Source: a bacterium
GTDB lineage: Bacteria; Patescibacteriota; Minisyncoccia; Phycocordibacterales; CAIZLB01
NCBI GenBank assembly: GCA_031411135.1
Contig: JANOAN010000013.1
Coordinates: 30,581 to 94,580, forward strand
Direction of reading: 5' to 3'
DNA: 64,000 nucleotides
Shown here: piece after piece, positions 1 to 64,000 of the stretch
Layout of the letters: the number at the start of each line of letters is the position of its first letter
How positions within the stretch are numbered: position 1 is the first letter of the stretch
Position numbers and translations under genes: made by a program
The notes under the pieces: generated by a model
Databases searched by the model: none
Seen by the model: only the letters and a program-made list of their open reading frames with translations
What the model was told of the DNA's origin: nothing

Positions 1-995
1 AAGGTCCAGTAGTTTCAATCGACAAGCGAGGAGTTTTCGTTGATCTTAAACCTTTCGGAACAGGTATTATTTTCGGACGAGAATACATTGCTGCAAGAGA
101 CATCCTACGAAAAGTAAACATCGGTGACAGCATCGCAGCTAAGGTTGTAGACCTTAAAAACGATGAAGGTTACATCGAACTTTCTCTTAAGGAAGCCAAG
201 CAAGCTCTTATTTGGGGCGAAGCAGAAGCTGCTATCAAATCAAAAATTGCCTTTGATGTTCCAGTATTGGAAGCAAACAAGGGAGGCCTACTTATGAACT
301 GGCAAGGTATTCAAGGTTTCCTTCCCGCTTCACAGCTAAAGGCTGATCACTACCCTCGCGTAGAAGACGGTAACAAGGACAGAATTCTAGAAGAGTTAAA
401 GAAACTTGTTGGACAAAAATTATCAGTTGTCGTAATCGCTGCAATTCCTAAGGAAGGAAAACTGATCTTCTCTGAAAAGAGCCCGGAATCTGGTGAAAAA
501 GAAAAGATGATTGGCCAGTACGCCGTAAGCGACGAAGTTGAAGGAACAGTAACAGGTGCAGTTGACTTCGGAGTATTCGTGAAATTACAGGAAGGATTGG
601 AAGGACTTGTTCACATCTCTGAATTGGACTGGGCACTTGTTGAAGACCCTCGAACTCTTTACAAGGTTGGAGACAAAGTAAAAGCTAAAATCATCGAAAT
701 CAAGGATGGTAAAGTTTCTCTTTCTATCAAGGCACTTAAAACTAACCCTTGGAAAGAAGCTGAGAAGAAGTACAAAAAGGATGATGTTGTTACAGGTGTG
801 GTTATCAAGTTCAACAAACACGGAGCGCTTGCTTCAATCGAAGAAGGTGTGGCTGGCTTGGTTCACGTTTCAGAATTCGGTTCAGATGCGAAATTGAGAG
901 AATCATTGGAGCTTGGAAAGAGCTACAAGTTCAAGATCAACATCTTTGATGCCAAGGATCAGAAAATGGCGTTAGGATTTGTGGATAAGAAGTAA
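1..995 (+). CDS. rpsA: 30S ribosomal protein S1, C-terminal portion (5' end lies outside the window)
   Basis: Frame 3 is open from position 3 through the listed ORF 267..995. Repeated S1 OB-fold signatures are present (GxV.G.V.F.G.FV.L..G.EGL.H.SE). Confidence 0.8.
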   Translation, partial: GPVVSIDKRGVFVDLKPFGTGIIFGREYIAARDILRKVNIGDSIAAKVVDLKNDEGYIELSLKEAKQALIWGEAEAAIKSKIAFDVPVLEANKGGLLMNWQGIQGFLPASQLKADHYPRVEDGNKDRILEELKKLVGQKLSVVVIAAIPKEGKLIFSEKSPESGEKEKMIGQYAVSDEVEGTVTGAVDFGVFVKLQEGLEGLVHISELDWALVEDPRTLYKVGDKVKAKIIEIKDGKVSLSIKALKTNPWKEAEKKYKKDDVVTGVVIKFNKHGALASIEEGVAGLVHVSEFGSDAKLRESLELGKSYKFKINIFDAKDQKMALGFVDKK

Positions 996-1011
996 TCTAA
1001 AATAGATTAAA

Positions 1012-1046
1012 GAAAAAACCTCCAGTATGGAGGTTTTTTCTTTTGG
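1012..1046 (+). terminator. rho-independent terminator after rpsA
   Basis: Hairpin aacctcc-agtat-ggaggtt followed by a T-run. Confidence 0.7.
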
Positions 1047-1127
1047 TTGCAATACTTTTTTATGTATGATAAAAAATAATTGCTGATCTTTCACCAGGTG
1101 TACCAACACCGCAACCAATAAAAAAAC

Positions 1128-1307
1128 ATGAGTATTGCACTTGTCCTTGTCGTAATGATCTTTATGACTTTCATCGCGCTTACCAACTCAACAGTTTTGG
1201 GGAAACTGTTTTGCTGGGGAATCATCATTTCGATCATCCTCTACTTCGTCGCCGGTTTTAAGACCGGAGACATGCACATGGAAATTGGTCGAATACGCCC
1301 ATTCTAA
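1128..1307 (+). CDS. small hydrophobic protein (59 aa, 2 predicted TM helices), unknown function
   Basis: Uninterrupted ATG..TAA ORF below the size cutoff of the ORF track. It is bracketed by the rpsA terminator and its own strong terminator. No SD, as with other native genes here. Confidence 0.35.
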   Translation: MSIALVLVVMIFMTFIALTNSTVLGKLFCWGIIISIILYFVAGFKTGDMHMEIGRIRPF

Positions 1308-1346
1308 CCGCTCCGGGGACCGCTTCCCCCGAGCGGTTTTCCTTTT
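1308..1346 (+). terminator. rho-independent terminator
   Basis: GC-rich hairpin ccgctccgggg..ccccgagcgg followed by ttttcctttttt. Confidence 0.65.
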
Positions 1347-1362
1347 TTATATTTTAGATTTA

Positions 1363-1890
1363 TTAGTATTCGACTATTTCACCTTCTCCGTCTGAAGGTA
1401 GTGCGGTTACCTCCAAAATAATGCACTTATCGTCTGAAACCGATTCACAAGATATATTTTTTCTGAAATCTACATACAAAAACGGCGTTTTAATTGATAC
1501 AACGTTTTGATGATAAGTATAAGGTTGAATACTTGCTGTTCCTGTAGCCACTAGATGACCTTTAAAATCAGCTACGAAATTATCCTCATTTGAAGTCATA
1601 TCTATTTTGTAATCATTATTATCCAACCTCTCAATTACAATATTCCACTTTACCGTATTCTGACCAATACTCTGTCTACCACTACCAATTATTTTTTTAT
1701 AAAGCTTGGTATCGTAATCCTTACTAATTTTTTGTATTTCATCTTTAGTATTATTTTCAGCTTTATCATTTTTTACATAATTAATGTTAGATGGTTTAGG
1801 CTTATTTTGTAAATAAACATACGTCGTCCCTACAGCGACAATTGTAACTACCAGCACAGCTACTAAGGTTATAAATCCTTTCCTTTTCAT
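1363..1890 (-). CDS. hypothetical N-terminally anchored protein
   Basis: 175-aa ORF with one N-terminal TM helix (ITLVAVLVVTIVAVG). No recognisable domain. Confidence 0.5.
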   Translation of the reverse strand: MKRKGFITLVAVLVVTIVAVGTTYVYLQNKPKPSNINYVKNDKAENNTKDEIQKISKDYDTKLYKKIIGSGRQSIGQNTVKWNIVIERLDNNDYKIDMTSNEDNFVADFKGHLVATGTASIQPYTYHQNVVSIKTPFLYVDFRKNISCESVSDDKCIILEVTALPSDGEGEIVEY

Positions 1891-1911
1891 ATTTTAAAAC
1901 ATTATATATTT

Positions 1912-2502
1912 TTACCCCTGATTAAACAAACTCATCGCCTTCTCTTTGCTTTCCAAAATAATAGTTTCAATCGCCTCTGCCACATCCTTCGAAGCTTTCT
2001 TAATTAAATCCAATTCAAGCTTTTTAAACTTACCAACAATAAAATCCATAATTTTATCCGACGAAGGTCGGCGCGCCTTTCCTTTTGCTCCAACTGGAGA
2101 AACTCCCACTTTGATTCTTATGAAGGCATCTGTTTTAGTAGCTTTGCGAACAGACTCCACACCTTTATGTCCCCCTGCTCCCCTATTAAATAAAATTTTA
2201 ATTTTTCCTAATGGTAAATCCAAGTCGTCGTGAACAACAATTAAGCTCTCAGCTTTTTTTACACTTGTGATAAATGACTTCAAAGAAGCACCAGACTTAT
2301 TCATAAAAGTATCAGGCAAAATACAAAGCACCTTCTCTTTTTTAAGTGTCCCTTCAGAGATCATTCCTACCGCTTTTTTATTTTCCACGAATTCTGGAAA
2401 GTCATTTTTCTTTGCAAAAACAGAGACCGCAATTCTTCCCGCGTTGTGTCTTGTGTCCGCATATTCCTCTCCGGGATTTCCTAATCCAACTATATAATAC
2501 AT
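1912..2502 (-). CDS. pth: peptidyl-tRNA hydrolase
   Basis: Pth signature YIVGLGNPGEEYADTRHNAGR. The start was chosen at MYYIVGLGN; the listed ORF 1912..2580 carries a non-homologous N-terminal extension. Confidence 0.85.
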   Translation of the reverse strand: MYYIVGLGNPGEEYADTRHNAGRIAVSVFAKKNDFPEFVENKKAVGMISEGTLKKEKVLCILPDTFMNKSGASLKSFITSVKKAESLIVVHDDLDLPLGKIKILFNRGAGGHKGVESVRKATKTDAFIRIKVGVSPVGAKGKARRPSSDKIMDFIVGKFKKLELDLIKKASKDVAEAIETIILESKEKAMSLFNQG

Positions 2503-2528
2503 GCTGGATATTCTAGCATATTTGTAAT

Positions 2529-3152
2529 ATGATGTACCAAATGGAACAAAAACCTCCTTCTCAGAATATCTTAGTCTCACTTTTTATCGGAATCGGCAAG
2601 TTTTTTTCAGGAGTCTTTAACTTTCTCTTTGCCGGACCAATTTTCACGATTTTTTTAGTAGCCATTATCCTTATTCGAATTTTTATCGCAGAACCATTCT
2701 TGGTTTATGGAAGTTCAATGGAGCCCAATTTTGAAACTGGTGACTATTTGATTGTCGACGAGTTGACTTATAAATTTGAAAGTCCTAAACGTGGTGACGT
2801 TGTAGTGTTAAAACCTCCTATGGATGAGGCCAAACACTACATAAAGCGCATAATCGGACTTCCTGGTGAGACTATTTCTGTAAATGGTAGTGTGGTTATA
2901 ATCAAAAATAAAGAACACCCCGAAGGCTTCACTTTAAATGAGCCATACATCACTTTCCAAAGTGATCGTGTTGCTAACTACGATTTGAATAATCACGAAT
3001 ATTTTGTTATGGGAGACAATCGTGCCGTCAGTTCTGATTCTAGAATCTGGGGACCACTCCCTGACAACTTAATTACAGGACGTGCTTTAATAAGAGTACT
3101 ACCTTTGAAAGACATCGGTATTATGCCTGGGAAGGTTAACTTGCCACAATAG
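2529..3152 (+). CDS. lepB: signal peptidase I
   Basis: N-terminal TM anchor, catalytic Ser box GSSMEPN, and the KRIIGLPGE and GDNRxxSxDSR boxes. Confidence 0.85.
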   Translation: MMYQMEQKPPSQNILVSLFIGIGKFFSGVFNFLFAGPIFTIFLVAIILIRIFIAEPFLVYGSSMEPNFETGDYLIVDELTYKFESPKRGDVVVLKPPMDEAKHYIKRIIGLPGETISVNGSVVIIKNKEHPEGFTLNEPYITFQSDRVANYDLNNHEYFVMGDNRAVSSDSRIWGPLPDNLITGRALIRVLPLKDIGIMPGKVNLPQ

Positions 3153-3181
3153 ACATTTACCAGTATTATCGTTGCACATAT

Positions 3182-4453
3182 ATGGCGTCTTATTCTAAAT
3201 CTAACCCTAAAAAGCCTTCAAAGAGCCCAAAACAGGGCCCTAAACAGTCCCCATGCCTGACACATGCCTGTCGTACCGCTGCTCACTTTGGCTTCATAGA
3301 GTACAAGAATCTGGAGGTTGAGAAACAGGATATTGCGAAAGCAAAGAACTTTAAGGATAGTCTTCTTGCGAAGAAGTCTGTGCTCGAAACTAGTGCTCTA
3401 GATTTTGAAGGTTATTTGGAAGAAAAAATTGCAATCATTCGTCACTACATTGAAAAGAAAATGATCGAGCTGAATCAGCCACCAATGATTTTCTACGAAG
3501 GACCAATTTCTGGAAATCCACACATCAAAAAGCGAGAGAAAACATTCAATATCGATATTATTGGAAATGGAAAAAGTATCTCTGATGCAATCATTATTGA
3601 AACCACTTGTGCAATTTTGAAGGATTTAAATCCAGATGCTAGCCTATTGGTTGAAATTAATTCAATTGGCGACAAGGAATCATTCAATCGATTTAGTCGC
3701 GAATTCGTAAACTTTTACAAAAAACATTTAAATGATTTGCCATCGGAGGAACGTCAGATTTTCAAGAAGAATCCTTTTGACCTTTTGGCAAGTACACACG
3801 AAGTTTGCATGCAGTTAAATGCTGAAGCGCCACATCCGATGAATTACCTTTCAGAAGAAAGCCGCGAGCAATTCCGTGAAGTTTTGGAATACATTGAGTC
3901 TCTTAATATCGCATATTCAATCAATCACTGTTTAATTGGAAACGGATCATTCTGCAGTGGAACTATTTTCCGAGTAATGAATATTGTAGACACCGAGGAA
4001 AACGAGGAGCGAGTGGTTTGTGCTATCGGCGAGAGATATAACATTGTTGCTCGAAAAGCTTGGGGAAAGAAAGAAATTCCTGCGATCGGTGCATCAATTA
4101 TTCTAGAAGACAAGACTGCCAAGGGAATATTAAAAGAATCAAAACCTGTTAAAGCCGCGAAACCAAACGACACAAGATTTTTCTTCATACAATTAGGATA
4201 TGACGCCCGCCTTAAGAGTCTTACCATTATTGATATGCTCCGCGGTGCGAATATCCACGTTCACCAATCACTATCGAGAGACAAGATTTCAGCTCAACTT
4301 GCAGCTGCAGAGAAAATCGCAGCGCATTATTTACTCATTGTTGGACAAAAAGAAGCTATTGATAACAGCGTTACCATTCGACACATGAACACATTGGTAC
4401 AAGAAACGGTTGAGATTGCGAGCTTGATAAACTATTTAAAGAAGCTAATGTAG
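3182..4453 (+). CDS. histidyl-tRNA synthetase-like class II aaRS paralogue with divergent catalytic motifs and a Lys/Pro-rich N-terminal tail
   Basis: Class II core with HisRS-like motif 2 (FYEGP..NIDIIGNG) and a degenerate motif 3 (CAIGERYN instead of GGGRYD). C-terminal anticodon-binding-like domain (LLIVGQKE...VTIRHM). Confidence 0.5.
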   Translation: MASYSKSNPKKPSKSPKQGPKQSPCLTHACRTAAHFGFIEYKNLEVEKQDIAKAKNFKDSLLAKKSVLETSALDFEGYLEEKIAIIRHYIEKKMIELNQPPMIFYEGPISGNPHIKKREKTFNIDIIGNGKSISDAIIIETTCAILKDLNPDASLLVEINSIGDKESFNRFSREFVNFYKKHLNDLPSEERQIFKKNPFDLLASTHEVCMQLNAEAPHPMNYLSEESREQFREVLEYIESLNIAYSINHCLIGNGSFCSGTIFRVMNIVDTEENEERVVCAIGERYNIVARKAWGKKEIPAIGASIILEDKTAKGILKESKPVKAAKPNDTRFFFIQLGYDARLKSLTIIDMLRGANIHVHQSLSRDKISAQLAAAEKIAAHYLLIVGQKEAIDNSVTIRHMNTLVQETVEIASLINYLKKLM

Positions 4454-4494
4454 TAGCTTTTTTTAGGGATTTTTACTTTTTTTATACAATCATT

Positions 4495-4740
4495 CTATTT
4501 CTTAGAAGACGTAGCCGTGCTACTTGCTGGAGATTTTGCTGTTGTCGCCTTTTGCGGTTGTGGCGCTTGAGCTGACTGAGCTAATCTAATTTGGTCATTC
4601 AAAAAATTAACAACTTGAGTTAGTACTATATGATCTTCGTTAACTACTGCTCGAAGTTTATAAATTGTGTAAGCCTGGAAGCCAAAAACCGCTACGAATA
4701 TTCCTAATATAAATGGGGTGATAAATGATTTAATTTGCAT
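4495..4740 (-). CDS. hypothetical small membrane-anchored protein with an Ala/Ser/Thr-rich tail
   Basis: 81-aa ORF, one TM helix, low-complexity C-terminus. Confidence 0.4.
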   Translation of the reverse strand: MQIKSFITPFILGIFVAVFGFQAYTIYKLRAVVNEDHIVLTQVVNFLNDQIRLAQSAQAPQPQKATTAKSPASSTATSSKK

Positions 4741-4854
4741 ATGAAAATTATAGCATTTATAAGTAAAATAAAAACAATTTTTGTAAAAATATATGTGGAT
4801 AATTTAGATTTTTACATATTTGCTTTAAATCAAAATATATTGTATTATTTTTCT

Positions 4855-5136
4855 ATGAACTGTTCATTTACGTTTCCAGGGGACATGTCCCCAAATCAAA
4901 CCCTCGTTGCATCTGTGAGGACACCCGACCAAGTTGCGCTTGAAAAAGTCGCGGCTGAGAAGCCGGGCTTCACAAGTTTCACTTACGGGACTATGTCCAA
5001 GAGTACTGATGGCAATGCCATTTTTCCAATCTTTGCAACAGCAAAGGACGATGTGCTAGTCTGATAGCATCACTCGTTTGAGGATTTCAGAATCGCCTCT
5101 CTCCGGCCACAATCGGAGGGAGGCATTTTCTTTTTG
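4855..5136 (+). ncRNA. candidate small RNA of unknown family (alternatively a 70-aa ORF 4855..5064)
   Basis: A ~280-nt GC-rich block lies in an otherwise AT-rich 400-nt gap between two minus-strand genes. An AT-rich promoter-like tract (TTGTAA/TTTACA...TATAAT-like) sits upstream. It ends in a strong plus-strand intrinsic terminator, and no SD precedes the ATG. Internal hairpins are present (ggggacatgtcccc; cggcu-GAGA-agccg). Confidence 0.3.
5096..5136 (+). terminator. plus-strand rho-independent terminator
   Basis: 10-bp stem cctctctccg/cggagggagg with one G·U pair, stable only as plus-strand RNA, followed by cattttctttttg. Confidence 0.55.
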
Positions 5137-5137
5137 T

Positions 5138-5566
5138 CTATTTTGCTTTAGCAACTTCCCTATCCAAAGCCTGGACCATAATACTTCCTGATTTTAATTG
5201 CTCAGAATACAGAATATGATTTCTAGAAATTTCCATGAAATCTTCTGGGTTGTGAATGTTATCTTTAATAGAAACAATATCTATTGAGTCTGCACTCGAT
5301 GATGCATTTTGTTTTAAGTAATGGGTCTTATGAAGTGTAATACTTGATGAAAAAGGAACTGTTACAAATTTACCAAAAAATACTTGATTATTGTCTAGGA
5401 AAACGGCTTTCCATGAATTCATCTTCACAAAAAAGGAAATAATTAACCATAGGATAAATATAATTGCCAAAATAAAAACTCCTAGTTTTACCAAACTAAT
5501 ATTTCTAATTTTTCTGAATGATACTTCACTGGCTGGGTTTAAAATTGTTTTTGCTCTTGGTGCCAT
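5138..5566 (-). CDS. hypothetical N-anchored protein, last gene of the surface-protein operon
   Basis: 142 aa, N-terminal TM helix. Lies 22 nt downstream of the giant gene on the same strand. Confidence 0.5.
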   Translation of the reverse strand: MAPRAKTILNPASEVSFRKIRNISLVKLGVFILAIIFILWLIISFFVKMNSWKAVFLDNNQVFFGKFVTVPFSSSITLHKTHYLKQNASSSADSIDIVSIKDNIHNPEDFMEISRNHILYSEQLKSGSIMVQALDREVAKAK

Positions 5567-5588
5567 ATATTTTAATATTATACACTAA

Positions 5589-8500
5589 CTAGTTATTTGT
5601 TGCTTCTGGTGCCGGTGCAGCTGTTGCTTCTGGTGCTGCAATCACTTCTGGTGCTGGTGTAGGTGCAGTTTCAGTTTGCGGAGCTACAGGTTCAGAAACT
5701 GTAGGAATTACAGATGTTGGTGTTGTTGGCACGGGGTCAATTATAGTTTCAGTAACTGGTGGGGTTGTAACTTCTGGTACCAAAACTGTAGTTGTTCCTA
5801 GATTATTTTCATTAGACGAAACTGGTGTTGAATCCCCTGCACCCCCAACACCTACGGTTGATGTTGCGCCTTCTGATGAAACCCTGTTTTCATCGATAGA
5901 CAAAGTAGTTGATGTTGTTGTGGTTGTTGATGTATTTTGGTTAATATCATCTGTCGTTGTTGATGTATTTGTTGATGAAATAATTGTACTAATTTGATTA
6001 TCAGCATCATCCTTTGATTTGTAAGTTTTTACAAAGAACCAGTCGAATGAAATGCTAGATTGAGCTGGATGAACAATCCTGACCAAGAATCCTTGTCCTG
6101 CTCGCTTTTCAGCTACGAACAATGGTACATCTGTTGCAGAAGTTGGGGTCAGGAATACGTTTGAATTTTGATCAATTTGATTATTTTCAATAAAGACTTC
6201 CATTGTGCTTGTCGCAATGAAACCAACACCCGCAAGCTCGTTAGTGCCCGATGGCACAAAGATACTTCCTCCTGGCAAAATAGCTAGCACTTTGACAAAT
6301 GCTTGTTTTACATTCAATGCAATTACTGTAATTTTGTTTACCACCAGTGATGATATGTTCTGTGCCACTGATGTTATTGACATTGCAATGTCTGAAATAC
6401 TTGTATTTGCTAAGTCTACAATTTTTGACATCAAATCATCTCCTGTTTCAGTAAGCATATCAATAGTAGATGACGCGATGTCCAGTGTAGTGGTTGCATT
6501 GTCCAAATCATTTGAAGAAATTGTCTCCATTCCTATGAACACCATTACTGTTGCAGCTTCTGTCGAGTCACTGCCGTCGTATGCAGACATAGCACGTCCT
6601 ACAACACGTCCCGGATGTGTTGCCTTCGCGGCTTTTCCTGGCTCGGTGCTAGTCATCAAATAATCCCCGATAACAATTGGACCATTTTCAAGAGTGACTT
6701 TTACAGGTACGCGTCCTGCTAGTGCTACAGGGATGGCTGTGGCGCCATCAATTGTGGCATCCTGCTGTGATAATCGTAAGGCAGGATTTTTTGAATATAT
6801 ACCAATAACATTTTTGTCATTTGTGCCTGATGATTTTGTTACCAATCCGTGTTCGTGAACATCAATACTAATTACATCGCCCGCTTCTAAGGTGTCGTCT
6901 CGTGTTGGATAGTCCTCGGCTATGTCATATGCACCAAAAGCGGTATTAATACCATGACTAAACCTGAACACACCAGTGTTTAGATTTCCTGTATTTGCGA
7001 ATGAATTATTGTCTCCAAAAAACTGAATAGTACCTGTATTTAAATTTCCGTTTACTTCACCTCCACCCTGACCAGAGTTTGCATTAAACATAAGGTTATA
7101 GGATTCCTGACCAATAAAGTTATATGAATAGACTTCTGCACCGTTTGCTTTTCCTGTACCGAACCATAGATCTCCGTTATAAATATTTATTGAATAAACT
7201 CCTGTGATAGCATTAGATGCGGCACCTGTGATCACTCCGGCTGTGGTACTTGAAACTCGAGTCCAGTTATTACCAATATCTAATTGATAAACTTCGGCGG
7301 TATTACTTGTGTCTACAGTACCTACATAAAGGTTACCCTTATAAACTCCCATTGCACCAATTGAGTCGATACCCGTTGTTGCTCCCACGTCTTCCGCAAT
7401 AACACCAACTGTTGAACTAGATACCACCTGAAAGACGTTTGTTGCACCGGCTGCTGTTGCGGCGGTACTGTCCCATTTCAATACACGTGCAGTACCAGCA
7501 CCGTCACTGATACCCAGATAAAGTTTACCGTTAAAATTAGACATTGATGTAATAGAGTCTACGGCGGTAATTGCAACACTTTGTCCAGCAAACGTACCAG
7601 CTGTGTTTAAAATAGTGAAACCGTTACCAGGTGTAGCACCCGGGCCATCATATCTATAGAGACCTGCAGCATTCAGCTTGTTTCCTGCAACATACAGGGT
7701 ACCCAGGTAAGTGGCCATAGCACTGATCTTATCGACCAGTGTGGTTGCTCCAATTGTACCGGCGTTAGTTAAATGAGAGACCTTTGTCCAGTTGTTGTTG
7801 TTTCCTGTTCCAACATCATATCTATACACTTCAGCTCCTCCAGTTTTCTGAGTACCGATATATAGAAAACCTCCATTAACAGTCATGGCTGACACAGCAT
7901 CAATTGCAGTTGTTGTTGCAGTACCACCGATTGCCCCAGCAGTACTACTTGAAATCAAACTCCATGTCGTACCACCTCCATATCTGTAAACTTCAGCTGC
8001 ACCAGTTTTACCGGTACCAATATATAATTGTCCGTTGTATACAATCATTGAAGCAATTGAAGTGATCGCTGCCGTTCCTCCACTTGCAATTGTTCCAGCT
8101 GTCGCTTGAGACACCTTTGTCCAGTTACTTGTTCCACTATCAAATCGGTAAATTTCTGCCGCTCCAGAAGAAGATGCGGTTCCTGCATACAGTGATCCAT
8201 TAAAGACAGTCATTACAGTTGTTGAACCAATACCTGTCGTTCCTGCAGAGCGGATTTGGCCAACTGCTGTTGATCGAGTTGTCCAAGTAGCTGTGGTTGA
8301 AGCTTGAGATCCGACTAAAACATTCCCCATCACGGTTAATTTTTCAGAAGGTGATGTTGTACCAATACCTAAACGTTTGTTTGTGTTATCCCAGAAGAAG
8401 TTACTGTCAGCGTTGAATGCACCTGTAGTTGAGAACTGTACATACCCATCTGAACCACTTGGAGTACCCGCACCAACCCCTCCGATTGTTGTCCACGAAC

Positions 8501-11500
8501 CAGCAGAGTTCTTAAACTGCATTGTTCCTGCATTGTCTCTGAATCCATATCCGTTTGTTCCAGTGGCAACTGTTCCGAAGTTTAGATACCTAGACAGTCC
8601 CTCGAGCCAGACGTCACCATTTACGTCAAGTTTAGCGGCGGGAGTAGAAGTTCCCAAGCCCAAATTTCCTGATGCAGTCACTGTAACTAATCTTGTATTA
8701 GAAGATGATGATATCGCTAACAAATCTGTTGTTGGAGTACTCGATGTTCCATAAATATCCAATTTTGCAGATGGAGTGGTTGTTCCGATTCCAACAGTTC
8801 CAGTTGAGGATGCAACATAAACTAAATTTTCCAAACTAAGCGCACCGCTAGTATTTTTTAATGGAATATTTGGCAAGTAAAATCCAGTAGAATCAATACT
8901 GACAGTTTTGTTTGGTTGTTGATACGCATAAACCCCACCCGGTGCACCGTTAACATTGTCCATGTATTGAAGTTCCAACCTACTAGACAGTGATGTTGAT
9001 GAAATGTTTGTTATATAGTTATTAAATCTTCCAGTTGTGTGAGTGTTTTGAGCACTATCTTTTGCTCCAAATGCATAGTGTCCCGCAATATTTCCGTTTG
9101 CTGCGGTTGCTTGGTTGTAAAGTACAAAAATACCACCAGTACTGTAATCAATAACTTGCATTCTACCTGAATTAAACATTTCCAATATTAGTCTATTACT
9201 ACTATCTAATGCTGCAATAGTTCTTGATGTTGTATCAGTTGTACTGCCTGTAACGGTAAATCGTCCGTATTCTGTTGGCGAGGCAATTAATTGACTACCT
9301 GCAAAATATGACTTTGCGGCAGATCCATTATAAATTGAATAATTATTCGTTGTACCAGCACCCCCTGTACCACCATTACCTGTTATGTATAAACCGTAGT
9401 TATTAGTTGTACCTGCACCAGAACCAGAACCTAAAAATATCTGCCCACCGAAGTTATTAACTGTTCCCCCAGAACCCGCAGCAGCTGTGTGTCCTCCAAT
9501 TAAATATCCATAGTTATTGATAGTGCCAGATGTTGTACCATTACCATTTGAAAAACCAGCAGATACAAACCCAGAGTAATTCGTAAAAGGCAAAGTGCCG
9601 GACTGAGTAGGTGCTCCTGCATAAAATCCATATCCACTGGAAATCAATCCTGTATAACTTGCTGCGGTGTCTACTCGACTGTATGTTCCAAACACATTTG
9701 ATATAGGAGCGGAACTGTTGGCAATAGTGGGTAAGTTAATTAGACCGAAAACACTACTCACAGAAGCTCCTGTTGGGGTAATTACCGAACCATTATAAAA
9801 ACCATTGATTTGCCCAGTATTCGAAGAACTGACAGTTCCGGAAAGCTTAAGTAGAGCGTCCCCCCCTGATGTTGTGGTTAAAGTTCCACCTACATCAAGT
9901 TTTGAAGTTGGAGCAGAAACACTCAAACCAATGTTTCCGTTGGCTGCTACTGTAAATATTCTGGAATTTGATGAAGAAGATACTGCAAATATATCAGTTG
10001 TTGGAGCAGTGGATGTTCCATATACATCTAACGTGGCAGTTGGAGAGGTTACTCCAATACCAACTAACCCTGCTGTATTAATTGTAAACTTTGTTGAATT
10101 AAAGTTTGCCTGATTTGTAGATATTTTAAATTTACTGGAATCATTTGAATCAAGCCCCATGGACCAGGCTTGATTATTTGTTTTCAAGAAAGTCAGGAAC
10201 GTTCCAAAAGAATTCGCGGCTGAGTTTTCTAAAACAACTTGAGTTTTTGTTGAGGTTGCGATAAATCTAGCAACATCCTGAACACCAATTCCGGCTACAA
10301 CATCTAGATAAAAAGTAGGAGTTGTTGTTCCAATACCGACATTACCAGAACCAGCAGCAATAGCAATCGCGGCCTTCGAATGTGTTCCGTTTATCAAAAT
10401 CGATCTTTCTGATGTTGAATCATCTTGAATACTTGATGACGCTATACCTCCAATAAATCCACCGGTGTTTTGACCCGTAAAACCTAAACCAACCTGAAAT
10501 TGACGGCCGAAAGCATTTGAAATTAAATGTGCTGCTGCGGTGTTTGCATTTCCAAGAGCGTTACTCCAAATAGCGGTTGGTGAATATCCCGTAGTGTTAT
10601 ACGTTGTTGCAAGTGTCCCATAGTTCGCTGCGTCAATTTCGGCCCCAGTATACTTCCCAGTATCATTATCTCTTCTTCCAAGGAAGAAACCTCCAATTCC
10701 CGCACCCGTACCGGAACCAGTAATCCTACCTACTCCATAAACTCCTAACGCATCATTTTCTCCACCACCACCAGGATTTGATGTCGAATCATTTAAACCA
10801 AAACCAGAAACCCCGACAGGTTGAACTTCTGTACCACTTACACCTTTAGCAATACCCACAATGGCTGAATAGGCTTCAACACCATCACCATTAATGCTGT
10901 TTGCAGTTGCAATTGCATCAGTAATAGAAAGAATTCTTTCAACCTTAAGTCCTGGATTTGTATTTTGATCAGGTGAAGCGGTTGTACCTATTCTAATTCC
11001 CAATTCTTGGGCCGTTGTTGTGTTATACATTTGAACAGCATCACCTGTTCCAATTGAAAGTCGTGACCAAGGCGAGGTTGTTGCAAGACCCAACCTTCCA
11101 TTCGCAGTGACTGTAAATATTCTCGCATTTGATGAAGATGAGACTGCGAACAGATCCGTAGTTGGCGCACTTGATGTGCCGTAAATATCGAGTCTTGCAG
11201 ATGCAGAAGAAGTACCAATTCCAAAACTCGATGAAATTGCTGCCGTAGTATTTCCGAGAATAAATTTGTTTGAACCACTTGTAGCTTCTGAATATAATTT
11301 CCAATTTGGCGCACTATTACTGCTATACCAACTAATAGCATTGTTTTTTGCCAACGCTATTGCAGGAGGTGTTGGATCAGTTGAAGTACTGATTGCATCA
11401 GCAGAGATTATAATACCACTGTTAAAAAGTCCTCCATTTGGAGTAATTTGAATAGCAGCAGTAACACTAGTAAATGTTCCAGGTATAGTACTCGTCCCTG

Positions 11501-13211
11501 AATCAACACGAAGACCAAATGTTCCACCTGGAACATTGTCTAGGTACGGAGTCGTAGAGACAGATGTCCAGTGATTTCCTACGCTAATTTCCGCACCGAA
11601 AGTTTGCAAACCCTGATTCCCTGATGCTTCTGTATCCGCCTCTACATAAATACCCCACGCTGTATGAGCTACAGTCGGATGGTCGTTCACAGCCAAAAAA
11701 TCGGCACCTATTACCGCACTACTTGTTCCTCCAGTATTATCCCTTGCACGTGAAGCAAATACCCCGCCTGCAAGACCGAATGGACTAACTGCGTAAACGC
11801 TGTGCAAAGATGGATACTGAGCACCGCTGAGATAATCTTTTGGCCATGCAGCAGCAGAAGCAGAACCAAAGTATCCATAGTCAGCATAAGCTATACCGCT
11901 TACTGATAGTGGAAATGCAGGACTTGAGCTGCCAATCCCCACATTCCCTTCCGCAGTGATGGTAAACAATCGAATGTTTGTAGAAGAAGCGATAGCAAAA
12001 ATATCTGTCGTAGCACCAGATGTTCCAGTAATAGCGAGTTTTGCTGAAGGTGAGGTGGTGCCGATACCAACGTTTCCGCCAGAGGTGATTCTTAGTCGTT
12101 CAGTTCGTGAGACTGATCCATCAGCTGTAGTGAGGAATCTTAAGTAGGTAGGCAAAGAAGTAGTGCTCACAGTTCCTGAATCTACTATAGCCTCAATACC
12201 TGAGGTATGTCTAAAAGCACTGCCGGCATATCCTCCGAAAATATTAAATCCTAGTCTATCTCCTGCTACCACATCAGTTGGTAAGGCATCAGTACCACGA
12301 GCATATCTTGCCAAAACTCCTCCACCAGCATTAACGTTTGTTCCCCCGTAAGAATCAAGATTTAAGGTCAATGCAACAGTGGCGTTACTTTGAGTCACTT
12401 TAAAGGGTGAGTTTGCTGATGTTGTATAGACATGAAGGAGTGCGGAGGGTGTACTCGTACCAATCCCCACATTCCCCGCTGCGTTCACTGTAAACAACCT
12501 CGCATTTGTAGATGAAGAAATAGCAAATATATCGGCTGACCCAGCGGTGCCATATATATCGAGTTTGGCGGATGGGCTACTTGTCCCAATTCCCACATTT
12601 CCATTCGATAATAAATCCAATGCGATAACACTACTCGTTCCTGTAAATGTAGCTATATGCCCAGTTCCAAGTTGTCTAATATCCAAAAAAGTACTCGCGG
12701 TATTCGTAGAATTAATTGCATCCGCTCTCAAAAACTGATCCGATGAGAGCCCATTTAAATATTGTGATTGAATTGCCGCAGGTACCGCTCCCAATTTTTT
12801 ACGTGGACTCATTTCTCCGTCATACGACGGTGCTCCTGTACCACCAATGTTTACCCCTAAATAAAGCGTCTGATTAAAATCAACTCCGGTAAATGCAGTT
12901 GTACTTCCAAGCATTACTGAAAACAAACCATTTGTTACCTGCACTTTGTTTGCACCAGTATCAGTTTCAGTCCAAACAGGTGTTGTAGTTGAATTGTTTA
13001 CATACAATTTAAATTCAATATTGTACAAACCATCAGCAACTGCAACACCTGCATTATCAGTCAGTTTTCCCTGGTAATTTATTTGTTGGTTAATGGCAGC
13101 ATCTGCCACCAAGACTCTGACCCCCCATATTGCAAATATTAAAACAAAAGTTCCAATTATAAAATTGAAATTTAGTTTGCTCTTATTTTTCTTTAAATGA
13201 AATATACTCAT
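5589..13211 (-). CDS. giant (2540 aa) Gly/Thr/Ser-rich surface protein with an N-terminal signal-anchor, tail-fibre-like repeats, a 7-bladed beta-propeller region and a Thr/Pro-rich C-terminal stalk
   Basis: Single uninterrupted ORF. N-terminal TM/signal (IIGTFVLIFAIWGV). At least 5 copies of a ~45-aa repeat (TDIFAISSSxNxRIFTVxAxGNVGIGTxxPSAKLDxxG). Seven LYxGT..G.AEVYRYD..W..VS blades. The C-terminus is TTPPVTETIIDPVPTTPTS...APAPE. Confidence 0.85.
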   Translation of the reverse strand: MSIFHLKKNKSKLNFNFIIGTFVLIFAIWGVRVLVADAAINQQINYQGKLTDNAGVAVADGLYNIEFKLYVNNSTTTPVWTETDTGANKVQVTNGLFSVMLGSTTAFTGVDFNQTLYLGVNIGGTGAPSYDGEMSPRKKLGAVPAAIQSQYLNGLSSDQFLRADAINSTNTASTFLDIRQLGTGHIATFTGTSSVIALDLLSNGNVGIGTSSPSAKLDIYGTAGSADIFAISSSTNARLFTVNAAGNVGIGTSTPSALLHVYTTSANSPFKVTQSNATVALTLNLDSYGGTNVNAGGGVLARYARGTDALPTDVVAGDRLGFNIFGGYAGSAFRHTSGIEAIVDSGTVSTTSLPTYLRFLTTADGSVSRTERLRITSGGNVGIGTTSPSAKLAITGTSGATTDIFAIASSTNIRLFTITAEGNVGIGSSSPAFPLSVSGIAYADYGYFGSASAAAWPKDYLSGAQYPSLHSVYAVSPFGLAGGVFASRARDNTGGTSSAVIGADFLAVNDHPTVAHTAWGIYVEADTEASGNQGLQTFGAEISVGNHWTSVSTTPYLDNVPGGTFGLRVDSGTSTIPGTFTSVTAAIQITPNGGLFNSGIIISADAISTSTDPTPPAIALAKNNAISWYSSNSAPNWKLYSEATSGSNKFILGNTTAAISSSFGIGTSSASARLDIYGTSSAPTTDLFAVSSSSNARIFTVTANGRLGLATTSPWSRLSIGTGDAVQMYNTTTAQELGIRIGTTASPDQNTNPGLKVERILSITDAIATANSINGDGVEAYSAIVGIAKGVSGTEVQPVGVSGFGLNDSTSNPGGGGENDALGVYGVGRITGSGTGAGIGGFFLGRRDNDTGKYTGAEIDAANYGTLATTYNTTGYSPTAIWSNALGNANTAAAHLISNAFGRQFQVGLGFTGQNTGGFIGGIASSSIQDDSTSERSILINGTHSKAAIAIAAGSGNVGIGTTTPTFYLDVVAGIGVQDVARFIATSTKTQVVLENSAANSFGTFLTFLKTNNQAWSMGLDSNDSSKFKISTNQANFNSTKFTINTAGLVGIGVTSPTATLDVYGTSTAPTTDIFAVSSSSNSRIFTVAANGNIGLSVSAPTSKLDVGGTLTTTSGGDALLKLSGTVSSSNTGQINGFYNGSVITPTGASVSSVFGLINLPTIANSSAPISNVFGTYSRVDTAASYTGLISSGYGFYAGAPTQSGTLPFTNYSGFVSAGFSNGNGTTSGTINNYGYLIGGHTAAAGSGGTVNNFGGQIFLGSGSGAGTTNNYGLYITGNGGTGGAGTTNNYSIYNGSAAKSYFAGSQLIASPTEYGRFTVTGSTTDTTSRTIAALDSSNRLILEMFNSGRMQVIDYSTGGIFVLYNQATAANGNIAGHYAFGAKDSAQNTHTTGRFNNYITNISSTSLSSRLELQYMDNVNGAPGGVYAYQQPNKTVSIDSTGFYLPNIPLKNTSGALSLENLVYVASSTGTVGIGTTTPSAKLDIYGTSSTPTTDLLAISSSSNTRLVTVTASGNLGLGTSTPAAKLDVNGDVWLEGLSRYLNFGTVATGTNGYGFRDNAGTMQFKNSAGSWTTIGGVGAGTPSGSDGYVQFSTTGAFNADSNFFWDNTNKRLGIGTTSPSEKLTVMGNVLVGSQASTTATWTTRSTAVGQIRSAGTTGIGSTTVMTVFNGSLYAGTASSSGAAEIYRFDSGTSNWTKVSQATAGTIASGGTAAITSIASMIVYNGQLYIGTGKTGAAEVYRYGGGTTWSLISSSTAGAIGGTATTTAIDAVSAMTVNGGFLYIGTQKTGGAEVYRYDVGTGNNNNWTKVSHLTNAGTIGATTLVDKISAMATYLGTLYVAGNKLNAAGLYRYDGPGATPGNGFTILNTAGTFAGQSVAITAVDSITSMSNFNGKLYLGISDGAGTARVLKWDSTAATAAGATNVFQVVSSSTVGVIAEDVGATTGIDSIGAMGVYKGNLYVGTVDTSNTAEVYQLDIGNNWTRVSSTTAGVITGAASNAITGVYSINIYNGDLWFGTGKANGAEVYSYNFIGQESYNLMFNANSGQGGGEVNGNLNTGTIQFFGDNNSFANTGNLNTGVFRFSHGINTAFGAYDIAEDYPTRDDTLEAGDVISIDVHEHGLVTKSSGTNDKNVIGIYSKNPALRLSQQDATIDGATAIPVALAGRVPVKVTLENGPIVIGDYLMTSTEPGKAAKATHPGRVVGRAMSAYDGSDSTEAATVMVFIGMETISSNDLDNATTTLDIASSTIDMLTETGDDLMSKIVDLANTSISDIAMSITSVAQNISSLVVNKITVIALNVKQAFVKVLAILPGGSIFVPSGTNELAGVGFIATSTMEVFIENNQIDQNSNVFLTPTSATDVPLFVAEKRAGQGFLVRIVHPAQSSISFDWFFVKTYKSKDDADNQISTIISSTNTSTTTDDINQNTSTTTTTSTTLSIDENRVSSEGATSTVGVGGAGDSTPVSSNENNLGTTTVLVPEVTTPPVTETIIDPVPTTPTSVIPTVSEPVAPQTETAPTPAPEVIAAPEATAAPAPEATNN

Positions 13212-14746
13212 AAGAAGACAAATCTAATCAGGAACAACAGGAACCACAGGGTAATTAAAACTAAAGCCAACTTGGCAACAGGGGGCACGATCGTTGATGC
13301 AAAACTTTTGAGCTTCGAGACAAAACCTTTATCAACAACTTCCCCTTTATTATCAACTGATTTCATAGAAAACAAACCAGTGGCAATAACCGCCTCCTGA
13401 CCACCTAATTCTAGCATCTTTACGTAAAATTTATAGTCACCTTGGTAGGCAAAAGCGGGGACAACTACCCCAAATTTCCTCTCACTGTCGTCTTTATTCA
13501 ATAGATACCCAAATCTTTCATTAAAAATATTTCCATCAACACATAAAACCAATGTCGACCCATCAAATCTAGGATTTTTGTCAAAAGGAATTTCAAGTGT
13601 CATTGGATAACTTGAGTCCAATTGAATATTTGAACCATTTCTATATACAGTTTTTTTATTTTGCAAAAATCTAATATTTGACGCATCCAAATTCAAAGTA
13701 TTTGGGGTCGTCTGAGGATAACCTAAATCATTCTTATTGGTGAATAAATTGTCAGTTATTGAGCAAATATTTGGACGTCCTATATTTTTATTAATAGTAC
13801 CTGTCAAAATTTCACCATCTGAATTAGCTGTAAATATATAAGGTTTTCCATCAACCAATAGTGGATCCTTTGGTTTTGCAGGTACAGAAGTGGTCGCAAT
13901 ATTTGTTGTTGTGTTTTTTGGTTTTTTATAGGTTAATTGCAAAATTGCTGGTCCTGAAAAGTTTCCGCTCTTGTCGCTTGAAAAAAGCGAATAGTAATAC
14001 GTAACACCTTCTCTTACATCCAAATCTGAAACATTTTCCCCTGCTCCCTCATAAATAATTTTTCCTGAAAATTGATCTTTTGGAAAGCTAATGTCAGATC
14101 GAACAAGTTTTACTTTAGAAAAATCCAAATTTTTTGGATTTGTCCATCTTAGAAGAGTAAAGTCAGGTGCCAATGCGTACCTAAATTCAGATGGTGGAGG
14201 TGGCGCATCATTATCAATTGATGCAGTTGTCACAAAATCTCCTTCAAAGTGAAAAACTCTGCTCAAAGTATCAGTTAAAGTTAAGTAATAGTAATAATGC
14301 GTTGATGGTAATAAGTTTTCAACACGAATATTAAATTGTTCATGGTACCAAGATTCTGCCAAAGAGCCTATTTCATATTCTCCTTTATTTCCCCATGATA
14401 ATGTCATGTGGGATGCAAATTTTGTTTTAAAAACGATAACCGCATGGTCTTCTGAAGGTACAACTTCTATTTCGTCCACCAAAAAATCTGCTGTGGTAAA
14501 TGGTGTAGTAGTGGCAGTTGAAGTATTGTTTGTGGAACCTGAACCACTTGGAACAACAGGAGGTGGTGGGCAATCTGCAGCGCAAGTGGCAGTTGTTTCT
14601 CCGATCATGGGTTCACAAACTGTATTAAGATTACAAGACGCAACATTTAAATAAACATTTACTGATCCTGCCAGTGCAACTTTAGACGAAACTAAACCTA
14701 TAAAAATGAGCAAAAATGCGACCTTGCAAAAAAATTTCATGTCCAC
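13208..14746 (-). CDS. type-I membrane protein with signal peptide, Cys-rich module, FN3-like domain and C-terminal TM anchor
   Basis: 512 aa. Signal MDMKFFCKVAFLLIFIGLVSSKVALA. Cys-rich module CNLNTVCEP...CAADCPPPP. FN3-like stretch (PPPSEFRYALAPDFTLLRWTNP...YYYSLFSSD). C-terminal TM LALVLITLWFLLFLIRFVFL. A 4-nt ATGA overlap with the giant gene implies translational coupling. Confidence 0.7.
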   Translation of the reverse strand: MDMKFFCKVAFLLIFIGLVSSKVALAGSVNVYLNVASCNLNTVCEPMIGETTATCAADCPPPPVVPSGSGSTNNTSTATTTPFTTADFLVDEIEVVPSEDHAVIVFKTKFASHMTLSWGNKGEYEIGSLAESWYHEQFNIRVENLLPSTHYYYYLTLTDTLSRVFHFEGDFVTTASIDNDAPPPPSEFRYALAPDFTLLRWTNPKNLDFSKVKLVRSDISFPKDQFSGKIIYEGAGENVSDLDVREGVTYYYSLFSSDKSGNFSGPAILQLTYKKPKNTTTNIATTSVPAKPKDPLLVDGKPYIFTANSDGEILTGTINKNIGRPNICSITDNLFTNKNDLGYPQTTPNTLNLDASNIRFLQNKKTVYRNGSNIQLDSSYPMTLEIPFDKNPRFDGSTLVLCVDGNIFNERFGYLLNKDDSERKFGVVVPAFAYQGDYKFYVKMLELGGQEAVIATGLFSMKSVDNKGEVVDKGFVSKLKSFASTIVPPVAKLALVLITLWFLLFLIRFVFL

Positions 14747-14787
14747 TAATTATACATCAAAAAACTTTTTTTATTAAGGAAAAAAAA

Positions 14788-15558
14788 CTATAAAGTAGTC
14801 GCTGTTACCGTAACCGAAGCCGAGTACCCAGGAGAAGCCTCTTGAATTGTAGCCGATCCAATTTCTACCCTATATTTTATAGTGGTCGTTGCACCTGTTG
14901 TGTTTGGTCCTGATGATTGAGAAATGGTAATTGGGGTTGTTGAAAAACCATCCCAACAAGCATTAGCAGTATCGCTTGTTCCAAAATTACAAGATGCACC
15001 ATTATCTTTGTATCGTTGGACAATATCTGTTCCCTCTGGACTAAATCCAAAATACGCCTGACTACTTGTAACTGTAAACGAATAATCTGGATTAGCTCCT
15101 GATGGTACATAATCAGGGATTGAAGTATTCGCAGATTTCAGAGCCGGACTAGTCGAGGCCACAATAGTTAACTGATAACCCAAGGAATTATTAGTCGTAA
15201 CAACCCAATCACTTGAACTTGTCGCCACACCTCCTGTTAAACCACTGATATTTGGTAATGAGACTCCACTTGGTGAATTAATTGTTATATAGGTAGAACT
15301 TGCTGCAGTATACTGCCAAAATCCAGCGTCATTTAGACGATAATTCGTACTTGATGAGAGTCCCGTAGCAACCTCACCGACTGAATCAGAAACTTTATAA
15401 TTTGTACTATTTGATAAATTTGTACCACCAGCATTAACAGAATCAGAATCTATTCTGTAATTTGAACTACCCATTGTATACGCCATTAGAGATACTGGGA
15501 AAAAATATATCAACACTATAGCGCAAAAAATTTTATGCATATTTTTTTTATCTTTCAT
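14788..15558 (-). CDS. secreted small surface protein, paralogue of 16649..17296 (WxL-like)
   Basis: Signal peptide. Three SNYR(I/L)xD repeats. Shared block DWVVTTNNSLGYQLTIVASTSPA...SGQAYFGFSPEGTD...GYSASVTVTATTL. Confidence 0.65.
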   Translation of the reverse strand: MKDKKNMHKIFCAIVLIYFFPVSLMAYTMGSSNYRIDSDSVNAGGTNLSNSTNYKVSDSVGEVATGLSSSTNYRLNDAGFWQYTAASSTYITINSPSGVSLPNISGLTGGVATSSSDWVVTTNNSLGYQLTIVASTSPALKSANTSIPDYVPSGANPDYSFTVTSSQAYFGFSPEGTDIVQRYKDNGASCNFGTSDTANACWDGFSTTPITISQSSGPNTTGATTTIKYRVEIGSATIQEASPGYSASVTVTATTL

Positions 15559-15623
15559 TTTGCTAAATAAATTGGAACTTTTAAAGAAACTAGTAACAAC
15601 AAGAGTACCCAGACTTTTTTTTA

Positions 15624-16577
15624 CTATCTCTTCTTAAATTCAAACTTTTTAGTAAACAAGTAGATCAAGAAGAATACAACAAACAGAATTGCCAAGACTG
15701 AAACAATATACATCCATGGTAAAACCCAAAAACCTAGGTCCTTTTTATCAATCATATTGGAATATCCTCTATGTAATTCTAAGTGAGCATTGTAATATCC
15801 AAACAAAAATTCTTTTGGCCATGTCACCTGTCTGTACCTTAGTGAATTTGGTAGTGCAAAGTAAGCATCAACTGGTATTTCAGTCACTTTTTGTCCAAAA
15901 ATATTTGTAATTGTTAGCATTCCGTATGGCACAAGGTGAATATTTCCTGAATTTCTAAAAAGCATTTCAAAAGTCAACGGACCATTTTGTAACACTCCAA
16001 ACTTTGGACCAGTCACCCTCATTTCTTCAAGTGAACCTGATTCTTTAACATCTCCATTTATTCGTATAAAAAACAAAACACCAACTCGTGAAATTAACCT
16101 CGTACCCGCTGCCCCTCCATCCGTAGAATTATCAGGAACACTCGACACAATGACGGTTGTATAAAATCCTCCTGGCTGAGCATCCTTTGGAGCAGTAATA
16201 GAAACGGGTATTTCAATTTTTTGACCAAGGTCTAAATTAAAGCTATTTGTGTCTGGTTTAATATTATCCTTGAATGAATACGGGCTTTTATCATTTCCAA
16301 GCAAAATTACTGGGGTTTCTGGATTTTGAGAACCAATAAAATCTTCTGTGCTAACTGTAAACTTTTGCTTTCTATTAATTCTACTAGTTACTGCAATATT
16401 TTTAACAACTGTCTCTCCAGGGTTCATAAATATTTCTATTTTTCCAGGCTCTAGTACGAAATCACCTCGATCGTCTGCTCCGCTGTTAGTTATAGTATAA
16501 GCATCTGCAGTACTACTCATTCCAAATAGTGCTATTCCCAGAATTAACGTGTTTAGTATTGTTTTTTTAGCAACCAT
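15624..16577 (-). CDS. cell-surface protein with N-terminal signal and C-terminal TM anchor (DUF916/DUF3324-like, as in WxL loci)
   Basis: 317 aa. The N-terminal half (FVLEPGKIEIFMNPGETVVKNIAVTS) and the C-terminal half (VLQNGPLTFEMLFRNSGNIHLVPYGMLTI...W...GYYNAHLEL) resemble DUF916 and DUF3324 respectively. Ends with a TM helix and KKFEFKKR. The family assignment is from memory and unverified. Confidence 0.6.
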   Translation of the reverse strand: MVAKKTILNTLILGIALFGMSSTADAYTITNSGADDRGDFVLEPGKIEIFMNPGETVVKNIAVTSRINRKQKFTVSTEDFIGSQNPETPVILLGNDKSPYSFKDNIKPDTNSFNLDLGQKIEIPVSITAPKDAQPGGFYTTVIVSSVPDNSTDGGAAGTRLISRVGVLFFIRINGDVKESGSLEEMRVTGPKFGVLQNGPLTFEMLFRNSGNIHLVPYGMLTITNIFGQKVTEIPVDAYFALPNSLRYRQVTWPKEFLFGYYNAHLELHRGYSNMIDKKDLGFWVLPWMYIVSVLAILFVVFFLIYLFTKKFEFKKR

Positions 16578-16648
16578 GTTGATTGTATTACATTAAGTGT
16601 ATGGTGATAAACCTACCACCAATATCCTATAAAGTAAAATTGGATTTT

Positions 16649-17296
16649 TTATGAGGCAGTTGCTGTAGCTGTAATTGTAGCCTGATAATTACCAGCTGGG
16701 ATGTATGTATTGTTTTGCTCTACTGCGTAGCAAACGACTGAATCAACACCTGATGGAGTCGTTGTAGAAGATCGACTAGCGATTTGCACACCTGACGTTG
16801 TGAATCCCTTGTATTTTAGAGTAGTTGAAGTACCGTTTGGAGTACTGTAACAAAGTGAGCCTGTTCCCCATGTACCTGTTGGTACATCCGTCCCGAAAGA
16901 TGAGTAACCGAAGTATGCCTGTCCTGATGTTGCAACCCAAAGGTTAGGAGCACCTGTCTGGTAATCCGCAATACTGTTTGGAGTTGTTGTTGAATTCATA
17001 GCAGGAGTAGAGGTTGCCTGCACAGTCAGTGTATATCCAGTAGCACTGTTTGTTTTAACATTCCATGTTGTTGTTCCGTTTGCCGAGTTCTGTGCAACAC
17101 CCAGTGCCGTGCTCATGTTTGAGTTTGAAGGACTTGTGATCGATACACCTGATGTTACGTTTAATGTGATAACAACAGAACTACTTGCAGTTGCTGCTCC
17201 GGCAGTAGCGGGTTCAATAATTGAGTAAGCACCTCCTAGTAGGAGTACCGAGACCAGAGAAGCGGCTGTGGATTTTTTTATAAGTGGTAACAACAT
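16649..17296 (-). CDS. secreted small surface protein, paralogue of 14788..15558 (WxL-like), first gene of the operon
   Basis: Signal peptide. TTWNVKTNSATGYTLTVQATSTPA...SGQAYFGYSSFGTD...AGNYQATITATATAS. A 190-nt AT-rich promoter region lies upstream. Confidence 0.65.
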   Translation of the reverse strand: MLLPLIKKSTAASLVSVLLLGGAYSIIEPATAGAATASSSVVITLNVTSGVSITSPSNSNMSTALGVAQNSANGTTTWNVKTNSATGYTLTVQATSTPAMNSTTTPNSIADYQTGAPNLWVATSGQAYFGYSSFGTDVPTGTWGTGSLCYSTPNGTSTTLKYKGFTTSGVQIASRSSTTTPSGVDSVVCYAVEQNNTYIPAGNYQATITATATAS

Positions 17297-17485
17297 TTTT
17301 TTAGATTATTTTTTTATTAAGGTGTTTTTATTTCGGGAGATTTTTAGATTATTTTTTAAAGATTCTAAACAATCAACCCTATGCGTGTAATTATACATTA
17401 AAAAATAAAATATTTTCAATAATAAGTGTGGATAACTAATCTTTGATACTTGAAAAAAAATTATGTAATTCAGAAGCAACTAGAG

Positions 17486-17758
17486 TTAGAGTGCTTTTTC
17501 TTTCATAAGAATTTTTATTTTGTTTGAAGCTCCGCGATTATATCCTCCTGTTTTTCCATCCGAACGTATGACCCGGTGGCATGGAATTTTTGGATCGTAG
17601 TTTTTGTTGAGGATGTTTCCGACGGCACGTACAGCTTTTGGGTTTCCGGCTTTTTTAGCAACTTCTTTGTACGTTAAAGTGTATCCTTTTTTTATTTTTC
17701 TAACTACGTTATAAACTTTTTCAGTAAAGTTTTCTATCATTAGCGATGTTTTTCGCAA
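17486..17758 (-). CDS. methylated-DNA-protein-cysteine methyltransferase DNA-binding/active-site domain protein (minimal MGMT, 90 aa)
   Basis: Active-site PCHRV with the preceding helix-turn-helix (YKEVAKKAGNPKAVRAVGNIL). Confidence 0.75.
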   Translation of the reverse strand: MRKTSLMIENFTEKVYNVVRKIKKGYTLTYKEVAKKAGNPKAVRAVGNILNKNYDPKIPCHRVIRSDGKTGGYNRGASNKIKILMKEKAL

Positions 17759-18168
17759 TTGCAGTTGATGAAGTTATCTATAGAGTACTTACCCGCTCCG
17801 AAAAGGACGATTGCTATTGCTGTCAACATCAACATAAATGGATATTCATAGCCACCATTAGCCAAACTGAATCCCTGAGCAAATAGTACCTTAACAGCAA
17901 CGGCCATAATAATTGCGATCAAAACCGCTGCGGCTCGAGTGAACAAGCCTAACACTAGGGCAACCCCTCCGATAAACTCAGCGTATGCGACAAAGTACGC
18001 CATCCAAGCAGCGAATCCGATTTTTCCAAAAAATCCTATAACCATGTCGATATTGGCAATTTTATTCCAACCTGAAACGATAAAGACTATACCGATAGCA
18101 ATTCGTAAAATTAAATAGCCGACGTCTGGCTTGTGCATTTTTTCAATAGTGTGGTGAATGATTTTCAT
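17740..18168 (-). CDS. DoxX family membrane protein
   Basis: 4-TM DoxX pattern (LILRIAIGIVFIVSGWNKI...). 19-nt overlap with the downstream MGMT gene. Confidence 0.7.
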   Translation of the reverse strand: MKIIHHTIEKMHKPDVGYLILRIAIGIVFIVSGWNKIANIDMVIGFFGKIGFAAWMAYFVAYAEFIGGVALVLGLFTRAAAVLIAIIMAVAVKVLFAQGFSLANGGYEYPFMLMLTAIAIVLFGAGKYSIDNFINCNCEKHR

Positions 18169-18223
18169 TTATTTTAAAGTTTATATTTATATCCGTTAAT
18201 TGTAGCAGACTGGACAGGAGGTG

Positions 18224-18481
18224 TTAAGAACCTTTTTGGACTTTCTTAGAGTAATGAAAGATTAGTTTAAAAAGCTTTTGGACAAATATTGGGTCTATTT
18301 TCTTCTTCTTTGAGATAGACGAGAGTTTTGCAAGCAATTCCTGCTCCCTTTTAGGCTGATTAATGGCTATTTTATTTTGCTTTTTATATATACCGATCTC
18401 CCTTGAGACTTTCTGGCGCTCAGCTAACAAAGTCAGTAGTTGTAAATCAATTTTATTTATTTTACTTCTTAAATTTTGCAT
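18224..18481 (-). CDS. chorismate mutase (AroQ-type) domain protein
   Basis: LRSKINKIDLQLLTLLAERQKVSREIG matches the AroQ helix-1 consensus (R..ID.ID..ll.Ll.eR..l...ig). Confidence 0.6.
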   Translation of the reverse strand: MQNLRSKINKIDLQLLTLLAERQKVSREIGIYKKQNKIAINQPKREQELLAKLSSISKKKKIDPIFVQKLFKLIFHYSKKVQKGS

Positions 18482-18482
18482 A

Positions 18483-19144
18483 CTATTTTATTTCAAGTTC
18501 CGTGCTGGCTTTTTGTCCTGGGCGCTTAATGATTAATTGTGTTTCTGGAATATCAAGTTCCAAATTATCAATAATTTTTTGTGCTACTTCGTCCACATCC
18601 ATAAATTGATCAAAGTTTGCAGGGACGGCTTCGTTAAACAACTCAGTCTTAATACCTCCTGGGTACACTCCGATAATATTTATATGTGAAGGTTTTAATT
18701 CTTCTCTTATCGTGTTAGTAATCCACGCAAAGCGTATTTTGTTGCCACATACATTGCACCACTTGAGCCATTCATACCGTCAAAAGCCGTTGTGGATATT
18801 ATGTTTACAATAGTTCCACTTCCCTGTTTTTTCATTTGACGAACTGCAACGCGGGTGCCATTTATAGTTCCAAATAAATTTATATTGATTAAGTTCCTAG
18901 CTTTTTCCATGTCTAAATTTTCAATCGGCTCTGGCGGGAGCCACACCCCGGCGTTGTTAATCCAGATGTCGATGTGACCGATTTTTTCAGCAAAGGAGGT
19001 TAAGACTTTCTCATCAGTTACATCATAGTTTGCCCTACTGCAGGTGGAGACCTTTGCTCCTTTTGCAATGAGAATTTCAGACATGGCTTTTCCTAGGCCT
19101 TTGGTTCCGCCGGTTATGGCGATGACTTTATTGGAGTGGTTCAT
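18483..19144 (-). pseudogene. short-chain dehydrogenase/reductase (SDR) split by a 1-nt frameshift
   Basis: The N-terminal ORF has TGGTKGLGKA, NNAG and YVATK. The C-terminal continuation (TNTIREELKPSHINIIGVYPGGIKTE) lies in the +1 frame. The shift maps to ggattactaacacg near 18700. Confidence 0.7.
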
Positions 19145-19215
19145 TAGTAGTAATTATACATTAATTTAATAACTTATTTAATTTTTGTTAATGTTGACTT
19201 ATTAATATTTTCTAC

Positions 19216-19734
19216 ATGGAAAAAGTCGATTTACCCATTATTCCTTTTGACACGGAAACAATCAGAGAAAAAATCTACTTTATTCGTGGGAGAAAAGTAA
19301 TGATGGACAAAGATTTAGATATGTTATACGGAGTTCCTACACACAGGCTAAATGAAGCAGTTAAGAGAAATCTAAAGAGATTTCCTGAAGATTTCATGTT
19401 TCAAATCAATAAAAACGAGGCTTTAAACTTGATATCGCAAATTGCGATATCAAGTCATGGAGGAACAAGGAGGCCATCATTCGTATTTACAGAACAAGGT
19501 ATCGCAATGCTTTCGAGCGTCTTGAATAGTGAAAGGGCTATACTGGTAAATATTCAAATAATAAGAATATTTATAAAACTCAGAGACATGATTGAAGCTT
19601 ATAGGGAATTGCGTGAAAAAGTGGAAGAAATGGAGAAAAATAATGAAAGTAGTTTTCAGGAAATATTCCGCATTATTAAACTAATTTTGAGACAAGAGGA
19701 GGAACCTAAAGAGAAAATGGGTTTTAGAGTTTAG
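19216..19734 (+). CDS. ORF6N-domain (KilA-N/antirepressor-related) DNA-binding protein
   Basis: YGVPTHRLNEAVKRNLKRFPEDFMFQI...GGTRRPSFVFTEQGIAMLSSVL matches ORF6N. Confidence 0.65.
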   Translation: MEKVDLPIIPFDTETIREKIYFIRGRKVMMDKDLDMLYGVPTHRLNEAVKRNLKRFPEDFMFQINKNEALNLISQIAISSHGGTRRPSFVFTEQGIAMLSSVLNSERAILVNIQIIRIFIKLRDMIEAYRELREKVEEMEKNNESSFQEIFRIIKLILRQEEEPKEKMGFRV

Positions 19735-19801
19735 TAATGACAAAACAAAATTGGAAGTCGCAATTTGCGACTTCCAATTTTAGCTTTCAAACCTCCCCTT
19801 C

Positions 19802-20641
19802 TTACATAAACATCTCCCTAAACTCCGCAAACGGCATGCCGTAGTTGAACCCAGGCTTCCTCTCCTGCAGGCGTCCACACTTACTCTTGTCGTATTTTGG
19901 AGTTTTCTGAAGCTGCACGAAACACACCGCGGACCAGCGTCCACTTTTGGCAGTTTCTTCAGTCGCCACTACACGATGACAAAGTGCAGTAAGTTTACCC
20001 TCCGATCTCTGCTGCATCTGCATGGAGTTGATGATGAGCGTCGCATCGCCGGAGAACGTAGCACCCTGCCACTCTTGTGCACCCAAAGACAGCGTCTCAA
20101 ATCCCGGAGCACTTTCAGACAAGTGTAGAGTGAAGCCACTCTGGTCTACATGGGCAGAGGCCGTCTCCTCTCCGGCTTTCCTGTCGCCGAAGTAGTGGAT
20201 GAAGCGCACAAAAAATCCAGCTTCGCTGGCTTCGACTTCGTCGGCAAATCCTGGGATGCCAAATTCTCTTTCAACATCTCGAGCGAAACGCATGATGGTC
20301 GGCTTCATCACTGACACCAGGGAGGTTGCACTCGACACAAACTCGCGCGCGACAGGATCTTCAATTCGCGACAGGTTTTCCTTCAGCCAGTCTTGACCGC
20401 CTACAGCGACATCGAGATTTTCCTTTGAATCACCCTTATTACCAGTTCCGTCTTTGAGCTCGTATCCGACGCCGTCAGAGCCGTTGCTGTATGGGAGGCC
20501 TTTCTTAACATCAGCCGGGAGAGCAGTAAACTTTTGCCAGAGCCTCATTGCATCAGCTACCGCTTGCAGCAAATCTGGTGGATAAGGAATTACTACCGCA
20601 CCTTCAGTTCCAAGTTTTTTTATATCGTATGTTTCAATCAT
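19802..20641 (-). CDS. 2-oxoglutarate/Fe(II)-dependent oxygenase (isopenicillin-N-synthase-like family)
   Basis: HxD in AHVDQSGFTLHL and a distal His/Arg in ALCHRV. GC is ~52% against a ~36% background. Confidence 0.7.
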   Translation of the reverse strand: MIETYDIKKLGTEGAVVIPYPPDLLQAVADAMRLWQKFTALPADVKKGLPYSNGSDGVGYELKDGTGNKGDSKENLDVAVGGQDWLKENLSRIEDPVAREFVSSATSLVSVMKPTIMRFARDVEREFGIPGFADEVEASEAGFFVRFIHYFGDRKAGEETASAHVDQSGFTLHLSESAPGFETLSLGAQEWQGATFSGDATLIINSMQMQQRSEGKLTALCHRVVATEETAKSGRWSAVCFVQLQKTPKYDKSKCGRLQERKPGFNYGMPFAEFREMFM

Positions 20642-20724
20642 GGGTTTTTTGGAAGTGTAGGTTGTGCCACTTCTAGAATTAGACTAAATTTTTAAACAAA
20701 AACAACAAGCGAGGACGTCCTCGG

Positions 20725-21459
20725 CTACTTTCCATCAACTAAATCACTCTGGATTTCCTCATTAAAAAATGGTGCCAACTTATCCACCGTCCCCTCTTTA
20801 ATCGCCTTCAACACAATATTAATACTTCTAATCGAATCAAACTCCGCTGATTCATTTTTAATTGCTTCATCAATTGGCACCCACATGTTATGCCCAAAAT
20901 CGCTGTCTATAATCAATTCTCCTTCATAAGAATCCGCATACGCAATCGGAAAAAGTAAATCTGAAAATAATTCTCCAGACTTATACATAATTCTTCGTTC
21001 ATTTCCTACCAACCGAAACTTCGCCTCCAACCCAGTTTCTTGTTTTAATTTTCTAGTCGCTGCGGGCTCGATCAATTCCCCTTTCAAAACTACCCCTCCC
21101 ATCACTCCCACTTTTCCGTAAGAAGGATTCGATTTTCTAATTTGCTGTAAAATTTCTATTTTTCCATTAACCTTTCTAGAAACAATTGTAATGACATTTA
21201 TTTTAAACAAACTGGTGATAGCACTATTTGTTGGATAAGGATCTGCTACGTGTTTAATACCTTTTGGAGCAAGTGAATATCCTTCATCTTCCCTTAGCAA
21301 AAACTCCTTTTTAACCAAATGTTGAAGGTGATAATTAAATAGGTCATTTGGCACTTTATCTGGCCGTAATTCAGCATATCTAATTGACTTGGCGTTCTTA
21401 ACGCGAGAAAGGATGTGGTTTTGTATGGGGGAAGAGACTGCTTGAGAGGTCATCACCAC
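20725..21459 (-). CDS. winged-helix DNA-binding domain fused to a NUDIX hydrolase domain
   Basis: N-terminal wHTH (RYAELRPDKVPNDLFNYHLQHLVKKEFL). Nudix-box-like GELIEPAATRKLKQETGL. Confidence 0.6.
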   Translation of the reverse strand: MVMTSQAVSSPIQNHILSRVKNAKSIRYAELRPDKVPNDLFNYHLQHLVKKEFLLREDEGYSLAPKGIKHVADPYPTNSAITSLFKINVITIVSRKVNGKIEILQQIRKSNPSYGKVGVMGGVVLKGELIEPAATRKLKQETGLEAKFRLVGNERRIMYKSGELFSDLLFPIAYADSYEGELIIDSDFGHNMWVPIDEAIKNESAEFDSIRSINIVLKAIKEGTVDKLAPFFNEEIQSDLVDGK

Positions 21460-21491
21460 ATGATATTCATATATCCAAAGATGGCAAGAAA

Positions 21492-22301
21492 TTACCTTAA
21501 ATCATTCAAAAGTTCGAGCACAAATCCCAACCCCTCATCTTCCAAAATAACCACATCATAAAGTTCCTTATACGCCCCCAATTTCTCATTCTTCCCATTT
21601 AAAAACCCAATTTTAATTACATTATCGTGATCAAGTCCCTTAACCATCAAAACATCTCCCGGACTATCCCCAAGTAAAATCACATTTTTTCGATTCTCGA
21701 TTTCCTTTAGATATTCTTTCCCTCTCAGGTGAGTCTCCGATTTATTATACGAATGGACCACGTCATCTTGAAAACCTGTTGGCTTCCCCTCTTCATCAAA
21801 GACAAAAAAGTTTGAAATAATATGCATATTAGAATAGAGCATCTTACGCAACAAGAAAAATTCTTTGATCACGTCCCCAAGTCCTGCTGATAAGATTAAA
21901 AAAGGGACTTTATTTATATCTGTAAAACGACACAATTCATCCAATTTATTTCTCGGTGTCATTTTTGTATGAAGTAACCCACCATCAATCATTTCCTTGG
22001 TTAATCCATATTTAATCAATGCACCAAGATGGAGTTTCCACCACTCATTCATTTTTTCATTTTTAACTTCAAGAGAAATATTGGGGTCATATTCGATTGG
22101 GAGATAAACTGATTTGTGTTCATCTCGTTCCTTTTTATATTCATCCCCCAACTGACACACCTCCCAAGTTGGCACCGAATGAATATTTGTGAGTGTTAAG
22201 TCGAAATCGGCAATTATATGAAGTGAGCTTAATCCTTGGGATTTTGTTTTAGAAATTTTTTCTTTAAATTCTGTCTCGTTTTTAAAGATTATTTTTTCCA
22301 T
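21492..22301 (-). CDS. HAD-superfamily pyrimidine 5'-nucleotidase (UMPH-1-like)
   Basis: HAD motif I IIADFDLTLT. LILSAGLGD and GDSPGD motifs. Confidence 0.6.
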   Translation of the reverse strand: MEKIIFKNETEFKEKISKTKSQGLSSLHIIADFDLTLTNIHSVPTWEVCQLGDEYKKERDEHKSVYLPIEYDPNISLEVKNEKMNEWWKLHLGALIKYGLTKEMIDGGLLHTKMTPRNKLDELCRFTDINKVPFLILSAGLGDVIKEFFLLRKMLYSNMHIISNFFVFDEEGKPTGFQDDVVHSYNKSETHLRGKEYLKEIENRKNVILLGDSPGDVLMVKGLDHDNVIKIGFLNGKNEKLGAYKELYDVVILEDEGLGFVLELLNDLR

Positions 22302-22324
22302 ATATCCCAGAGTATATCACCCTC

Positions 22325-23041
22325 CTACAACCTCGAGTACAGCAACTTGAAAATCTTCTTCTGAAATTCTGCAATCATAGGATTTTCAATTTTTACCACT
22401 GTTTTTGTCCGATAATCGATAAAAGCCACCTTATCTCCATAAATCACCTGTGTAATATCCAGATCGAACAAGTTCACACCAGGCGGAATAAACTTCATAA
22501 ATTTTCCTAATTTTCTTGATGAAGTTTTTCCCGATTCGTCAGAAATAATATATCTTTCTAATCCCTTTCTGTCTCTCACTTGTCTATAGTCATGTGGAAG
22601 ATATTTTTTTCTCGCCAGAGTTAAAGATGAACTGTATCTGTAATAAACATCATTTTTCTTTAAACTGTGAATCGCGTCAGAAAAGAGATCCTTGATAGAT
22701 TTATCACCTTCTGAAAAAGTAATAGCTGGTTTTCTTCCTCGCGAATCATACGATTCTTGAAGTGCATGAATCTCTACATTAAAATCATCTTCAAGTTCGA
22801 CAAGCAGTTTCTCCAATTTTTGGGGAGATTCTGGAATATATTGTTTATATTTTCCCTTTGGCATAACACTAACAAGTCCGCGATCAATTAAATTTGGAAT
22901 TGCCTGATATACCGTCGGCCTGTGTATTCCTACCTTTCTCACAATATCCGAAATAGAAGATGGGCCGAGTTCTATAAGTGCCAAGTAGATCTGGGCTTGA
23001 TCTTTATTGAATCCTAACTTTTCTAGAATGCTTTTTGTCAT
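22325..23041 (-). CDS. TrmB-family transcriptional regulator
   Basis: N-terminal HTH LGFNKDQAQIYLALIELGPSSISDIVRKVGIHRPTVYQAIPNLIDRGLV. Confidence 0.7.
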   Translation of the reverse strand: MTKSILEKLGFNKDQAQIYLALIELGPSSISDIVRKVGIHRPTVYQAIPNLIDRGLVSVMPKGKYKQYIPESPQKLEKLLVELEDDFNVEIHALQESYDSRGRKPAITFSEGDKSIKDLFSDAIHSLKKNDVYYRYSSSLTLARKKYLPHDYRQVRDRKGLERYIISDESGKTSSRKLGKFMKFIPPGVNLFDLDITQVIYGDKVAFIDYRTKTVVKIENPMIAEFQKKIFKLLYSRL

Positions 23042-23204
23042 AAGTTGTATTAATATATTACAACTTTATATTAGCATATATTCATTATATTGCAACATAT
23101 ATTATTCATAATCACATTTATAGGTACAACTTTGTAATAATTCCAAGCACTAATAATAAAACCATCCTATTCTTAGATCAGAACAGCACACAACAACAAA
23201 ACAT

Positions 23205-24098
23205 ATGAGAAACACAACAATAACAACACAGCTACCCGCAATTCAAACACAAATAATCACAATGGTCGAAAAAGCCATCGAGATTATCCGTGCTAACTGC
23301 GGGAACATGCAGGCCCAAGTCAAAGTCAGCTACGCCGGCAATAACGACGACTGCGTCACCATCGCCGACAAACTGGCTCAGGAAATGTATCTGGAGGAAA
23401 TCCGGAAACACTTCCCTACATTCGGCATCATCGCCGAGGAACAGGAGCTGACTATCCCTTGCACGGACAAAAACTTCGATGTTTACTTCACCATCGACCC
23501 ATTGGACGGTACGAAAGCATTCGCGAGAAAGCAATCACACGGCGTCGGCACAATGCTCGCTCTGATCTCTGATGGAAACATCGTTGCAGTTGCAATCGGC
23601 GACGTGAACACTGGCGAAGTTTATACTTACGCCAACGAAAGCGAACACTGCGAGGTGACAAGGCTTCGCTTCGGGGTTAAGTATCAACTTGAGCCAGAGA
23701 AAAAACCTTTGGCCGAGCAATACGCCTTCCTCTTGGACCATCCAAGGGAACAACCAGAGATCGTGCGCAACATGATTCTGCCAGCACCCAAGGACGGAGG
23801 CTTGTTCAAGGACTTCGAAATCGGCAGCGGCAGTATCGGCCTTCGTTTCGCTCGTCTTTGGAAAGGCGAAGTTGGCGGAATCTTCTTGACGCCGACCTTC
23901 GACACGCCATGGGATTTGATGCCGGTTCTTGGCATCACCAAAAAGCTCGGGTTCAAGTTCCTGAAGATAGATGGTAGGGCGCTCGTAGACTTCGAACCAG
24001 AGATGGTCCGCACAGTCACTCGGATGCCACACAACCTCCTAATCATCCACGAAACACACACAACCGAACTACACCAATGGATGCAAAACCAAAAATAG
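23205..24098 (+). CDS. inositol-monophosphatase / 3'(2'),5'-bisphosphate nucleotidase family protein
   Basis: FGIIAEE and DPLDGT motifs. GC ~52%. The true start is possibly at 23262 (MVEKAIEII), where the GC-rich coding begins. Confidence 0.75.
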   Translation: MRNTTITTQLPAIQTQIITMVEKAIEIIRANCGNMQAQVKVSYAGNNDDCVTIADKLAQEMYLEEIRKHFPTFGIIAEEQELTIPCTDKNFDVYFTIDPLDGTKAFARKQSHGVGTMLALISDGNIVAVAIGDVNTGEVYTYANESEHCEVTRLRFGVKYQLEPEKKPLAEQYAFLLDHPREQPEIVRNMILPAPKDGGLFKDFEIGSGSIGLRFARLWKGEVGGIFLTPTFDTPWDLMPVLGITKKLGFKFLKIDGRALVDFEPEMVRTVTRMPHNLLIIHETHTTELHQWMQNQK

Positions 24099-24526
24099 GC
24101 ATTGACCTTGGCATGACCATCGTCAATACTCGAGATGAAACTCGAAGTGCCTTTCCCGACGCCCTCCGCGTCATCAAGCGACTGGTCGAACACTACACAG
24201 TGTTCATCGTCTCGCGAGTAAACCAGGAACAAATGGTACGAGCCAAAGCTTGGCTCCAACGCATGAAGTTCCACGACGAAACCGGCTTACCAGCCGAAAA
24301 CGTCTTCTTCTGCGCCGAGCGCCATGAGAAAGCTCCTATTTGTCAGCGACTGGGCATCACAGCCTTCGTCGACGACCGACCAGAAGTGCTTTCTCACATG
24401 CAGGGTATCGTCCCGTTACGAATCCTCATCGGTGGCGACGAGGAAGATGTCTTGAAGCACCAAGAAAAGAATCTGGATGTAATCCGGGTAGAGACTTGGG
24501 GAGAAATAGAAAAACTACTCCTCTAG
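24077..24526 (+). CDS. HAD-like 5'(3')-deoxyribonucleotidase (NT5C-family-like)
   Basis: IGIDLGMTIV (DxD-type motif I) and AFVDD. GC-rich. 22-nt overlap with the upstream IMPase gene. Confidence 0.55.
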   Translation: MDAKPKIGIDLGMTIVNTRDETRSAFPDALRVIKRLVEHYTVFIVSRVNQEQMVRAKAWLQRMKFHDETGLPAENVFFCAERHEKAPICQRLGITAFVDDRPEVLSHMQGIVPLRILIGGDEEDVLKHQEKNLDVIRVETWGEIEKLLL

Positions 24527-24537
24527 GAAAATCATCG

Positions 24538-24573
24538 GCCGCGACGCGAATAGCGTCGCGGCCTTTTCTTTTG
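24538..24573 (+). terminator. GC-rich rho-independent terminator
   Basis: Perfect 11-bp stem ggccgcgacgc/gcgtcgcggcc followed by ttttctttt. Confidence 0.75.
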
Positions 24574-24582
24574 ACCCAACCC

Positions 24583-27105
24583 TTAACTACTAAACTTCTT
24601 CGCAAATACAAACCGCTTCATGATTTCAACAACAACAAATCCAAATAGTACCGTACCTACGACTGGTAAGGCATACTTAATGCCATATGGAGTAAGGTGG
24701 AAGGCCTTTTGGAGAAGCGGGACAAACGGCATTAGAACTGTGAATAGAACCACTCCTAGGAAAAAGATAACTGTCTGTCTGCGAAGGGGTGGAGCTTTCC
24801 AGAACCAATCATTAGTACGTAGAGAAACAATCAAGATAAACTCAAAAAGAATGATCTCAATCAGCCATAATGTCCTGAACAAATCTTCAGGTAAGTATGA
24901 GAAAACTTTATAAAACAAAAATTGGACAAAGAGTGTTGCAAAACCCAGATAGACCGAGGCGAAACAAATATCCCGTATATGCTGTTTTACAGGACGACGT
25001 TCTTCGGACTTCGAAATTGGAGAATTTACTACACTGATCATTGGCACATCGGTTAAAATATTTTCAAGCAAAATTTGTGTCGGCAAAAGAGGCAGAGATT
25101 TTGAAATTATTGAAATCAAAGACAGTGAGTACAGACTTCCAAAGTTTCCTGTAAGGGTAATTAGAATGTACTTTCCGATATTATTCATGATTTGCCTGCC
25201 GAGATAAACCGCTTCAACAATTACGGATAAGTCGCGCTGTGTGAGGACAATATCGGCGCTTTCTTTGGCAATATCAGAAGCTTCCTCTACCACCATACCC
25301 ACGTCAGCAATTTTAAGAGCCGGTGCATCATTCACACCCTCTCCAAGAAACATCACCGAGTGCTGGGTAGAAAGGGCTTTGATAATGGCATATTTTTCCT
25401 TTGGGTTAACTCTGGCAAAGATTTTTATGTATTTAAAAGCATTATATCTTTTTTCTTCCTCTATATTTTCTATGTCCGAGCCAATGAAAACTTCTGAAGG
25501 ACTAATGTCCATTCCTACTTTTTGAGCGACATGCAAAGCCACATCAGGAGCGTCCCCAGTCAAAATCTTTATTTGCAATCCCAACTCTTTTGCCCTCTTT
25601 AATGTCTCAGATGTCGTTTCTTTGATTGGATCCTCAAAAACTATTTGACCAACATAAGTCATTCCCCGAACATCATTTTGATCGTATTTATTTTTTTCAT
25701 CTATAGACTTCTCAGCTATGACTAGAACTCGGAGGCCTTTTTCTCCAAGCTCTTTGGTTTGCTTTAAAATATCCGTGCGCTTACTTTCATCCATCACACA
25801 CCTTTCAATGACAGTTTCTGGAGCACCTTTCACTGCTAAAACAAAACTTCCGTCTTTACCAACAGCTGAAAACTGCCACTTCATATCGAAATCAAAAGTA
25901 CTTTCAAATATCCTTTTAAACACCCTTGTACTATTTTGAATACTACTATCTGCATATTTCCACAAAGCCACATCAAAAGACCCAGAGAACATAGTGGCCG
26001 TATCCTGAATCTCCTTGGAAGCCATCAGGGACCTCTGTAAACAGTGATGTTTATTTTCGGCAATCACATCCACCACTGAGATAATATTTTTCGTTAGAGT
26101 TCCTGTCTTGTCTGTACAAATGATTTCAACACCACCCATGTCTTCGATGGAAGACAATCGTTTAATTAATACTCCGCTTTTAACCAAAACTAATGAGGCA
26201 CGAGTCAGTGCAAGGGTTGAAATAAGCGGTAGCATTTCAGGCACAATAGCTATCGCCATCGCAACAGTGAAAAGAAAAATATGATCTAGTCCAAATTCTG
26301 GATGAAAAATTTCAAGGGCAGTAAATAAGACTATGCCAATGAAAACGGTTGATTTAAAAAGAAAATCTGATAACTGATTAATCTGCAGTAAAAATGAACT
26401 GCGTTTTTTTGAATGATGAGTCAGCGCCACAATCTGGCCGAATTCTGTATTTCCTCCAGTGGCAACCACCACCGCTTCACATTGTCCGTCAATAACCAAA
26501 GTGCTGCTAAAAAGCATAGTAGACGGAGTGCTACCTTCTGAAACTTGAACCATGTGACTCTTTGATACCCCGCCCGATTCCCCTGTTAAAATCGATTCGT
26601 CCACAATCACTCCGTTTGTTTTTATAACCCTTGCATCCGCCGGAACGAGCTGTCCGCTATTAAGCAAGATGATATCTCCATATACCAGACTCCTTCGTTC
26701 GACGGTTTGTTCTATGCCATTCCTACGAACACGTACTTTTTGGGGAATGTGCTTTTGTAAAACTTGAGATAACTTTTCTGCTCTATATTCTTGAAAAGTT
26801 CCAAGCGCCCCATTTATAACCAGGATTGTAATAATCACCCACCCATCAATCATTTCCCCAAGTAAAAAAGAAATAATTACACCAAACATCAAGAGAAGCA
26901 TCAAAAAATTTGAATACTGGTCTAGAATTTTTCTTAAAATACTTATCTTATTATGATTAATTTCGTTATAACCACTTTCTTTAATTCTTTCAGATATTTG
27001 GACATCGGAAAGACCAGAGCTGTCTGATCTTAATTTAGAAAAGACTTCAGGAATTTCTATAAATGCATGCTGATTTTTCATTTCTTCCGTTTCATTCTGA
27101 CACAT
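24583..27105 (-). CDS. cation-transporting P-type ATPase (P2/P3-type, MgtA/PMCA-like)
   Basis: ICTDKTGTLT phosphorylation site, TGD, and GEGVNDAPALKIADVGM. About 10 TM segments. Confidence 0.85.
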   Translation of the reverse strand: MCQNETEEMKNQHAFIEIPEVFSKLRSDSSGLSDVQISERIKESGYNEINHNKISILRKILDQYSNFLMLLLMFGVIISFLLGEMIDGWVIITILVINGALGTFQEYRAEKLSQVLQKHIPQKVRVRRNGIEQTVERRSLVYGDIILLNSGQLVPADARVIKTNGVIVDESILTGESGGVSKSHMVQVSEGSTPSTMLFSSTLVIDGQCEAVVVATGGNTEFGQIVALTHHSKKRSSFLLQINQLSDFLFKSTVFIGIVLFTALEIFHPEFGLDHIFLFTVAMAIAIVPEMLPLISTLALTRASLVLVKSGVLIKRLSSIEDMGGVEIICTDKTGTLTKNIISVVDVIAENKHHCLQRSLMASKEIQDTATMFSGSFDVALWKYADSSIQNSTRVFKRIFESTFDFDMKWQFSAVGKDGSFVLAVKGAPETVIERCVMDESKRTDILKQTKELGEKGLRVLVIAEKSIDEKNKYDQNDVRGMTYVGQIVFEDPIKETTSETLKRAKELGLQIKILTGDAPDVALHVAQKVGMDISPSEVFIGSDIENIEEEKRYNAFKYIKIFARVNPKEKYAIIKALSTQHSVMFLGEGVNDAPALKIADVGMVVEEASDIAKESADIVLTQRDLSVIVEAVYLGRQIMNNIGKYILITLTGNFGSLYSLSLISIISKSLPLLPTQILLENILTDVPMISVVNSPISKSEERRPVKQHIRDICFASVYLGFATLFVQFLFYKVFSYLPEDLFRTLWLIEIILFEFILIVSLRTNDWFWKAPPLRRQTVIFFLGVVLFTVLMPFVPLLQKAFHLTPYGIKYALPVVGTVLFGFVVVEIMKRFVFAKKFSS

Positions 27106-27335
27106 CTCAAGGGAAAATCAATGCACCCTCACCTGTTTACCCATCGTATATACATGTATAATGTCACCATTGTGACCTTTAGTTTATTAGATTAATATTA
27201 ATCTCACATGCAAATGTTACAGCTACAGTTATTCGAGATGGGGCGAAGGGTATAGGATACGGAGCCTTTGAAAACATTGGCGGATTCTTTAAACACCTAT
27301 TCGGATTCTAATCGGATCCTAAATTTATTGACTTT

Positions 27336-27365
27336 GAAAACCCACCTAATGGTGGGTTTTCTGTT
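27336..27365. terminator. bidirectional hairpin with U-tracts in a divergent intergenic region
   Basis: aaaacccacc-taat-ggtgggtttt, 30 nt upstream of the PAP2 start codon. Confidence 0.4.
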
Positions 27366-27395
27366 TCAGTTATTTAATCTATACTTGATGAATAC

Positions 27396-28103
27396 GTGTT
27401 AAAAATAATAAAACAAATATTAGCAAATCATAAAAAACTGTGGAAAGACAGCCAATTTCTACTGAGAATAGTTTTGCATACCGCCTTTTTATCTGTAAGT
27501 ATTATTCTAACTTATATCGCTGTTACTTATACCGACGGGTATTCCGGTCTGAACATTGTTCCTGACATACTACTTGATCATATTCCTAAAATGGATGTAG
27601 GGTTAATATTTTTCCAAGGATCTTTTATTTTTATACTTAGCCTACTTGGACTTGCAATTCTTATGCCCGAAGCTATACCTTTTGGTCTGGCGGGAGCAGC
27701 CCTGTTTTTTCTTGTAAGAGCTGGCTTTATGAGCATGACCCACCTTTCCGCCCCGTTTATTGCCCATTACAGCTATATAAATTACGATAGCCTCATTCCT
27801 GAAGTTATATTTAGTATGAACTCTGGTAATGATATGTTTTTCTCTGGACACACCGGATTTCCATTTATGCTTGCAATAATGTTTTGGCAACACAAATATT
27901 TGAAATATTACTTCTTGTTCTGTTCAGTAATTGCTGGGGCGGCAGTTATTGTAGGACACCTGCACTATTCAATCGATGTATTCTCTGCTTTCTTTATTGG
28001 ATACGGAATTTTTGTTATTGCAAAAAGTCTCTTTAAAAAAGAATATGAATTTTTTGAAAACATACCTACGACCGAGATTTCAGTTTCCTTAAAGGTAAGG
28101 TAA
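27396..28103 (+). CDS. PAP2-superfamily (sphingomyelin-synthase-like PAP2_C) membrane protein
   Basis: SGH (FFSGHTGFPF) and HYxxDV (HLHYSIDVF) motifs. Multi-TM. GTG start. Confidence 0.6.
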   Translation: MLKIIKQILANHKKLWKDSQFLLRIVLHTAFLSVSIILTYIAVTYTDGYSGLNIVPDILLDHIPKMDVGLIFFQGSFIFILSLLGLAILMPEAIPFGLAGAALFFLVRAGFMSMTHLSAPFIAHYSYINYDSLIPEVIFSMNSGNDMFFSGHTGFPFMLAIMFWQHKYLKYYFLFCSVIAGAAVIVGHLHYSIDVFSAFFIGYGIFVIAKSLFKKEYEFFENIPTTEISVSLKVR

Positions 28104-28114
28104 AATTAAATTGG

Positions 28115-29665
28115 TTATTTAATTTCGTCCAATAAAGTATTCAGATCCTTGTGTCTAGCTTCTACTTTTTGTCCGTGAATTAGCCAAAAAACGCTTGGTT
28201 CAAAGGCTTCGATAAATTCGTAATCATGACTTACAAGTAAAATAGTGCTCTTTGAAAGCTGACAAGCTTGAAGTAGAACTTCCCAAGTCACTTCATCAAT
28301 ATGGTTTGTCGGCTCATCGAGAATAATAAGGTCAGGCTTCAACCCAAACACAATTGCAAATCGAAGTCGCATTCTCTCTCCCCCAGAAAGACTCTTTACT
28401 TGCTGATTCATTCGATCAGAGTCAAATTTCATTTTTCCGAGAGCGGTTCGAGCATCCTCGTCTGTTGCATTCAATTTTTCCATAACAATTTCAACCGCAC
28501 GGGACTCCGGATCAAACTGTGCATGTTGATCAAAATAAGCCCATTTTACAGCTGGGCGCCATGTCATTTCACCCTTTGCTAGTGGCAATTCTCCTGTTAA
28601 GCATTTTAAGAAAGTAGACTTACCGGAGTCGTTTCGTCCCAGCAAAACAATTTTTTCACCAGAGCGAATTTCTAGATTTGCATTATTAAAAATCTGCGAT
28701 CTTGCCTTTTTACCTACTTTTTCAAAAGCAAAAGCACCATCATCCATCTTGCAAATTAATTTTCCAGAATGAATGGACTGGTCAGTCCCGACCAATTTTA
28801 TTTTAGTCTTTTTATCATCCGGACGAGCGGATTCTTTGTGAGCTTTTTTCAAACCATCCAATTCTTCTTTTGCTCGACGATATGCAGAAATTTCTTTTCC
28901 ACGAAAAGCTTTCTGCTGTAAAATGACAATTGCTGAAGATAATTGCTTGATACGCTTTGATTCAGCATCATACTGGCGTTGTAATCCTCCAATTCTTTCC
29001 ATCTTCATAGCAATATAATCATCGTACCCTCCTTCTGATATATGGATTTTTCCACCTGCAATTTCGCCGATTTTTGTAGCGATTGCATCAATAAGTAGAC
29101 GATCGTGAGAGATAAAAATAATTCCTCCACGAAAATCCTTCAACAATGAGACAAGTTCAATTCGACTTACGATATCCAAATGGTTTTCAGGTTCATCCAT
29201 CAGAAGAAAATCTGGACTAAGTGCAAACGCTACTGACAATGCAACGATTTTTTGCTGTCCTCCCGAAAGACTTCCGCAAATTGCTTCCTTATTTTTTTCA
29301 ATATTAAAACCCAGTTCATTACCATAATTAAAAACTTTTTGTAAAAATTTATCTCCGGCTAATTCTTTTATGTAACCTTCAATACTCACCTCTTTGTATT
29401 TGTGATCAAATTCCTGAGGAACATACACAAATCTAATATGACCTTGCTTGTCGATAATTCCCGAATCGGCCTCGACCTGGCCACATAAAATTTTTAGCAA
29501 TGTAGACTTTCCTGCACCATTTTCGCCAAAAATACACAACCTCTCGTTTTCACTGCATTTGAAAGAAACGCCTTGTAATATAGGTTTTTCGCGGATTGAG
29601 TATTCGATGTTTTTCAGAGATATGTTTTTTTGCACCGTGAAAAACACTCTAACATATTCCATCAT
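28115..29665 (-). CDS. ABC-F family ATPase (tandem ABC domains, no TMD)
   Basis: Two Walker A motifs (GENGAGKST, GRNDSGKST) and two signature motifs (LSGGQQ, LSGGER) in 516 aa. Confidence 0.8.
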   Translation of the reverse strand: MMEYVRVFFTVQKNISLKNIEYSIREKPILQGVSFKCSENERLCIFGENGAGKSTLLKILCGQVEADSGIIDKQGHIRFVYVPQEFDHKYKEVSIEGYIKELAGDKFLQKVFNYGNELGFNIEKNKEAICGSLSGGQQKIVALSVAFALSPDFLLMDEPENHLDIVSRIELVSLLKDFRGGIIFISHDRLLIDAIATKIGEIAGGKIHISEGGYDDYIAMKMERIGGLQRQYDAESKRIKQLSSAIVILQQKAFRGKEISAYRRAKEELDGLKKAHKESARPDDKKTKIKLVGTDQSIHSGKLICKMDDGAFAFEKVGKKARSQIFNNANLEIRSGEKIVLLGRNDSGKSTFLKCLTGELPLAKGEMTWRPAVKWAYFDQHAQFDPESRAVEIVMEKLNATDEDARTALGKMKFDSDRMNQQVKSLSGGERMRLRFAIVFGLKPDLIILDEPTNHIDEVTWEVLLQACQLSKSTILLVSHDYEFIEAFEPSVFWLIHGQKVEARHKDLNTLLDEIK

Positions 29666-29686
29666 AAAGAGATATAATGATAAAAT

Positions 29687-30832
29687 ATGAAAAAACTTTT
29701 ACTTACTCTATCAATTTTTATTCCATTTGTAACAAACGCTGCATCATTAACAATTAGTACAATCTCACCAAACGCAAATGTACCAGCTGGAACAAATATT
29801 ACGTTTCAAATTACTCCCTCAACTTTAAGCAATCCTCGTTATACCGTTAGCGACGATTCACCAGCAAGCACTCTTTCAAATTCTAATATAAACACACTTG
29901 GAAAATTTGACTGGACACCATCAACTTCTGACATTGGCACTCACAATTTAATAATTACAGGAATTGACACAAATGGAAACAGGGACACCCTAAGTCAAAC
30001 CTTAATTGTGGGAACATCTACCCCACTCTCAATACAAGGACTTTCACCAGGTACAAACATTTTACCAAGTAAAAATTTCTCATTAACCCTAGTTGCATCT
30101 GGATACAACAACCCAACTTTTTCTGTAAGTGATTCATTCTATAATTCAACTGCATCAAGCTATAACATTGACAATTCTGGTGTTTTTTCATGGCAACCCA
30201 CAACAAGAGATATCGGGGTGCACAATTTCGGATTTAGAGTAACAACTTCATCTGGAAGAAATGATGTTGTCTACCAAACTGTTACTGTAAACGGAATTTA
30301 TGTTCCAACAACTTCATACAGCGTAAAAGTTGGTAACCCACTTATAATTAATTTTAATCCTTATGGTTTAACCAACGGAAATTACTACCCATCATATAGA
30401 TACATCGACTCAACTCGAAATAATACAATTGATAACGCAAGTGTTAGTGGAAACACATTTACCTGGACACCACAGACACAAGACGCCGGATCACACACAG
30501 TAACAATCAGTACAACTGACCTGAGTGGAACTTATGTAAGTATAGATTTAAATATACAAGTTACATCAAATCAAAATCCAATTATCAACAACCCGATTCC
30601 AGTTATTACTCCTAGCAAGTTCACATTCACTAAATCTTTAAATACTGGTTCAACTGGGGACGAGGTTAAAGAACTTCAAAAATTGCTAAAAGAAAAAAGT
30701 TTTTATTTGGGACCAATTACAGGAACTTTTGGACCATTAACAAAAGCCGCTGTTAAAAAATTCCAAAAAACTCACAAAATTTCACAGCTTGGAAACGTTG
30801 GACCTGCAACAAGAACGGAGTTGAATAAGTAG
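29687..30832 (+). CDS. secreted protein with three Ig-like repeats and a C-terminal peptidoglycan-binding (PG_binding_1) domain
   Basis: Signal peptide. Repeats F(D/S/T)W(T/Q)P...D(I/A)G.H. The C-terminus TGDEVKELQKLLKEKSFYLGPITGTFGPLTKAAVKKFQ fits PGBD. Confidence 0.7.
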   Translation: MKKLLLTLSIFIPFVTNAASLTISTISPNANVPAGTNITFQITPSTLSNPRYTVSDDSPASTLSNSNINTLGKFDWTPSTSDIGTHNLIITGIDTNGNRDTLSQTLIVGTSTPLSIQGLSPGTNILPSKNFSLTLVASGYNNPTFSVSDSFYNSTASSYNIDNSGVFSWQPTTRDIGVHNFGFRVTTSSGRNDVVYQTVTVNGIYVPTTSYSVKVGNPLIINFNPYGLTNGNYYPSYRYIDSTRNNTIDNASVSGNTFTWTPQTQDAGSHTVTISTTDLSGTYVSIDLNIQVTSNQNPIINNPIPVITPSKFTFTKSLNTGSTGDEVKELQKLLKEKSFYLGPITGTFGPLTKAAVKKFQKTHKISQLGNVGPATRTELNK

Positions 30833-30926
30833 AGACGAAAAAACCGCCCAAAAGAGCGGCTTCTTTTCCATGACCATGAAAGTGGTCCCTGCTTGGTAGA
30901 AACTTACCAGGTGTTGGTATCCTTCT

Positions 30927-31787
30927 TTAAGGATTGATCTCGACGAATTCTTTGTTTGCAAGCAAAACGGCGTCCATATCTGCAGCATGCCCAGAGCAAT
31001 GCGAACGCACATTTGCCACAAAGATTCCATCGCGACACAAGAGACTCAATGCCCCGAGAATGTCGAGAGCCCTGTGCCGCACGATCTGGCGCAACAATGC
31101 CTGCTTGTCGTCGTGCAGCTTCGACCAATTGACCGCATTGAAGTGCGGCCACCAGATCTTGCTGCAAATTTGGGCAATCCGGTAACGGAAGCCGGACACG
31201 CCCAGCGTTTTCGCTTGGCATATTTCCACGAAGAGGGCGCTGTTAGGTAGCGAGAACACTTCCTCGTGACGTCCAATCCCAGGGTAGTCAACCGTGACTT
31301 CGATATTCAACCTTCAGTCGGTCGATGGATGGATTTCAGTGCAAGCGCGAACGCCGTTCCGGTCAAAACGATTGGAATACGTTCCACGAACCGACCTCTG
31401 GACCGTGTAGATCTTCAGCGGACTCACGACCTCTCTGGAATTTGATTTCACAAGCTCCCAAAGACCCTTCGAACAACCGTCATAGGGTGGCCATCCCTCT
31501 CCTTCAATCTGCACGCCAACAAGGCCGGCGTAACGGAGAGCCCCAATGTGTTCGAAAACTTCCAAAGTCTGTCCCATGGTACCAATGAGCCTGATCCGAG
31601 ACCGAGTACATTCGCTAAAACTCGGAATGATCGGTATGGGCCTAATACTCTCACTTGGTAACCATGACCATTCACTGTGTGAAGCTGAATGTAGGGTGAT
31701 CGACTTTTGACCTCCCCAAAACCCTCGGCCGCTATACGTAACTGAATTAGTCAGCCTTAAAGGGCTGAATACGTTCTGACTGCTCAT
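30927..31787 (-). pseudogene. LpxC-like deacetylase gene interrupted by an in-frame TGA (GC-rich, foreign-looking)
   Basis: The N-terminal part matches LpxC (GRGFWGGQKSITLHSA; TLEVFEHIGALRYAGLVGVQIEGEG..PPYDGCSKGLWELV versus TVEHLNAALAGLGIDN..PIMDGSAAPF). The C-terminal part matches IVRHRALDILGAL...SGHAADMDAVLLAN (versus FVRHKMLDAIGDL...SGHALNNKLL). Both parts are in the same frame, separated by TGA at 31314-31316. A strong SD ccaGGAGGtaaaaATG precedes the start. GC ~55%. Confidence 0.65.
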
Positions 31788-31874
31788 TTTTACCTCCTGG
31801 TTAATTTTTATGACAAGCAACTTTTACCTGTCTGCGAGAGATATTACAACACAAACTCAGAAGTGACAATATCC

Positions 31875-32123
31875 TTAGAACCCCGCCACACCCTTCTCCT
31901 TCATGTAACTCGCAACTTGATCCTTATCCGAATCAGCCAAAATAAACCCGTCGATATCTAACGTTGGTGTTTTATCCTGTCCAGATTTTTTTACCAACTC
32001 ATCATAATATTCCTTGTTACTTCTTACTTCCCTTTCTTCATATTTAACATTTTTATCCCGCAACAATGTCAAAACTCCTTCGCACCATGGACAACCTGTT
32101 TTTGTGTATAGAATTATATTCAT
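31875..32123 (-). CDS. glutaredoxin-like protein
   Basis: The CPWC active site lies in a thioredoxin-fold-sized 82-aa protein. Confidence 0.75.
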   Translation of the reverse strand: MNIILYTKTGCPWCEGVLTLLRDKNVKYEEREVRSNKEYYDELVKKSGQDKTPTLDIDGFILADSDKDQVASYMKEKGVAGF

Positions 32124-32497
32124 TACATTTTTCTAGTATGAAGTGCAATCGTGTTTCCTTCACTGTCTGTCAACCATCCGATGTAACCATATTCCCCAAT
32201 ATCCTTTTTCTGAAGAATTGTTTTTCCACCGATTTCATCCGCTTTTTTCAACGTCGCCTCAATATCAGGACATGTAAAGTAAATCACCGGCCCCTTACTT
32301 CCTACATCATATCCAGGACCCTTCATAAGTGCACCTGATGCTCCGTAGGTATCGTCTACCATCGGAAACCAAACCATTTCATATTCCATCATATCTTGTC
32401 TTTTCATAGTAATGCCAAAAAGTGCTTCGTAAAATTTCGTCGCTCTATCGATATCATTAACTGGAATCTCAAACCATCCGATTGGATTTTTCATCAT
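32123..32497 (-). CDS. VOC (glyoxalase/bleomycin-resistance) family protein
   Basis: IGWFEIPVNDIDRATKFYEALFG. Typical VOC N-terminal beta-alpha-beta-beta-beta module. Confidence 0.7.
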   Translation of the reverse strand: MMKNPIGWFEIPVNDIDRATKFYEALFGITMKRQDMMEYEMVWFPMVDDTYGASGALMKGPGYDVGSKGPVIYFTCPDIEATLKKADEIGGKTILQKKDIGEYGYIGWLTDSEGNTIALHTRKM

Positions 32498-32859
32498 GCG
32501 TTTTTAATCTTATGGTAAGACTTGTAAGATAGAACAAGAATTATCATAAACACAACTGGCAATACTAGATTTACACCGAAACCTGCAACTGCCCAGATGC
32601 TAATAAATGCAGCGATGAAATCAAATCCAAATCCAGCGTAAGCCCATTCTTTTATATATGCAGGCACCTTTGGAATAATGAGAGCGAGTGATCCTAGCAC
32701 CTTGAAAGCTGCGAGCATCGGCACGAAGTACAGTGGATATCCTAATCCCACAATTCCATTAATTGACATCTCACTGTTCCAAGTGAATGCCACCATAACC
32801 CCCTCCATTAGAAATATAATACCTGTGGTAATCCAAAATGTAATTTTTGCGTTTTTCAT
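32494..32859 (-). CDS. DoxX-like family membrane protein
   Basis: Four TM helices. A 4-nt overlap with the VOC gene indicates an operon. Confidence 0.55.
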   Translation of the reverse strand: MKNAKITFWITTGIIFLMEGVMVAFTWNSEMSINGIVGLGYPLYFVPMLAAFKVLGSLALIIPKVPAYIKEWAYAGFGFDFIAAFISIWAVAGFGVNLVLPVVFMIILVLSYKSYHKIKNA

Positions 32860-32860
32860 A

Positions 32861-33256
32861 TTACTTAAAATAATTAATTATTGAGACAATAATAACACTA
32901 GACAATCCAGTTAAAATAGTTCCCCAAGCCATATCCACAATCGTTACAATTAAAGGCCAATCCCTCAGTGTTGCCTGATTGGTTAAGTCGTAGGCAGCGT
33001 AAGCTATAAAACCGAGAAGTGCCCCTGCCATAAATACATACAGCAATGACTGTCCTTGTTTTAAGGCTGGTGAAATAACAAAGAAGACCAAACCAAATGC
33101 ATAAAATAAATAAAAACAGATAACTGGTAAAAGTTTAAAATCTTCGGCAAACAATGGTTTTAACCAAGCTTTGTATTTTGCACCCATACTGAAAAGCCAT
33201 GTGCTATCTAGAACAACAAGCACAACGAGACTTATAAAGTAATTTAATATATTCAT
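32861..33256 (-). CDS. hypothetical 4-TM membrane protein (DUF2177-like)
   Basis: 131 aa, hydrophobic. First gene of the DoxX-VOC-Grx operon. Confidence 0.4.
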   Translation of the reverse strand: MNILNYFISLVVLVVLDSTWLFSMGAKYKAWLKPLFAEDFKLLPVICFYLFYAFGLVFFVISPALKQGQSLLYVFMAGALLGFIAYAAYDLTNQATLRDWPLIVTIVDMAWGTILTGLSSVIIVSIINYFK

Positions 33257-33282
33257 ACTTAAAATATTACCATAGCATCTGA

Positions 33283-33314
33283 AAACAAAACACCCCTTCC
33301 GGGGTGTTTTGTAG
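33283..33314 (-). terminator. rho-independent terminator (bidirectional hairpin)
   Basis: aaaacacccc-ttcc-ggggtgtttt. Confidence 0.55.
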
Positions 33315-33331
33315 AACCATCAATTTAAGTT

Positions 33332-33619
33332 TTATGAAAGGTGCTTTGAAACCAACTTTGTCATTTCGAACATGTTTACCATCTTTTTGCCGCCGAATAC
33401 CTTTGTAAGGGCTTCGTCACCATTGATATTTCGCTTGTTCTTAGGATCCTGTAGGTCATGCTTCTTGATGTAAACCCAAAGAGCTTTTACAACCTCTGAT
33501 CGAGGCATAGGTCCTTTACCTACTACAGCTGCTAGCTCTGCGCTCACTGTCATTGGTTTCATAAATGCTGAATTTGCTTTTTTTTCTGCCATAAATTTTT
33601 GATTATTTGTTATGTTATC
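33332..33619 (-). CDS. SWIB/MDM2-domain protein
   Basis: MKPMTVSAELAAVVG..PMPRSEVVKALWVYIKKHDLQDP...INGDEALTKVFG. The start was set at MDNITNN to avoid overlap with the upstream gene; the listed ORF extends to 33697. Confidence 0.7.
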   Translation of the reverse strand, partial: DNITNNQKFMAEKKANSAFMKPMTVSAELAAVVGKGPMPRSEVVKALWVYIKKHDLQDPKNKRNINGDEALTKVFGGKKMVNMFEMTKLVSKHLS

Positions 33620-33648
33620 CATTATACCATAGATTTTGGGGTGTGTAG

Positions 33649-34554
33649 CTACTTTCCCAAGCAAGCCATAAGTGAAGCCGTTTCCGTCCACCCACACTGC
33701 CCACTCACCTGCCTCTCACATTTTGCAGTTTTATAGCAGGCATAGCTTTCGGTATATTCGCAAGTTGAAATAACACCCGGCTTATCACTACAAATTTGAC
33801 TAGAACATCCACCGACGTAGCACTTGCCAGTAGTTATTGGAGTAGATTTTTTTGTAACAGTAAATGTAAATCGATAATCAGATGGTGTAATTGTGGCCGT
33901 AGTTTTTTGAGGAAGAACTTCTGTTAACGTAACGACTACATTTTGTGTAGGAAATGCCTCACCTAAAGTAACAACACTCTCGCTTCCATTCACTAGAATT
34001 TTTACTCTGACCCTTCCTGCCCAAATACAGTTTACATTTGCAGGACATCGGCTGTCTTCTTCGACAGAGAGAGGCTTAATTGAAATTGATCCAAAGTTTT
34101 TTATGTCACCAATTTTTTGTCCACCAACAAATGGAGCAGGAGTCGGTTTAATCTCTGGTGGAGCAGGTTCAATTATTTTAGTAACCGTAAATATCCCCTT
34201 TATGTTGTACTTTACCCACTGATCCGTACTGAGTGCTTCTTTAATAACGACGAAACCCTCAGCTGTTATATGTTTTTGGCTTTGAAATTGCTGCATTGAA
34301 TCCCCCGAGGCACCAAAATTTACAGCGTAGTAAACACCATCATCAGTTTTGAGCCCAAAGGCACATTCCATAGTTTGCGGGCCACTGGTATCGGCATGTG
34401 GTAGACAGGTGTATGTTCCAGAAAGTGTTACATTATACGGAGTTGGGTCAAGAGGTGTTACTAATTCTTCTTTAGAAAAAATATTAAAATACCCCACAAC
34501 ACAAACAGTGATAACTGCCAATCCTAAAATTATGTACAGTTTTTTAGTTTTCAT
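33649..34554 (-). CDS. secreted protein with a Cys-rich C-terminus, unknown function
   Basis: Signal peptide/TM. Eight Cys in the last 55 aa (CYVGGCSSQICSD...CEYTESYACYKTAKCERQVSGQCGW). Confidence 0.5.
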   Translation of the reverse strand: MKTKKLYIILGLAVITVCVVGYFNIFSKEELVTPLDPTPYNVTLSGTYTCLPHADTSGPQTMECAFGLKTDDGVYYAVNFGASGDSMQQFQSQKHITAEGFVVIKEALSTDQWVKYNIKGIFTVTKIIEPAPPEIKPTPAPFVGGQKIGDIKNFGSISIKPLSVEEDSRCPANVNCIWAGRVRVKILVNGSESVVTLGEAFPTQNVVVTLTEVLPQKTTATITPSDYRFTFTVTKKSTPITTGKCYVGGCSSQICSDKPGVISTCEYTESYACYKTAKCERQVSGQCGWTETASLMACLGK

Positions 34555-34584
34555 ATTAGATAAGACGTTTAGAGTCTCTCAAAC

Positions 34585-35169
34585 TTACTTGTGCCCTACT
34601 TTCCTTTTAATAAATACTGTCATGACTAAATTTGTACAAATCATCGCAATTGAATGGAACGTAGTCGCGATGTTGTACGCCCCCAAAGAGAACAGGGTTA
34701 GAATATGTCGTGCAACATTCATTTCATACAAAAGTGGTCTTTCTGTTTCTGGATGAGCCCATGTTTTTCGTAAAGTTGGCATAAACGCCACAATGTCGAT
34801 CAAGACTACAATTACAACTGAAACTGTAGGATCATTAGTTAAAGCCCAAGGTATAAGTCCGACAAGTGCAATCACAAGAAAATAGTGGTCAACTTTACGG
34901 ATATGCCCAGTCTTCCTTTTAAAAATATACTTAAGTGAAAAGAGAAAAATAATTATTGTAAATGCTTCTGCAACACCTGTTGGCAAGGCGCCGATTCCAG
35001 CGCCTTTAGCGAGTCCCCCCAAAAAAGTGGTCATGGAAACAATAGACCAGATGAACCATGTGTATGGGTGTGGGTGCACATGGCCTTTAATCACATCTTT
35101 GAGATACGAGATGTTTCCAATGATTGCAAGAATTGCAGCGATGATGGCGATAGCTTCTTTCATGGGCAC
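34585..35169 (-). CDS. hypothetical polytopic membrane protein
   Basis: 194 aa with about 5 TM helices. Begins 14 nt downstream of tRNA-Gln. Confidence 0.45.
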   Translation of the reverse strand: MPMKEAIAIIAAILAIIGNISYLKDVIKGHVHPHPYTWFIWSIVSMTTFLGGLAKGAGIGALPTGVAEAFTIIIFLFSLKYIFKRKTGHIRKVDHYFLVIALVGLIPWALTNDPTVSVVIVVLIDIVAFMPTLRKTWAHPETERPLLYEMNVARHILTLFSLGAYNIATTFHSIAMICTNLVMTVFIKRKVGHK

Positions 35170-35182
35170 ATTCTATCATTTT

Positions 35183-35256
35183 TGGCTGGGGGACAGGGAC
35201 TCGAACCCCGATTAACGGTTCCAGAAACCGCTGTCCTACCTTTAGACGATCCCCCA
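35183..35256 (-). tRNA. tRNA-Gln (anticodon CUG), CCA encoded
   Basis: The cloverleaf was folded by hand. Acceptor UGGGGGA/UCCCCCA with U1-A72 and G73 (GlnRS identity elements). D-stem GUCU/GGAC. Anticodon loop UUCUGGA. T-loop UUCGAGU with G53-C61. Confidence 0.85.
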
Positions 35257-35336
35257 ATGTAGGCACAGATTAACACTTTCACCCCCCAAAATCAAACAAT
35301 GGTATAATTAAGACCAGAGAAAGGAGGACAAAAACA

Positions 35337-35735
35337 ATGTCCAAAAACGAACAAAGTGTAGGTCTAGTTGTCCTAACAGGTGATGAATCCGAAGACATTG
35401 GAGTCCGCGAAGGGATAATCCAAGACATGCGGCTTTGTCACCATAGGGCACACATGACGATCGAGTTCCACAGACCCAAGGCTACGATTCTTATTTTTCG
35501 CTCCAAATTCGACGGTGAATTAGGAACGGAGGCTATGATCGAAGACTTAAGTTCAATCTGCGGAAGCAGGACCCTAAAAAGTCCCGCAAACTACAGAAGT
35601 GAGTACCGCAAGGACATGCCAGCGGAAATTTTCCTTGGCGGACTTACTCACATTTGGACTCCGGTAAACAAGGAGGAGCTCGAAATCGTTCTCGATATAC
35701 TCGGCCTACGAAAAAAAGCTTCTGCTATGTATTGA
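35337..35735 (+). CDS. hypothetical protein (132 aa), foreign-looking
   Basis: It is preceded by TATAAT and a strong SD (aaaGGAGGacaaaaacaATG), which native genes here lack. GC ~47%. It lies adjacent to the tRNA-Gln. Confidence 0.45.
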   Translation: MSKNEQSVGLVVLTGDESEDIGVREGIIQDMRLCHHRAHMTIEFHRPKATILIFRSKFDGELGTEAMIEDLSSICGSRTLKSPANYRSEYRKDMPAEIFLGGLTHIWTPVNKEELEIVLDILGLRKKASAMY

Positions 35736-35824
35736 ACTTCATCCCCTAGAAAGGATAAGTTCGTACCGGCAGAGGCTTTCGTGATTTTGCAAAATCATGT
35801 CGCGCAGTGTCCCTTGGAGCGCGA

Positions 35825-36367
35825 CTAATACTCAATTGTTATTGGAAACGAAACCGACGCGTCATTCTCAGGCATTCCTGATGGATTATCCTTTCTTAAT
35901 ATCAAAGTCGCGGGACCGATAAAATCAGCATGTGCTTTAATCACCACCTTAAACGGAACAAAATTTTCCGTCATCCATTCACCTTGTGCCTGGGCTGGAA
36001 CTTGAACCAGAATTTTTCCATTCATATCAACCAGCTCTACCGGAAAACTTGCTTCAAAATACCAAGTACCCCTTGCCTCTCCTGTAACCGTAAAGGTTTT
36101 ACCTGTCACCGCTCCAGGATATGGATTTGTAACTTTTATTAAATTGGCAGAGGCATTAATGTAAGTTGGATTAACAACAATTTCCTCCGCATACGTTCTG
36201 CCATCGGGCGTTTTACACTGACGAGGGTAACTTTCCATGACTGGATAGACTTTGGCACAATCAGCAAAAGATAGAATTTTAGGCTCTACTTTAGGTGTGT
36301 AAATAACCAAAGCACCAAGGGCTATAATAACTACCAGCAGTATTATCCATATAAAATTTTTATTCAT
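35825..36367 (-). CDS. secreted Ig-like (Gmad2/GerMN-like) domain protein
   Basis: N-terminal anchor, then KTFTVTGEARGTWYFEASFPVELVDMNGKIL, typical of the Gmad2 Ig-like fold. Confidence 0.45.
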   Translation of the reverse strand: MNKNFIWIILLVVIIALGALVIYTPKVEPKILSFADCAKVYPVMESYPRQCKTPDGRTYAEEIVVNPTYINASANLIKVTNPYPGAVTGKTFTVTGEARGTWYFEASFPVELVDMNGKILVQVPAQAQGEWMTENFVPFKVVIKAHADFIGPATLILRKDNPSGMPENDASVSFPITIEY

Positions 36368-36394
36368 ACTTATTAAGACGTTTAAAGTGCTCTT

Positions 36395-38050
36395 TTATTT
36401 CCCTCCCGCTGCCTTAATAAACTCTGTAAACAAAGGATGTGGTGACAATGGTCTCGCTAAAAATTCTGGATGGAACTGTGCCCCCAAGAAGAACGGGTGC
36501 ACTGATTTTGGAAGCTCTGCAATTTCCATTAACTTTCCATTTGGCGAAGTACCTGAAAAAACCAGCCCTGCGTTTTCTAAATCATTTAAATATTCATTAT
36601 TCACCTCGTATCTGTGTCGATGACGTTCTGTGATTGTGTTATTACGTAAACTCTTACCAAGTGCATCGTGGTACGCCGAATACGCCACTGTATCTTTCTT
36701 AAGCTTGCAAGGATACCCTCCTAATCGCATTGATGCGCCATATTTATTTTCTCTCATCGCCTGCTTTTGGTTTTCCATAATGTCGATTATTGGATATTGA
36801 GTGCGTGGTGCGACTTCGGTAGTATTAGCACCTTCTAATTTCAAAACATTTCGTGCGTGTTCTATTACGAGGAGTTGCATCCCGTAGCAAAGTCCAAAAT
36901 ATGGAATTTGTTTCTCTCGGCAATAGCGGATTACATTCAACTTCCCTTCTACTCCATTTTTACCAAAACCTCCTGGAACCAGGACGCCGTCAAACTTTGA
37001 TAAAACTTTAGCTTTATCATAATTCCCTTCAAAATCCTTGGCACCAAGCCATGTAAGGACAGGCTTCAAACCTAATTTGTATGCCGAAAACTTTATAGCT
37101 TCAATTACAGAAACATATGCATCCGCAAACACAAAGTCTCCTGAATCAAAATACTTTCCTACAACCGCAATTTCCACTTCCTTCTTGGTGTTTTTAGCAC
37201 TCTTTACAAAACCAGCCCACTTTTTAAGTTTGATTTTTTTCTTTGGTAAGTTTAACGCTTTCGATAACTGCATACCAAATTTGTCGCGTTCAAAATTTAA
37301 TGGCACATCATAAATACTCGCAATATCCGGTGCTGCAATAACATTCTCAATTGGCACACTGCAAAATTCTGAAATTTTTTCCTTGCGTTTTTGATCAATC
37401 GGAGTAGAACTTCGAGCAATGATAAAATTCGCATGCACTCCGTAGCTGTCCAATTGCTTCACCGCGTTCTGTGTCGGCTTCGACTTCATCTCTCCGATCG
37501 ATCCCGGTGTTGGCAAATAAGTCACCATTACAAAAATGACATCTCCTGGATTTTTCAAATGTAAAAAGCGAGCGGCTTCGATAAACATCAAACTTTCATA
37601 GTCTCCCACTGTTCCCCCGATCTCGATTACCGAAACCGCTGATTTGCTCTGTCGTGCAGACTCTTCAAAACGATTAACAATTTCATCACGAATATGTGGG
37701 ACCATCTGTACACACTTTCCCTTGTAACCCAAAGCTCTCTCCCTTTCAATCACCGATCGATAAACCATTCCGCTAGTTAAATAATCCGCATCGGTCGCAT
37801 TTCGATTTAAGAATCTTTCATAATTTCCCATGTCCTGATCAGTTTCCAATCCCGAGTCCATAACAAAAACCTCACCATGTTCGGTGGGGTTCATTGTTCC
37901 TGCGTCGACGTTCAAGTAGGGGTCGGCTTTTACGATGTTCGTTCTAAAGCCCTGAGACTCTAAAATAGTTCCGATTGAAGAGGTGGTGATTCCCTTGCCC
38001 ACTCCGGACATCACGCCACCCAAAACGAAAATATATTTATGTCGTTTCAC
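36395..38050 (-). CDS. pyrG: CTP synthase
   Basis: N-terminal synthetase domain (GGVMSGVGKGITTSSIG). C-terminal GATase with GLCYGMQL and the HPEF catalytic His. Confidence 0.9.
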   Translation of the reverse strand: MKRHKYIFVLGGVMSGVGKGITTSSIGTILESQGFRTNIVKADPYLNVDAGTMNPTEHGEVFVMDSGLETDQDMGNYERFLNRNATDADYLTSGMVYRSVIERERALGYKGKCVQMVPHIRDEIVNRFEESARQSKSAVSVIEIGGTVGDYESLMFIEAARFLHLKNPGDVIFVMVTYLPTPGSIGEMKSKPTQNAVKQLDSYGVHANFIIARSSTPIDQKRKEKISEFCSVPIENVIAAPDIASIYDVPLNFERDKFGMQLSKALNLPKKKIKLKKWAGFVKSAKNTKKEVEIAVVGKYFDSGDFVFADAYVSVIEAIKFSAYKLGLKPVLTWLGAKDFEGNYDKAKVLSKFDGVLVPGGFGKNGVEGKLNVIRYCREKQIPYFGLCYGMQLLVIEHARNVLKLEGANTTEVAPRTQYPIIDIMENQKQAMRENKYGASMRLGGYPCKLKKDTVAYSAYHDALGKSLRNNTITERHRHRYEVNNEYLNDLENAGLVFSGTSPNGKLMEIAELPKSVHPFFLGAQFHPEFLARPLSPHPLFTEFIKAAGGK

Positions 38051-38072
38051 CCATTAATATTACCAAAACAAA

Positions 38073-38987
38073 CTATATGCGCAAATACCTCTTCACGGCC
38101 AAATAGCTCGAAGTTGCCCCCAAAATGAGGCCAGAAACAATCAGCAAGAATGCCAACTGGAACCAATTCTCCTGGTAGTATTGGTACAAGTTAACAGTCA
38201 CTCCTAATGTGTCAGACAAAAGCCCTAACCAATATGAAATAGGCCACAGGACAAGCATTGTTAGGAGTCCTGAACAAATTCCGTACATTACACCAGATGT
38301 AACAAACGGACCTCTAATATACATTGCGCTCGCGCCTACCAATTGCATCACTGAAATTTCTTCTCGGAAGATAAATATTGCTAAGCGGATTGTATTGAAA
38401 GTAATGAGAACAGAAACAAAGATAAAGAAAGCTATTGCGGCAAAGCCTAATTTTTTTGATGCGACGATAATTTCAGAAAGCTTGTCGATTGCAACTTTAT
38501 TTTCATCGTAGTTAATTCGATCAACTGTTCCATTGTCACCTGAGTTGCTCTTTATAAACTTTACAATGGTCTCGTATTGAGATGGGTCTTTTGCACGCAC
38601 ACTAAGCTTTGCTCCGAGCGGGTTGTCACCCAATTCATCCAATGCTTGGAGTGTCAGCTGATCGTTCTGGTGTCTTAGTCTAAATTCTTTTAATGAATCT
38701 TCTTTATTTGTATAAGTAACATCAGCAACTTCAGGAAGAGCCTTCACTGACTTTACAATTTGATCGATGCCCTCTTGTACGGCATCCTTTGTAAAGTAGA
38801 CGTTAATATCAACTTTTGATTGAATATCCTTTAGTGTTGTATTCAAAACCACTCCGACAAATAAGACGCATGAAATGACAATAAGAGTGATTGTCATGAC
38901 CAAAATAGATGCTAATGACACGGAGCCATTGCGCCAAAAACTGATGAAACCCGATCGTAATGTTCTTTTGAGTTTAGTAAATAACAT
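38073..38987 (-). CDS. ftsX: cell-division permease FtsX
   Basis: FtsX topology (TM, large extracellular loop, three C-terminal TMs). Adjacent to ftsE. Confidence 0.8.
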   Translation of the reverse strand: MLFTKLKRTLRSGFISFWRNGSVSLASILVMTITLIVISCVLFVGVVLNTTLKDIQSKVDINVYFTKDAVQEGIDQIVKSVKALPEVADVTYTNKEDSLKEFRLRHQNDQLTLQALDELGDNPLGAKLSVRAKDPSQYETIVKFIKSNSGDNGTVDRINYDENKVAIDKLSEIIVASKKLGFAAIAFFIFVSVLITFNTIRLAIFIFREEISVMQLVGASAMYIRGPFVTSGVMYGICSGLLTMLVLWPISYWLGLLSDTLGVTVNLYQYYQENWFQLAFLLIVSGLILGATSSYLAVKRYLRI

Positions 38988-38997
38988 GTTGGTCTAA

Positions 38998-39678
38998 TTA
39001 TAATAAATATTTTCCTGACTTGTCATCACGAATAATTTTACCTGCCTCTACTGAAATCACCCGCTTTCCTAAACTGTCGATTACTCCCTTGTTGTGGGTT
39101 GTCAAAATAATAGTAGTACCAAGGTCATTAATTTTTTTCAAGATTTGAATGACTTCGAATGTATTCACTGGATCGAGGTTTCCAGTCGGCTCGTCCGCAA
39201 TAATAATATCAGGTTGATTCACGATAGCTCGAGCGATGGCAACCCTCTGTTTTTCCCCGCCGGACAATTGGTTCGGGAAATTGTGCATTTTCTTTTTCAA
39301 ATCAACCAGTTCTAAAACGTGAGGCACATCCGCTGCAATTTCCTCATCAGTGCGCCCTGCTGCCTCCATAGCAAAGGCAATATTTTCATAAGCAGTCATG
39401 TTAGGGATCAATCTAAAGTCCTGAAAAACCATTCCGATGCGACGACGATAATCGTTCATCTCCGAACGATTCAGGGTGTGTATATCAATATCCTCAAAAA
39501 ACACTTTACCTTTAGTGGGCTTATCTTCAGCTAGAATCATCTTTAACAAAGTAGACTTACCAGCACCAGAATGCCCCACGATAGAGACGAATTCTTTAGG
39601 TTTTATAGTTATACTGACCCCATCGAGAGCAAGGGATCCGTCCTTGTAAATCTTTGAAACATTGTCTAAAAGCAACAT
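38998..39678 (-). CDS. ftsE: cell-division ATP-binding protein FtsE
   Basis: Walker A GHSGAGKST, LSGGEKQRVAIARA, Walker B IIIADEPTGNLD. Confidence 0.85.
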   Translation of the reverse strand: MLLLDNVSKIYKDGSLALDGVSITIKPKEFVSIVGHSGAGKSTLLKMILAEDKPTKGKVFFEDIDIHTLNRSEMNDYRRRIGMVFQDFRLIPNMTAYENIAFAMEAAGRTDEEIAADVPHVLELVDLKKKMHNFPNQLSGGEKQRVAIARAIVNQPDIIIADEPTGNLDPVNTFEVIQILKKINDLGTTIILTTHNKGVIDSLGKRVISVEAGKIIRDDKSGKYLL

Positions 39679-39709
39679 TCCCTTATTCTAGCACAAATTG
39701 GTGAAAAAA

Positions 39710-40600
39710 TTACAAACTTTTCTCCGCTTCGATAAACAAGTCTATTCCCCCGTTTAAAACATCATCTACATTACTAGTCTCGGCATCGGTCCGGTGATCT
39801 TTAACCATTTTGTATGGATGCAGAACATACGAGCGAATTTGATTTCCCCATTCTATATCAGTGGTCTTGCTGATATACATTCCCTTTTCAGTCGCCATAC
39901 GCTCTTTTTCTTTTTGCGCATAAATTTTCCCACGTAAAATATCCATGGCTTTTTCTTTGTTCTGACCTTGAGAACGTTCCGTTGTTATATGAACAGATAA
40001 CTTCGTTGGAAGATGCACAATACGAACTGCAGTTTCTCTTTTGTTAACATTTTGCCCTCCTGGTCCTCCAGCCCTCGCATAAGTGATTTCCAATTCATCC
40101 TCTGGAATCTCAATATCCTGATTTTTTTCAAATTTTGGAATAACTTCTACCATTGAAAAAGAGGTGTGTCTTAACTGTTTGGCATTAAAAGGAGAAATTC
40201 GGACAAGTCGGTGCACACCGGATTCGTTCTTTAAAGTCCCGTAAACATTTTTTCCTTCAATTTCAAAAGTAATATTTCTGTACCCCCCATGATCATTTTG
40301 GTTTTCATGCAATATAAAAGCTTTCCAATTTTTCTTTTGGATATATTTTGAATACATATTAAAAAGCATAGATGAAAAATCTTCAGAATCGTCTCCCCCC
40401 GCACCTGAGAAGATTGTAACAACAGCTCCTAGATTGTCATACTTTCCCCCACCCTCCATTTCAATTTTTAAATCCTGCATCTCCTTTATCATCTCCTGAG
40501 CCTTAGCTGGATTCTGCCAAAAATCAACAGCGTTCATAGCTTCCTCAATCTGAGTAATTCTTGAGCTTATCTTCATCTTTTTTTCATCTCCAGGTGTCAT
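39710..40600 (-). CDS. prfB: peptide chain release factor 2 (short N-terminus, no programmed frameshift detected)
   Basis: GGQNVNK motif plus the RF2-specific SPF tripeptide (RISPFNA). Confidence 0.85.
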   Translation of the reverse strand: MTPGDEKKMKISSRITQIEEAMNAVDFWQNPAKAQEMIKEMQDLKIEMEGGGKYDNLGAVVTIFSGAGGDDSEDFSSMLFNMYSKYIQKKNWKAFILHENQNDHGGYRNITFEIEGKNVYGTLKNESGVHRLVRISPFNAKQLRHTSFSMVEVIPKFEKNQDIEIPEDELEITYARAGGPGGQNVNKRETAVRIVHLPTKLSVHITTERSQGQNKEKAMDILRGKIYAQKEKERMATEKGMYISKTTDIEWGNQIRSYVLHPYKMVKDHRTDAETSNVDDVLNGGIDLFIEAEKSL

Positions 40601-40686
40601 AATATTTCTGTTATGACTAACTTTAGCAAAAACCCATGAATATCACCACTTTTGACAGTCGTAATACTAAGTATATACTAGGTATT

Positions 40687-40962
40687 ATGAAAACCACTAC
40701 TAGCCTAAAGATAGATAAGGACATCAAGGACAAAGCGTCGAAACTGGCTGCTTCCCTTGGGCTTAGCCTTAGTACTGTAATTAATCACAGCTTGAAAAAG
40801 TTTATTGCTGATAAGAAGGTGATTTTTGAAGAACTTTCTTTCAACAAAAATACCTCACGGGAATTAAAACGCGCCCTGGAAGATATAGAAAAAGGCAGAA
40901 ACCTATCCCCTGCATTTGATAATGCCAAAGACGCAATTGCATGGCTTAATCGAAACTCTTAA
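40687..40962 (+). CDS. type II antitoxin, RelB/DinJ family
   Basis: MKTTTSLKIDKDIKDKASKLAASLGLSLSTVINHSLKKF is a DinJ-like ribbon-helix-helix. The listed ORF begins at 40636; start chosen at MKTTTS. Confidence 0.6.
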   Translation: MKTTTSLKIDKDIKDKASKLAASLGLSLSTVINHSLKKFIADKKVIFEELSFNKNTSRELKRALEDIEKGRNLSPAFDNAKDAIAWLNRNS

Positions 40963-41219
40963 TGAAGGTCCTATTTCTTAAGTCCTTTGCAAAAAGGCTT
41001 GGTAAAGTGCCGCAGAAAATTCGAGATAAATTCCGCGCACGCCTAATTATTTTTTTGGAAAACTCAAATCATCCCCTCCTAAACAACCACTCTGTGCACA
41101 AAGTTTTTGCAGGTTGTCGAAGTATTAATATAACGGGAGATTATCGGGCGATTTTTAAAATACAAAGTGGTACCTTCGTTTTTGTGACCGTCGGAACCCA
41201 CTCGGAACTTTATAAATGA
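40962..41219 (+). CDS. type II toxin, YafQ/RelE family mRNA interferase
   Basis: ITGDYRAIFKIQSGTFVFVTVGTHSELY is the RelE/YafQ C-terminal signature. 1-nt overlap with the antitoxin. Confidence 0.65.
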   Translation: MKVLFLKSFAKRLGKVPQKIRDKFRARLIIFLENSNHPLLNNHSVHKVFAGCRSINITGDYRAIFKIQSGTFVFVTVGTHSELYK

Positions 41220-41291
41220 GCCGTTGAACGGGATTGAACCGTCGACCTCGCCATTACCAATGACGTGCTCTACCAGCTGAGCTACAACGGC
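41219..41291 (-). tRNA. tRNA-Thr (anticodon GGU)
   Basis: Folded by hand: acceptor GCCGUUG/CAACGGC, D-arm GCUC-AGCUGGUAGAGC, anticodon loop UUGGUAA, T-loop UUCAAUC. CCA is not encoded. Confidence 0.85.
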
Positions 41292-41330
41292 GAATCATGT
41301 CGCGTTAGCGAACCGCGCGACCTCGATATA

Positions 41331-42131
41331 TTACACTCTCTTTTTTTCTGCGTAAACCGAAACCGTGCGTCGTTTCCACGCTTTGCCGTCTTTAACGTGC
41401 TTGTGAGATTTCATGAACTTATGGATAGTAAAATGTGGTTCCAAATACGCGCGAAGTTCCTCCTCTCCCCATACGTGTTCCGCCACGCCAATTTTGGGGT
41501 GAATGTAAGTTCCCGCTTCTTCTCCTGGATTTTCTTTTAACAATCTTTGCGCGTGCTGATCTTCATCAATGATGAAAGATTTAAAGAAAAACCAACCGAA
41601 AGGTTTCAGAACTCTGACCACCTCAGACAAATACTTTTCACGTTCATCGTGATTCAAGAAATGTGATGTCATCATATCGAGAACCACGTCCGCTTTTTCA
41701 TCTGCAACAGGTAAGACATCTTTGGCGGATTGCACGAAGAAATCAATTCCTAATTTTTTACCACCTGCGGTTCTGCTTGCTTGGTTAACTGCGACTTCTG
41801 AAATATCAAAACCTACGCCACGCATTTTATAGGTTTCAGACATATAAATTACATTGCGTCCGTTTCCGCAACCAACATCTAACACTAGTCCTTGTTTTGG
41901 AAAAGGAAACCACTCGGCATTTCTTTCCGCCCAGTGAGTGAACTTAACCATGTCAGACGACGGTTCATCAGATAAAATCAAATGCTCTGAGGTTTTGTAT
42001 TCCTTATCCCAAAAAGACTTTGAGATTTTGCCTTTTTTGGGGGGATTTTTTTTATTTTTATTCCACATATATTTTAATTTAGAATTAGACCAGGATTGTA
42101 ATAGAAAAGTAATACAACTCCGATAATACAA
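41331..42131 (-). CDS. class I SAM-dependent methyltransferase
   Basis: Motif I LVLDVGCGNGRN and post-I acidic residue (GFDISE). The start is possibly at the internal MWNKNKK (42068). Confidence 0.65.
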   Translation of the reverse strand: MYYRSCITFLLQSWSNSKLKYMWNKNKKNPPKKGKISKSFWDKEYKTSEHLILSDEPSSDMVKFTHWAERNAEWFPFPKQGLVLDVGCGNGRNVIYMSETYKMRGVGFDISEVAVNQASRTAGGKKLGIDFFVQSAKDVLPVADEKADVVLDMMTSHFLNHDEREKYLSEVVRVLKPFGWFFFKSFIIDEDQHAQRLLKENPGEEAGTYIHPKIGVAEHVWGEEELRAYLEPHFTIHKFMKSHKHVKDGKAWKRRTVSVYAEKKRV

Positions 42132-42159
42132 ACCACTATTGATATAATAATTTCTTTTT

Positions 42160-43824
42160 TCATGAAATTTGTTTTAAGCGTGACAACACCCTATCCTTTC
42201 CTAGTACTTTTAATACATAGAACAAGTTCGGTGTTCGATCTCGGCCTGTGACGCCGACTCTGATAGTTTTCATGAAAAGCGCAAAGTCCCCTTTGAACTT
42301 GTCTGGGGCTTCTTTATAAGCTTTTCGATCGACAGCGAAGCCTACCATAGTCGCCAATTTTTTGATATTCTCTACCCAATTTTCAAGCGAGTTTTCAGTA
42401 TAGTAAGAATCATCTGACAAAGTCTGCACTAAATCTTTCATAACCGTGTTAAGTCGATTTTCATCAACAAGATCTGCTACTAAAATTTGTTTTGCCTTTT
42501 TAGCATCGAAATATTCGTCAAAAAAGTAGTTTACTTGTGATACTCCCTGAGACCAGTTCACAATATCCTTTCGAGGATTTTCAGCATCACGTTCAATTGA
42601 GAGAACTTGATTAAAATATTCCAAATTATTCTTTGCTACGTTCGCAAATTCTGGGTCGTTTGATTCTGCCCACGCAATCATTTTCTGAGAAATCACATCT
42701 CCTGACATTTTTGCAATAATATCACCACTGATACTGTCTAGCTTTTTCATATCGAGAAGTGGTCCCCTGCCACCACGCTTTAATTCTTCTATAGAAAAAG
42801 GAAAATCTCTAACAGAAAGTTTTTTATTGCTCAAGTTCTCCGGTGCTTGCCACCAGTCATCAAAAGATGGGTTCGCAAGTCGGTACAAGTAGCCGATGAT
42901 TGCATCCTCCGAATACCCGGTTTTTGCATACATTTCAAAATTAGCTTCGGGGTCTTTACGCTTGCTGATTTTTCTGACAGTAGAACCTTCCTGCTTGTTA
43001 AGTGGCATAACATGACCATAAGCAGGAACTTGCCAGTTAAAAGCTCGCCATAAATCCAAATGCTTTGGTACAGAGGAAAGCCATTCCTCCCCTCTGATTA
43101 CAAAATTAGTTCCCATCAAATAATCATCCACTACGTGAGCAAAGTGATATGTCGGTATCCCATTAGATTTTAAGATTGGAAAGTCTTCGTCATTTTGCGG
43201 AACTTGTAAGTCGCCCAAAAACTCGTCCTTAAAAGGCTGCTTTGTATTTTGATCACCGTTAGATTTAAACCGCAAAACGAAAGGTGTTTTATTTTTTAAG
43301 GCTTCTTCAGTTTTTTCTTTCGGAGCATCACGCCACTTGGCATATTTACCGTAGTAACCAGGGCGAACTTTTTCTGCTTCTTGCTCTTTTCGCATTGCGG
43401 ACAGCTCCTCATGCGTCATAAAACATGGGTAGGCCAAGCCCCTCTTTATTAAGTCCTTTGCAAATGACTGGTAAATATCTACTCTTTCAGATTGAAGATA
43501 CGGACCATAATTTCCAGCAGTAGGGCCTTCGTCAGACTCTAGGCCATATTGCTTTAATCCTTTTATTATAAGCTCTCGCGCACCCGGCACTTCTCTTTCA
43601 TTATCTGTATCTTCGATTCGAAGTATAAAAATACCACCACTATCGCGAGCGATACGCTTGTTTATGAGTCCCATATACAAAGCACCAATATGGAGAAAAC
43701 CTGTAGGGCTTGGAGGGAGCCGAGTGACTTTAGCACCCGCTTTTAAGTCACGAGCTGGATATTTTTTAATCCAAAAATCAATATCGTTCTTAACGTCTGG
43801 TAAGAGAATGTCGGAAAAATCCAT
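42160..43824 (-). CDS. gltX: glutamyl-tRNA synthetase (class I, GluRS-type)
   Basis: HIGH as PSPTGFLHIG. GluRS-specific DGIPTYHFAHVVDD. KMSKS variant KISKRK. Confidence 0.8.
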   Translation of the reverse strand: MDFSDILLPDVKNDIDFWIKKYPARDLKAGAKVTRLPPSPTGFLHIGALYMGLINKRIARDSGGIFILRIEDTDNEREVPGARELIIKGLKQYGLESDEGPTAGNYGPYLQSERVDIYQSFAKDLIKRGLAYPCFMTHEELSAMRKEQEAEKVRPGYYGKYAKWRDAPKEKTEEALKNKTPFVLRFKSNGDQNTKQPFKDEFLGDLQVPQNDEDFPILKSNGIPTYHFAHVVDDYLMGTNFVIRGEEWLSSVPKHLDLWRAFNWQVPAYGHVMPLNKQEGSTVRKISKRKDPEANFEMYAKTGYSEDAIIGYLYRLANPSFDDWWQAPENLSNKKLSVRDFPFSIEELKRGGRGPLLDMKKLDSISGDIIAKMSGDVISQKMIAWAESNDPEFANVAKNNLEYFNQVLSIERDAENPRKDIVNWSQGVSQVNYFFDEYFDAKKAKQILVADLVDENRLNTVMKDLVQTLSDDSYYTENSLENWVENIKKLATMVGFAVDRKAYKEAPDKFKGDFALFMKTIRVGVTGRDRTPNLFYVLKVLGKDRVLSRLKQIS

Positions 43825-43863
43825 AATACGTAAATAGTAGCCTAATAGAGGCTTTTTATCAAT

Positions 43864-44568
43864 TTAACCCGCCAACTCTTCCTTCACTTCACGAGTATAA
43901 TCATCCCAAGCAAGAATCTTCCACATCGTCTTCTTTTTGGGAAAAATCCATCCCAAGAAACCACTGCGGTCCCACACTTCATCAGACTGACACACTGTGA
44001 CAGATGCATTATTAGAAGAATTCAGAAAGCTCATTAAGTTATACTTTTGCGCGGTTAATTTCGGGCCAGAATTGATAACAGCAGCAATCATCTTCAAGAA
44101 AATGCTGTGGGTCACAACTAAAAATTTTTCTTCAGGTCGGTGTGCTAAATAATCGAGAAGTGCCGTGGCGCGATCTCTTAAATCGGTGAAATTTTCTTCA
44201 TCAGAATATCTGAAGTCATCCGAGTGATAAGACTTATCGATAGTATCTACAATTTGTTTTATTTCAGGTAGGTTGGATGACTTACCGATAATTTCAGTCG
44301 GGTTTCTCCGTTCCGCAAGAAGCTCTACATATTCTGGAGGTTTTGGTAAGTTAATATGCTTTGAAATTAAATCGGCCGTCTCTACAGTTCTTTGGAAAGG
44401 ACTTACCAGCATGACATCAAAATACACTCCGGAAAGACGCTCTCCTGTCTTGTTCGCCTGTTCTCTACCTAGGTCACTTAGACTACCCTCTCGACCTTGG
44501 CGAATATGCTTAGCATTCAGAATGCTTTCTCCGTGGCGAATCATGTAGAAAATTTTTCTATTACTCAT
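43864..44568 (-). CDS. histidine-phosphatase superfamily protein (PGM-like branch)
   Basis: MIRHGESILN (RHGE catalytic motif). Confidence 0.6.
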   Translation of the reverse strand: MSNRKIFYMIRHGESILNAKHIRQGREGSLSDLGREQANKTGERLSGVYFDVMLVSPFQRTVETADLISKHINLPKPPEYVELLAERRNPTEIIGKSSNLPEIKQIVDTIDKSYHSDDFRYSDEENFTDLRDRATALLDYLAHRPEEKFLVVTHSIFLKMIAAVINSGPKLTAQKYNLMSFLNSSNNASVTVCQSDEVWDRSGFLGWIFPKKKTMWKILAWDDYTREVKEELAG

Positions 44569-44719
44569 CGGATCTACATTTTAATTATCAGGCCTCGCAC
44601 AGTTTTAGCTGAAAAGTAAACAGCCACTACAACAAACGATTTCCTGACTAGGCTGCCGTAATAGTGACTGGCAGGATTCTTTTTTAATTCGTATTCGTAT
44701 TGTGAGTCTTGATTATTCA

Positions 44720-46489
44720 TTATTTATTTTTCAATTTTGCCTGTAATTCCCTTTCTGCCAAATTGACCAGATGTTCATTTCTAATCTGATCGAAGTCTGA
44801 TAGATTGAAGCCGTGTGCACCGATGAGTTCTGACGCATGCTTCGCACCTAGAAAATGTGGCATGACCACATACGATGCTCCTGCCAAGTACAATTCCTTC
44901 GCATGTCTAATCTCATGTGAAAGTGTAATCACAATACCAGTTGGGTTTTGCTTTCTATAGTATTGAACCAAAAGAAGGTTAGTTTTAAAATCCGGAATTG
45001 AAGAGACTACAAGTTTTGCTTCATGGAACCCAATTTCCTGAAGAAATTCAAGATCCTCAGCATCACCATACCTGAATGGTACCCCCGTCGCTTGCATTTT
45101 TTTAATTGCTTGTGGATCAAAATCAACAACTACATATTTTTCCGTAATATTTTTAGCAGCTTTCACGAAGTCATACCCCACTCGATCGTACCCGAAAATG
45201 AGAACATCGAAACTTTGATCCGATCCCTTTTTCTCGTGCATATGCATTCTTCTAAATTCTAAGAGTCTGATTGGCTTTCGAAGTGACAAATATAATCCAT
45301 CTGCATAAATCACCAAGTAAGTTGAAGCAGAGATGGTGATAATTCCAACCAAAGTCACAAGTGATGCAACTGATTGAGTGATATGCCCTAGTGAAAGTCC
45401 TAGGGTAATTAGGATCAGCGAGAATTCACTAATTTGTGCCACCGTCAAACCGGTAGAGAAAGCAGTTTTTGGACGATACCCCATAAGATTCATCATGATG
45501 AAAACAATTATTGGTTTTACCACGACAACAAAAATTGAAAGCAGTATTGCTGGAATAAGTAGTGCTGAAAAATCACTCAACACCATCTGGGCCCCCAAGA
45601 GAATGAAGAAAAGAATTATGAAAAAATCTCTGAGTGGCTTCATACGAGAACCCATTTCATAAGCAAATGGAGAAACCGACAAAGTCACTCCGGCAACGAG
45701 TGCACCGATTTCGATTGAAAAGCCGAGAAACTGGAAGAGCGACGCTAGCCCTAACCCCCATGCCAGAGAAAAAACGAATAGTACCTCTTGATTTCCAGCA
45801 ATAAAGTTTGCAAGCTTCGGTAGAATATATTTACTAATAAAGTAAAGAGAAACCACCACCATAAAACCTTTAATAATCAGATCCCCAATTTCCGTCCATG
45901 CGGCGCTGTACATCTGAACATCTCCACCTACCGCCTTCGAACCTAATATAGAAATAATAAGAAGCGTAATTGTTGCAATCAAGTCCTGTACCAACAAGAT
46001 ACCGATAGCGATTTTTCCATACAATTTTGTGGTGTCCCCTCGGTCGGCCAGCAACTTTAAAATAATAATGGTGCTGCTGAATGTCAGGGCTGCTGATACA
46101 TACAATGATACTGTTTGATCGTACCCTAGAAGGCGCACAATGTAATATCCACCAAGTTCAGTAAAAAGAACCTGCCCTAAACCGATGACGAGAGACGCCT
46201 TCCCCACTTCTCGGATAATGTCTGGATTCAATCCCAGACCAACGATGAAAAGCAAAATTGAGATTCCGATTTTTGAAAACAATTCAATATCGTCTTTTGA
46301 GTGGAGAACATTTAAAACGTATGGGCCAACGAGAATTCCCGTTGCGATATACCCAACTACCATCGGCTGCTTGAATGCCCGCATAATGAGCGCAATCGCA
46401 GTCGCAAGCACCAATATAATTGATAATTCAGTGAACATTGTCATAAATATATACAAAAAGTATACCACAACAATATACTGACTATCCAC
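44720..46489 (-). CDS. monovalent cation:proton antiporter (CPA2/Kef-type) with a C-terminal RCK/TrkA-N domain
   Basis: About 12 TM helices followed by a Rossmann fold (VLIFGYDRVGYDFV). The start is possibly at MTMFTEL (46444). Confidence 0.8.
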   Translation of the reverse strand: MDSQYIVVVYFLYIFMTMFTELSIILVLATAIALIMRAFKQPMVVGYIATGILVGPYVLNVLHSKDDIELFSKIGISILLFIVGLGLNPDIIREVGKASLVIGLGQVLFTELGGYYIVRLLGYDQTVSLYVSAALTFSSTIIILKLLADRGDTTKLYGKIAIGILLVQDLIATITLLIISILGSKAVGGDVQMYSAAWTEIGDLIIKGFMVVVSLYFISKYILPKLANFIAGNQEVLFVFSLAWGLGLASLFQFLGFSIEIGALVAGVTLSVSPFAYEMGSRMKPLRDFFIILFFILLGAQMVLSDFSALLIPAILLSIFVVVVKPIIVFIMMNLMGYRPKTAFSTGLTVAQISEFSLILITLGLSLGHITQSVASLVTLVGIITISASTYLVIYADGLYLSLRKPIRLLEFRRMHMHEKKGSDQSFDVLIFGYDRVGYDFVKAAKNITEKYVVVDFDPQAIKKMQATGVPFRYGDAEDLEFLQEIGFHEAKLVVSSIPDFKTNLLLVQYYRKQNPTGIVITLSHEIRHAKELYLAGASYVVMPHFLGAKHASELIGAHGFNLSDFDQIRNEHLVNLAERELQAKLKNK

Positions 46490-46505
46490 GTAGCTCTTGG
46501 ATAGA

Positions 46506-46907
46506 TTAGCCTACCAAATCAGTTCTACTTTCTACCTTTGTATATATTAAAGAAAGCGCAAAAGATGCAATTACAAGACCGATATCCCGAACACCGCTTG
46601 CAGTAAAGCCAAAATCAAAAGCAATCAAAATGAGGTGAAGTGCCAGTATAAAAGAAGCGGTACGCACAAAGAACCCCATGGCTAAAATACTAGCAAATAC
46701 GACTTCAAATAATCCATTTGTCATAACTATCATGGCAGGGGGGATGTGAAGAAGATTTACTACCCAGTCTGGAACAATTGAGACCCAGCGGAGACTATCA
46801 ATTAACTGTGAAAATCCGAACCATAGAAATACCGCTGCCAAACCTAACCTAAGCAGTTCTATACCAAATTTCTGTCTCGTCATGATCATATTATTTTGCA
46901 TATGCAC
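46506..46907 (-). CDS. DoxX family membrane protein
   Basis: 4 TM helices. LLRLGLAAVFLWFGFSQL is the DoxX N-terminal pattern. Confidence 0.55.
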   Translation of the reverse strand: MHMQNNMIMTRQKFGIELLRLGLAAVFLWFGFSQLIDSLRWVSIVPDWVVNLLHIPPAMIVMTNGLFEVVFASILAMGFFVRTASFILALHLILIAFDFGFTASGVRDIGLVIASFALSLIYTKVESRTDLVG

Positions 46908-47367
46908 CTATTTTAAATCCACCTAAAACTCTAGCAGTCTTTGAATCACCACCATGCTGACCATTGTAACCACTTGAGCCATCGATACCACAAAGTGAAA
47001 GAATCTTTTTTTCACCCCCTGGATGATTCGGGATCCAACTTGTTAAGTCATAAACGTTTCCATTTATCGCAGACCAGCAACTTGATCGAGAATTATGCTC
47101 TGCAATTTGAGCTAAAGTTATACCACTAGGAGCTGCTATGGTAGTTGTTGTGTTTACAACAGGAGTTGAAATTATTTTGTAATCTTCAACGTCCTCTGGT
47201 TTAGCTATTTTTGCAGGCATCTCCTGAGTACTTGTGCTAACTGTTTGCACTTGGTTTGTATTATTTTCGACGGGCACAACAAAAGGCTTCTTTGTAAAGT
47301 AAACCAATGATCCGACAGCAATTACTAACACCAGACCAACGATAATTTTGATTATTTTTGAATTCAT
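46891..47367 (-). CDS. membrane-anchored cytochrome b5-like heme-binding domain protein
   Basis: N-terminal TM. The HPGG motif lies in LTSWIPNHPGGEKKIL. Overlaps the downstream DoxX gene. Confidence 0.6.
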   Translation of the reverse strand: MNSKIIKIIVGLVLVIAVGSLVYFTKKPFVVPVENNTNQVQTVSTSTQEMPAKIAKPEDVEDYKIISTPVVNTTTTIAAPSGITLAQIAEHNSRSSCWSAINGNVYDLTSWIPNHPGGEKKILSLCGIDGSSGYNGQHGGDSKTARVLGGFKIGAYAK

Positions 47368-47391
47368 TATGTTAATAATAACACAATAAAT

Positions 47392-48210
47392 CTACGGTGA
47401 TAATTTTTGCAAGTGATTAAAAATAACTTTGCCTTCCAAATGTTTTTCGGCTTCTAAGACTATTCTTTCCATAATTACGACAGACTCGACTGGGTAATTT
47501 CCACTAGCAGTTTCCTCTGAGAGCATGACACAATCTGCCCCCTCAAGGATTGCTTCCGCGACGTCAGTTACTTCGGCACGCGTTGGTTCTTGGTTTTTTG
47601 TCATTGAAAGCATCATCTGCGTTGCAACAATTACCGGCTTACCAGCCTTTTTACATTTAGAAATGATGTCGGATTGCACGAACGGTATTTTTTCAATTGG
47701 AATATTATTACCCAAATCACCACGAGCAACCATGACAGCATCCGCTTCTGAAATAATTTTATCCAAGTTTTCCAGTGCGATTGCTCTCTCAATTTTTGCA
47801 ATTACTTTTTGCTTTCCACTATTCTCTTTTATTGTTTCTCGGCACTTTATAATATCTTTTTCTGATGCAACAAATGAAACCGCAATATAGTCCACTGCAT
47901 GTTGTACTCCAAACTTAATCAATTCGATGTCGTGATCGGTTATGGCACTCTCTGAATCATAATTGTATGTATGACCGTTTTCATTTTGAATACGTGGTCC
48001 GGGTAAATCTTGAATTATCGGTAGTAAAATCCCTCTTTCTTTTTCAATCTTTCGAATATTTAAAATATGTTCGGCGTGATTTTCTAATGTGTTCCATGAA
48101 AAATTTAATCTAATTACACCTAACTGTTTTTCACACATCAAATTAATAACTTCATACGAAAAAGAACTTGGGCCAAGGGTTGCGATGATTTGTGCTTTTG
48201 AGGTTGGCAT
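47392..48210 (-). CDS. pyk: pyruvate kinase, short form (barrel domain only, 272 aa)
   Basis: MVARGDLG and TQMMLSM motifs. The C-terminal regulatory domain is missing. Confidence 0.7.
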   Translation of the reverse strand: MPTSKAQIIATLGPSSFSYEVINLMCEKQLGVIRLNFSWNTLENHAEHILNIRKIEKERGILLPIIQDLPGPRIQNENGHTYNYDSESAITDHDIELIKFGVQHAVDYIAVSFVASEKDIIKCRETIKENSGKQKVIAKIERAIALENLDKIISEADAVMVARGDLGNNIPIEKIPFVQSDIISKCKKAGKPVIVATQMMLSMTKNQEPTRAEVTDVAEAILEGADCVMLSEETASGNYPVESVVIMERIVLEAEKHLEGKVIFNHLQKLSP

Positions 48211-48214
48211 TTGT

Positions 48215-48865
48215 TTAAGTATTTACAGTTGACTCTGTCTTTCTAATATCCTTAGAGACCATATGTCCATCTACATCTAGTTCATATACAACTACCGCAC
48301 CAAAAAGCATCTCGATATTTTTGACCTCCTCATCTGATATCTTCTCAATATATTTCATCAAAGCACGGATTGCGTTACCATGCGAAGACATCAGGACATT
48401 TTTACCATTTTTCAAATGCGGCAAGATTGTATCTATAAAAAATGGCACAGTCCTCTCATAAACCATTTTCAAAGTCTCCCCATTTGGAATAGGACAATTC
48501 CATTCACGTCTCACAGCATTCCATCCATCTTCACCCAAAATCTTTTCCATCTCCCATTTATTTTTTGCAGTGTAGTCTCCATAATCTCGTTCATTCAAGG
48601 CCGATGAATGCTCTGTAGGTACATGATACTGCCCCATTGCCTCAAGCATAGAAGATAGCGTCTCGATTGATCTCACCTGCATAGATGCAAATGCGTGATC
48701 TATTTTTATTTCTTTTATCAGACAACCCATCTCTTCGGATTTTTTGAATCCATATTCGGTCAAATGCCTATACCTCATTCCTGTCCAAAGGCCCTTATGA
48801 TTCCAATCTGATTCGTGATGGCGGACGACTATGAATTTTCCCATTTTCTGTTCGGTTGGTTGCAT
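48215..48865 (-). CDS. 2,3-bisphosphoglycerate-dependent phosphoglycerate-mutase-family protein
   Basis: VVRHHESDWN (RHGE-variant) and SSHGNAIRAL (dPGM second His motif). Confidence 0.7.
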   Translation of the reverse strand: MQPTEQKMGKFIVVRHHESDWNHKGLWTGMRYRHLTEYGFKKSEEMGCLIKEIKIDHAFASMQVRSIETLSSMLEAMGQYHVPTEHSSALNERDYGDYTAKNKWEMEKILGEDGWNAVRREWNCPIPNGETLKMVYERTVPFFIDTILPHLKNGKNVLMSSHGNAIRALMKYIEKISDEEVKNIEMLFGAVVVYELDVDGHMVSKDIRKTESTVNT

Positions 48866-48877
48866 ATATAGATTATA

Positions 48878-49282
48878 TTACTTATTTAGAAAAGTTATAG
48901 TCAACTGCAAGCAAGTTGCGAATGTTCCCCATAAGAGATACGGGATATTGACGTAAACTACCCAGCGAAGTTCAGGCACATTGTTCCAGATTGCATAGAA
49001 TGCCCAGATAAGCGTTCCGACAACGAGTAATATATCTATCGACGCTAGGAGATTATTTTTCAGTCCAAATTGAATAGGAGTGAAGATAAGATTAAAAAGT
49101 ACATTCAGCGCAAAAGGCAAGGCAACAATCCACGGAATCTGCTTGGGAAATGCTTTGTAAAATACCGTGCCGAAAGAGACAGCAATAATCGCATAGAGCA
49201 CAGTCCACACTGGTCCAAAAAGCCAGCTAGGTGGAGCCCATGTTGGTTTAATAAGTTGTGAGTACCAGTTGTATGTGTTCAT
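48878..49282 (-). CDS. tspO: TspO/MBR family tryptophan-rich sensory protein
   Basis: WYSQLIKPTWAPPSWLFGPVWTVLY is the TspO N-terminal signature. Confidence 0.65.
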   Translation of the reverse strand: MNTYNWYSQLIKPTWAPPSWLFGPVWTVLYAIIAVSFGTVFYKAFPKQIPWIVALPFALNVLFNLIFTPIQFGLKNNLLASIDILLVVGTLIWAFYAIWNNVPELRWVVYVNIPYLLWGTFATCLQLTITFLNK

Positions 49283-49421
49283 AATTTTATAAATTTAATT
49301 AATAGGACAAGTACTTTTTCCTAGCGCGGCATAGAATCCACACTAGCTAAATATTACTTCAAAGAATGCGAAGGTTTTTCATATACCAATCATACCAGTT
49401 CTACTGTCTAATTAGTATACA

Positions 49422-49451
49422 GAAAAAGACCCTCAATATGAGGATCTTTTT
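49422..49451 (-). terminator. rho-independent terminator (serves mscL)
   Basis: gaccctc-aatat-gaggatc flanked by A- and T-runs. Confidence 0.5.
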
Positions 49452-49492
49452 CAGAATAACCGTATTGTATCCCTTTTTCTAAACCAAAACCT

Positions 49493-49886
49493 TTACCCCA
49501 AAACCTGAGTACAGTGTGAACATCTCTTTGCTTCAAGAGGAACTTCGCTTAGACATTCCTTACACTTCTTAGTTGTAGGATCTGCTGGCGGTTCCTTTCG
49601 TGATTTTGCAATAAGCACGTTCATTGGCTTGACTACAAAGAAGAATACTGACAAGGATGAATGAGATCAAAGCGTTGATAAAGTGACCATACATAAACTG
49701 GCTACCATTCAATGTGAATGAAAGTCCTCCAAAATCAGGAACCTTTGCGATAGCTGCAATTAATGGAGTCAATAGGTCTGCAACCAATGCCGTAACGATT
49801 GTTCCGAAAGCCGCTCCAACCACTACGCCGACTGCCAAATCGACAACATTCCCTCTTAATAAAAACTGTTTGAATTCTTTAAACAT
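49493..49886 (-). CDS. mscL: large-conductance mechanosensitive channel MscL with an apparent 1-nt frameshift near 49600
   Basis: N-terminus FKEFKQFLLRGNVVDLAVGVVVGAAFG. TM2 continues in the +1 frame as SVFFFVVKPMNVLIAKSRKEPP...KKCKECLSE...CSHC, ending about 50 nt before the terminator. The listed ORF 49569..49886 ends in out-of-frame residues. Confidence 0.7.
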
Positions 49887-49907
49887 AAATTTAATATTTC
49901 TTAATAA

Positions 49908-50366
49908 TTAATTTCCCTTTGGTAAGCCCTGACAAGCCACGCCATTTTTGTCACCATCAAGGCGGTTTGTGTCCCCCTTTACCCCACCTGATTTCTCAAA
50001 AAAACTCTGTGCTTCGGGCTGGGTAGCAAAATCATCACAATTGTACTGATCTGTATACTTTGCACCAGCTGTACCCTCTGGAACCACGTTTCCTAGCTTA
50101 TCACGTAAAACTTTAGTAATAAAGTTACCTGAAGAATCTCTTTTTAAGTCACCATTAGCATCCCTTTCGATTTTTGAGTCAGACATTGAGTTACCTGAGA
50201 GAATTGAACCTAGGTCAAAATCTTTATTGCCCATTTCCAACCCAAGGGCTCCCAACAAAACAACGATCACCGCTAGAAGAGCTTTTTTCTTACCTGTGCT
50301 TGGTTTTAAGTTCTCTGTATTTAATTTTTCCTTTACTATATTTCCAATTTGATTTTTTATATCCAT
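49908..50366 (-). CDS. secreted Excalibur (extracellular Ca-binding) domain protein
   Basis: N-terminal TM/signal. C-terminal [13 protein letters not shown] fits DxDxDGxxCE. Confidence 0.6.
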
Positions 50367-50530
50367 AAAATTACCAGAGGTACATTATTACTGCTAAAAC
50401 GATTAAAACCACGATAACGGTTATTCTTAAATTTTTATTTCCACGTATATTGTTCATGAAGATATAATAAAACAATTTTTAGGCATAAACAACGTTCTAA
50501 AAACTATCTTTGGAGACAACCTCCACTTAT

Positions 50531-50626
50531 GTAAAAAACCATATTTTTATGGGTGTTTTTCAATGTTTTCTACCAAACAACCGATGTTAGAACTACGATT
50601 ATGGAGAACAAAGGGTATATTTATAT
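50531..50626 (+). repeat. copy A of a ~95-nt hairpin-plus-conserved-block element (degenerate copy)
   Basis: Imperfect hairpin aaaaaaccat..atgggtgttttt, then agaactacgattatggagaacaaagggtatatttatat. It matches copy B at 36/38 positions. Confidence 0.6.
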
Positions 50627-50633
50627 ACTCAAA

Positions 50634-51209
50634 TTATAAAGGATTTGATAATAACAAATCTTCAGAATCTGGAATCGCATAAGCTTCGGCATTGGTTAAA
50701 TGCCCATCGTGTTGATCAATACGCACCAACTGTTTACCTTCTTTAAACACTAAAATTAAACCGTGTTCGCTATCCCATTCACATTTTAAGACGACTTCGA
50801 AATAAATCATTTTATTATTTTTCATATCCCCACCTTCACGATCTCTGTATTTTATATAAATAAATTTTGGGCTTATAAATTTCCATGCGTCTAAATAATT
50901 TTTTATGTGTAGGGGTTCTATATCTACCAACGTAATAGCTTGTTTGTAGTTCTCATACACCAATCTAGATACTTTTTCCTTATAGATTAAATTCAATTCT
51001 AAAAAAGATTTTACTGCGGTTGAAATTTTATTCTCAAACTCCAGCTCATTCTCATTCCAAAAGGCTTCTCCCCAGTCATCTTTGATCGTTATAGTAAACT
51101 GCACTTTCTTATTATCGAAGAATGGAATCTCTATTTCTTCACTACACATCCAGGCACTGATATCGACATCTGCTTTTAGATTACCTAATCCTTTAATATA
51201 GTTATTCAT
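50634..51209 (-). CDS. hypothetical protein (191 aa)
   Basis: ORF with no recognisable motif. Lies inside the repeat-flanked segment. Confidence 0.5.
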   Translation of the reverse strand: MNNYIKGLGNLKADVDISAWMCSEEIEIPFFDNKKVQFTITIKDDWGEAFWNENELEFENKISTAVKSFLELNLIYKEKVSRLVYENYKQAITLVDIEPLHIKNYLDAWKFISPKFIYIKYRDREGGDMKNNKMIYFEVVLKCEWDSEHGLILVFKEGKQLVRIDQHDGHLTNAEAYAIPDSEDLLLSNPL

Positions 51210-51248
51210 ATTTATATATTATCACTACCCCATAGAAAAACCCATTTT

Positions 51249-52745
51249 TTATTTTTTTAGTATTAGAAAATTATCCAGGAAGTCTTGGGCTTTTTTTGTA
51301 AAACTTCTTCTTTTTTCATCTCTCATTTTTTGATATGTAATACCGATAAAACCGAGTCTCCCCTCTCCTTTCAATTTATTGTAATGGGTGCCAACAAAAT
51401 TCCAAAAAAGAGAATCCCATATATCTGACCATTCACCTTTCTTATAATCACTCATTTTTAAAATATAGTTTGAGCCAGATATGTATGGTTTTGTAGTAAC
51501 TAGCCCACCATCAGCATATAGCGCCATACTGTAGACATTTGGGACCATCACCCAGTCATAGGCGTCTATGTAAAGCTCCATAAACCATTTATACACCTGA
51601 TCTGGATGAAACCCACATAAATTCATAAAATTTCCCATAACCATAAGTCTTTTAATATGGTGAGAATACGCTGTTTGCAAGACCTCATTTATCGTATGAT
51701 CCACAGGGCCAATACTTGTCGTTGCAGCCCAAAAACTTTCTGGAACATTTCTATGAGCATTAAAATAATTTGCATTACGAATCTTTGAGCCATCAAGTAT
51801 ATAGATAGCCCGCATATATTCACGCCAGCCAATTATTTGTCTGATAAATCCTTCAACAGAAGCAAGTGACGTGTGAGGGTTTTCTTTAACATATTCAAGA
51901 GTCTGTTCTATGACATATTGAGGAGTGAGTAAGCCTATATTTAAAACAGGAGAAAGAATGCTGTGAAAAAGTAAACCATTCTCAGTGGTGATAGCATCTT
52001 CATATGGTCCAAATGATTCTAGCTTTTCTTTCAAGAATTTCTTTAGCCAAATATTAGACTCTTGTTTTGTGACTGGATAGAAAAAGTAATCGTCATTGCC
52101 ATAGTTTGTTTTAAAATATTTCTCTACATACTCCTTAGCCTCTAATACATACCTGTTTTTAGAGTGCGGGGGCATTTCTGGAAGTTCTAGTCTTTTTGGC
52201 AACTTCTTTCTATTGTCCGTATCAAAACTCCATTTGCCCCCAGTCGGTTTACCGTCTTTTTCAATTAAAATACCTAATCTTTTGCGTTGCCACTCGTAAA
52301 AGTTTTTCATTAGATATGTGCGCCCGCCTTTTTGATTAGAAAAATAATCAATCAAAATCTTCTTTTCTGTTAAGTATAGAGGTGTATCGATAATCTCATG
52401 TCGAATGTTATGTTTTACAAGAGCCTTGATCAACCTTTTTTCAAGCCAATCATCGACTGGGTCACACATCTGAATTTTCGATATATTATATTTTTTCAAA
52501 ATACTGACCACGTCAGAAGTTTCTTTAAGGTCCTTGAATTCAACATACACGACTTCAAAACCCGAACTCACAAGCTCAGCTTCATAAGCTTTCATGCTTG
52601 CACGGTGTAGAACCAACTTCTGTTTATGGAATTTATATTGTGTAAAAAATAATGGTTCCTCTACAATAAAAACCAATACCCCCTTTTTGAGAATAGGGTT
52701 ATTTTCAAAAAGTTGATGTGGATAAATTAGTACAGCTTCTTTCAT
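51249..52745 (-). CDS. deoxyribodipyrimidine photolyase-related protein (DPRP, cryptochrome/photolyase superfamily)
   Basis: GFIRQIIGWREYMR, HHIKRLMVMGNFMNLCGFHP and YIDAYDWVMVPNV blocks are typical of the DPRP family. Confidence 0.75.
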   Translation of the reverse strand: MKEAVLIYPHQLFENNPILKKGVLVFIVEEPLFFTQYKFHKQKLVLHRASMKAYEAELVSSGFEVVYVEFKDLKETSDVVSILKKYNISKIQMCDPVDDWLEKRLIKALVKHNIRHEIIDTPLYLTEKKILIDYFSNQKGGRTYLMKNFYEWQRKRLGILIEKDGKPTGGKWSFDTDNRKKLPKRLELPEMPPHSKNRYVLEAKEYVEKYFKTNYGNDDYFFYPVTKQESNIWLKKFLKEKLESFGPYEDAITTENGLLFHSILSPVLNIGLLTPQYVIEQTLEYVKENPHTSLASVEGFIRQIIGWREYMRAIYILDGSKIRNANYFNAHRNVPESFWAATTSIGPVDHTINEVLQTAYSHHIKRLMVMGNFMNLCGFHPDQVYKWFMELYIDAYDWVMVPNVYSMALYADGGLVTTKPYISGSNYILKMSDYKKGEWSDIWDSLFWNFVGTHYNKLKGEGRLGFIGITYQKMRDEKRRSFTKKAQDFLDNFLILKK

Positions 52746-52876
52746 ATTATTTTTTTTGTTTGGTTCGACACTTTTTTTATTTTAAAACGGTGTGAGTATT
52801 TTAAACACAGTCTACAATTTATTGTTTGGTGGATATAAGTACATTATACCAGTTCCTCAATACCATTCTCCTACAG

Positions 52877-52970
52877 AAAAACACCCATATAAAATGGGTG
52901 TTTTTCGATTGCGCGCCGTAGTGAACGAAGTGAGAACTGCGATTATGGAGAACAAAGGGTATATTTACAT
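52877..52970 (+). repeat. copy B of the ~95-nt hairpin-plus-conserved-block element (intact copy, encodes a 35-aa ORF)
   Basis: Perfect 10-bp hairpin aaaacaccca-tataaa-atgggtgttt, then agaactgcgattatggagaacaaagggtatatttacat. Plus-strand ORF MGVFRLRAVVNEVRTAIMENKGYIYIPDLQNSTPR. Confidence 0.6.
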
Positions 52971-53025
52971 TCCAGATTTACAGAACTCTACTCCACGGTA
53001 GTTCACACTATATCTCCAAATCAAA

Positions 53026-53733
53026 TTATAATCTCTTGCTTAATCTCTTATATGGAACTCTATTGGTAGTAAGTCTAGGATAAACCGTGTTTAAAACATC
53101 AAACTTATTATTTTCATTATATGTAATCATAATCTCTCCTATATCCTTAATATTAAGCTTTTTTAACTCGTTATGAACATTATGAAAAAAGTTTTCTTCA
53201 ATTTCTCCAGAAGACCCTAGTGTAATGAACAAATTTGTGGATCCGAGATCAAAAGCGTAATGTTCAAGCTTTTTCTTTAAGAAAGACATGAATTCTACAA
53301 TATTACAATTCCCCTTATAACTCTTTAGTTGAAAGGCTCTTAATGCATCTTCGCCAAGCAAACACACGTCTGTATAATGATTTTCTTTAATATTTATCTT
53401 TAAAGATTCCAGAGAGTTTATATTATGTTTAGTTGGATTGAAGCCATCTTTCATAAAGAAACAGACCCTGCTATCTTTTGGAAAAAAGGTCAGCATCATA
53501 TAGGCCACTGTAAATATTTCGACATCATCCTTATCATTCACAAGTGAGTACTGACTAGCAATCTCGTGCATTTTTTCTTTATTTCTTAAAAAATAAGGAA
53601 AATCCCCTTGCAAGAGACTTGTCTCTTCAAATATGCGCTTCGCAAGTTGTTCTCTAGAAGTGGCCTCAAAAATACGTCTGATATCCTGGACATCAAAACA
53701 AACTAGATTTAATTTTTTATGATAATAAATCAT
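53026..53733 (-). CDS. hypothetical protein, last gene of the MTase/helicase operon
   Basis: ORF 53026..53826. Start chosen at MIYYHKK, which gives a 17-nt overlap with the upstream gene. Confidence 0.5.
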   Translation of the reverse strand: MIYYHKKLNLVCFDVQDIRRIFEATSREQLAKRIFEETSLLQGDFPYFLRNKEKMHEIASQYSLVNDKDDVEIFTVAYMMLTFFPKDSRVCFFMKDGFNPTKHNINSLESLKINIKENHYTDVCLLGEDALRAFQLKSYKGNCNIVEFMSFLKKKLEHYAFDLGSTNLFITLGSSGEIEENFFHNVHNELKKLNIKDIGEIMITYNENNKFDVLNTVYPRLTTNRVPYKRLSKRL

Positions 53734-54475
53734 CGGAATACTTTTTAAGTGTTCCGTCCATGAGAGAAGCAAACAGATAAGTTGTGTCAACGATACTCTT
53801 ATAAAGCATAAAACTTTCATCTGCAAACTTGTTTAAAGTCTCATCGAACTTATTTTTGTCTTTCTTAAGTTCGTATAATGCCGCTTCGCCAAATGGACCT
53901 CCATGAACACCAGAAGACATATTTGTATACTCAATCAACCTTTCTAATAAGTACTCTTTTTTGTATCTCTTTATAGTCTCATTTTTCTCGTTATTGTTAT
54001 TTTCTATCAAGTAATGGAAAATCTTCTCAATACGAAAACCTTTGGCAACTTCTCTTATTTCATTATTATGATCACCCTTTGTACTCCATTTAGTTTCTTC
54101 TGGATAAACTATCTTTTTGTAATTAATAACTTTATCTACAGACTCTAAATCTTCATTGGCTCTAAGCGACTGGTAATAGGCTTCACCTGCAGAATCGGTA
54201 TCTTCGTTTAAAGCTTTAACAAATATGTATAAGTGCCTAAAGCTATGCTCAATCAAGGATCTGAATAAAATTGAAGCAGAATAAGGATCGCCACTTTTAC
54301 ATGAAAATAAAATAGTATTTATCAAATAACCACTCTTTGGAACAAAAGAGACCACTGCTTTGCCCGTATATTTAAACTTACTCTTACTTAAAGACTCTAT
54401 GATAAATGGTAGAGATGTCTGAATTTTTTTAGACAAGTTTTCATTTAAGACAAAATTTTCATCAATAGTAGCCAT
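53717..54475 (-). CDS. hypothetical protein (252 aa)
   Basis: ORF in tight operon spacing. No recognisable motif. Confidence 0.5.
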   Translation of the reverse strand: MATIDENFVLNENLSKKIQTSLPFIIESLSKSKFKYTGKAVVSFVPKSGYLINTILFSCKSGDPYSASILFRSLIEHSFRHLYIFVKALNEDTDSAGEAYYQSLRANEDLESVDKVINYKKIVYPEETKWSTKGDHNNEIREVAKGFRIEKIFHYLIENNNNEKNETIKRYKKEYLLERLIEYTNMSSGVHGGPFGEAALYELKKDKNKFDETLNKFADESFMLYKSIVDTTYLFASLMDGTLKKYSDDLLS

Positions 54476-54494
54476 AATTTTGTAGCTTTATATA

Positions 54495-54809
54495 CTAATG
54501 ACTACCCTTAGTTTGCTTTTCAAGCCTATCTATAATTTTGTCCTGGTTTGATTTTATCTCATTCAACAAATCCTTATTTTCATTTAACAAAACAGAACGT
54601 TCTTCAATCCTACTTTCATATTCTTTATACGTAACTGAAGAAAATCTAAAAGAATCGATGATAATTTGAATGAAAACCAATATAACAACTATCAAGACTG
54701 CGTAAATGATAGTCTGGGTAGAATTATATCTTCTGTCGGTATGCTCATTTGCCTTTGCAACAGCCCCGTTATAAACATCCTTGTTATTTTTAAAATTTAT
54801 TGGAGACAT
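54495..54809 (-). CDS. small single-pass membrane protein with a C-terminal coiled coil
   Basis: 104 aa. TM IIYAVLIVVILVFIQIII, then a heptad-like YKEYESRIEERSVLLNENKDLLNEIKSNQDKIIDRLEK. Confidence 0.5.
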   Translation of the reverse strand: MSPINFKNNKDVYNGAVAKANEHTDRRYNSTQTIIYAVLIVVILVFIQIIIDSFRFSSVTYKEYESRIEERSVLLNENKDLLNEIKSNQDKIIDRLEKQTKGSH

Positions 54810-54814
54810 ATATT

Positions 54815-55063
54815 TTATAGTGATAAATCAGGACACACAATTTTAAGAGCAAATTGATGAACTCTACCTGTTTTATTATCGATAACAACGACCATCGGTA
54901 TCCTTGGACCCCCACCTAGAGATATAACATTTGGATCTTGCTGAATGTCTAAAAATACTAAACCATCAACAAGTGTTAGGTCCCCGCTCAAACCAGCTGG
55001 ACCTGCAATCTTTTGTAATCCTTGCTGAATCTTTTCTTTATTGTTTTGAAAAAAATTATTCAT
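54815..55063 (-). CDS. hypothetical small protein (82 aa)
   Basis: ORF 9 nt downstream of the MTase stop. Confidence 0.45.
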   Translation of the reverse strand: MNNFFQNNKEKIQQGLQKIAGPAGLSGDLTLVDGLVFLDIQQDPNVISLGGGPRIPMVVVIDNKTGRVHQFALKIVCPDLSL

Positions 55064-55071
55064 GTATGTAT

Positions 55072-58000
55072 TTAGTTAAATTTTCTGATAATATCCTTTT
55101 CCTCATGGTTTAATTCATACAAATCCATAACCACTTCGTCTATTTCAAGTTCTAGATCTTTTGCATCGTTACTATCAGACTGTTTTAACTCAATAATCTT
55201 TTTAACAATATCAATAATATATTTTTGTTTATTTTCATTCGCGACCACAATAGGAATCTTTTTAATTTCATTACTGTTGATCCTCAAATAACCTCCAGCG
55301 AGCGAGAGCGAACTAAAATAAGTTTTGTACCACCAAGAAATGAGCTTTGAATTTAGAATACCTAGAAGATAGAGAAGATCGATTTTATCATTATCTAGAA
55401 TAATTGTTGTGGATTTTCCTGCTATATATTCTCCATTATCATAAAAAACTTCTAATCTCTTTGACATACCAGCAATAATGAGTTTCCTACCACTACTCTG
55501 CTTAAAACGGTTTGGTAATAGTTCAATTAGCTTTTCATCCAAGGCTATTGGTTTATCATAAGAATCCTTAATATACTGTGTTCTCTTGTTTCCCCACAAA
55601 GAAACGTAAGGGTCTATGGTTCCAGAGTTTATTAATTTTTTAAATTTGTCATCGTCTGTATTTACCTCTTTAATAATTTCTTTTAGTTGATATGCTTCAT
55701 TTACAGTCGCTGCACCCAGAACTAAATTATTAACTTTTTCAAGCGGAGGGTTTTTTGAAATCTTAACAATAACCTCTAATTCTTGAGGTTTAATAAAATA
55801 TCTATCCCAATAGATATCTGCATAAAATAAGGAATGCGGCACTGTATTTATTAAGTCATATTGCTCAATGTCTTTCATTTTTGTCAAAATAACACTCGAG
55901 CCAACATTTATCGAGTTGGACACTTGAAAAACTATAGGGTATACACTAGCCTCTTTAAAGACATTAACATCTGAATAATCCCTTATATATTTTATGTTTT
56001 TTGTTTGCATGTACGATCTAATAGATTCTGAATATTTCGCGGCAATTAATTTATTTGGAACAATATAGGAAAGATTTCCATAATTACTCAAAAACTTTAT
56101 TCCTTGCTCTATAAAAACGACAAATAAGTCCCAATTACCACTTGCACATTTATATTGTGATGTATAAAACTCTCGCAAGGCAGGATCATCTCTTACCATA
56201 GTTTCAGAATCTACATATGGTGGGTTCCCGATGACAACGTCAAACTTTTCTTCCATTCCAAACATCCATTCAGGATCAAACCAAGAATTTGAGTGGTTAC
56301 TGAATGGATCCCAAAGAGTCAATTTTTGAGTCAATTCACCGATATTTGAGCCGAAAGCTGACAAAGCTTTGTTAAGAATACTTTTTTGAGCATTCGTGAA
56401 TTTTAACTTCATTTCATTCTTTCTGTGACTATTACACGAGAAGTAATCTGACATTATTTCAGATAATTCTACTATGCCAGAATGATCATCAAACATGCTA
56501 ATTTTTTCTGATCTAGGTAGACCAATTAAGGTATTTGCACACACAAACTTAAAATCCAAGTTAGGTAAGGGTTCAATTCCCCTATTCGGCTTGTCATCAT
56601 ATATTTCTGATTCAACAACCAAAGTAAGAAAACATCTCAAACGAGATACGTCTACGGCGATAGGCTGAATATCCACCCCGAAGATTGAATTCTTTATAAC
56701 ATCAAGCTTTCTTGTGTAATCAAATGGATTGGAATGGACTTCATTAATTATTTTTTGCTTATATAACTCTGGTACCCCTTTTAATTTATGATTGAGCCAT
56801 AATTTACAATCTGGATCTATAGATTTTAAGATGAAAACAATTTTCTGCAATGCTCCTATTGGGTAGGCTCCAGAACCACAAGCTGGGTCAAGGAGTCTTA
56901 AAGACTCTATCGCATCAACAATCTTTTGCTTCTCGCTATCAGTTAAAGGGTACTCTACATCGTCATTCAAATCATAGCTTACAAGAGCAGATATTTTATT
57001 TATATCAATATCTGTCTTTATCTTAAGATACTCAATGAGAGACTGATCCACCATATATTCTACAATTTGGCGTGGGGTATAAAAACTACCAGTTCTTTTA
57101 CGCTCGCTACCTCCCGTTTCTGGATTAATTTCAGCAAGAAGGTTTTCAAAAATTCTACCAAGCATTTCTGGGTCAACAGAAAGTTCCTGGTCAAACGCTG
57201 TATTTTCATCGATAGTAAAATTGTATGTTTCCAACAACCCAAAGAAATCTCTAAACCAGACATCATTAACTTTGAGAGTATTTATATATTTTGAAGCAAA
57301 GGTTCCACGATCTAACTCATAATAGTCATCTAACTGCGGATTAAAAAGTCCACCATTGAGATAAGGGACCTTATCAAACAAATCATTACGGATATCTCGA
57401 GAATCAATACTAGTGTTTAGTACACCAAAAAATAAAGGCTCCAATATTTCATGGTAGTAATTACTATGAACAACCATTGAGGAAAGAAGTTCATCTGGGA
57501 TTAATTGTCCAGCAACAGACTTCTTTTGCTTCAAAAACCAACAAAACATAATACGACCAATTAGCCTGACGGCAAAACTTTTACGAATATTCTGATCTTC
57601 TTGCGATACTCCAGGGAGACTCAAGTAATTAGCTTGTTTTGAAATAAGTTCATCAAAGTATTTAGCTACCTCGAGATAGAATTGCTTATTAACGACCTCT
57701 ACAGAAAACCTACTCAATAAATCTTCACTGTTTTTTACTTTCCCTTTTTTGATCAACTGTTGCTGTGGTGTGTTAACCTTTGCATTAACACCTAAATAAA
57801 ATGAGTATCTTCTTGCATTAGAATACTTCCTTACCGCTTTATTCTTCTCATTTAGATCTAGAGATATAGTTAAGTAAGATAATCTGTAATTATCTGATTG
57901 GTTTTTGAATACTACCAAAGCTCGATGTATCCAGTGATCGGCAAGGATCTTAAAAGCATCAGTAGCAATAGCAATCCTGGGATCATTTTCTCTCTCGTGA

Positions 58001-58185
58001 TCCATCTCTAAAACATACAAATCCAGCGACTCACAAAAACCCAAGATTTTTGCTTTTGTAATCTCTTTATACCTATCTTTTTTGATTAGAATATCCTCTT
58101 CCTTCTCTACAAAATCTTCTGGTAGGAAGTCCTTTGCGAAGTGAAGAAAATGTTCAGATTGATACTTTTCATTAAATTTCATCAT
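55072..58185 (-). CDS. gamma-class N6-adenine DNA methyltransferase, large (1037 aa), PglX/DrmMI/Eco57I-like
   Basis: Motif X GSFYTP, motif I LDPACGSGAY, motif IV VIGNPPYV, in gamma order. Long helical N-terminal domain and a ~350-aa C-terminal TRD-like region. Confidence 0.85.
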   Translation of the reverse strand: MMKFNEKYQSEHFLHFAKDFLPEDFVEKEEDILIKKDRYKEITKAKILGFCESLDLYVLEMDHERENDPRIAIATDAFKILADHWIHRALVVFKNQSDNYRLSYLTISLDLNEKNKAVRKYSNARRYSFYLGVNAKVNTPQQQLIKKGKVKNSEDLLSRFSVEVVNKQFYLEVAKYFDELISKQANYLSLPGVSQEDQNIRKSFAVRLIGRIMFCWFLKQKKSVAGQLIPDELLSSMVVHSNYYHEILEPLFFGVLNTSIDSRDIRNDLFDKVPYLNGGLFNPQLDDYYELDRGTFASKYINTLKVNDVWFRDFFGLLETYNFTIDENTAFDQELSVDPEMLGRIFENLLAEINPETGGSERKRTGSFYTPRQIVEYMVDQSLIEYLKIKTDIDINKISALVSYDLNDDVEYPLTDSEKQKIVDAIESLRLLDPACGSGAYPIGALQKIVFILKSIDPDCKLWLNHKLKGVPELYKQKIINEVHSNPFDYTRKLDVIKNSIFGVDIQPIAVDVSRLRCFLTLVVESEIYDDKPNRGIEPLPNLDFKFVCANTLIGLPRSEKISMFDDHSGIVELSEIMSDYFSCNSHRKNEMKLKFTNAQKSILNKALSAFGSNIGELTQKLTLWDPFSNHSNSWFDPEWMFGMEEKFDVVIGNPPYVDSETMVRDDPALREFYTSQYKCASGNWDLFVVFIEQGIKFLSNYGNLSYIVPNKLIAAKYSESIRSYMQTKNIKYIRDYSDVNVFKEASVYPIVFQVSNSINVGSSVILTKMKDIEQYDLINTVPHSLFYADIYWDRYFIKPQELEVIVKISKNPPLEKVNNLVLGAATVNEAYQLKEIIKEVNTDDDKFKKLINSGTIDPYVSLWGNKRTQYIKDSYDKPIALDEKLIELLPNRFKQSSGRKLIIAGMSKRLEVFYDNGEYIAGKSTTIILDNDKIDLLYLLGILNSKLISWWYKTYFSSLSLAGGYLRINSNEIKKIPIVVANENKQKYIIDIVKKIIELKQSDSNDAKDLELEIDEVVMDLYELNHEEKDIIRKFN

Positions 58186-61100
58186 GCTATTAATTCTTCG
58201 GACAATACGATTAATTTACCGTGATCGTTCGCCCTATCTGCTGTCTGGAATATACTTTCTAGATATTTATTCGGCACAAGCTCACGGAGGGTCTGTAATG
58301 CACCGTCTGGATTAATTTTATCTATCTTCAAATCAGCCATCTCTTTAAGAACTCCCGTAGGAAAACCGTCTAGGTCTTTAATAACTCTTATAAGATCAAT
58401 GCATAGGTCTTTAGCCTGTGGGTATATTTCAGAGAGTAACTTAACCTTATTAAGGGCATCCTGTCTTCTCTTGCTATCAATTGGTGCTTTAGTATTCTCT
58501 TTAAAAATATGCTCTTTCGCCATCTTGTATATTGGATCGAAATTAATACTTGTAGCAAAAGGTTTCTCATCATCCCTCATATCATCAAAGAGAGGTAATG
58601 CGACCTGTGGAGAAACAATTTTTACAGTTTCTGGAGTCTCACCAAAAGCAAAGACATAATTTCCGCTCTTCTTTGCAAAAGCTACAACACCAGAAATTTT
58701 TCCTTTTCTAGCTATTCTGGATCTATAAGGTATCTCTGCTACCCTCTTCATAATTGCAGTATCATCTTTAATCTTGAGCCAAGTATTTCTATATGGAGCA
58801 TCCCAGGACAGACTCTCATTTTTAGAGTTCTCTTCCTTATACTGCTTCGCAAAATAGTTTTTAAGGTCTTCATCTGACGTAAGCGTCTTTGTATCTTCTC
58901 CCAAAAGAGTGTGAATAAGATCCATCTTTAGAGTGGAGATGGCTTTTGTTCTTGTCTCTTGTTCACCTGTTAGCGTAGGGAAAAAGTTAAAGATATAGAG
59001 TTCATCGAATACCTTTTTGTTGATACGGTTTATACGTCCAACTCTCTGGATGACACGAGTAGGGTTATACGGAATGTCATAGTTAATGATCGTACCAGCA
59101 CGGTGAAGGTTAAATCCTTCCGAAATAGCGTCTGTAGCTATAATGAGATCAAAATCGTCTGATTGCTTTGAAGTATCCAGTCCTGCATCAAAGTTTTTTC
59201 TGATCACCTCCTTATTTGCATCAGAAGCATCCTCGGAGCTGTATTTCAAAACACGCATCATCCCATCTTCACTCAATCTTTCATAGATATAATTAGCGGT
59301 ATCAGAAAATTCAGTAAAGATAATTATTTTTCTTTGTTTATTATTTTTTATAGATTCAGTTATCTTACCCCTCAAGAATTCATACTTTGGATCATTTTCA
59401 TTATTTTTCCATTCTGCCTGGATACCTTTCAATAGTTCAATATCCTTTTTAAGATCTTTTTCAAAATTAACGTCTATCTCTTCTACAGGAATTCGCATAA
59501 GCCCCTTATCTTCAAGTCTAGAGAATAATTCCTCTCTTTCACCATCTTCCATTTCATTAAGATCCTCCACATCTGGAAGCACTCCCTTCTTAAATATTGG
59601 CACCTCTTTTCGATTGACATACCAATCAAGCATTATCTCTGATGAATTGATCATGTTCTTAAGAGAGATGTTGAACGCTCCTACAGAACTCTCAAAACGC
59701 CTAACGAGAAGCCTTCGCATAAACCGAGCAACGTTTGCCTGTCCCTGTGTAATACGTTGAATTTTTTCTCCTATAGACATTCCATCTTCATCATCCTCAC
59801 TTTCGGCAAGCTTCCTTATAAAATCTGAACCCGCACGAATGTAACTTGCTGGTTTGTATCGCGCACCGATAAAGCTCGTGCTTCGATCTTCTGGAGCAAT
59901 CTTCTCTAAAGTATTTACATATAAATCAAACATATCCCCTAGGTCATACTCTAGTAATTCTGGATCTCTGACCTTTGCAAAAGATACACCTTGAGCCTTT
60001 AAGTCGTTTTTATAATCTTCAATTTCCTCGAGATCCAGTCTAGATCTACGAATAATGAGAGGCTCTATCATCTTTCTTAATTCATCAGCAATCGCGTGTA
60101 ATTCAGTCCTAACTTCAATGTTTTCTGCATCTGTTGCTGTACTACTTTTTCTTATTTCCTTTCGGATCGCTTTATATCGCTTAAAGAGCATATGGAATGA
60201 CATACTCAAGTTTTCTACCGTCCTAATTGTCGACTGTCCTGGTGTACTGAATAGCTTTATAAGGGCGTAGATGTCTTTAGGGTCATTGTTAAATGGAGTA
60301 GCAGACAAAGCCATCACATAATTACCAGCACAAAGTTGGTGAAGTATTTTGTAGTTTTCAGTGTCTTCGTTTCGATGTTTGTGAGCTTCATCAAGAATGA
60401 GAAGGAGTTTACCGTCCCTATTTCCATGTCTATCTAGTGCTTCTTGAATTTTTCCAGTTGAATATACAAAACCTTTAAAATCAAACTCTGACATGTAATC
60501 TTTCCATTGAGTTTCAAGGTGTGGAGGTGCAACGATAACAGTAGTCATCCCGAGGTTATGAGCTATAGCAGATGCCACTATACTTTTACCAAGCCCTACC
60601 ACATCAGCAATGATCACCCCACCGAACCTTTTGATACGATCGATACCGAGGTTAATAGCATCCTTTTGATATTTTAGATCTGAAAACTTTCCACCAGTAA
60701 TATGCTTCGGTGTTTTCATATCCTCAATTTCAGTTACGGCAAAATATTCTGCAAGAACTTTGTAGTACATGAGAAGCGGATCTGGTAAAGAGTACAGCCA
60801 AATTCTATTCTTAATCTCTTTGACAAAGTTTTCTGACGACTCAAGATCGGTAATTACAATGTTGTCTGGATTATTCCAGTGATCCTCAAACATTTTTACG
60901 TGATTTTGGTAATAGTGATTTTCCTGGAGGATAATATTATGCTCGCCCTGTCCCTTTAATCCAGAGAAAGTTAGGTTACTTGAACCCATAATGATCATTC
61001 CAGGCGTAATACCGTTTGTAGAAAATTCTTTTTTATTATGAAGTATGTAAAATTTTGAATGATTAGCTTGAGCAGTCTTCTTGATCTGCAAACTCCCATC

Positions 61101-61472
61101 TATTATTTTGTCTAGAAAAATCTTAAAGGCATCTTGTGATTCTTCATTATCAAAATAATCAGTGTCGTTAAATATCTTTGAAAAGTTTTCAATATAATCT
61201 TCCTTCACGCCAGATCTAGAATTAACACGAGTTTCTACAACATGGGAGTCGAAGTTCACATCTTTCATTGTAGAAACCTTATCAATAATTTTCTTATCAA
61301 TATCCATTCCTACCAAGATCCTAATCTCTTTGTCTTTCAGTTCATTATGAAGGTCTTTGAAGCCAGAAAAATAGAAATATCCCACAAGAGCATCTACCCG
61401 ATCACAGTTAGGGAGTATGCTTTTTAGGTTCGATGACAGTGTATTTGTACCTTCATTAGTTATAGACGACAT
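58182..61472 (-). CDS. PLD-family (HKD) nuclease domain fused to an SNF2-family helicase (1096 aa)
   Basis: N-terminal HSKFYIL...GSSNLT (HxK..GSxN). SNF2 motifs GLGKS, DEAH (LILDEAHKHRN) and LSATPFNN. Helicase-C (ATDAISEGFNLH...QRVGRINR). A 4-nt ATGA overlap with the MTase gene. Confidence 0.85.
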   Translation of the reverse strand: MSSITNEGTNTLSSNLKSILPNCDRVDALVGYFYFSGFKDLHNELKDKEIRILVGMDIDKKIIDKVSTMKDVNFDSHVVETRVNSRSGVKEDYIENFSKIFNDTDYFDNEESQDAFKIFLDKIIDGSLQIKKTAQANHSKFYILHNKKEFSTNGITPGMIIMGSSNLTFSGLKGQGEHNIILQENHYYQNHVKMFEDHWNNPDNIVITDLESSENFVKEIKNRIWLYSLPDPLLMYYKVLAEYFAVTEIEDMKTPKHITGGKFSDLKYQKDAINLGIDRIKRFGGVIIADVVGLGKSIVASAIAHNLGMTTVIVAPPHLETQWKDYMSEFDFKGFVYSTGKIQEALDRHGNRDGKLLLILDEAHKHRNEDTENYKILHQLCAGNYVMALSATPFNNDPKDIYALIKLFSTPGQSTIRTVENLSMSFHMLFKRYKAIRKEIRKSSTATDAENIEVRTELHAIADELRKMIEPLIIRRSRLDLEEIEDYKNDLKAQGVSFAKVRDPELLEYDLGDMFDLYVNTLEKIAPEDRSTSFIGARYKPASYIRAGSDFIRKLAESEDDEDGMSIGEKIQRITQGQANVARFMRRLLVRRFESSVGAFNISLKNMINSSEIMLDWYVNRKEVPIFKKGVLPDVEDLNEMEDGEREELFSRLEDKGLMRIPVEEIDVNFEKDLKKDIELLKGIQAEWKNNENDPKYEFLRGKITESIKNNKQRKIIIFTEFSDTANYIYERLSEDGMMRVLKYSSEDASDANKEVIRKNFDAGLDTSKQSDDFDLIIATDAISEGFNLHRAGTIINYDIPYNPTRVIQRVGRINRINKKVFDELYIFNFFPTLTGEQETRTKAISTLKMDLIHTLLGEDTKTLTSDEDLKNYFAKQYKEENSKNESLSWDAPYRNTWLKIKDDTAIMKRVAEIPYRSRIARKGKISGVVAFAKKSGNYVFAFGETPETVKIVSPQVALPLFDDMRDDEKPFATSINFDPIYKMAKEHIFKENTKAPIDSKRRQDALNKVKLLSEIYPQAKDLCIDLIRVIKDLDGFPTGVLKEMADLKIDKINPDGALQTLRELVPNKYLESIFQTADRANDHGKLIVLSEELIA

Positions 61473-61546
61473 TTGGACATTTTAGCACTTTACAGCTCAA
61501 AAATACAGGTTTTTAGCTCGTAAATGAAGACATTCTAGCTATGGGT

Positions 61547-62002
61547 TTACGGGAGGTAATTTCGCAATTTTTGGAGTTTCTTTTGAAGCCAACTCTGGTT
61601 TAGATTTTTTAGTTCATTATAACGAAGAGACACCTGGCAGATTATCCTCCTAATATGCTTATTGTTTGGTATCTTATTTTCTTGATCCGTAGCTCTGAAA
61701 AGCTCAAGTACATAGTCAATCCCCTTATCTGGATTTGCCTCTGCAAAATCAAAAGATGTGTAAATTATTCCCTGGATATAATCAACAAAACCAGTCTCCA
61801 TCCATACCGAGGGTCGATAGGTACCAAACTGTAACTTATGGGTCCTCATTGAGAGGATTAAATCATTGATAAAATTATATGACTCGCCCGCCGATTCCTC
61901 TGGTATATCGCAGTTGGGGCACTTTAGATCCTTTTCATAGGCAATAAAAAATTGTCCACATTTCTTACATTCATATTCTGCTGTGCGGATATGGTAAGTC
62001 AT
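61547..62002 (-). CDS. zinc-ribbon protein (CxxC-x12-CxxC), unknown function
   Basis: 151 aa with CKKCGQFFIAYEKDLKCPNCD. Lies 75 nt upstream of the PLD-SNF2 gene. Confidence 0.5.
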   Translation of the reverse strand: MTYHIRTAEYECKKCGQFFIAYEKDLKCPNCDIPEESAGESYNFINDLILSMRTHKLQFGTYRPSVWMETGFVDYIQGIIYTSFDFAEANPDKGIDYVLELFRATDQENKIPNNKHIRRIICQVSLRYNELKNLNQSWLQKKLQKLRNYLP

Positions 62003-62295
62003 TTATTATTTGTGTGATCTCTAACTCTGTCATTTTTAACAAGCTCATAGATATCTTCATCTAAATCATATTTAAGACTCAAAAACCACCAGATTAGTAT
62101 TGCTACAGGGAGAGTAAGGACAGCCATCAAGATTAATAAGCAAATAAATGATAGAAAATCGGCAAAGGTATGAAACTGATTTCCATAAAGGACCTTTATT
62201 GTTGCAAGCGTCCCTAATAATAATGCACATGAAATAAATCCAAACGCCTGGAGCACATCAACATGTTTCTTTATTTTTTTATTGTTTTCATTCAT
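61999..62295 (-). CDS. small 2-TM membrane protein
   Basis: ORF 61999..62352. Start chosen at MNENNKK to avoid overlap with the upstream gene. A 4-nt overlap with the zinc-ribbon gene. Confidence 0.4.
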   Translation of the reverse strand: MNENNKKIKKHVDVLQAFGFISCALLLGTLATIKVLYGNQFHTFADFLSFICLLILMAVLTLPVAILIWWFLSLKYDLDEDIYELVKNDRVRDHTNNK

Positions 62296-62299
62296 AAAT

Positions 62300-62602
62300 T
62301 TAGTAATCGAGAATATCAAGAACATCTCCGTATTTTTCACGAAATTGTTCATGTGTCATATTCATTTTTTTCCTGTACCCTTCAAGTTTTTCGTAATTAG
62401 AAAATTTCATAGCAATTTTGCCTCCCAATATAAAAATAATGCACACCGATACCAAATCAAAACCTCTATAAAAATTAAAACGAGCATCTTCGTCTCCAAT
62501 ACTAAAAAATAGAACGGCTAAACCAACAATTAGCAAGTACTGGAAAAAGTTCTTCCAAAATACTTTGTCTGTTGTTGGTAATCCTTCTTTTTTGTGTACC
62601 AT
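62300..62602 (-). CDS. small 2-TM membrane protein, first gene of the operon
   Basis: 100 aa, hydrophobic core (YLLIVGLAVLFFSIG...VSVCIIFILGG). Confidence 0.45.
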   Translation of the reverse strand: MVHKKEGLPTTDKVFWKNFFQYLLIVGLAVLFFSIGDEDARFNFYRGFDLVSVCIIFILGGKIAMKFSNYEKLEGYRKKMNMTHEQFREKYGDVLDILDY

Positions 62603-62636
62603 AATTTAAGCAACCAAAAAGCCCATTACATGAGTC

Positions 62637-62719
62637 AGTGACTTTCGTCACTCGTACCAGTTTCCCGATACGGCCGATCAGAGCAAACCCCATATAATGG
62701 GTTCTTTGGCTCTGATCGG
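62637..62719. promoter_or_regulatory. nested inverted repeats in a divergent promoter region (putative operator)
   Basis: gtgac-tttc-gtcac. An 11-bp perfect inverted repeat ccgatcagagc...gctctgatcgg encloses the palindrome cccATATAATggg, a -10-like hexamer. Confidence 0.45.
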
Positions 62720-62850
62720 AGCTTCTTTCACCATGCCACCGATTGCTCGATGGTTTAGGCTACTTTTGGACTTATTTAGTTGTATATCAATGATAGCATG
62801 TTACTCCCCGCCGATAAACACTATTCTTTGTTTTAGGGTAAAATATAACC

Positions 62851-63582
62851 ATGAAGAACCAAGACCTATGTAAAGTACTCCAAAATAAGTCCTTGATAAG
62901 AGATTTCCTGTCTGGCCTAGTTGCCGACTCCCAAGTACACAAGTCATCGGAGTTTATAATCCCTTACCTTACTATAAAAAACCTAGCACCTAAAAAATCA
63001 GAAGTTAAAAGTATCCTTACCCTTCTATCGGGGGAAGGTGTGGTAAATATCATAGGTGTAGCATCCAATATATCGGAAAAAATATTCCCAACTAATTTTC
63101 TCGATATGGAGCTATCTCATGACCTTCATGCTAGCACCATTGAAGCTGTAAAAGTAAAAATAGATAGAAGTAAGATAATTAAAGTGTTAAATGCTGTAGA
63201 GGAAGCCTTGGAGACAAAGAGTACACCAGTAATTTTAAACTTATCTCGACGAGGAAGATTATATAGATTTATTAATAACCAAGAAGAATTCCACTCAATG
63301 ATGCCTCGTAGTCTCGACTACAGAATAATTGAATATTTTGCAAAACATCGATCTGAGCATTTATCTGCCAAAGAACTGGCTAATATCCTGGTAATTAAAA
63401 AGATAGATGAAGATAAGAAAACTCTTCCAGAGAAACGTATCAGTGATAGAATACGTGCAATTAAAAAGATTATCTTAAAAAAGTTCACTGGGATTGATCC
63501 AGACAGCTTCATACCTCACGCTAATGAAAATAATGGATATTGCCTCGGGAAAAATATAAAAATTAAGATTTCAGATTCTTAA
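62851..63582 (+). CDS. hypothetical protein with a possible C-terminal winged-helix (regulator-like)
   Basis: 243 aa. The C-terminal LSAKELANILVIKK...RISDRIRAIKKIILKKF resembles a DNA-binding wing. Transcribed divergently from the operon. Confidence 0.4.
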   Translation: MKNQDLCKVLQNKSLIRDFLSGLVADSQVHKSSEFIIPYLTIKNLAPKKSEVKSILTLLSGEGVVNIIGVASNISEKIFPTNFLDMELSHDLHASTIEAVKVKIDRSKIIKVLNAVEEALETKSTPVILNLSRRGRLYRFINNQEEFHSMMPRSLDYRIIEYFAKHRSEHLSAKELANILVIKKIDEDKKTLPEKRISDRIRAIKKIILKKFTGIDPDSFIPHANENNGYCLGKNIKIKISDS

Positions 63583-63696
63583 AACTCCTACTTGTTTATA
63601 ACTTCCTCCAAAGCCTTATAGTAAGGGCTTTTTTTATGCCAAAAACGTAGACGTTGAGGGTGTTTTGAGCCAGTACTTCCTTAATACAATCTAAGC

Positions 63697-63945
63697 ATGC
63701 TGGGAACAAATAGCCCTAGCAAAAGGTCGAAAGACTCCATCATGCTTACCTATCAACAAATCGAAAAATTTCAACTGATCTACAAAGAAGTGGTCGGTGA
63801 AGAAATATCCAAAGAAGACGCACTACTTCAAGGTGCGAAGCTTGTTCGATTGATGGAGATTATTTATCAACCAAGTAATAACACACAACAATTATCACAA
63901 CCGACAGAAATTAGTAACGAAAAAGAATTATCAAGTAAAAATTAA
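63697..63945 (+). CDS. hypothetical small protein
   Basis: 82-aa ORF. No motif. Confidence 0.35.
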   Translation: MLGTNSPSKRSKDSIMLTYQQIEKFQLIYKEVVGEEISKEDALLQGAKLVRLMEIIYQPSNNTQQLSQPTEISNEKELSSKN

Positions 63946-64000
63946 TCAAATGAATAAGAAGGAAATAGAAAAAATAATCCAGGAGCAGTCAATAAAACTC

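Follow-up and report, generated by a model that had tools for sequence, protein, structure and literature searches.

We examined a 397-nt gap (4741–5137) in a 64,000-nucleotide fragment of a low-GC (38%) Patescibacteria/CPR genome (MAG), hereafter the window; the gap is bounded by two minus-strand ORFs that encode an 81-aa protein (4495–4740(−)) and a 142-aa protein (5138–5566(−)). An earlier reading of this DNA, made from its letters alone (the sequence-only reading), had described a gap of about 400 nt between two minus-strand genes, in which an AT-rich tract gives way to a GC-rich block, and had proposed an unannotated, independent plus-strand transcription unit and candidate sRNA. The layout is as described: the first 114 nt of the gap (4741–4854) are 14% GC, and the block that follows (4855–5137) is 48% GC against 38% in the window, which ranks it at the 95th percentile among windows of 283 nt. 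As several coding regions equal or surpass this value, the GC content of the block is elevated rather than unique. The plus strand of the block carries the perfect palindrome GGGGACATGTCCCC (4879–4892) and the GAGA-capped hairpin CGGCU-GAGA-AGCCG (4952–4965), both of which the sequence-only reading had picked out. It also holds the open frame MNCSF...AKDDVLV that this reading had noted, 69 codons closed by TGA and then by an in-frame TAG. The positions of the main features are collected in Table 1.

Table 1. Positions of the features at the small-ORF locus and what supports them
Feature	Position	Strand	Support
Extended −10 TGCTATAAT of the 81-aa gene	4747–4755	−	6 nt upstream of ATG (4740); also in L039
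Invariant motif TATGTGGATAA (12-mer)	4792–4802		Unchanged in window, L039 and L041; flanking AT-rich sequence diverges
Weak −35-like hexamer TTGCTT (L041: TTGCAT)	4820–4825	+	TTGC.T invariant in three sequences
−10 hexamer TATTAT, within invariant TTGTATTAT	4843–4848	+	Invariant in three sequences
Coding sequence, 69 aa (MNCSFTFPGD...AKDDVLV)	4855–5064	+	Conserved ORF, dN/dS, frame-specific similarity
Hairpin CUUUGC-AACA-GCAAAG, last codons of the ORF	5031–5046	+	Window MFE structure and L039
Intrinsic terminator: stem-loop 5095–5124 and T-tract 5125–5137	5095–5137	+	Conserved in L039 and L041

Homologous loci were found on two related Patescibacteria contigs, L039 and L041, reached via the 142-aa neighbour protein (contigs L039 to L042). 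An nhmmer search with the block recovered L039 at 79% nucleotide identity and L041 weakly (E = 9e-7), the latter being a divergent homologue with 46% nucleotide identity to the window. In both contigs the block is placed between homologues of the 142-aa and 81-aa proteins, giving a conserved trio of a convergent 142-aa membrane protein, the small ORF and a divergent 81-aa membrane protein that adjoins a giant surface-protein gene; the small ORF was always found together with the 81-aa and 142-aa genes. The 81-aa protein, which carries a hydrophobic segment at its N-terminus, has counterparts next to the small ORF in L039 (83% identity) and L041 (55% identity). The small protein evolves faster than its surroundings, with 31% identity to its L041 counterpart versus 51–55% for the neighbours.

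The same reading frame is open in the window, L039 and L041 from a shared ATGAAC start, with lengths of 69, 68 and 65 codons (the L041 stop comes three codons earlier), and the sole internal indel in the three-sequence alignment is a single codon (3 nt) near the N-terminus. The encoded proteins are MNCSFTFPGDMSPNQTLVASVRTPDQVALEKVAAEKPGFTSFTYGTMSKSTDGNAIFPIFATAKDDVLV in the window, MNSSLFPGGMLPNQTLVGTSTTTDTAALEKVAAEKTGYANFSFGTMSRSNEGQVIIPIFATAKDDVLV in L039 (68 aa, 66% amino-acid identity to the window protein) and MNTTTFPGGARTSQTLIGTSPTKDPNKLAEIRKSKPAYRDITFGKAIQGHTGQPVFQILGTFRED in L041 (65 aa, 31% identity). Nei–Gojobori dN/dS was 0.35, 0.38 and 0.27 in the three comparisons, with dS saturated against L041, and synonymous differences exceeded non-synonymous ones (Fisher p = 0.0026, 0.011 and 0.0008). 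Among the six frames of the window block, the ORF frame alone matched L041 by tblastn (42 bits). We then scored gapless BLOSUM62 similarity against 5000 column shuffles that keep nucleotide identity and destroy codon structure: the ORF frame reached 90 versus −2.4 ± 18 in shuffles for window against L041 (z = 5.1, 0/5000) and 114 versus 17.5 ± 18.6 for L039 against L041. Across sequence pairs the ORF-frame z ranged from 3.0 to 5.2 and the other five frames lay near background (scores of −54 to +15 for window against L041). Differences by codon position were mildly skewed, at 11/13/22 between window and L039 (chi-square p = 0.11) and 34/31/38 between window and L041. Because there are three homologues only, these coding statistics rest on few independent changes, and an ORF this long stays open by chance in 3–7.5% of shuffles. 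The locus has a conserved ORF with a conserved start, an approximately conserved stop and indels in multiples of three, as well as promoter elements and a terminator that are conserved, and substitution within the ORF is codon-aware and frame-specific. The sequence-only reading had held that conservation following a codon pattern in relatives would mean a small protein, and had suggested a comparative alignment to tell such a pattern from covariation; the three-sequence alignment gave codon-pattern conservation and no covariation-supported consensus structure, so the candidate sRNA fails by that reading's own standard.

Upstream of the start codon, all three sequences have a 17-nt spacer without gaps between TTGC.T and the −10 hexamer, and the distance from TATTAT to the ATG is 6 nt in the window and L039 and 8 nt in L041. 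The −35-like hexamer was missed by a consensus scan because only 3/6 of its positions match TTGACA. The AT-rich promoter region proposed earlier is thus borne out, but the −35 elements then named (TTGTAA/TTTACA) are not the conserved ones. No Shine-Dalgarno motif (GGAG, GAGG or AGGA) lies upstream of ATG 4855, an absence that had been counted against the ORF. This objection falls away in the present genome: such a motif precedes the first ATG in just 3 of the 61 long ORFs of the window, and a −10-like box lies 5–9 nt upstream of 15 of these 61 first ATGs versus 9 of 379 internal in-frame ATGs, an approximately 10-fold enrichment with a modal spacer of 6 nt. Because the genome rarely uses a Shine-Dalgarno motif and often has a −10 box just before the ATG, a missing motif is uninformative. 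Box-bearing starts include those at 2529, 4740, 29687, 34581–35175, 38996, 39690, 48880, 51221, 61484 and 62842, where the boxes are TATAAT-like or TGnTAnAAT and stand 6–10 nt upstream.

A Pribnow box 6–8 nt from the start codon is the GeneMarkS-2 signature for leaderless genes (PMC6028130). With TATTAT 6 or 8 nt before the ATG, a normal start distance would put the 5′ end on or beside its A, and no Shine-Dalgarno motif is present; we infer that transcription starts at or within ~2 nt of A4855 and that the mRNA is leaderless. The frequency of −10 boxes at first ATGs suggests that leaderless mRNAs are widespread in this Patescibacteria genome. The 81-aa gene, with an extended −10 element at a similar distance from its own ATG, may likewise be expressed from a leaderless mRNA. 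In the mechanism that we propose, a sigma-70-type promoter (TTGCTT, 17-nt spacer, TATTAT) would start transcription at or near the A of ATG 4855, producing an mRNA with essentially no 5′ leader and no Shine-Dalgarno sequence, and hence leaderless translation; a 69-residue soluble protein would be made, and transcription would end at the intrinsic terminator.

The terminator has a GC-rich stem of 12 pairs (8 G-C and one G·U) closed by a loop of 6 and followed on the transcribed strand by the U-tract ATTTTCTTTT, and it adjoins the stop codon of the convergent 142-aa gene. A scan detected this structure on the plus strand only, with 2 terminator-like sites in all versus 0.7 expected in shuffles, in agreement with the earlier description of a strong plus-strand terminator whose single T·G in the stem gives a G·U pair in the RNA. 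Stem and T-run are kept in L039 and L041 through one- and two-sided compensatory changes. Because two homologous loci retain the promoter-like region together with the start and the intrinsic terminator, the proposal of an independent plus-strand transcription unit holds up well.

The remaining RNA structure is less well kept. The plus strand of 4855–5137 folds at −96.6 kcal/mol (z = −3.96, versus −2.2 for the minus strand), and the full-length homologues give z = −2.7 and −3.3. Leaving out the terminator brings the plus-strand value to z = −2.45, so much of the signal comes from the terminator, and the ORF alone gives z = −1.33 in the window and −2.04 and −1.95 in the homologues, within the range of 45 coding segments of the window (mean −0.08, sd 1.56). 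The RNAalifold covariation term for the three sequences is just −0.53 kcal/mol. Helices 5–9 of the window MFE structure are 42–67% paired across the three sequences and are largely broken in L041, and the internal helices that the sequence-only reading had taken for RNA structure (the palindrome and the GAGA hairpin) are not maintained there. A conserved, compensated structure was not recovered in this three-sequence comparison, which has low power, and the terminator alone is well kept. The hairpin in the last ORF codons has an L041 counterpart of different sequence, CUCGGA-ACUU-UCCGAG, in nearly the same place; in the codon alignment the two are offset by 1 nt, which makes this a similar hairpin rather than strict position-for-position covariation.

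Known RNA families were not matched either. An Rfam covariance-model search, one of the checks that the sequence-only reading had suggested, returned no match in 4741–5137 at the gathering thresholds of Rfam 15 (tmRNA, RNase P, SRP and 6S RNA included), and at E ≤ 10 only chance-level matches of 12–15 bits in the block (E ≥ 3.5); the homologous loci in L039 and L041 likewise gave chance-level matches only. ARAGORN found no tmRNA, and two tRNAs elsewhere in the window. That reading's failure to match the block to tmRNA, RNase P, SRP or 6S RNA is thus upheld by the Rfam search and, for tmRNA, by ARAGORN as well. The sole non-tRNA Rfam match in the window is a full-length LOOT RNA (RF03000) at 62637–62761(−), at 91.6 bits where the gathering threshold is 46.4.

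The ORF is not entirely new to annotation. A public predicted protein, P0001 (sources NCBI and Logan), is a 107-aa call that spans it, and gene callers predicted it in both the source genome (P0001) and L039 (P0009); in L041 it is absent from the gene calls. The label 'unannotated' is therefore not quite right, even though the features it was attached to are real, because the 107-aa protein is already in public predicted-protein sets. The upstream extension of this 107/109-aa call is interrupted by stop codons in both L039 and L041, which places the real start at ATG 4855; the public call probably begins within the AT-rich promoter region, ~38 codons ahead of this start.

The 69-aa protein, which includes the stretches TPDQVALEK, VAAEKPGFTSFTYGTMSK and STDGNAIFPIFATAK, has neither a hydrophobic segment nor a signal peptide, as read from its sequence. 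An AF2 model built on two input sequences (pLDDT 73, pTM 0.61) has a beta-alpha-beta-beta-beta layout with strands at residues 15–21, 39–44 and 55–63 and a helix at 26–35, and we predict, from this moderately confident model, a soluble protein with a compact alpha+beta fold. No protein family, solved structure or fold was matched: searches of viral contigs, PHROGs, PADLOC, NCBIfam, Pfam and PDB sequence profiles returned nothing for the small protein, and it has no similarity to the neighbouring 2540-aa protein. With no function to be inferred for it, this orphan is in kind an ordinary hypothetical small protein.

We looked for further relatives by protein similarity and by gene order. A word-indexed protein search with the ORF returned itself alone, and an exhaustive phmmer search of 1.84 billion representatives returned the ORF itself, the L039 protein P0009 and three large repeat proteins. 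The last three (P0008, P0010 and P0011) were rejected as artefacts because their scores add up 6–25 weak matches (24–38% identity) to near-identical repeats of unrelated families. A pattern scan of JGI metagenomes (−10 box, ATGAAY, TTYCCNGG) yielded 50 matches, all of them chance occurrences in unrelated ORFs. The block was found in none of 37 loci from GTDB genomes reached by synteny through the upstream HisRS-like gene, whose relatives come from Paceibacterota, Parcubacteria and other Patescibacteria MAGs. Nor does it occur downstream of HisRS in the closest relatives, L002–L004 (82–94% HisRS identity), where an MGMT-like (DNA_binding_1) gene stands right after HisRS (L002 5270–5530, L003 1634–1897, L004 5255–5512). 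In the window (4454–5588), synteny breaks after the HisRS-like gene and the MGMT-like gene is missing at that position; L039 has the order giant protein, 142 aa, small ORF, 83 aa, MGMT-like (1305–1583). The small ORF is also absent beside 142-aa homologues of ≤57% identity: a tRNA directly follows the 142-aa homologue in L040, pyruvate kinase does so in L042, and GAPDH or an acyltransferase in L093–L095. A profile search with the 142-aa family gathered 694 proteins, and the further loci fetched from it were without the small ORF. As wide protein, metagenome and viral searches added no further homologue, the gene is confined to a narrow lineage represented by three contigs.

The neighbouring minus-strand genes have wider families. 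The 142-aa protein has one N-terminal TM segment. Its family, uncharacterised but widespread among Patescibacteria, has the core SWKAVFLDNNQVFFGK...PF across the 694 proteins and is usually encoded directly downstream of a giant surface-protein gene. In the window that gene is 5589–13211(−), encoding a 2540-aa protein with an N-terminal hydrophobic segment, many repeats of the GNVGIGTxSPSAKLD...IFA..SS.N.R.FTV type and no Pfam match; homologous giant genes precede the 142-aa family in L040–L042 and L094–L097.

The composition of the small ORF is anomalous. Its GC1/GC2/GC3 values are 0.49/0.47/0.49, and the homologous ORFs have a GC3 of 0.54 in L039 and 0.58 in L041. By comparison, the genes of the window have a median GC3 of 0.34, and the neighbouring genes lie at about 0.25–0.38. 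A GC3 of 0.49–0.58 is atypical for a native gene, and the codon-position periodicity typical of the genome, a supportive rather than strictly defining feature of coding sequence, is missing. A few other window genes have a GC3 of 0.47–0.65. Those at 0.52–0.65 include 30927–31310(−), 23205–24098(+) and 19802–20641(−), which encode an LpxC-like fragment (below the Pfam cut-off), an inositol monophosphatase and a 2OG-Fe(II) oxygenase, respectively, and may have been horizontally acquired. We considered high GC3 as a mark of high expression and discarded the idea: the other high-GC3 genes of the window are neither ribosomal nor typically highly expressed.

Taken together, these data make it very probable that the block is a monocistronic small protein-coding gene read from a leaderless mRNA, and three other accounts have to be set against this. 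The block could be a non-coding structured sRNA of ~280 nt that runs from the AT-rich promoter to the terminator and contains the ORF by accident, as its GC-rich composition in an AT-rich genome, its lack of codon periodicity, its negative full-length fold z values in all three sequences and the chance openness of an ORF this long would allow. We consider this very unlikely, since the ORF and its start persist in three sequences whose only internal indel spans one codon, amino-acid similarity is confined to the ORF frame, dN/dS is below 0.4, the central helices 5–9 with the GAGA hairpin do not survive in L041, the covariation term is small, ORF-only folding lies within the coding background and no Rfam family occurs in the window or the homologues; a structured ncRNA without a conserved reading frame does not fit a locus in which the same frame is open in all three. 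Still less does the locus resemble a non-functional remnant, that is, a decaying acquired fragment or pseudogene whose frame happens to remain open. Its atypical composition, fast evolution and very narrow distribution, with absence both beside the 142-aa homologues of ≤57% identity and downstream of HisRS in the close relatives, would suit such an origin; however, purifying selection is detectable, the predicted fold is compact, and the −10 element, start codon and terminator are invariant or compensated across saturated synonymous divergence, which together make decay extremely unlikely.

A dual-function RNA, serving both as the message for the small protein and as a structured or base-pairing RNA, with selection on structure keeping synonymous G+C high, deserves separate attention. 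Selection on the RNA might explain why GC3 stays high in the three homologues across saturated synonymous divergence. In addition, L041 has a hairpin of different sequence in nearly the same place close to the 3′ end of the ORF, and folding z values are mildly but consistently negative. Against this, the other high-GC3 genes look acquired, so that high GC3 may mark foreign origin rather than structure, the 1-nt shift of the L041 hairpin is not true covariation, the three sequences yield no covariation-supported consensus structure, and no target or partner is identifiable. On balance we regard a second, RNA-level function as quite unlikely. The leaderless small-protein gene remains our preferred reading, and it does not account for two features, the unusually high GC3 and the conserved DnaA-box-like 12-mer that separates the divergent promoters.

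This 12-mer, TATGTGGATAA, lies within the promoter region of ~115 nt that the small ORF and the divergent 81-aa gene have in common, midway between the divergent starts and about 55–62 nt from both start codons. Part of it, TGTGGATAA (4794–4802), is a perfect reverse complement of the DnaA-box consensus TTATCCACA and forms a putative box. Further perfect DnaA-box 9-mers occur at 980, 17427 and 52717, all four copies in the same orientation, and matches with ≤1 mismatch are at chance level in the window (22 observed, 21 expected). As a guess held with low confidence, the product may be a small cytoplasmic protein or partner that is co-regulated with the divergent 81-aa membrane protein via the conserved 12-mer between their promoters. 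The joint proposition of a bifunctional transcript and a divergent leaderless pair controlled through the DnaA-box-like 12-mer appears distinctly unlikely.

The small-protein gene has counterparts among described systems. Leaderless genes in Mycobacterium, Deinococcus and GeneMarkS-2 'group C' genomes (PMC4633059, PMC6028130) likewise include small-protein genes with a −10 box 6–8 nt before the AUG and no Shine-Dalgarno motif, in which a short monocistronic ORF has its own terminator, an arrangement that recurs at many window genes. Here, by contrast, the host is a Patescibacteria (CPR) MAG rather than an actinobacterium, the gene is known from sequence alone, and its protein is without relatives outside three contigs. 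Trans-acting sRNAs and other ncRNAs in GC-rich islands share with the locus a GC-elevated block, an own promoter, a strong terminator and better folding than shuffles, but differ from it in that here the frame is conserved, substitutions are codon-aware, and neither covarying structure nor an Rfam match is present. The dual-function sRNAs SgrS/SgrT, RNAIII/hld and SR1/SR1P similarly combine a short transcript, a small ORF, stable hairpins and a terminator. In those RNAs the ORF is a minor part and a separate base-pairing region is conserved, whereas the present ORF takes up nearly the entire transcript and the terminator alone is a conserved non-coding segment.

The locus is thus most likely a real plus-strand transcription unit that probably yields a lineage-restricted 69-aa protein from a leaderless mRNA, a further small lineage-specific protein encoded alongside a giant surface-protein gene. 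The result is in part a correction: in AT-rich, Shine-Dalgarno-poor genomes, a GC-rich island with a promoter, a terminator and no Shine-Dalgarno motif is easily mistaken for an sRNA, and the public 107-aa gene call probably has the wrong start. Were the bifunctional transcript and the DnaA-linked control both true, expression of an envelope-associated gene cluster would be tied to DnaA in a CPR bacterium. Beyond this gene, the −10 boxes that abut start codons across the window suggest frequent leaderless translation in this CPR lineage, a point of practical value for gene calling.

Follow-up and report, generated by a model that had tools for sequence, protein, structure and literature searches.

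A WxLIP homologue, pilin-like proteins and a giant fibre-like protein encoded in one surface-protein locus of Patescibacteria

A window of 64,000 nucleotides (the whole stretch of DNA that was analysed) from an ultrasmall bacterium of the Patescibacteria (CPR) contains six genes for exported proteins, one of which is 2540 amino acids long. The initial annotation had compared them to a WxL-type cell wall complex serving this giant protein, and the question is whether such a complex is indeed encoded here or whether the genes specify another kind of surface structure. The WxL (Csc) clusters of Lactobacillales and Bacillales are composed of a small WxL protein, a large WxL protein, and WxLIP, which combines the domains DUF916 and DUF3324 with a transmembrane helix.

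Gene organisation and conservation

All six reading frames were found co-directionally on the minus strand, as had been annotated, and are flanked by a promoter match and a hairpin:

16649–17296, minus strand: short pilin-like gene, 215 amino acids
15624–16577, minus strand: WxLIP-like gene, 317 amino acids
14788–15558, minus strand: long pilin-like gene, 256 amino acids
13208–14746, minus strand: FN3/TM gene, 512 amino acids, GTG start
5589–13211, minus strand: gene of the giant fibre-like protein, 2540 amino acids
5138–5566, minus strand: gene of the small N-anchored protein, 142 amino acids
17390–17419, minus strand: sigma-70-like promoter match TTGAAA-18-TATAAT, 11 of 12 positions, consensus match only
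5095–5124, no strand assigned: GC-rich hairpin with a 12-bp stem, between the 3′ end of the operon and the convergent gene

Starting from the gene of the 215 amino acid protein, the intergenic gaps amount to 71, 65, 41, −4, and 22 nucleotides, the negative value being the ATGA overlap by which the FN3-type gene had been suggested to be coupled to the giant gene; gene callers favour a slightly shorter form of the 512 amino acid frame. Upstream of the first gene lies an intergenic stretch of 189 nucleotides with 21% GC, in agreement with the AT-rich promoter region of about 190 nucleotides postulated before, and the promoter match contained in it was the top sigma-70-like site in a scan of positions 4600 to 17800. 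Judged from the gene spacing and this one consensus match, the six genes are probably co-transcribed, and the hairpin is likely to be a bidirectional terminator. N-terminal hydrophobic signal or anchor segments, which had been claimed throughout, were detected in all six proteins, and the 317 and 512 amino acid proteins have C-terminal transmembrane segments.

In a set of 80 related loci, which come from 154 species representatives of the Patescibacteria, at least 70 have the first five genes in the same order, i.e., short pilin, WxLIP-like protein, long pilin, FN3/TM protein, and giant. As almost all of these loci with a contig long enough keep this order, the arrangement is far beyond chance. 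The synteny extends over Nomura-, Taylor-, Kaiser-, and Jacksonbacteria and other Paceibacterota, with one to five tandem copies of the short pilin in other genomes, and it backs the earlier proposal of a system which serves the giant protein.

The WxLIP homologue and its pilin-like neighbours

For the 317 amino acid protein two halves resembling DUF916 and DUF3324 had been proposed, and Pfam, profile, hhalign, and Foldseek comparisons all point to WxLIP. The Pfam model WxLIP_PGBD was matched by 13 of 34 family members (best E value 4e-8), a sister clade 44% identical to the protein mostly carries PF06030, with some of its members labelled 'DUF916 domain-containing protein [Ca. Paceibacterota]' by PGAP, and the family profile matched EfmWxLIP1, the WxLIP1 of E. 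faecium (PDB 9i25/9i1y), with an E value of 3e-7. Alignment of the family to eight Firmicutes WxLIPs by hhalign yielded a probability of 96.9% and an E value of 1.4e-10 over 294 columns, which take in the DUF3324 part and the transmembrane helix. The AF2 model (pLDDT 88.8) consists of two beta-sandwiches and a transmembrane helix, and Foldseek ranked WxLIP first (E 8e-12), followed by CfaA, CsuC, Caf1M, DraB, FimC, and PapD (E 1e-9 to 1e-6). The protein is a genuine but distant WxLIP homologue with the domain order DUF916-DUF3324-TM, and it is a candidate for a two-domain chaperone of the PapD/CfaA kind. As RbmA also appeared high in the Foldseek ranking the protein may be an anchor instead of a chaperone, but the chaperone-usher chaperones surpassed RbmA in TM-score. 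Four segments of this protein and its neighbours are of particular relevance:

16059–16136, minus strand: low-confidence loop of the WxLIP-like protein, residues 148–163, followed by the strand R164-VGVLFFIRI-173 (AF2 model)
15645–15716, minus strand: transmembrane helix of the same protein, residues 288–311, followed by the tail KKFEFKKR
17147–17185, minus strand: possible donor strand in the short pilin, residues 38–50, SSSVVITLNVTSG, family consensus with alternating hydrophobic residues
15301–15471, minus strand: three tandem repeats of 19–20 residues, (S/T)NY+hxDSxG, residues 30–86 of the long pilin

Hydrophobic residues alternate in the strand which follows the loop, and R164 and G166 are invariant in the family. 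In the HMM alignment residues 147–169 pair with residues 123–145 of EfmWxLIP1, so loop and strand sit where the hairpin of WxLIP completes the WxL sandwich (PMC10599100), and they may act in a corresponding manner here. AlphaFold2 predicts that a strand of WxLIP inserts into a gap of the partner's sandwich (PMC10599100), and a structure of WxLIP bound to a long WxL protein has been deposited (PDB 9i25). The same element resembles the F1-G1 loop and the G1 strand of chaperone-usher chaperones. The transmembrane helix and the cytoplasmic KKFEFKKR tail noted earlier are present and conserved (family consensus FEFKRK, with F312 invariant).

The two proteins encoded on either side are paralogues, as had been assumed (35% identity over 148 amino acids, E 6e-15; 100% probability by hhalign of the two families). 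The short one comprises a signal peptide, a conserved post-signal strand SVVITLNV, a single beta-sandwich domain, and two conserved cysteines. The motif [VI]x[VIL]xLx[VI] is present in 65 of 92 members of its family as compared to 10% of background ORFs, and residues 38–50 might serve as a donor strand. The long one has a signal peptide, a conserved N-terminal extension of 55 amino acids, a pilin-like beta-sandwich, and an invariant cysteine pair. Residues S31, Y34, D39, G45, S51, G61, E62, G66, Y73, and G79 are invariant in its repeats, and since these are strongly conserved yet disordered in the monomer model (pLDDT below 50 for residues 33–85), they may constitute a segment which donates several strands or acts as an adaptor.

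The likeness of these paralogues to WxL proteins that had been suggested was not borne out. None of 37 short-pilin family members and none of 67 members across both families matched Pfam WxL, the folds match donor-strand pilins (Csu, Cfa, Fim, Pap, and TasA-like), and the NCBIfam HMM for the CPR-type pilus protein PamT (NF058579) matched all 30 tested members of the long family. The 256 amino acid protein itself, which scored 44 bits against a cut-off of 240 in its N-terminal half only, appears from this match to be a distant PamT homologue; models for PamC, PamD, and PamR found no match at the locus. One short-pilin family member matched Caf1 (E 0.0025). The segments described as T-rich tails are not disordered but form the final beta-strand of the fold, which is conserved.

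A WxL-type wall complex which does not polymerise is a possible but rather unlikely alternative. In such a complex both small proteins would stay bound to the WxLIP homologue through an inserted strand at membrane and cell wall, and the role of the complex would be to decorate the cell surface or to tether the giant, no pilus being formed. This reading would be in line with the significant full-length homology to WxLIP, with a small secreted beta-sandwich protein being encoded directly upstream as in the Firmicutes clusters, and with the window containing single-domain subunits only and no two-domain rod pilins of the PamA/PamB/PamE type. When the short-pilin family was aligned greedily to WxL domains, the result was collinear, with GYxLTV falling on the first GWxLxV motif and YtATiTaTA at the C-terminus falling on YsTtlTWxL, and its score of 15.3 exceeded all 150 column shuffles (10.2 ± 1.6). 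The long-pilin score, however, was reached by 19 of 150 shuffles and thus showed no excess, hhalign of the pilin families with WxL gave probabilities below 2% (E 0.03–0.15), and besides the missing Pfam matches the dual W-x-L motif is absent from the small proteins and a sortase and an LPXTG partner are absent from the locus. Furthermore, it is at its N-terminal end that the giant is conserved, whereas the WxL domain of large WxL proteins lies at the C-terminus.

The FN3-type membrane protein, the giant, and the small anchored protein

The 512 amino acid protein has the layout of a type-I membrane protein with a signal peptide, an N-terminal strand SVNVYLNV which resembles that of the short pilin, a Cys-rich knot, two FN3-like modules, a variable domain, and a C-terminal transmembrane segment. 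While signal peptide and transmembrane segment were found as annotated, the FN3 assignment came out in weak matches only (Pur_ac_phosph_N with E 0.35 in the protein itself, one weak FN3-type and one faint fn3 match in homologues). By analogy to PamR it may serve as anchor or terminator. The four recognisable parts of the giant are:

12762–13100, minus strand: N-terminal domain, residues 38–150, right after the signal peptide (AA, then INQQINYQGKLT)
8412–12614, minus strand: putative fibre shaft with GNVGIG / SPSAKLDI repeats and matches in PHROG and PDB
7032–8294, minus strand: six AEVYRY-type repeats, residues ~1640–2060, beta-propeller-like
6300–6956, minus strand: C-terminal module, residues ~2086–2304

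This secreted protein has no cysteine and is rich in threonine, glycine, serine, and alanine. Its shaft matches the tail fibre family PHROG 9942 (E 4e-19) and MAT fibres of Bdellovibrio (PDB 8ol4, E 8e-9; 8ojn, 2e-5; 8ond, 4e-4), and from these sequence matches the giant appears to be a fibre of the phage tail or MAT type. The AEVYRY region, which has a weak match to the Pfam KIB1-4 beta-propeller (E 0.0095), is the probable distal binding region. The N-terminal domain of about 115 amino acids is the only part conserved across loci, with 46–59% identity and a varying remainder; it matched no Pfam or PDB family and had no detectable similarity to the pilins. Since only this domain is kept while the rest is swapped, as would be expected of a docking module, it is a candidate docking or adaptor domain. 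The small N-anchored protein, with the annotated anchor at residues 19–52, had no family match in Pfam, NCBIfam, and PHROG searches. Among the related loci it was found in L007 and L012 only, where the C-terminal ~1000 amino acids of the giant are also conserved, and it is therefore a candidate fibre-specific helper.

It is doubtful that two independent functions are merely adjacent here, with four small genes for a thin Pam-like pilus and the giant as a separate, undocked adhesin, secreted or associated with an S-layer. The lacking homology between its N-terminal domain and the pilins would be compatible with this, as would one locus in which an HTH gene splits the cassette from the giant and the Kaiserbacteria-type loci, where a large protein with another N-terminus but the same C-terminal module is encoded upstream of the cassette. 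In most loci, however, the giant gene comes immediately after the FN3/TM gene, with the four-nucleotide overlap in the present one, its conservation has the docking-module pattern, and Pam neighbourhoods likewise retain a tail-fibre-like gene. A prophage or phage-tail remnant, with the giant as tail fibre and the small genes for phage accessory proteins, is highly improbable despite the PHROG match of the shaft and a Peptidase_S74 domain in the giant of one relative, given that none of the other five proteins has a PHROG match, that the genes scanned on both flanks include housekeeping and metabolic ones (hisS, lepB, a HAD-family hydrolase, a P-type ATPase) and none for which a phage function was detected, that the cassette occurs in differing chromosomal contexts in more than 150 species with signal peptides and transmembrane anchors throughout, and that its GC content is similar to that of the surroundings.

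Proposed assembly and relation to known systems

The cassette has relatives both in the WxL clusters of Gram-positive bacteria and in the recently described Pam pili. The Pam pilus of Ca. Mycosynbacter amalyticus, reported from Saccharimonadia and Microgenomatia, has similar parts, i.e., membrane-anchored PapD-like chaperones, the tip pilin PamT, an anchor of the FN3/TM kind, and, co-localised with them, a tail-fibre-like protein (bioRxiv 10.64898/2026.03.03.709456), and an usher-less Pam-like design is proposed for the operon. The locus is best explained as a minimal system related to the Pam pilus, with a chaperone homologous to the Firmicutes WxLIP, in a wall-bearing monoderm CPR host which most likely belongs to the class Paceibacteria. 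That a surface fibre of this Pam/WxL type is formed, with a membrane-anchored chaperone, donor strands, and a variable fibre for host recognition, is cautiously regarded as probable.

Protein contacts, polymerisation, order of assembly, and host binding might then be as follows. All six products would be exported via Sec, the 317 amino acid protein remaining tethered to the membrane by its C-terminal helix. Its loop and alternating-hydrophobic strand would briefly complete the beta-sandwich of a pilin (donor-strand complementation), and the short pilin would polymerise or stack via its post-signal strand VVITLNV. The look-alike strand SVNVYLNV of the 512 amino acid protein would terminate the structure and fix it in the membrane, the role suggested for PamR. 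With its three conserved N-terminal repeats, the PamT-like long pilin could be the adaptor to the N-terminal domain of the giant, presumably a trimeric fibre like phage tail fibres or MAT, and the variable distal part with propeller-like repeats and C-terminal module would bind the surface of host or prey.

With the chaperone-usher pili of Gram-negative bacteria, especially the archaic/alternate types (Csu, CupE, CFA/I), the locus shares chaperone and pilin folds, for which they rank at or near the top of the structural matches, and the alternating-hydrophobic strand after a flexible loop. In contrast to these it has no usher, no outer membrane, a membrane-anchored chaperone, no relationship at the sequence level, and a long-pilin extension of 55 amino acids with three repeats instead of an Nte of 10–20. 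Among donor-strand fibres made without a chaperone (TasA, archaeal bundling pili/Tafi, cannulae), the pilin model resembles TasA, TasA-like protein (TLP), CanX, and DUF1102 subunits, and two-domain pilins of relatives match PamT and TafC (E 6e-16 for TafC in a related locus), but those systems lack a PapD/WxLIP-like partner, and the signal peptidase gene found near the present cassette is not kept beside it in the six related loci with listed genes.

For the MAT (mosaic adhesive trimer) fibres of Bdellovibrio bacteriovorus (PMC10769870) no surface element is known to hold the N-terminal domain. Like the giant, which resembles them and phage tail fibres in its shaft, they have a signal peptide directly followed by a conserved beta-rich N-terminal domain of ~115–130 amino acids and a variable distal part, and both come from organisms which attach to other cells. 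As a further parallel, an S74 chaperone-protease domain is carried by the giant of one relative, but the present one has none, and the N-terminal domain here has a conserved cassette in genetic linkage with it.

The likeness to WxL clusters lies in the common layout of signal peptide, two Ig-like domains, and transmembrane helix with an equivalent disordered hairpin, in a very large multi-domain surface protein, and in all products being extracytoplasmic, whereas the additional FN3/TM protein and the host, Patescibacteria instead of Firmicutes, set the locus apart. The Pam pilus is likewise a CPR system with Sec signal peptides on all parts and neither usher nor secretin, and both have a two-domain PapD-like protein with a C-terminal transmembrane helix, a single-domain PamT-type pilin, paired cysteines, an FN3-containing protein with C-terminal transmembrane segment and extra N-terminal strand, and, nearby, a protein resembling tail fibres. 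Differences are the rod pilins, which are missing in the window while L070 has two-domain pilins, the PamT score far under the equivalog cut-off, no ATP synthase among 20 window ORFs scanned, one chaperone instead of two, a host most likely in the Paceibacteria instead of Saccharimonadia and Microgenomatia, and the giant fibre, whose gene is here an integral part of the operon and translationally coupled.

Layout of the operon and its surroundings

The six minus-strand reading frames of the initial annotation were found at exactly the coordinates it had given, and encode, in operon order, proteins of 215 (short pilin), 317 (WxLIP-like), 256 (long pilin), 512 (FN3/TM), 2540 (giant) and 142 amino acids. 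The intergenic gaps from 5' to 3' are 71, 65, 41, -4 and 22 nt, the spacing of -4 nt agreeing with the ATGA overlap claimed for the 512-aa and giant genes. The AT-rich promoter region placed before the first gene was confirmed as a spacer of 189 nt with 21% GC, which contains the top sigma-70-like match of the scanned region from 4600 to 17800, and a strong hairpin follows just beyond the last operon gene. As had been proposed, all six proteins carry an N-terminal signal or anchor segment, and the 317-aa and 512-aa proteins have a C-terminal transmembrane helix. Searches of the six proteins themselves with Pfam, NCBIfam and PHROGs yielded no WxL, DUF916, DUF3324 or fn3 match at E<=1. The sites and genes of the window referred to here are as follows.

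2529-3152, plus strand, signal peptidase I gene
5095-5124, strong hairpin
14788-15558, minus strand, gene of the 256-aa protein (2157-2927 in locus L001)
15624-15644, minus strand, tail of the 317-aa protein (aa 311-317)
17207-17215, minus strand, Glu-Pro site of the 215-aa protein (aa 28-30)
17419-17390, sigma-70-like match
17740-18168, minus strand, gene of a DoxX/HvfX-like small membrane protein
18224-19144, minus strand, 145-aa SDR oxidoreductase-like ORF, then an 85-aa ORF
55072-61472, minus strand, gene pair of a 1037-aa Eco57I-like/TaqI_C type IIG restriction-modification methylase and an SNF2 helicase

About 2 kb lie between the end of the operon and the signal peptidase I gene, which brings to mind SipW and TafD, the dedicated peptidases of TasA and Tafi fibres. 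The called genes of six related loci do not include it, so that this is probably the housekeeping lepB. A dedicated signal peptidase of the SipW/TafD type was considered and rejected, this lepB not being conserved beside the cassette, that is, the first five genes, which are kept together in related loci. The DoxX/HvfX-like gene (E 2.5e-17, under the model's cut-off) sits just upstream of the operon promoter region, and among the called genes of other loci no link to the cassette was found. The 145-aa ORF covers about half of SDR oxidoreductase profiles (about 58-165 of about 250-280 positions), which may reflect a frameshift or a truncation of the gene. The type IIG methylase overlaps by 4 nt a 1096-aa SNF2 helicase with an N-terminal PLD-nuclease domain; together the two resemble a defence system.

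The WxLIP-like protein and the small pilin-like proteins

The 317-aa protein alone gave no Pfam match at E<=1 and no NCBIfam match, and the link to DUF916 is visible at the family level only. There its assignment to DUF916/DUF3324 was borne out by family profile, hhalign and Foldseek matches to WxLIP. Thirteen of 34 family members match PF06030 (WxLIP_PGBD, DUF916) with a best E of 4e-8, and a sister CPR clade, 44% identical to the 317-aa protein, comprises more than 1,600 clusters, most with PF06030 and some named "DUF916 domain-containing protein" by PGAP. The family profile finds WxLIP1 of E. faecium (PDB 9i25, 9i1y) with E 3e-7, and hhalign against eight Firmicutes WxLIPs from plasmids gave a probability of 96.9% (E 1.4e-10) over 294 columns, running end to end and including the DUF3324-equivalent second domain and the transmembrane helix. 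The AF2 model (pLDDT 88.8) consists of two beta-sandwiches and a transmembrane helix, and Foldseek placed the WxLIP structures 9i1y and 9i25 on top (E 8e-12), followed by RbmA with poor TM-scores and then by CfaA, CsuC, Caf1M, DraB, FimC and PapD. The DUF3324 half was detected by profile-profile and structural comparison only. Over its full length the 317-aa protein thus shows the series known from WxLIP, which is signal peptide, DUF916/PGBD, DUF3324/HBD and C-terminal transmembrane helix, and at the level of sequence it is demonstrable as a WxLIP homologue. NCBIfam matches to PamC, PamD or PamR were not found in the WxLIP-like family.

Residues 148-163 of the 317-aa protein form a loop of low model confidence, followed by a strand in which five hydrophobic residues alternate and R164 and G166 are invariant in the family. 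We take this loop and strand to resemble the F1-G1 loop and the G1 donor strand of PapD-like chaperones. In the HMM alignment they line up with the WxLIP hairpin, for which AlphaFold2 predicts ordering and completion of the WxL sandwich (PMC10599100). The short cytoplasmic tail behind the transmembrane helix carries a conserved FEFKRK with an invariant Phe312, which may indicate an interaction, cytoplasmic or lipid-facing, not described for WxLIP.

The 215-aa and 256-aa proteins proved to be true paralogues, as had been supposed (35% identity, E 6e-15; family-level hhalign probability 100%). The NCBIfam model NF058579, which represents the CPR-type pilus protein PamT, matches the 256-aa protein with E 2e-11 and all 30 members of the long family with a best E of 2.6e-17. 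At 44-60 bits these matches score far under the equivalog cut-off of 240 bits, and positions 7-130 of the 241 in the profile are covered; the 256-aa protein can be demonstrated, judging from sequence, to be a distant homologue of PamT and not an equivalog. Caf1 was matched by one short-family member, and a PDB sequence search with the profiles of the small-protein families returned BtpiA only (E 0.09-0.36), for which no paper was found in the literature search. In the AF2 model of the 256-aa protein a beta-sandwich of residues 90-256 is predicted with confidence. The preceding 55-aa segment (aa 30-86), built from three 19-20-aa repeats of the type (S/T)NY+hxDSxG, belongs to the best-conserved regions of the family, although the prediction for the monomer is disorder. 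Public annotations list this protein with 228 (NCBI) or 232 (Logan) amino acids, the signal peptide being lost because the start was placed at an internal Met; the long form is backed by an alignment of 30 homologues.

The short pilin is without the repeat extension and has a conserved alternating-hydrophobic strand, VVITLNV, right after the signal peptide, to which the N-terminal strand SVNVYLNV of the 512-aa protein, likewise alternating-hydrophobic, is akin. The shared motif occurs in 65 of 92 short pilins and in about 35 of 65 FN3/TM proteins, compared with 10% of background ORFs. The pilin-like fold and the conserved N-terminal strands, which are disordered in the monomer model, are indirect signs that a filament may be built by donor-strand exchange. 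In or just past the signal peptide of the 215-aa protein a Glu-Pro pair (in IEPxxxxA) is near-invariant in the short family (E28 in at least 90%, Pro in the majority); it is unusual in a Sec signal region and might be a special processing site.

The main rival explanation is a WxL-type complex which does not polymerise. A WxL cluster as defined by Hassan & Williamson contains at least one WxLIP and at least two WxL proteins within four genes. The initial annotation had likened the 215-aa and 256-aa proteins to WxL proteins, a likeness not upheld by Pfam WxL (PF13731), which remained unmatched at E<=1 in both window proteins and in 30 long-family and 37 short-family members. Two W-x-L motifs on adjacent strands are required of a WxL domain; the small proteins have one W-x-V, and GY-x-L replaces GW-x-L. 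Comparison of their families with 12 WxL domains by hhalign gave probabilities below 2% and E values of 0.03-0.15. On the side of the non-polymerising complex, a greedy alignment to WxL domains was collinear across the whole domain, with GYxLTV opposite the first GWxLxV motif and YtATiTaTA, near the C-terminus, opposite YsTtlTWxL. The short-family score of 15.3 was above all of 150 column shuffles (10.2 +/- 1.6), while that of the long family was reached by 19 of 150. That the small-protein domain may be a diverged WxL domain is taken as a hint, the shuffle result applying to the short family only and not amounting to family membership. A large WxL protein with a C-terminal WxL domain was looked for in the giant, which showed no WxL similarity in profile comparison; its C-terminus is a low-complexity T/P/A tail and its conserved module is at the N-terminus. 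When a large Firmicutes WxL protein was itself used as PDB query, the WxL chain of 9i25 was not retrieved.

The giant fibre and the spread of the cassette

Across loci the giants measure between about 1,000 and more than 2,600 amino acids and have only the first 150-220 residues or so in common (46-59% identity), the remainder being swapped. The mature N-terminus opens directly with an invariant INYQGKL strand, and for this domain neither a Pfam or PDB relative nor profile similarity to the pilins and the anchor beyond signal peptides was found. The window giant has no cysteine, contains shaft repeats GNVGIG and SPSAKLDI as well as six propeller-like AEVYRY repeats, and shares its C-terminal module with other large CPR proteins; in one relative the giant protein carries Peptidase_S74. 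Its shaft matches phage tail-fibre PHROG 9942 (E 4e-19) and the solved fragments 8ol4 (E 8e-9), 8ojn (2e-5) and 8ond (4e-4) of the mosaic adhesive trimer (MAT) fibres of Bdellovibrio. Those fibres have, directly after the signal peptide, a beta-rich domain that is conserved and about 130 aa long; its surface partner is given as unknown (PMC10769870). The giant likewise combines shaft homology with a conserved N-terminal domain after the signal peptide and a variable remainder. A prophage origin was rejected on genomic context. The 512-aa family has a signal peptide, a Cys-rich N-terminal knot, two weakly detected FN3-like modules, a variable region and a C-terminal transmembrane helix.

All relatives are Patescibacteria/CPR MAGs, labelled Paceibacterota and Parcu-, Nomura-, Taylor-, Kaiser- and Jacksonbacteria. 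The six window proteins were mapped on every ORF of 85 loci, and nearly all loci on long-enough contigs have 1-5 copies of the short pilin followed in order by the WxLIP-like protein, long pilin, FN3/TM protein and giant. Kaiserbacteria-type loci instead have a large protein upstream of the cassette. The 142-aa gene occurs in the two closest relatives only, where the giants also share the C-terminal 1000 aa or so. Three cassette contigs labelled Burkholderiales (L045; 267 kb, 35% GC), Bdellovibrionales (L048) and "archaeon" (L028) look like mis-binned or mislabelled CPR sequence. The initial annotation had likened the locus to a WxL system, which would be unusual outside Firmicutes and was apparently dedicated to the giant protein. 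Its DUF916/DUF3324 part stands and the dedication to the giant is supported by synteny; the WxL part was not upheld, nor was the rarity. The cassette is kept in at least 154 Patescibacteria species representatives, found among GTDB genomes with one peptide pattern of the 317-aa family.

Proposed assembly and comparison with known systems

The reading preferred to the non-polymerising complex is a pilus-like assembly. After Sec export, the tethered WxLIP-like protein would cap subunits by strand complementation, and short pilins would be stacked by strand exchange. The FN3/TM protein, by its look-alike N-terminal strand, would terminate and anchor the structure, and the long pilin, as adaptor, would connect it with the constant N-terminal domain of a fibre that is swappable, host-binding and presumably trimeric. 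A broader proposal, which we consider less likely than not, is that the WxL clusters of Firmicutes, Pam pili and the Paceibacteria cassette are branches of one ancient monoderm surface-assembly system, with WxL domains as diverged pilin-like subunits and the cassette as a surface dock for tail-fibre/MAT-like fibres. In such a system a PapD-like chaperone anchored in the membrane, be it WxLIP, PamC/D or the 317-aa protein, would complete and hand over subunits with an incomplete sandwich, and the cassette would grip modular host-recognition fibres by their constant N-terminal domain; the three long-pilin repeats might engage the three chains of a trimeric fibre.

A large part of bacterial diversity belongs to the CPR/Patescibacteria, which live mostly attached to other cells. 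A constant assembly and anchor module with a swappable giant fibre is the layout expected for a host-range determinant, and the cassette offers definite targets for study by cryo-ET, by metaproteomics and by heterologous binding tests. It is also a candidate answer to what holds MAT/tail-fibre-like fibres on the bacterial surface.

In enterococcal and lactobacillal plasmid WxL clusters (L087, L090, L092-L094) a small WxL protein is encoded directly upstream of the WxLIP, the position which the short pilin has in the CPR cassette. Some of these plasmid clusters are flanked by very large "pectate lyase-like adhesive" proteins. The CPR envelope is monoderm-like, and no usher of the PapC/FimD family was detected in the six operon proteins (Pfam, NCBIfam) or the flanking window ORFs scanned, nor were usher Pfam families in the called genes of six related loci.

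Pam pili of Ca. Mycosynbacter amalyticus, reported from Saccharimonadia and Microgenomatia, consist of donor-strand-exchanged pilins, the PamA/B filament having been resolved by cryo-EM; PamA and PamB have a nine-strand N-terminal domain, a linker strand and a truncated Ig C-terminal domain (bioRxiv 10.64898/2026.03.03.709456). The set further comprises PapD-like PamC/D with a C-terminal transmembrane helix, single-domain PamT, and PamR, an FN3/TM anchor which is RbmA-like and has an additional strand at its N-terminus; there is no trans-envelope machine, and a tail-fibre-like gene is co-localised (10.64898/2026.03.03.709456). The 317-aa protein has the architecture and fold of PamC/PamD, a PapD/FimC-like chaperone with C-terminal transmembrane helix, to which it is likened by description, and the 512-aa protein, a candidate counterpart of PamR, has a signal peptide, an N-terminal strand, weakly detected FN3-like modules and a C-terminal transmembrane helix. 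The ATP-synthase neighbourhood of pam operons was not seen among the large window ORFs scanned, which are CTP synthase, FtsEX, RF2, GltX, a Na/H exchanger and similar. No ORF for a two-domain major pilin of PamA/PamB type is present in the window operon. Proteins of 464-619 aa with a C-terminal pilin domain occur in L070 and L051, loci of other genomes. In L070 (4424-9985, one Paceibacterota MAG) five pilin paralogues lie upstream of the gene for the WxLIP-like protein. Two of the five, with lengths of 464 and 619 aa, consist of two domains; they match TafC of haloarchaea (E 6e-16 and 2e-10) as well as PamT (E 3e-6) and may be the rod pilins absent from the window locus.

In the literature searched no mutual citation was found between work on WxL/WxLIP and on Pam. 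The preprint (10.64898/2026.03.03.709456) does not mention DUF916/WxL or Paceibacteria, and the WxL papers do not mention CPR and chaperone-usher systems; the window locus therefore joins both literatures. It provides a sequence-level bridge from WxL/WxLIP, as found in Gram-positive commensals and pathogens, to the CPR Pam pilus, a bridge which suggests that WxLIP is a tethered chaperone. We read the locus as a minimal Pam/WxL-type cassette in Paceibacteria, hard-wired to a giant modular fibre.

Follow-up and report, generated by a model that had tools for sequence, protein, structure and literature searches.

The 2540-aa protein encoded at 5589..13211 on the reverse strand of the analysed stretch of DNA (the window, 64,000 nucleotides) is probably a trimeric adhesin of the MAT-like type, docked through its N-terminal domain to the products of a conserved cassette of four upstream genes (A-D); this is overall the best explanation of the locus. 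MATs are the mosaic adhesive trimer fibres of Bdellovibrio bacteriovorus, for example Bd2439, Bd3182 and Bd2133 (Caulton et al. 2024, PMC10769870). They have been proposed to recognise the surface of another bacterium, and their tip is often followed by an autoproteolytic chaperone (PMC10769870).

In the proposed mechanism, the fibre, built on the plan of phage tail fibres and MATs, would be secreted by the Sec pathway, lose its signal peptide and probably form a homotrimer. Its N-terminal beta-sandwich would hold it at the envelope, most likely docked to the four co-transcribed upstream products, namely two small secreted beta-proteins and two membrane proteins anchored by their C-terminal tails. 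A long shaft of intertwined beta-helix segments, interrupted by capping loops, would project seven-bladed propellers, one per chain, which would bind a glycan or protein on the surface of another cell. An intramolecular chaperone of the phi29 gp12 type would start trimer folding at the C-terminal end and afterwards probably cleave itself from the fibre between Y2095 and D2096, so releasing the C-terminal 445 residues (the module, a helix, a beta-sandwich and a Thr/Pro tail) and exposing the head.

Gene integrity and the N-terminal domain

The gene and its segments, listed from the N-terminus, are as follows.

5589..13211 (-): giant fibre gene; ORF of 2540 aa, with an identical protein in a second, independent assembly
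13098..13211 (-): aa 1-38, probable cleavable Sec signal peptide (basic N-region, hydrophobic core, A-D-A|A site)
12717..13097 (-): aa 39-165, conserved N-terminal beta-sandwich (N-domain), putative docking domain (AlphaFold pLDDT 93-97)
8295..12716 (-): aa 166-1639, fibre region, which has 12 capping-loop motifs (GNVGIGTxxPxxKL) as well as insertions of beta-rich segments
7110..8294 (-): aa 1640-2034, seven-bladed beta-propeller, putative distal ligand-binding head (AlphaFold2 pLDDT about 80-90)
6927..7109 (-): aa 2035-2095, linker rich in Gly and Asn, with FGAY as its last residues before D2096 (pLDDT <50 as a monomer)
6495..6926 (-): aa 2096-2239, Peptidase_G2-like (phi29 gp12 D4-like) chaperone/trimerisation module, from profile and fold matches (pLDDT about 80)
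6282..6494 (-): aa 2240-2310, long helix and possible coiled coil (helix at model residues 641-681, low monomer pLDDT)
6012..6281 (-): aa 2311-2400, C-terminal beta-sandwich with an F-[DN]-W-x-[FI] motif, conserved in homologues (pLDDT about 82)
5592..6011 (-): aa 2401-2540, low-complexity Thr/Ser/Pro-rich tail, with comparable tails in homologues P0002-P0015

The ORF is a real gene. The independent Logan assembly of run SRR20217193 encodes exactly the same protein, which bears out the giant 2540-aa ORF of the original prediction. That prediction had also raised a collapse of shorter repeated genes during assembly, which can be excluded within the limits of sequence evidence, because the DNA repeats inside the gene are only 60-76% identical and the second assembly agrees. 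The protein contains no cysteine, and searches of the whole protein and of ten segments against Pfam, NCBIfam and PHROG returned only a weak propeller match and one PHROG tail-fibre match.

The sole hydrophobic segment (aa 13-40) has A-D-A|A at its end, immediately in front of the N-domain, and an AxA|A site just ahead of INYQGKLT is present in all the fibre homologues. Because this site is conserved right before the N-domain, the N-terminus, as judged from sequence, is probably a cleavable Sec signal peptide rather than the signal-anchor supposed earlier.

The N-domain, a beta-sandwich of 127 aa, is found in 88 of the 120 top homologues and is N-terminal or nearly so in almost all of them, while the middle and C-terminal parts differ among the 120; its fold had no match in the PDB at E<=1e-3. 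Since the domain is common to these 88 homologues and the rest is variable, as in MATs and phage receptor-binding proteins, we place it at the proximal end of the fibre; the N-terminus is proximal in MATs (PMC10769870) and in phage receptor-binding proteins (PMC9863714). The fibre may serve to attach the cell to a host or partner. The N-domain HMM also matches MAT-like ORFs from other phyla, which carry a Bd2439-like beta-helix too, and a Vicinamibacterales ORF presents a minimal version: a signal peptide, the N-domain, a Bd2439-like beta-helix and, at the very end, a G2-like module.

Shaft, propeller head and chaperone module

The original prediction had described at least five repeats of about 45 aa with a motif like that of phage tail fibres, and both statements agree with our results. 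The strict pattern G[N..][VIL]G[IL]G[TS]xxPxxxL matches ten times (at aa 204, 246, 379, 422, 705, 956, 1048, 1092, 1471 and 1515), against 0.002 matches expected by chance on average in shuffles of the protein; with two looser copies at aa 662 and 1612 the total is 10-12, and five pairs of motifs are spaced by 42-44 aa. The fibre matches the PHROG 9942 'tail fiber' profile at E 4e-19 and, by phmmer against the PDB, the MAT fibres Bd2439, Bd3182 and Bd2133 at E 8e-9, 2e-5 and 4e-4. In the MAT fibre structures 8OL4, 8OJN and 8OND, motifs of the GNVGIGTxxPxxKL type form the 'capping loop' of the trimeric beta-helix (PMC10769870). The phmmer alignments to these three structures pass through that loop, where NVGIGTTTPTFYLD of the fibre is aligned with R656-H669 of Bd3182, RVGVGTTAPTSALH. 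Residues 283-409 are similar to the Bd2439 beta-helix, residues 955-1077 are similar to that of Bd3182, and NNYG repeats lie within aa 1105-1500. The fold search of the shaft gave weak matches to Bd2133, Bd3182 and Bd1334, and monomer models of the shaft and the neck have low confidence. At the level of sequence, these alignments demonstrate homology of shaft segments to the solved MAT beta-helices; the fibre is probably a trimer.

Seven blade motifs (xYxGxLYxG...AEVYRYD...W) begin at aa 1667, 1722, 1776, 1832, 1890, 1954 and 2008, and AlphaFold2 folds these repeats into a seven-bladed propeller. Structures with seven blades are also the top fold matches, so that the seven-bladed propeller proposed earlier is recovered from sequence, model and fold search alike. 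The best Foldseek matches are the EPTP domain of LGI1 and the Photorhabdus PLL/PHL lectins (E about 1e-9, TM 0.6-0.67), and no specific Pfam propeller family was found above threshold, either with the whole protein or with segments. The modelled propeller thus appears closest to lectin and ligand-binding propellers, and it may be a ligand-binding head with a presumptive ligand on another cell.

Instead of a passive lectin, the same propeller could be part of a tailspike-like enzyme, that is, a glycosidase or depolymerase attacking a capsule or wall polymer of the host or prey, like the endosialidase of phage K1F. The fold matches do include phage proteins and propeller glycoside hydrolases (BT3686, a putative neuraminidase), and phi29 gp12 itself degrades teichoic acid (PMC9863714). 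However, the best fold matches named above are non-enzymatic, neither Pfam nor NCBIfam finds a hydrolase family, and the conserved blade residues (LYxGT, AEVYRYD) appear structural; we therefore regard an enzymatic head as unlikely.

In the MAT-like adhesin that we favour, the propeller is followed by the linker of aa 2035-2095, possibly a trimeric neck, and by the G2-like module. The GIYSKNPALRLSQ...HPGRVVGRAMSAYDG segment, which had been singled out as autoprocessing or intramolecular-chaperone-like, falls within this conserved module. The fibre's own module reaches no Pfam threshold and has no match to PF11962 (Peptidase_G2) at E<=10, but PF11962 is matched by 11 of 46 family members (best 2e-7). 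The profile of these 46 members matches the PDB entries 3gqh (6.8e-4), 28nb (5.6e-4) and 6qz9 (2.4e-3), and the structures matched include the D4 fragment of phi29 gp12 (3gqh) and the D4 chaperone of Dpo31. Foldseek against BFVD retrieves models of phage 'Preneck appendage protein' at E 1.5e-7 and 3.3e-7 (TM 0.59-0.64, 25-26% identity over about 157-185 columns); for fold matches of about 155 columns to such models, identities span 25-31%. The invariant D2096 aligns with D692, residue 1 of the cleaved fragment 3gqh, and the D/E pair (D2096, E2099; D-x-A-E motif) is kept in 42 of the 46 members. The module is therefore similar to the gp12 chaperone at both the profile and the fold level, with the D/E pair aligned.

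Release of gp12 reportedly involves ATP. The gp12 residues reported to act in cleavage are D692, the Asp at the new N-terminus, and E695, a Glu three residues further on. By this alignment, autocleavage of the fibre would take place between Y2095 and D2096 and would involve D2096 and E2099.

The chaperone part of the earlier statement is thus supported, for the phi29 gp12/Peptidase_G2 type and not for S74: the S74 family PF13884, with its catalytic S-D-x-x-x-K motif at the C-terminus, was detected neither in the whole protein at E<=1 nor in its segments at E<=10. Many fibre homologues do carry an S74 domain. In several of the homologues further fibre and an S74 domain come after the G2-like module, or the module is present in 2-4 copies, so it cannot in every case be a chaperone that sits at the end and removes itself; it may be a knot that keeps the chains trimerised permanently.

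The last 140 aa contain 46% Thr+Ser+Pro as compared with 26% elsewhere in the protein, in agreement with the Thr/Pro-rich end noted before. Its interpretation as a mucin-like stalk is unlikely, because the tail lies beyond both the putative cleavage site and the distal propeller; it would belong to a released or auxiliary C-terminal fragment.

A conserved cassette upstream of the fibre gene

Four genes precede the fibre gene and one small gene follows it.

16649..17296 (-): cassette gene A, 215 aa; a paralogue of C, small, beta-rich and secreted
15624..16577 (-): cassette gene B, 317 aa, with a signal peptide, a beta-rich ectodomain and a C-terminal TM helix (aa 281-313); weakly WxLIP-like (DUF916-type)
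14788..15558 (-): cassette gene C, 256 aa; a paralogue of A, beta-rich and secreted, which carries SxNY repeats
13208..14746 (-): cassette gene D, 512 aa; combines FN3-like domains with a Cys-rich knot at the N-terminus and a TM helix at the C-terminus
5138..5566 (-): gene F, 142 aa; small protein anchored by its N-terminus

The conservation of A-B-C-D ahead of these fibres is a new observation, absent from the original prediction. The four genes lie directly upstream of the fibre gene in all eight Patescibacteria-type loci examined, regardless of the fibre tip; in three of the eight the fibre ends in S74, not in a propeller and a G2-like module. Between loci, genes A, B and C share 47-67% identity and are more conserved than the fibres. 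The stop codon of gene D overlaps the start codon of the fibre gene by 4 nt, and orthologues of gene D match FN3 and Pur_ac_phosph_N. Gene F is conserved only beside fibres of the propeller/G2 type. From this gene neighbourhood we infer that the N-domain docks to the cassette products.

The WxL/Csc clusters of Firmicutes offer a possible parallel; their WxLIP protein consists of DUF916, DUF3324 and a C-terminal TM helix (Hassan et al. 2023, PMC10599100). Both systems belong to a single-membrane envelope and comprise small secreted beta-proteins, a beta-rich protein anchored by its C-terminal tail (here gene B) and one surface protein of very large size. The profile of gene B matches EfmWxLIP1 (9i25_C) in the PDB at E 0.002 (19.5 bits) over its N-terminal 125 residues, and gene B itself has no match in Pfam or NCBIfam, DUF916 and DUF3324 included. 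The link to WxLIP stays at E 0.002, because the proteins retrieved in a search with the profile were all close homologues without Pfam domains. Gene B has 390 homologues, and the few that are named come from Parcubacteria, Paceibacterota, Taylorbacteria or the 'Patescibacteria group'. Genes A and C were considered as WxL proteins and rejected: they have no match in Pfam or the PDB, no WxL domain was detected in them, and inspection by eye found a single W-x-V in place of the dual Trp-x-Leu motif. Unlike the WxL/Csc clusters, the locus thus gives no Pfam match to WxL, DUF916 or DUF3324, and the fibre lacks a C-terminal WxL domain. The resemblance is weak and may be no more than an analogy.

The parallel nevertheless bears on the reverse orientation of the fibre, in which the C-terminal beta-sandwich and a wall-spanning Thr/Pro tail would form the anchor, the G2-like module would stay uncleaved and the N-domain would be the distal tip. 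Gram-positive walls are typically spanned by Pro/Thr-rich segments, the cassette holds the weakly WxLIP-like gene B, and a Trp motif is conserved in the C-terminal beta-sandwich; moreover, the large protein of WxL clusters has its wall-binding domain at the C-terminus (PMC10599100). This orientation is nonetheless improbable. The cassette also accompanies S74-type fibres, which are alike only in the N-domain; characterised MATs and phage fibres have a proximal N-domain and a chaperone C-terminal to the tip; and the beta-sandwich, with about 90 aa and a single Trp, is therefore not a dual-motif WxL domain.

Known systems and breadth of the family

The favoured MAT-like adhesin shares with the MATs the order of a signal peptide, a beta-rich N-domain of ~130 aa, a beta-helix shaft with capping loops, a variable tip and a chaperone. 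For the N-domain the likeness is one of description (length, beta-rich character, position and lack of a PDB homologue). In contrast to MATs, the fibre is 2.5 times longer, has a seven-bladed propeller as its tip and a G2-type chaperone where MATs have S74, and continues for about 300 residues and the Thr/Pro tail past the chaperone; the envelope of its host is Gram-positive-like, with a single membrane. The dedicated four-gene cassette is a further difference, no such cassette being mentioned in the searched portions of the text and supplement of the MAT paper (PMC10769870).

As in phi29 gp12 (MEROPS/Pfam Peptidase_G2; 3GQH, 3SUC, 6QZ9), the module starts at the equivalent of D692, keeps D-x-A-E and is C-terminal to the receptor-binding part of a fibre that is trimeric in gp12 and presumably so here. 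The similarity is at the profile level (E about 6e-4), and the residue before the Asp is Tyr, Ala or Phe, whereas it is Ser in gp12; the fibre has additional C-terminal domains, its setting is extracellular and its cleavage is putative. The K1F/K1E endosialidase tailspikes are trimeric as well and combine a beta-propeller, a beta-helical stalk and a C-terminal self-cleaving intramolecular chaperone. Their propeller is six-bladed and catalytic, their chaperone is of the S74 type, and no sequence similarity to the propeller of the fibre was found. MAT fibres resemble those of phages T5 and K1F, the latter being cited as a structural relative of MATs (PMC10769870).

The fibre family is very large and spread over many phyla: proteins with the module have 30,555 representatives at E<=1e-3, which indicates that a gp12-type chaperone module is at the centre of a very large family without annotation. 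Such breadth could be explained by a structural or matrix fibre (for spacing, aggregation, biofilm or S-layer association) that recognises no specific partner. We consider this rather improbable, since different tips (propeller/G2, S74, Kelch, LVIVD, Ig-like) are swapped on a constant base, a pattern that marks diversification of receptor binding, by an argument also made for MATs (PMC10769870). A prophage or tailocin tail-fibre gene, suggested by the phage-like motif and the chaperone module, or an assembly artefact, is very improbable and largely refuted by the housekeeping genes that flank the locus without phage genes and in a synteny conserved across genomes, by the lack of relatives in IMG/VR with the patterns tried, by a single weak match (a jumbo phage) among 50,697 GenBank phage records, and by the diverged DNA repeats and the identical second assembly.

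The named fibre homologues belong to Parcubacteria, Paceibacterota and Patescibacteria, so that the cell-surface role and the relevance to CPR bacteria put forward in the original prediction are plausible. In Saccharibacteria, type IV pili and unnamed adhesins have been implicated in host attachment (PMC12206443, PMC10633639); outside this group, little has been established about the means by which ultrasmall CPR/Patescibacteria locate a host and stay attached to it. A constant base with an exchangeable lectin-like head would be a testable candidate for host recognition in uncultivated Parcubacteria, and an expressed head could be used to fish out host glycans or cells and so help to pair organisms with their hosts. 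The MAT concept would also be extended from a Gram-negative predator to single-membrane bacteria of the episymbiont type. More tentatively, the locus may represent a dedicated fibre apparatus, encoded on the chromosome, of Patescibacteria of the Parcubacteria/Paceibacteria type, with A-D as an envelope base distantly related to WxL/Csc but lacking its Trp motifs. Giant trimers resembling phage receptor-binding proteins would dock onto this base through their shared N-domain, and their heads (propeller, Kelch, LVIVD, Ig-like and others) and chaperones (G2-type or S74-type) would be swapped among lineages to match hosts; the G2-type fibres could then be a third, undescribed MAT-like class, numbering tens of thousands across many phyla.

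A query fragment of Bd2439, reconstructed from the PDB alignment, gave no match in a protein search. The same fragment, used in a genome scan, brought up relatives in Peredibacter, Acidobacteriota, Margulisiibacteriota and others, B. bacteriovorus not being among them, and the Peredibacter relative has a different, lipoprotein-type N-terminus.

The fibre gene and its shaft

The giant fibre protein and its neighbours are encoded by the following genes:

16649..17296, minus strand: gene A, 215 aa, small secreted beta-rich protein
15624..16577, minus strand: gene B, 317 aa, C-terminal TM helix
14788..15558, minus strand: gene C, 256 aa, paralogue of A
13208..14746, minus strand: gene D, 512 aa, Cys-rich knot, FN3-like domains and C-terminal TM helix
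5589..13211, minus strand: fibre gene, uninterrupted ORF of 2540 codons
5138..5566, minus strand, downstream of the fibre gene: gene F, 142 aa, N-terminal TM helix

The fibre protein abounds in Thr, Gly, Ser and Ala and contains no cysteine. The GN(V/I)G(I/L)GT motif noted at the end of the ~45-aa repeats was found in ten copies matching a strict pattern (aa 204, 246, 379, 422, 705, 956, 1048, 1092, 1471 and 1515; five pairs are spaced by 42-44 residues) and in two looser copies (aa 662 and 1612), while shuffles of the fibre sequence gave a mean of 0.002 strict matches. Seven propeller blade repeats start at aa 1667, 1722, 1776, 1832, 1890, 1954 and 2008. The internal repeat copies of the gene, which are old, are 60-76% identical at the DNA level, and an independent Logan assembly of the public run SRR20217193 yields the identical 2540-aa protein with the same neighbours. 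At the level of sequence, these two observations exclude a collapse of shorter repeated genes, a concern raised in the original prediction.

Pfam gave a single match, to a propeller and below threshold, and NCBIfam gave none; in PHROGs the fibre matches a "tail fiber protein" family (4e-19). A phmmer search of solved structures identified three fibre fragments of Bdellovibrio bacteriovorus: 8OL4 (Bd2439; aa 283-409 of our fibre, E 8e-9), 8OJN (Bd3182; aa 955-1077, E 2e-5) and 8OND (Bd2133; aa 1010-1102, E 4e-4). Together these matches bear out the likeness to tail fibres suggested from the motif. The three Bdellovibrio fibres belong to the "mosaic adhesive trimer" (MAT) class (Caulton et al. 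2024, PMC10769870), the nearest literature found: a signal peptide and an invariant beta-rich N-domain of ~130 aa are followed by a shaft, an intertwined trimeric beta-helix with characteristic capping loops, and by a variable adhesive tip, with a self-cleaving Peptidase_S74 (S74) chaperone being terminal in 13 of 21; phage T5 and K1F fibres are structural relatives. Comparison of the capping loop R656-H669 of Bd3182 in the phmmer alignment (RVGVGTTAPTSALH) with the fibre copies (NVGIGTTTPTFYLD, NVGIGTSSPSAKLD and others similar) identifies the repeat as the MAT capping loop. Modelled as a monomer by AlphaFold, aa 36-470 show only weak fold matches (E 0.01-0.07), to the fibres Bd2133, Bd3182 and Bd1334; this would be expected of a chain that needs the trimer in order to fold.

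N-terminal domain and upstream cassette

The sole hydrophobic stretch of the N-terminus (aa 13-40), originally taken for a signal anchor, ends in V-A-D-A|A-I-N-Q-Q-I-N-Y-Q-G-K-L-T. In all homologues compared, A-x-A|A (AEA|A, ADA|A, AQA|A, LFA|A) stands immediately ahead of the conserved INYQGKLT. This matches the pattern of signal peptidase I sites and favours a cleavable signal peptide over an anchor.

The 127 residues after the signal peptide are predicted to form a beta-sandwich (pLDDT 93-97), with no PDB fold match at E<=1e-3. Of the 120 best homologues, 88 have this N-domain, nearly all of them at or close to the N-terminus, and their middle and C-terminal parts vary. Its HMM matches ORFs at Margulisiibacteriota (6e-11) and Vicinamibacterales loci, which were chosen solely for encoding a Bd2439-like beta-helix. 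The domain is likely the MAT N-domain.

One such ORF of ~470 aa (Vicinamibacterales MAG JBMDXB010000090.1, locus L002, 2896-4416, plus strand) has a signal peptide, the N-domain, one Bd2439-like beta-helix and, at its extreme end, the Peptidase_G2 (G2)-like module discussed below, and looks like a minimal version of the giant-fibre design; the 8-kb contig has two more ORFs with the N-domain. The predatory bacterium Peredibacter sp. HCB2-198 encodes a MAT-like fibre of 1193 aa with the capping-loop motif (locus L003, 8402-11983, plus strand); its N-terminus is of the lipoprotein type (lipobox-like ...IASAC) with no beta-sandwich N-domain there, so other anchors are possible for this design.

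Genes A-D lie upstream of the fibre gene and are co-directional with it; each has an export signal, none of the proteins matches Pfam, and between the D stop codon and the fibre start codon there is a 4-nt overlap. The order A-B-C-D-fibre recurs at the loci of homologues P0003, P0004, P0009 and P0013, with propeller/G2-type fibres, and at those of P0016, P0119 and P0047, where the fibres have only the N-domain in common and carry S74 at the end; orthologues (by BLAST and HMMs) are 47-67% identical for A, B and C and 28-34% for D. The cassette was found neither at the more distant P0021 locus nor at the non-CPR MAT-like loci. This distribution indicates that it co-occurs with the N-domain and not with the fibre tip, and we therefore propose that A-D form an envelope base docking the N-domain.

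The B profile matches the N-terminal 125 residues of EfmWxLIP1, a WxL-interacting protein of Enterococcus faecium with solved structure (9I25, 9I1Y; E 0.002), and WxL-interacting proteins, like B, have a C-terminal TM helix (PMC10599100). No WxL domain was found in A or C. The parallel with WxL clusters is a lead, not a classification. The P0119 locus (L015, 2367-3799, plus strand) has two copies of gene A (216 and 249 aa, each sharing 49-56% identity with A of the window), which shows that the small secreted subunit varies in copy number. In the window, a gene for signal peptidase I (2529-3152, plus strand; Peptidase_S26, 1e-43) is found 2.4 kb away from the fibre operon with its six exported products; this may be a coincidence.

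Propeller head and C-terminal module

AlphaFold2, run on aa 1620-2420 with 17 homologues, predicts seven four-stranded blades (aa about 1640-2034, pLDDT about 80-90). Foldseek against PDB retrieved seven-bladed propellers, the best being the LGI1 EPTP domain and the Photorhabdus PLL/PHL lectins, which bind fucose and O-methyl sugars (E about 1e-9, target TM 0.6-0.67), in agreement with the predicted seven-bladed propeller. Propeller glycosidases rank after them, and sequence searches found no enzyme family. A binding role is therefore the preferred reading, with an enzymatic one as its rival.

The segment originally described as possibly autoprocessing or chaperone-like corresponds to a module at aa 2096-2239, which is common to 78 of the 120 best homologues, always towards the C-terminus. 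A profile of 46 diverse copies matches the phi29 pre-neck appendage protein gp12, both as its cleaved D4 auto-chaperone fragment (3GQH, 6.8e-4) and at full length (6QZ9, 2.4e-3), and the "chaperon domain D4" of tailspike Dpo31 (28NB, 5.6e-4). The alignment begins at residue 1 of 3GQH (DFAEYFES), which is D692 of the full-length chain (TWS|DFAEY); the nearly invariant D-x-A-E of the family (D2096-I-A-E2099) falls on this start, with both D and E retained in 42 of the 46 copies and one or both lost in the other four. Pfam Peptidase_G2 is matched by eleven of the 46 copies (best 2e-7), though not by the copy in the fibre itself. In BFVD, phage models named "preneck appendage protein" have a fold like that predicted for the module at pLDDT about 80 (about 155 columns, 25-31% identity, E 1.5e-7 and 3.3e-7, TM 0.59-0.64). 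The intramolecular chaperone of gp12 is missing from the mature virion (PMC9863714). The segment is thus chaperone-like as suggested, of a G2-like type and not of the S74 type, for which Pfam gave no match in the fibre. Autocleavage at the putative site Y2095|D2096 is probable.

In some homologues (P0020, P0119) more fibre and an S74 domain come after the module, and in others (P0033, P0147 and more) it is present in two or more copies, many giant proteins having "2-4 stretches". A chaperone that is purely terminal and removes itself would not account for this; the module may also serve as a permanent trimerisation knot. Among 1.84 billion representatives, this very large family accounts for 30,555 at E<=1e-3 and for 24,741 at E<=1e-10; nearly all of the 150 best listed proteins have about 800-6,800 aa.

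Beyond the module the chain continues with:

aa about 2260-2300: long helix, low confidence as a monomer (AlphaFold2)
aa 2311-2400: beta-sandwich of ~90 aa, confident model, conserved F-[DN]-W-x-[FI] motif
final 140 residues: Thr/Ser/Pro tail, 46% Thr+Ser+Pro

Because these parts lie past both the putative cleavage site and the distal head, they more likely belong to the chaperone or released fragment than to a stalk, and the mucin-like Thr/Pro stalk of the original prediction is not upheld.

Proposed mechanism, origin and other features

We consider the following scheme, taken as a whole, reasonably probable. The fibre would be exported by Sec and lose its signal peptide; the G2-like module and the helix would nucleate trimerisation, the beta-helical shaft would zip up, and autocleavage would probably follow ahead of D2096. 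The N-domain on its A-D base would keep the fibre at the envelope, and the three propellers would bind a surface molecule of a partner cell. Our literature search found nothing on such fibres, the G2-type class or the A-D cassette in Patescibacteria. Within the known MAT/phage-type fibres, this one is set apart by its propeller head, its gp12-type chaperone and its dedicated conserved base cassette.

Named homologues come from Parcubacteria, Paceibacterota, Taylorbacteria, Yonathbacteria, Minisyncoccia and "Patescibacteria group", and module-level relatives from Omnitrophica, Zixibacteria and Peribacteria. Housekeeping genes flank the locus in the window (peptidyl-tRNA hydrolase, signal peptidase I, S1 protein) and its orthologues (pyruvate kinase and others); 50,697 phage records contained a single weak match to the fibre, and IMG/VR none with the patterns tried. 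Prophage cargo is therefore rejected, and the fibre gene is a cellular gene.

Elsewhere in the window, 62637-62761 (minus strand) matches the LOOT RNA family of Rfam over the full length (RF03000; 91.6 bits, gathering score 46.4), an sRNA motif of unknown function. In the 423-aa protein encoded at 3182-4453 (plus strand), Pfam finds only a C-terminal HGTP anticodon-binding domain (aa 349-421). A class II synthetase core was not detected, and the protein may be a HisRS-like paralogue that is divergent or non-catalytic.
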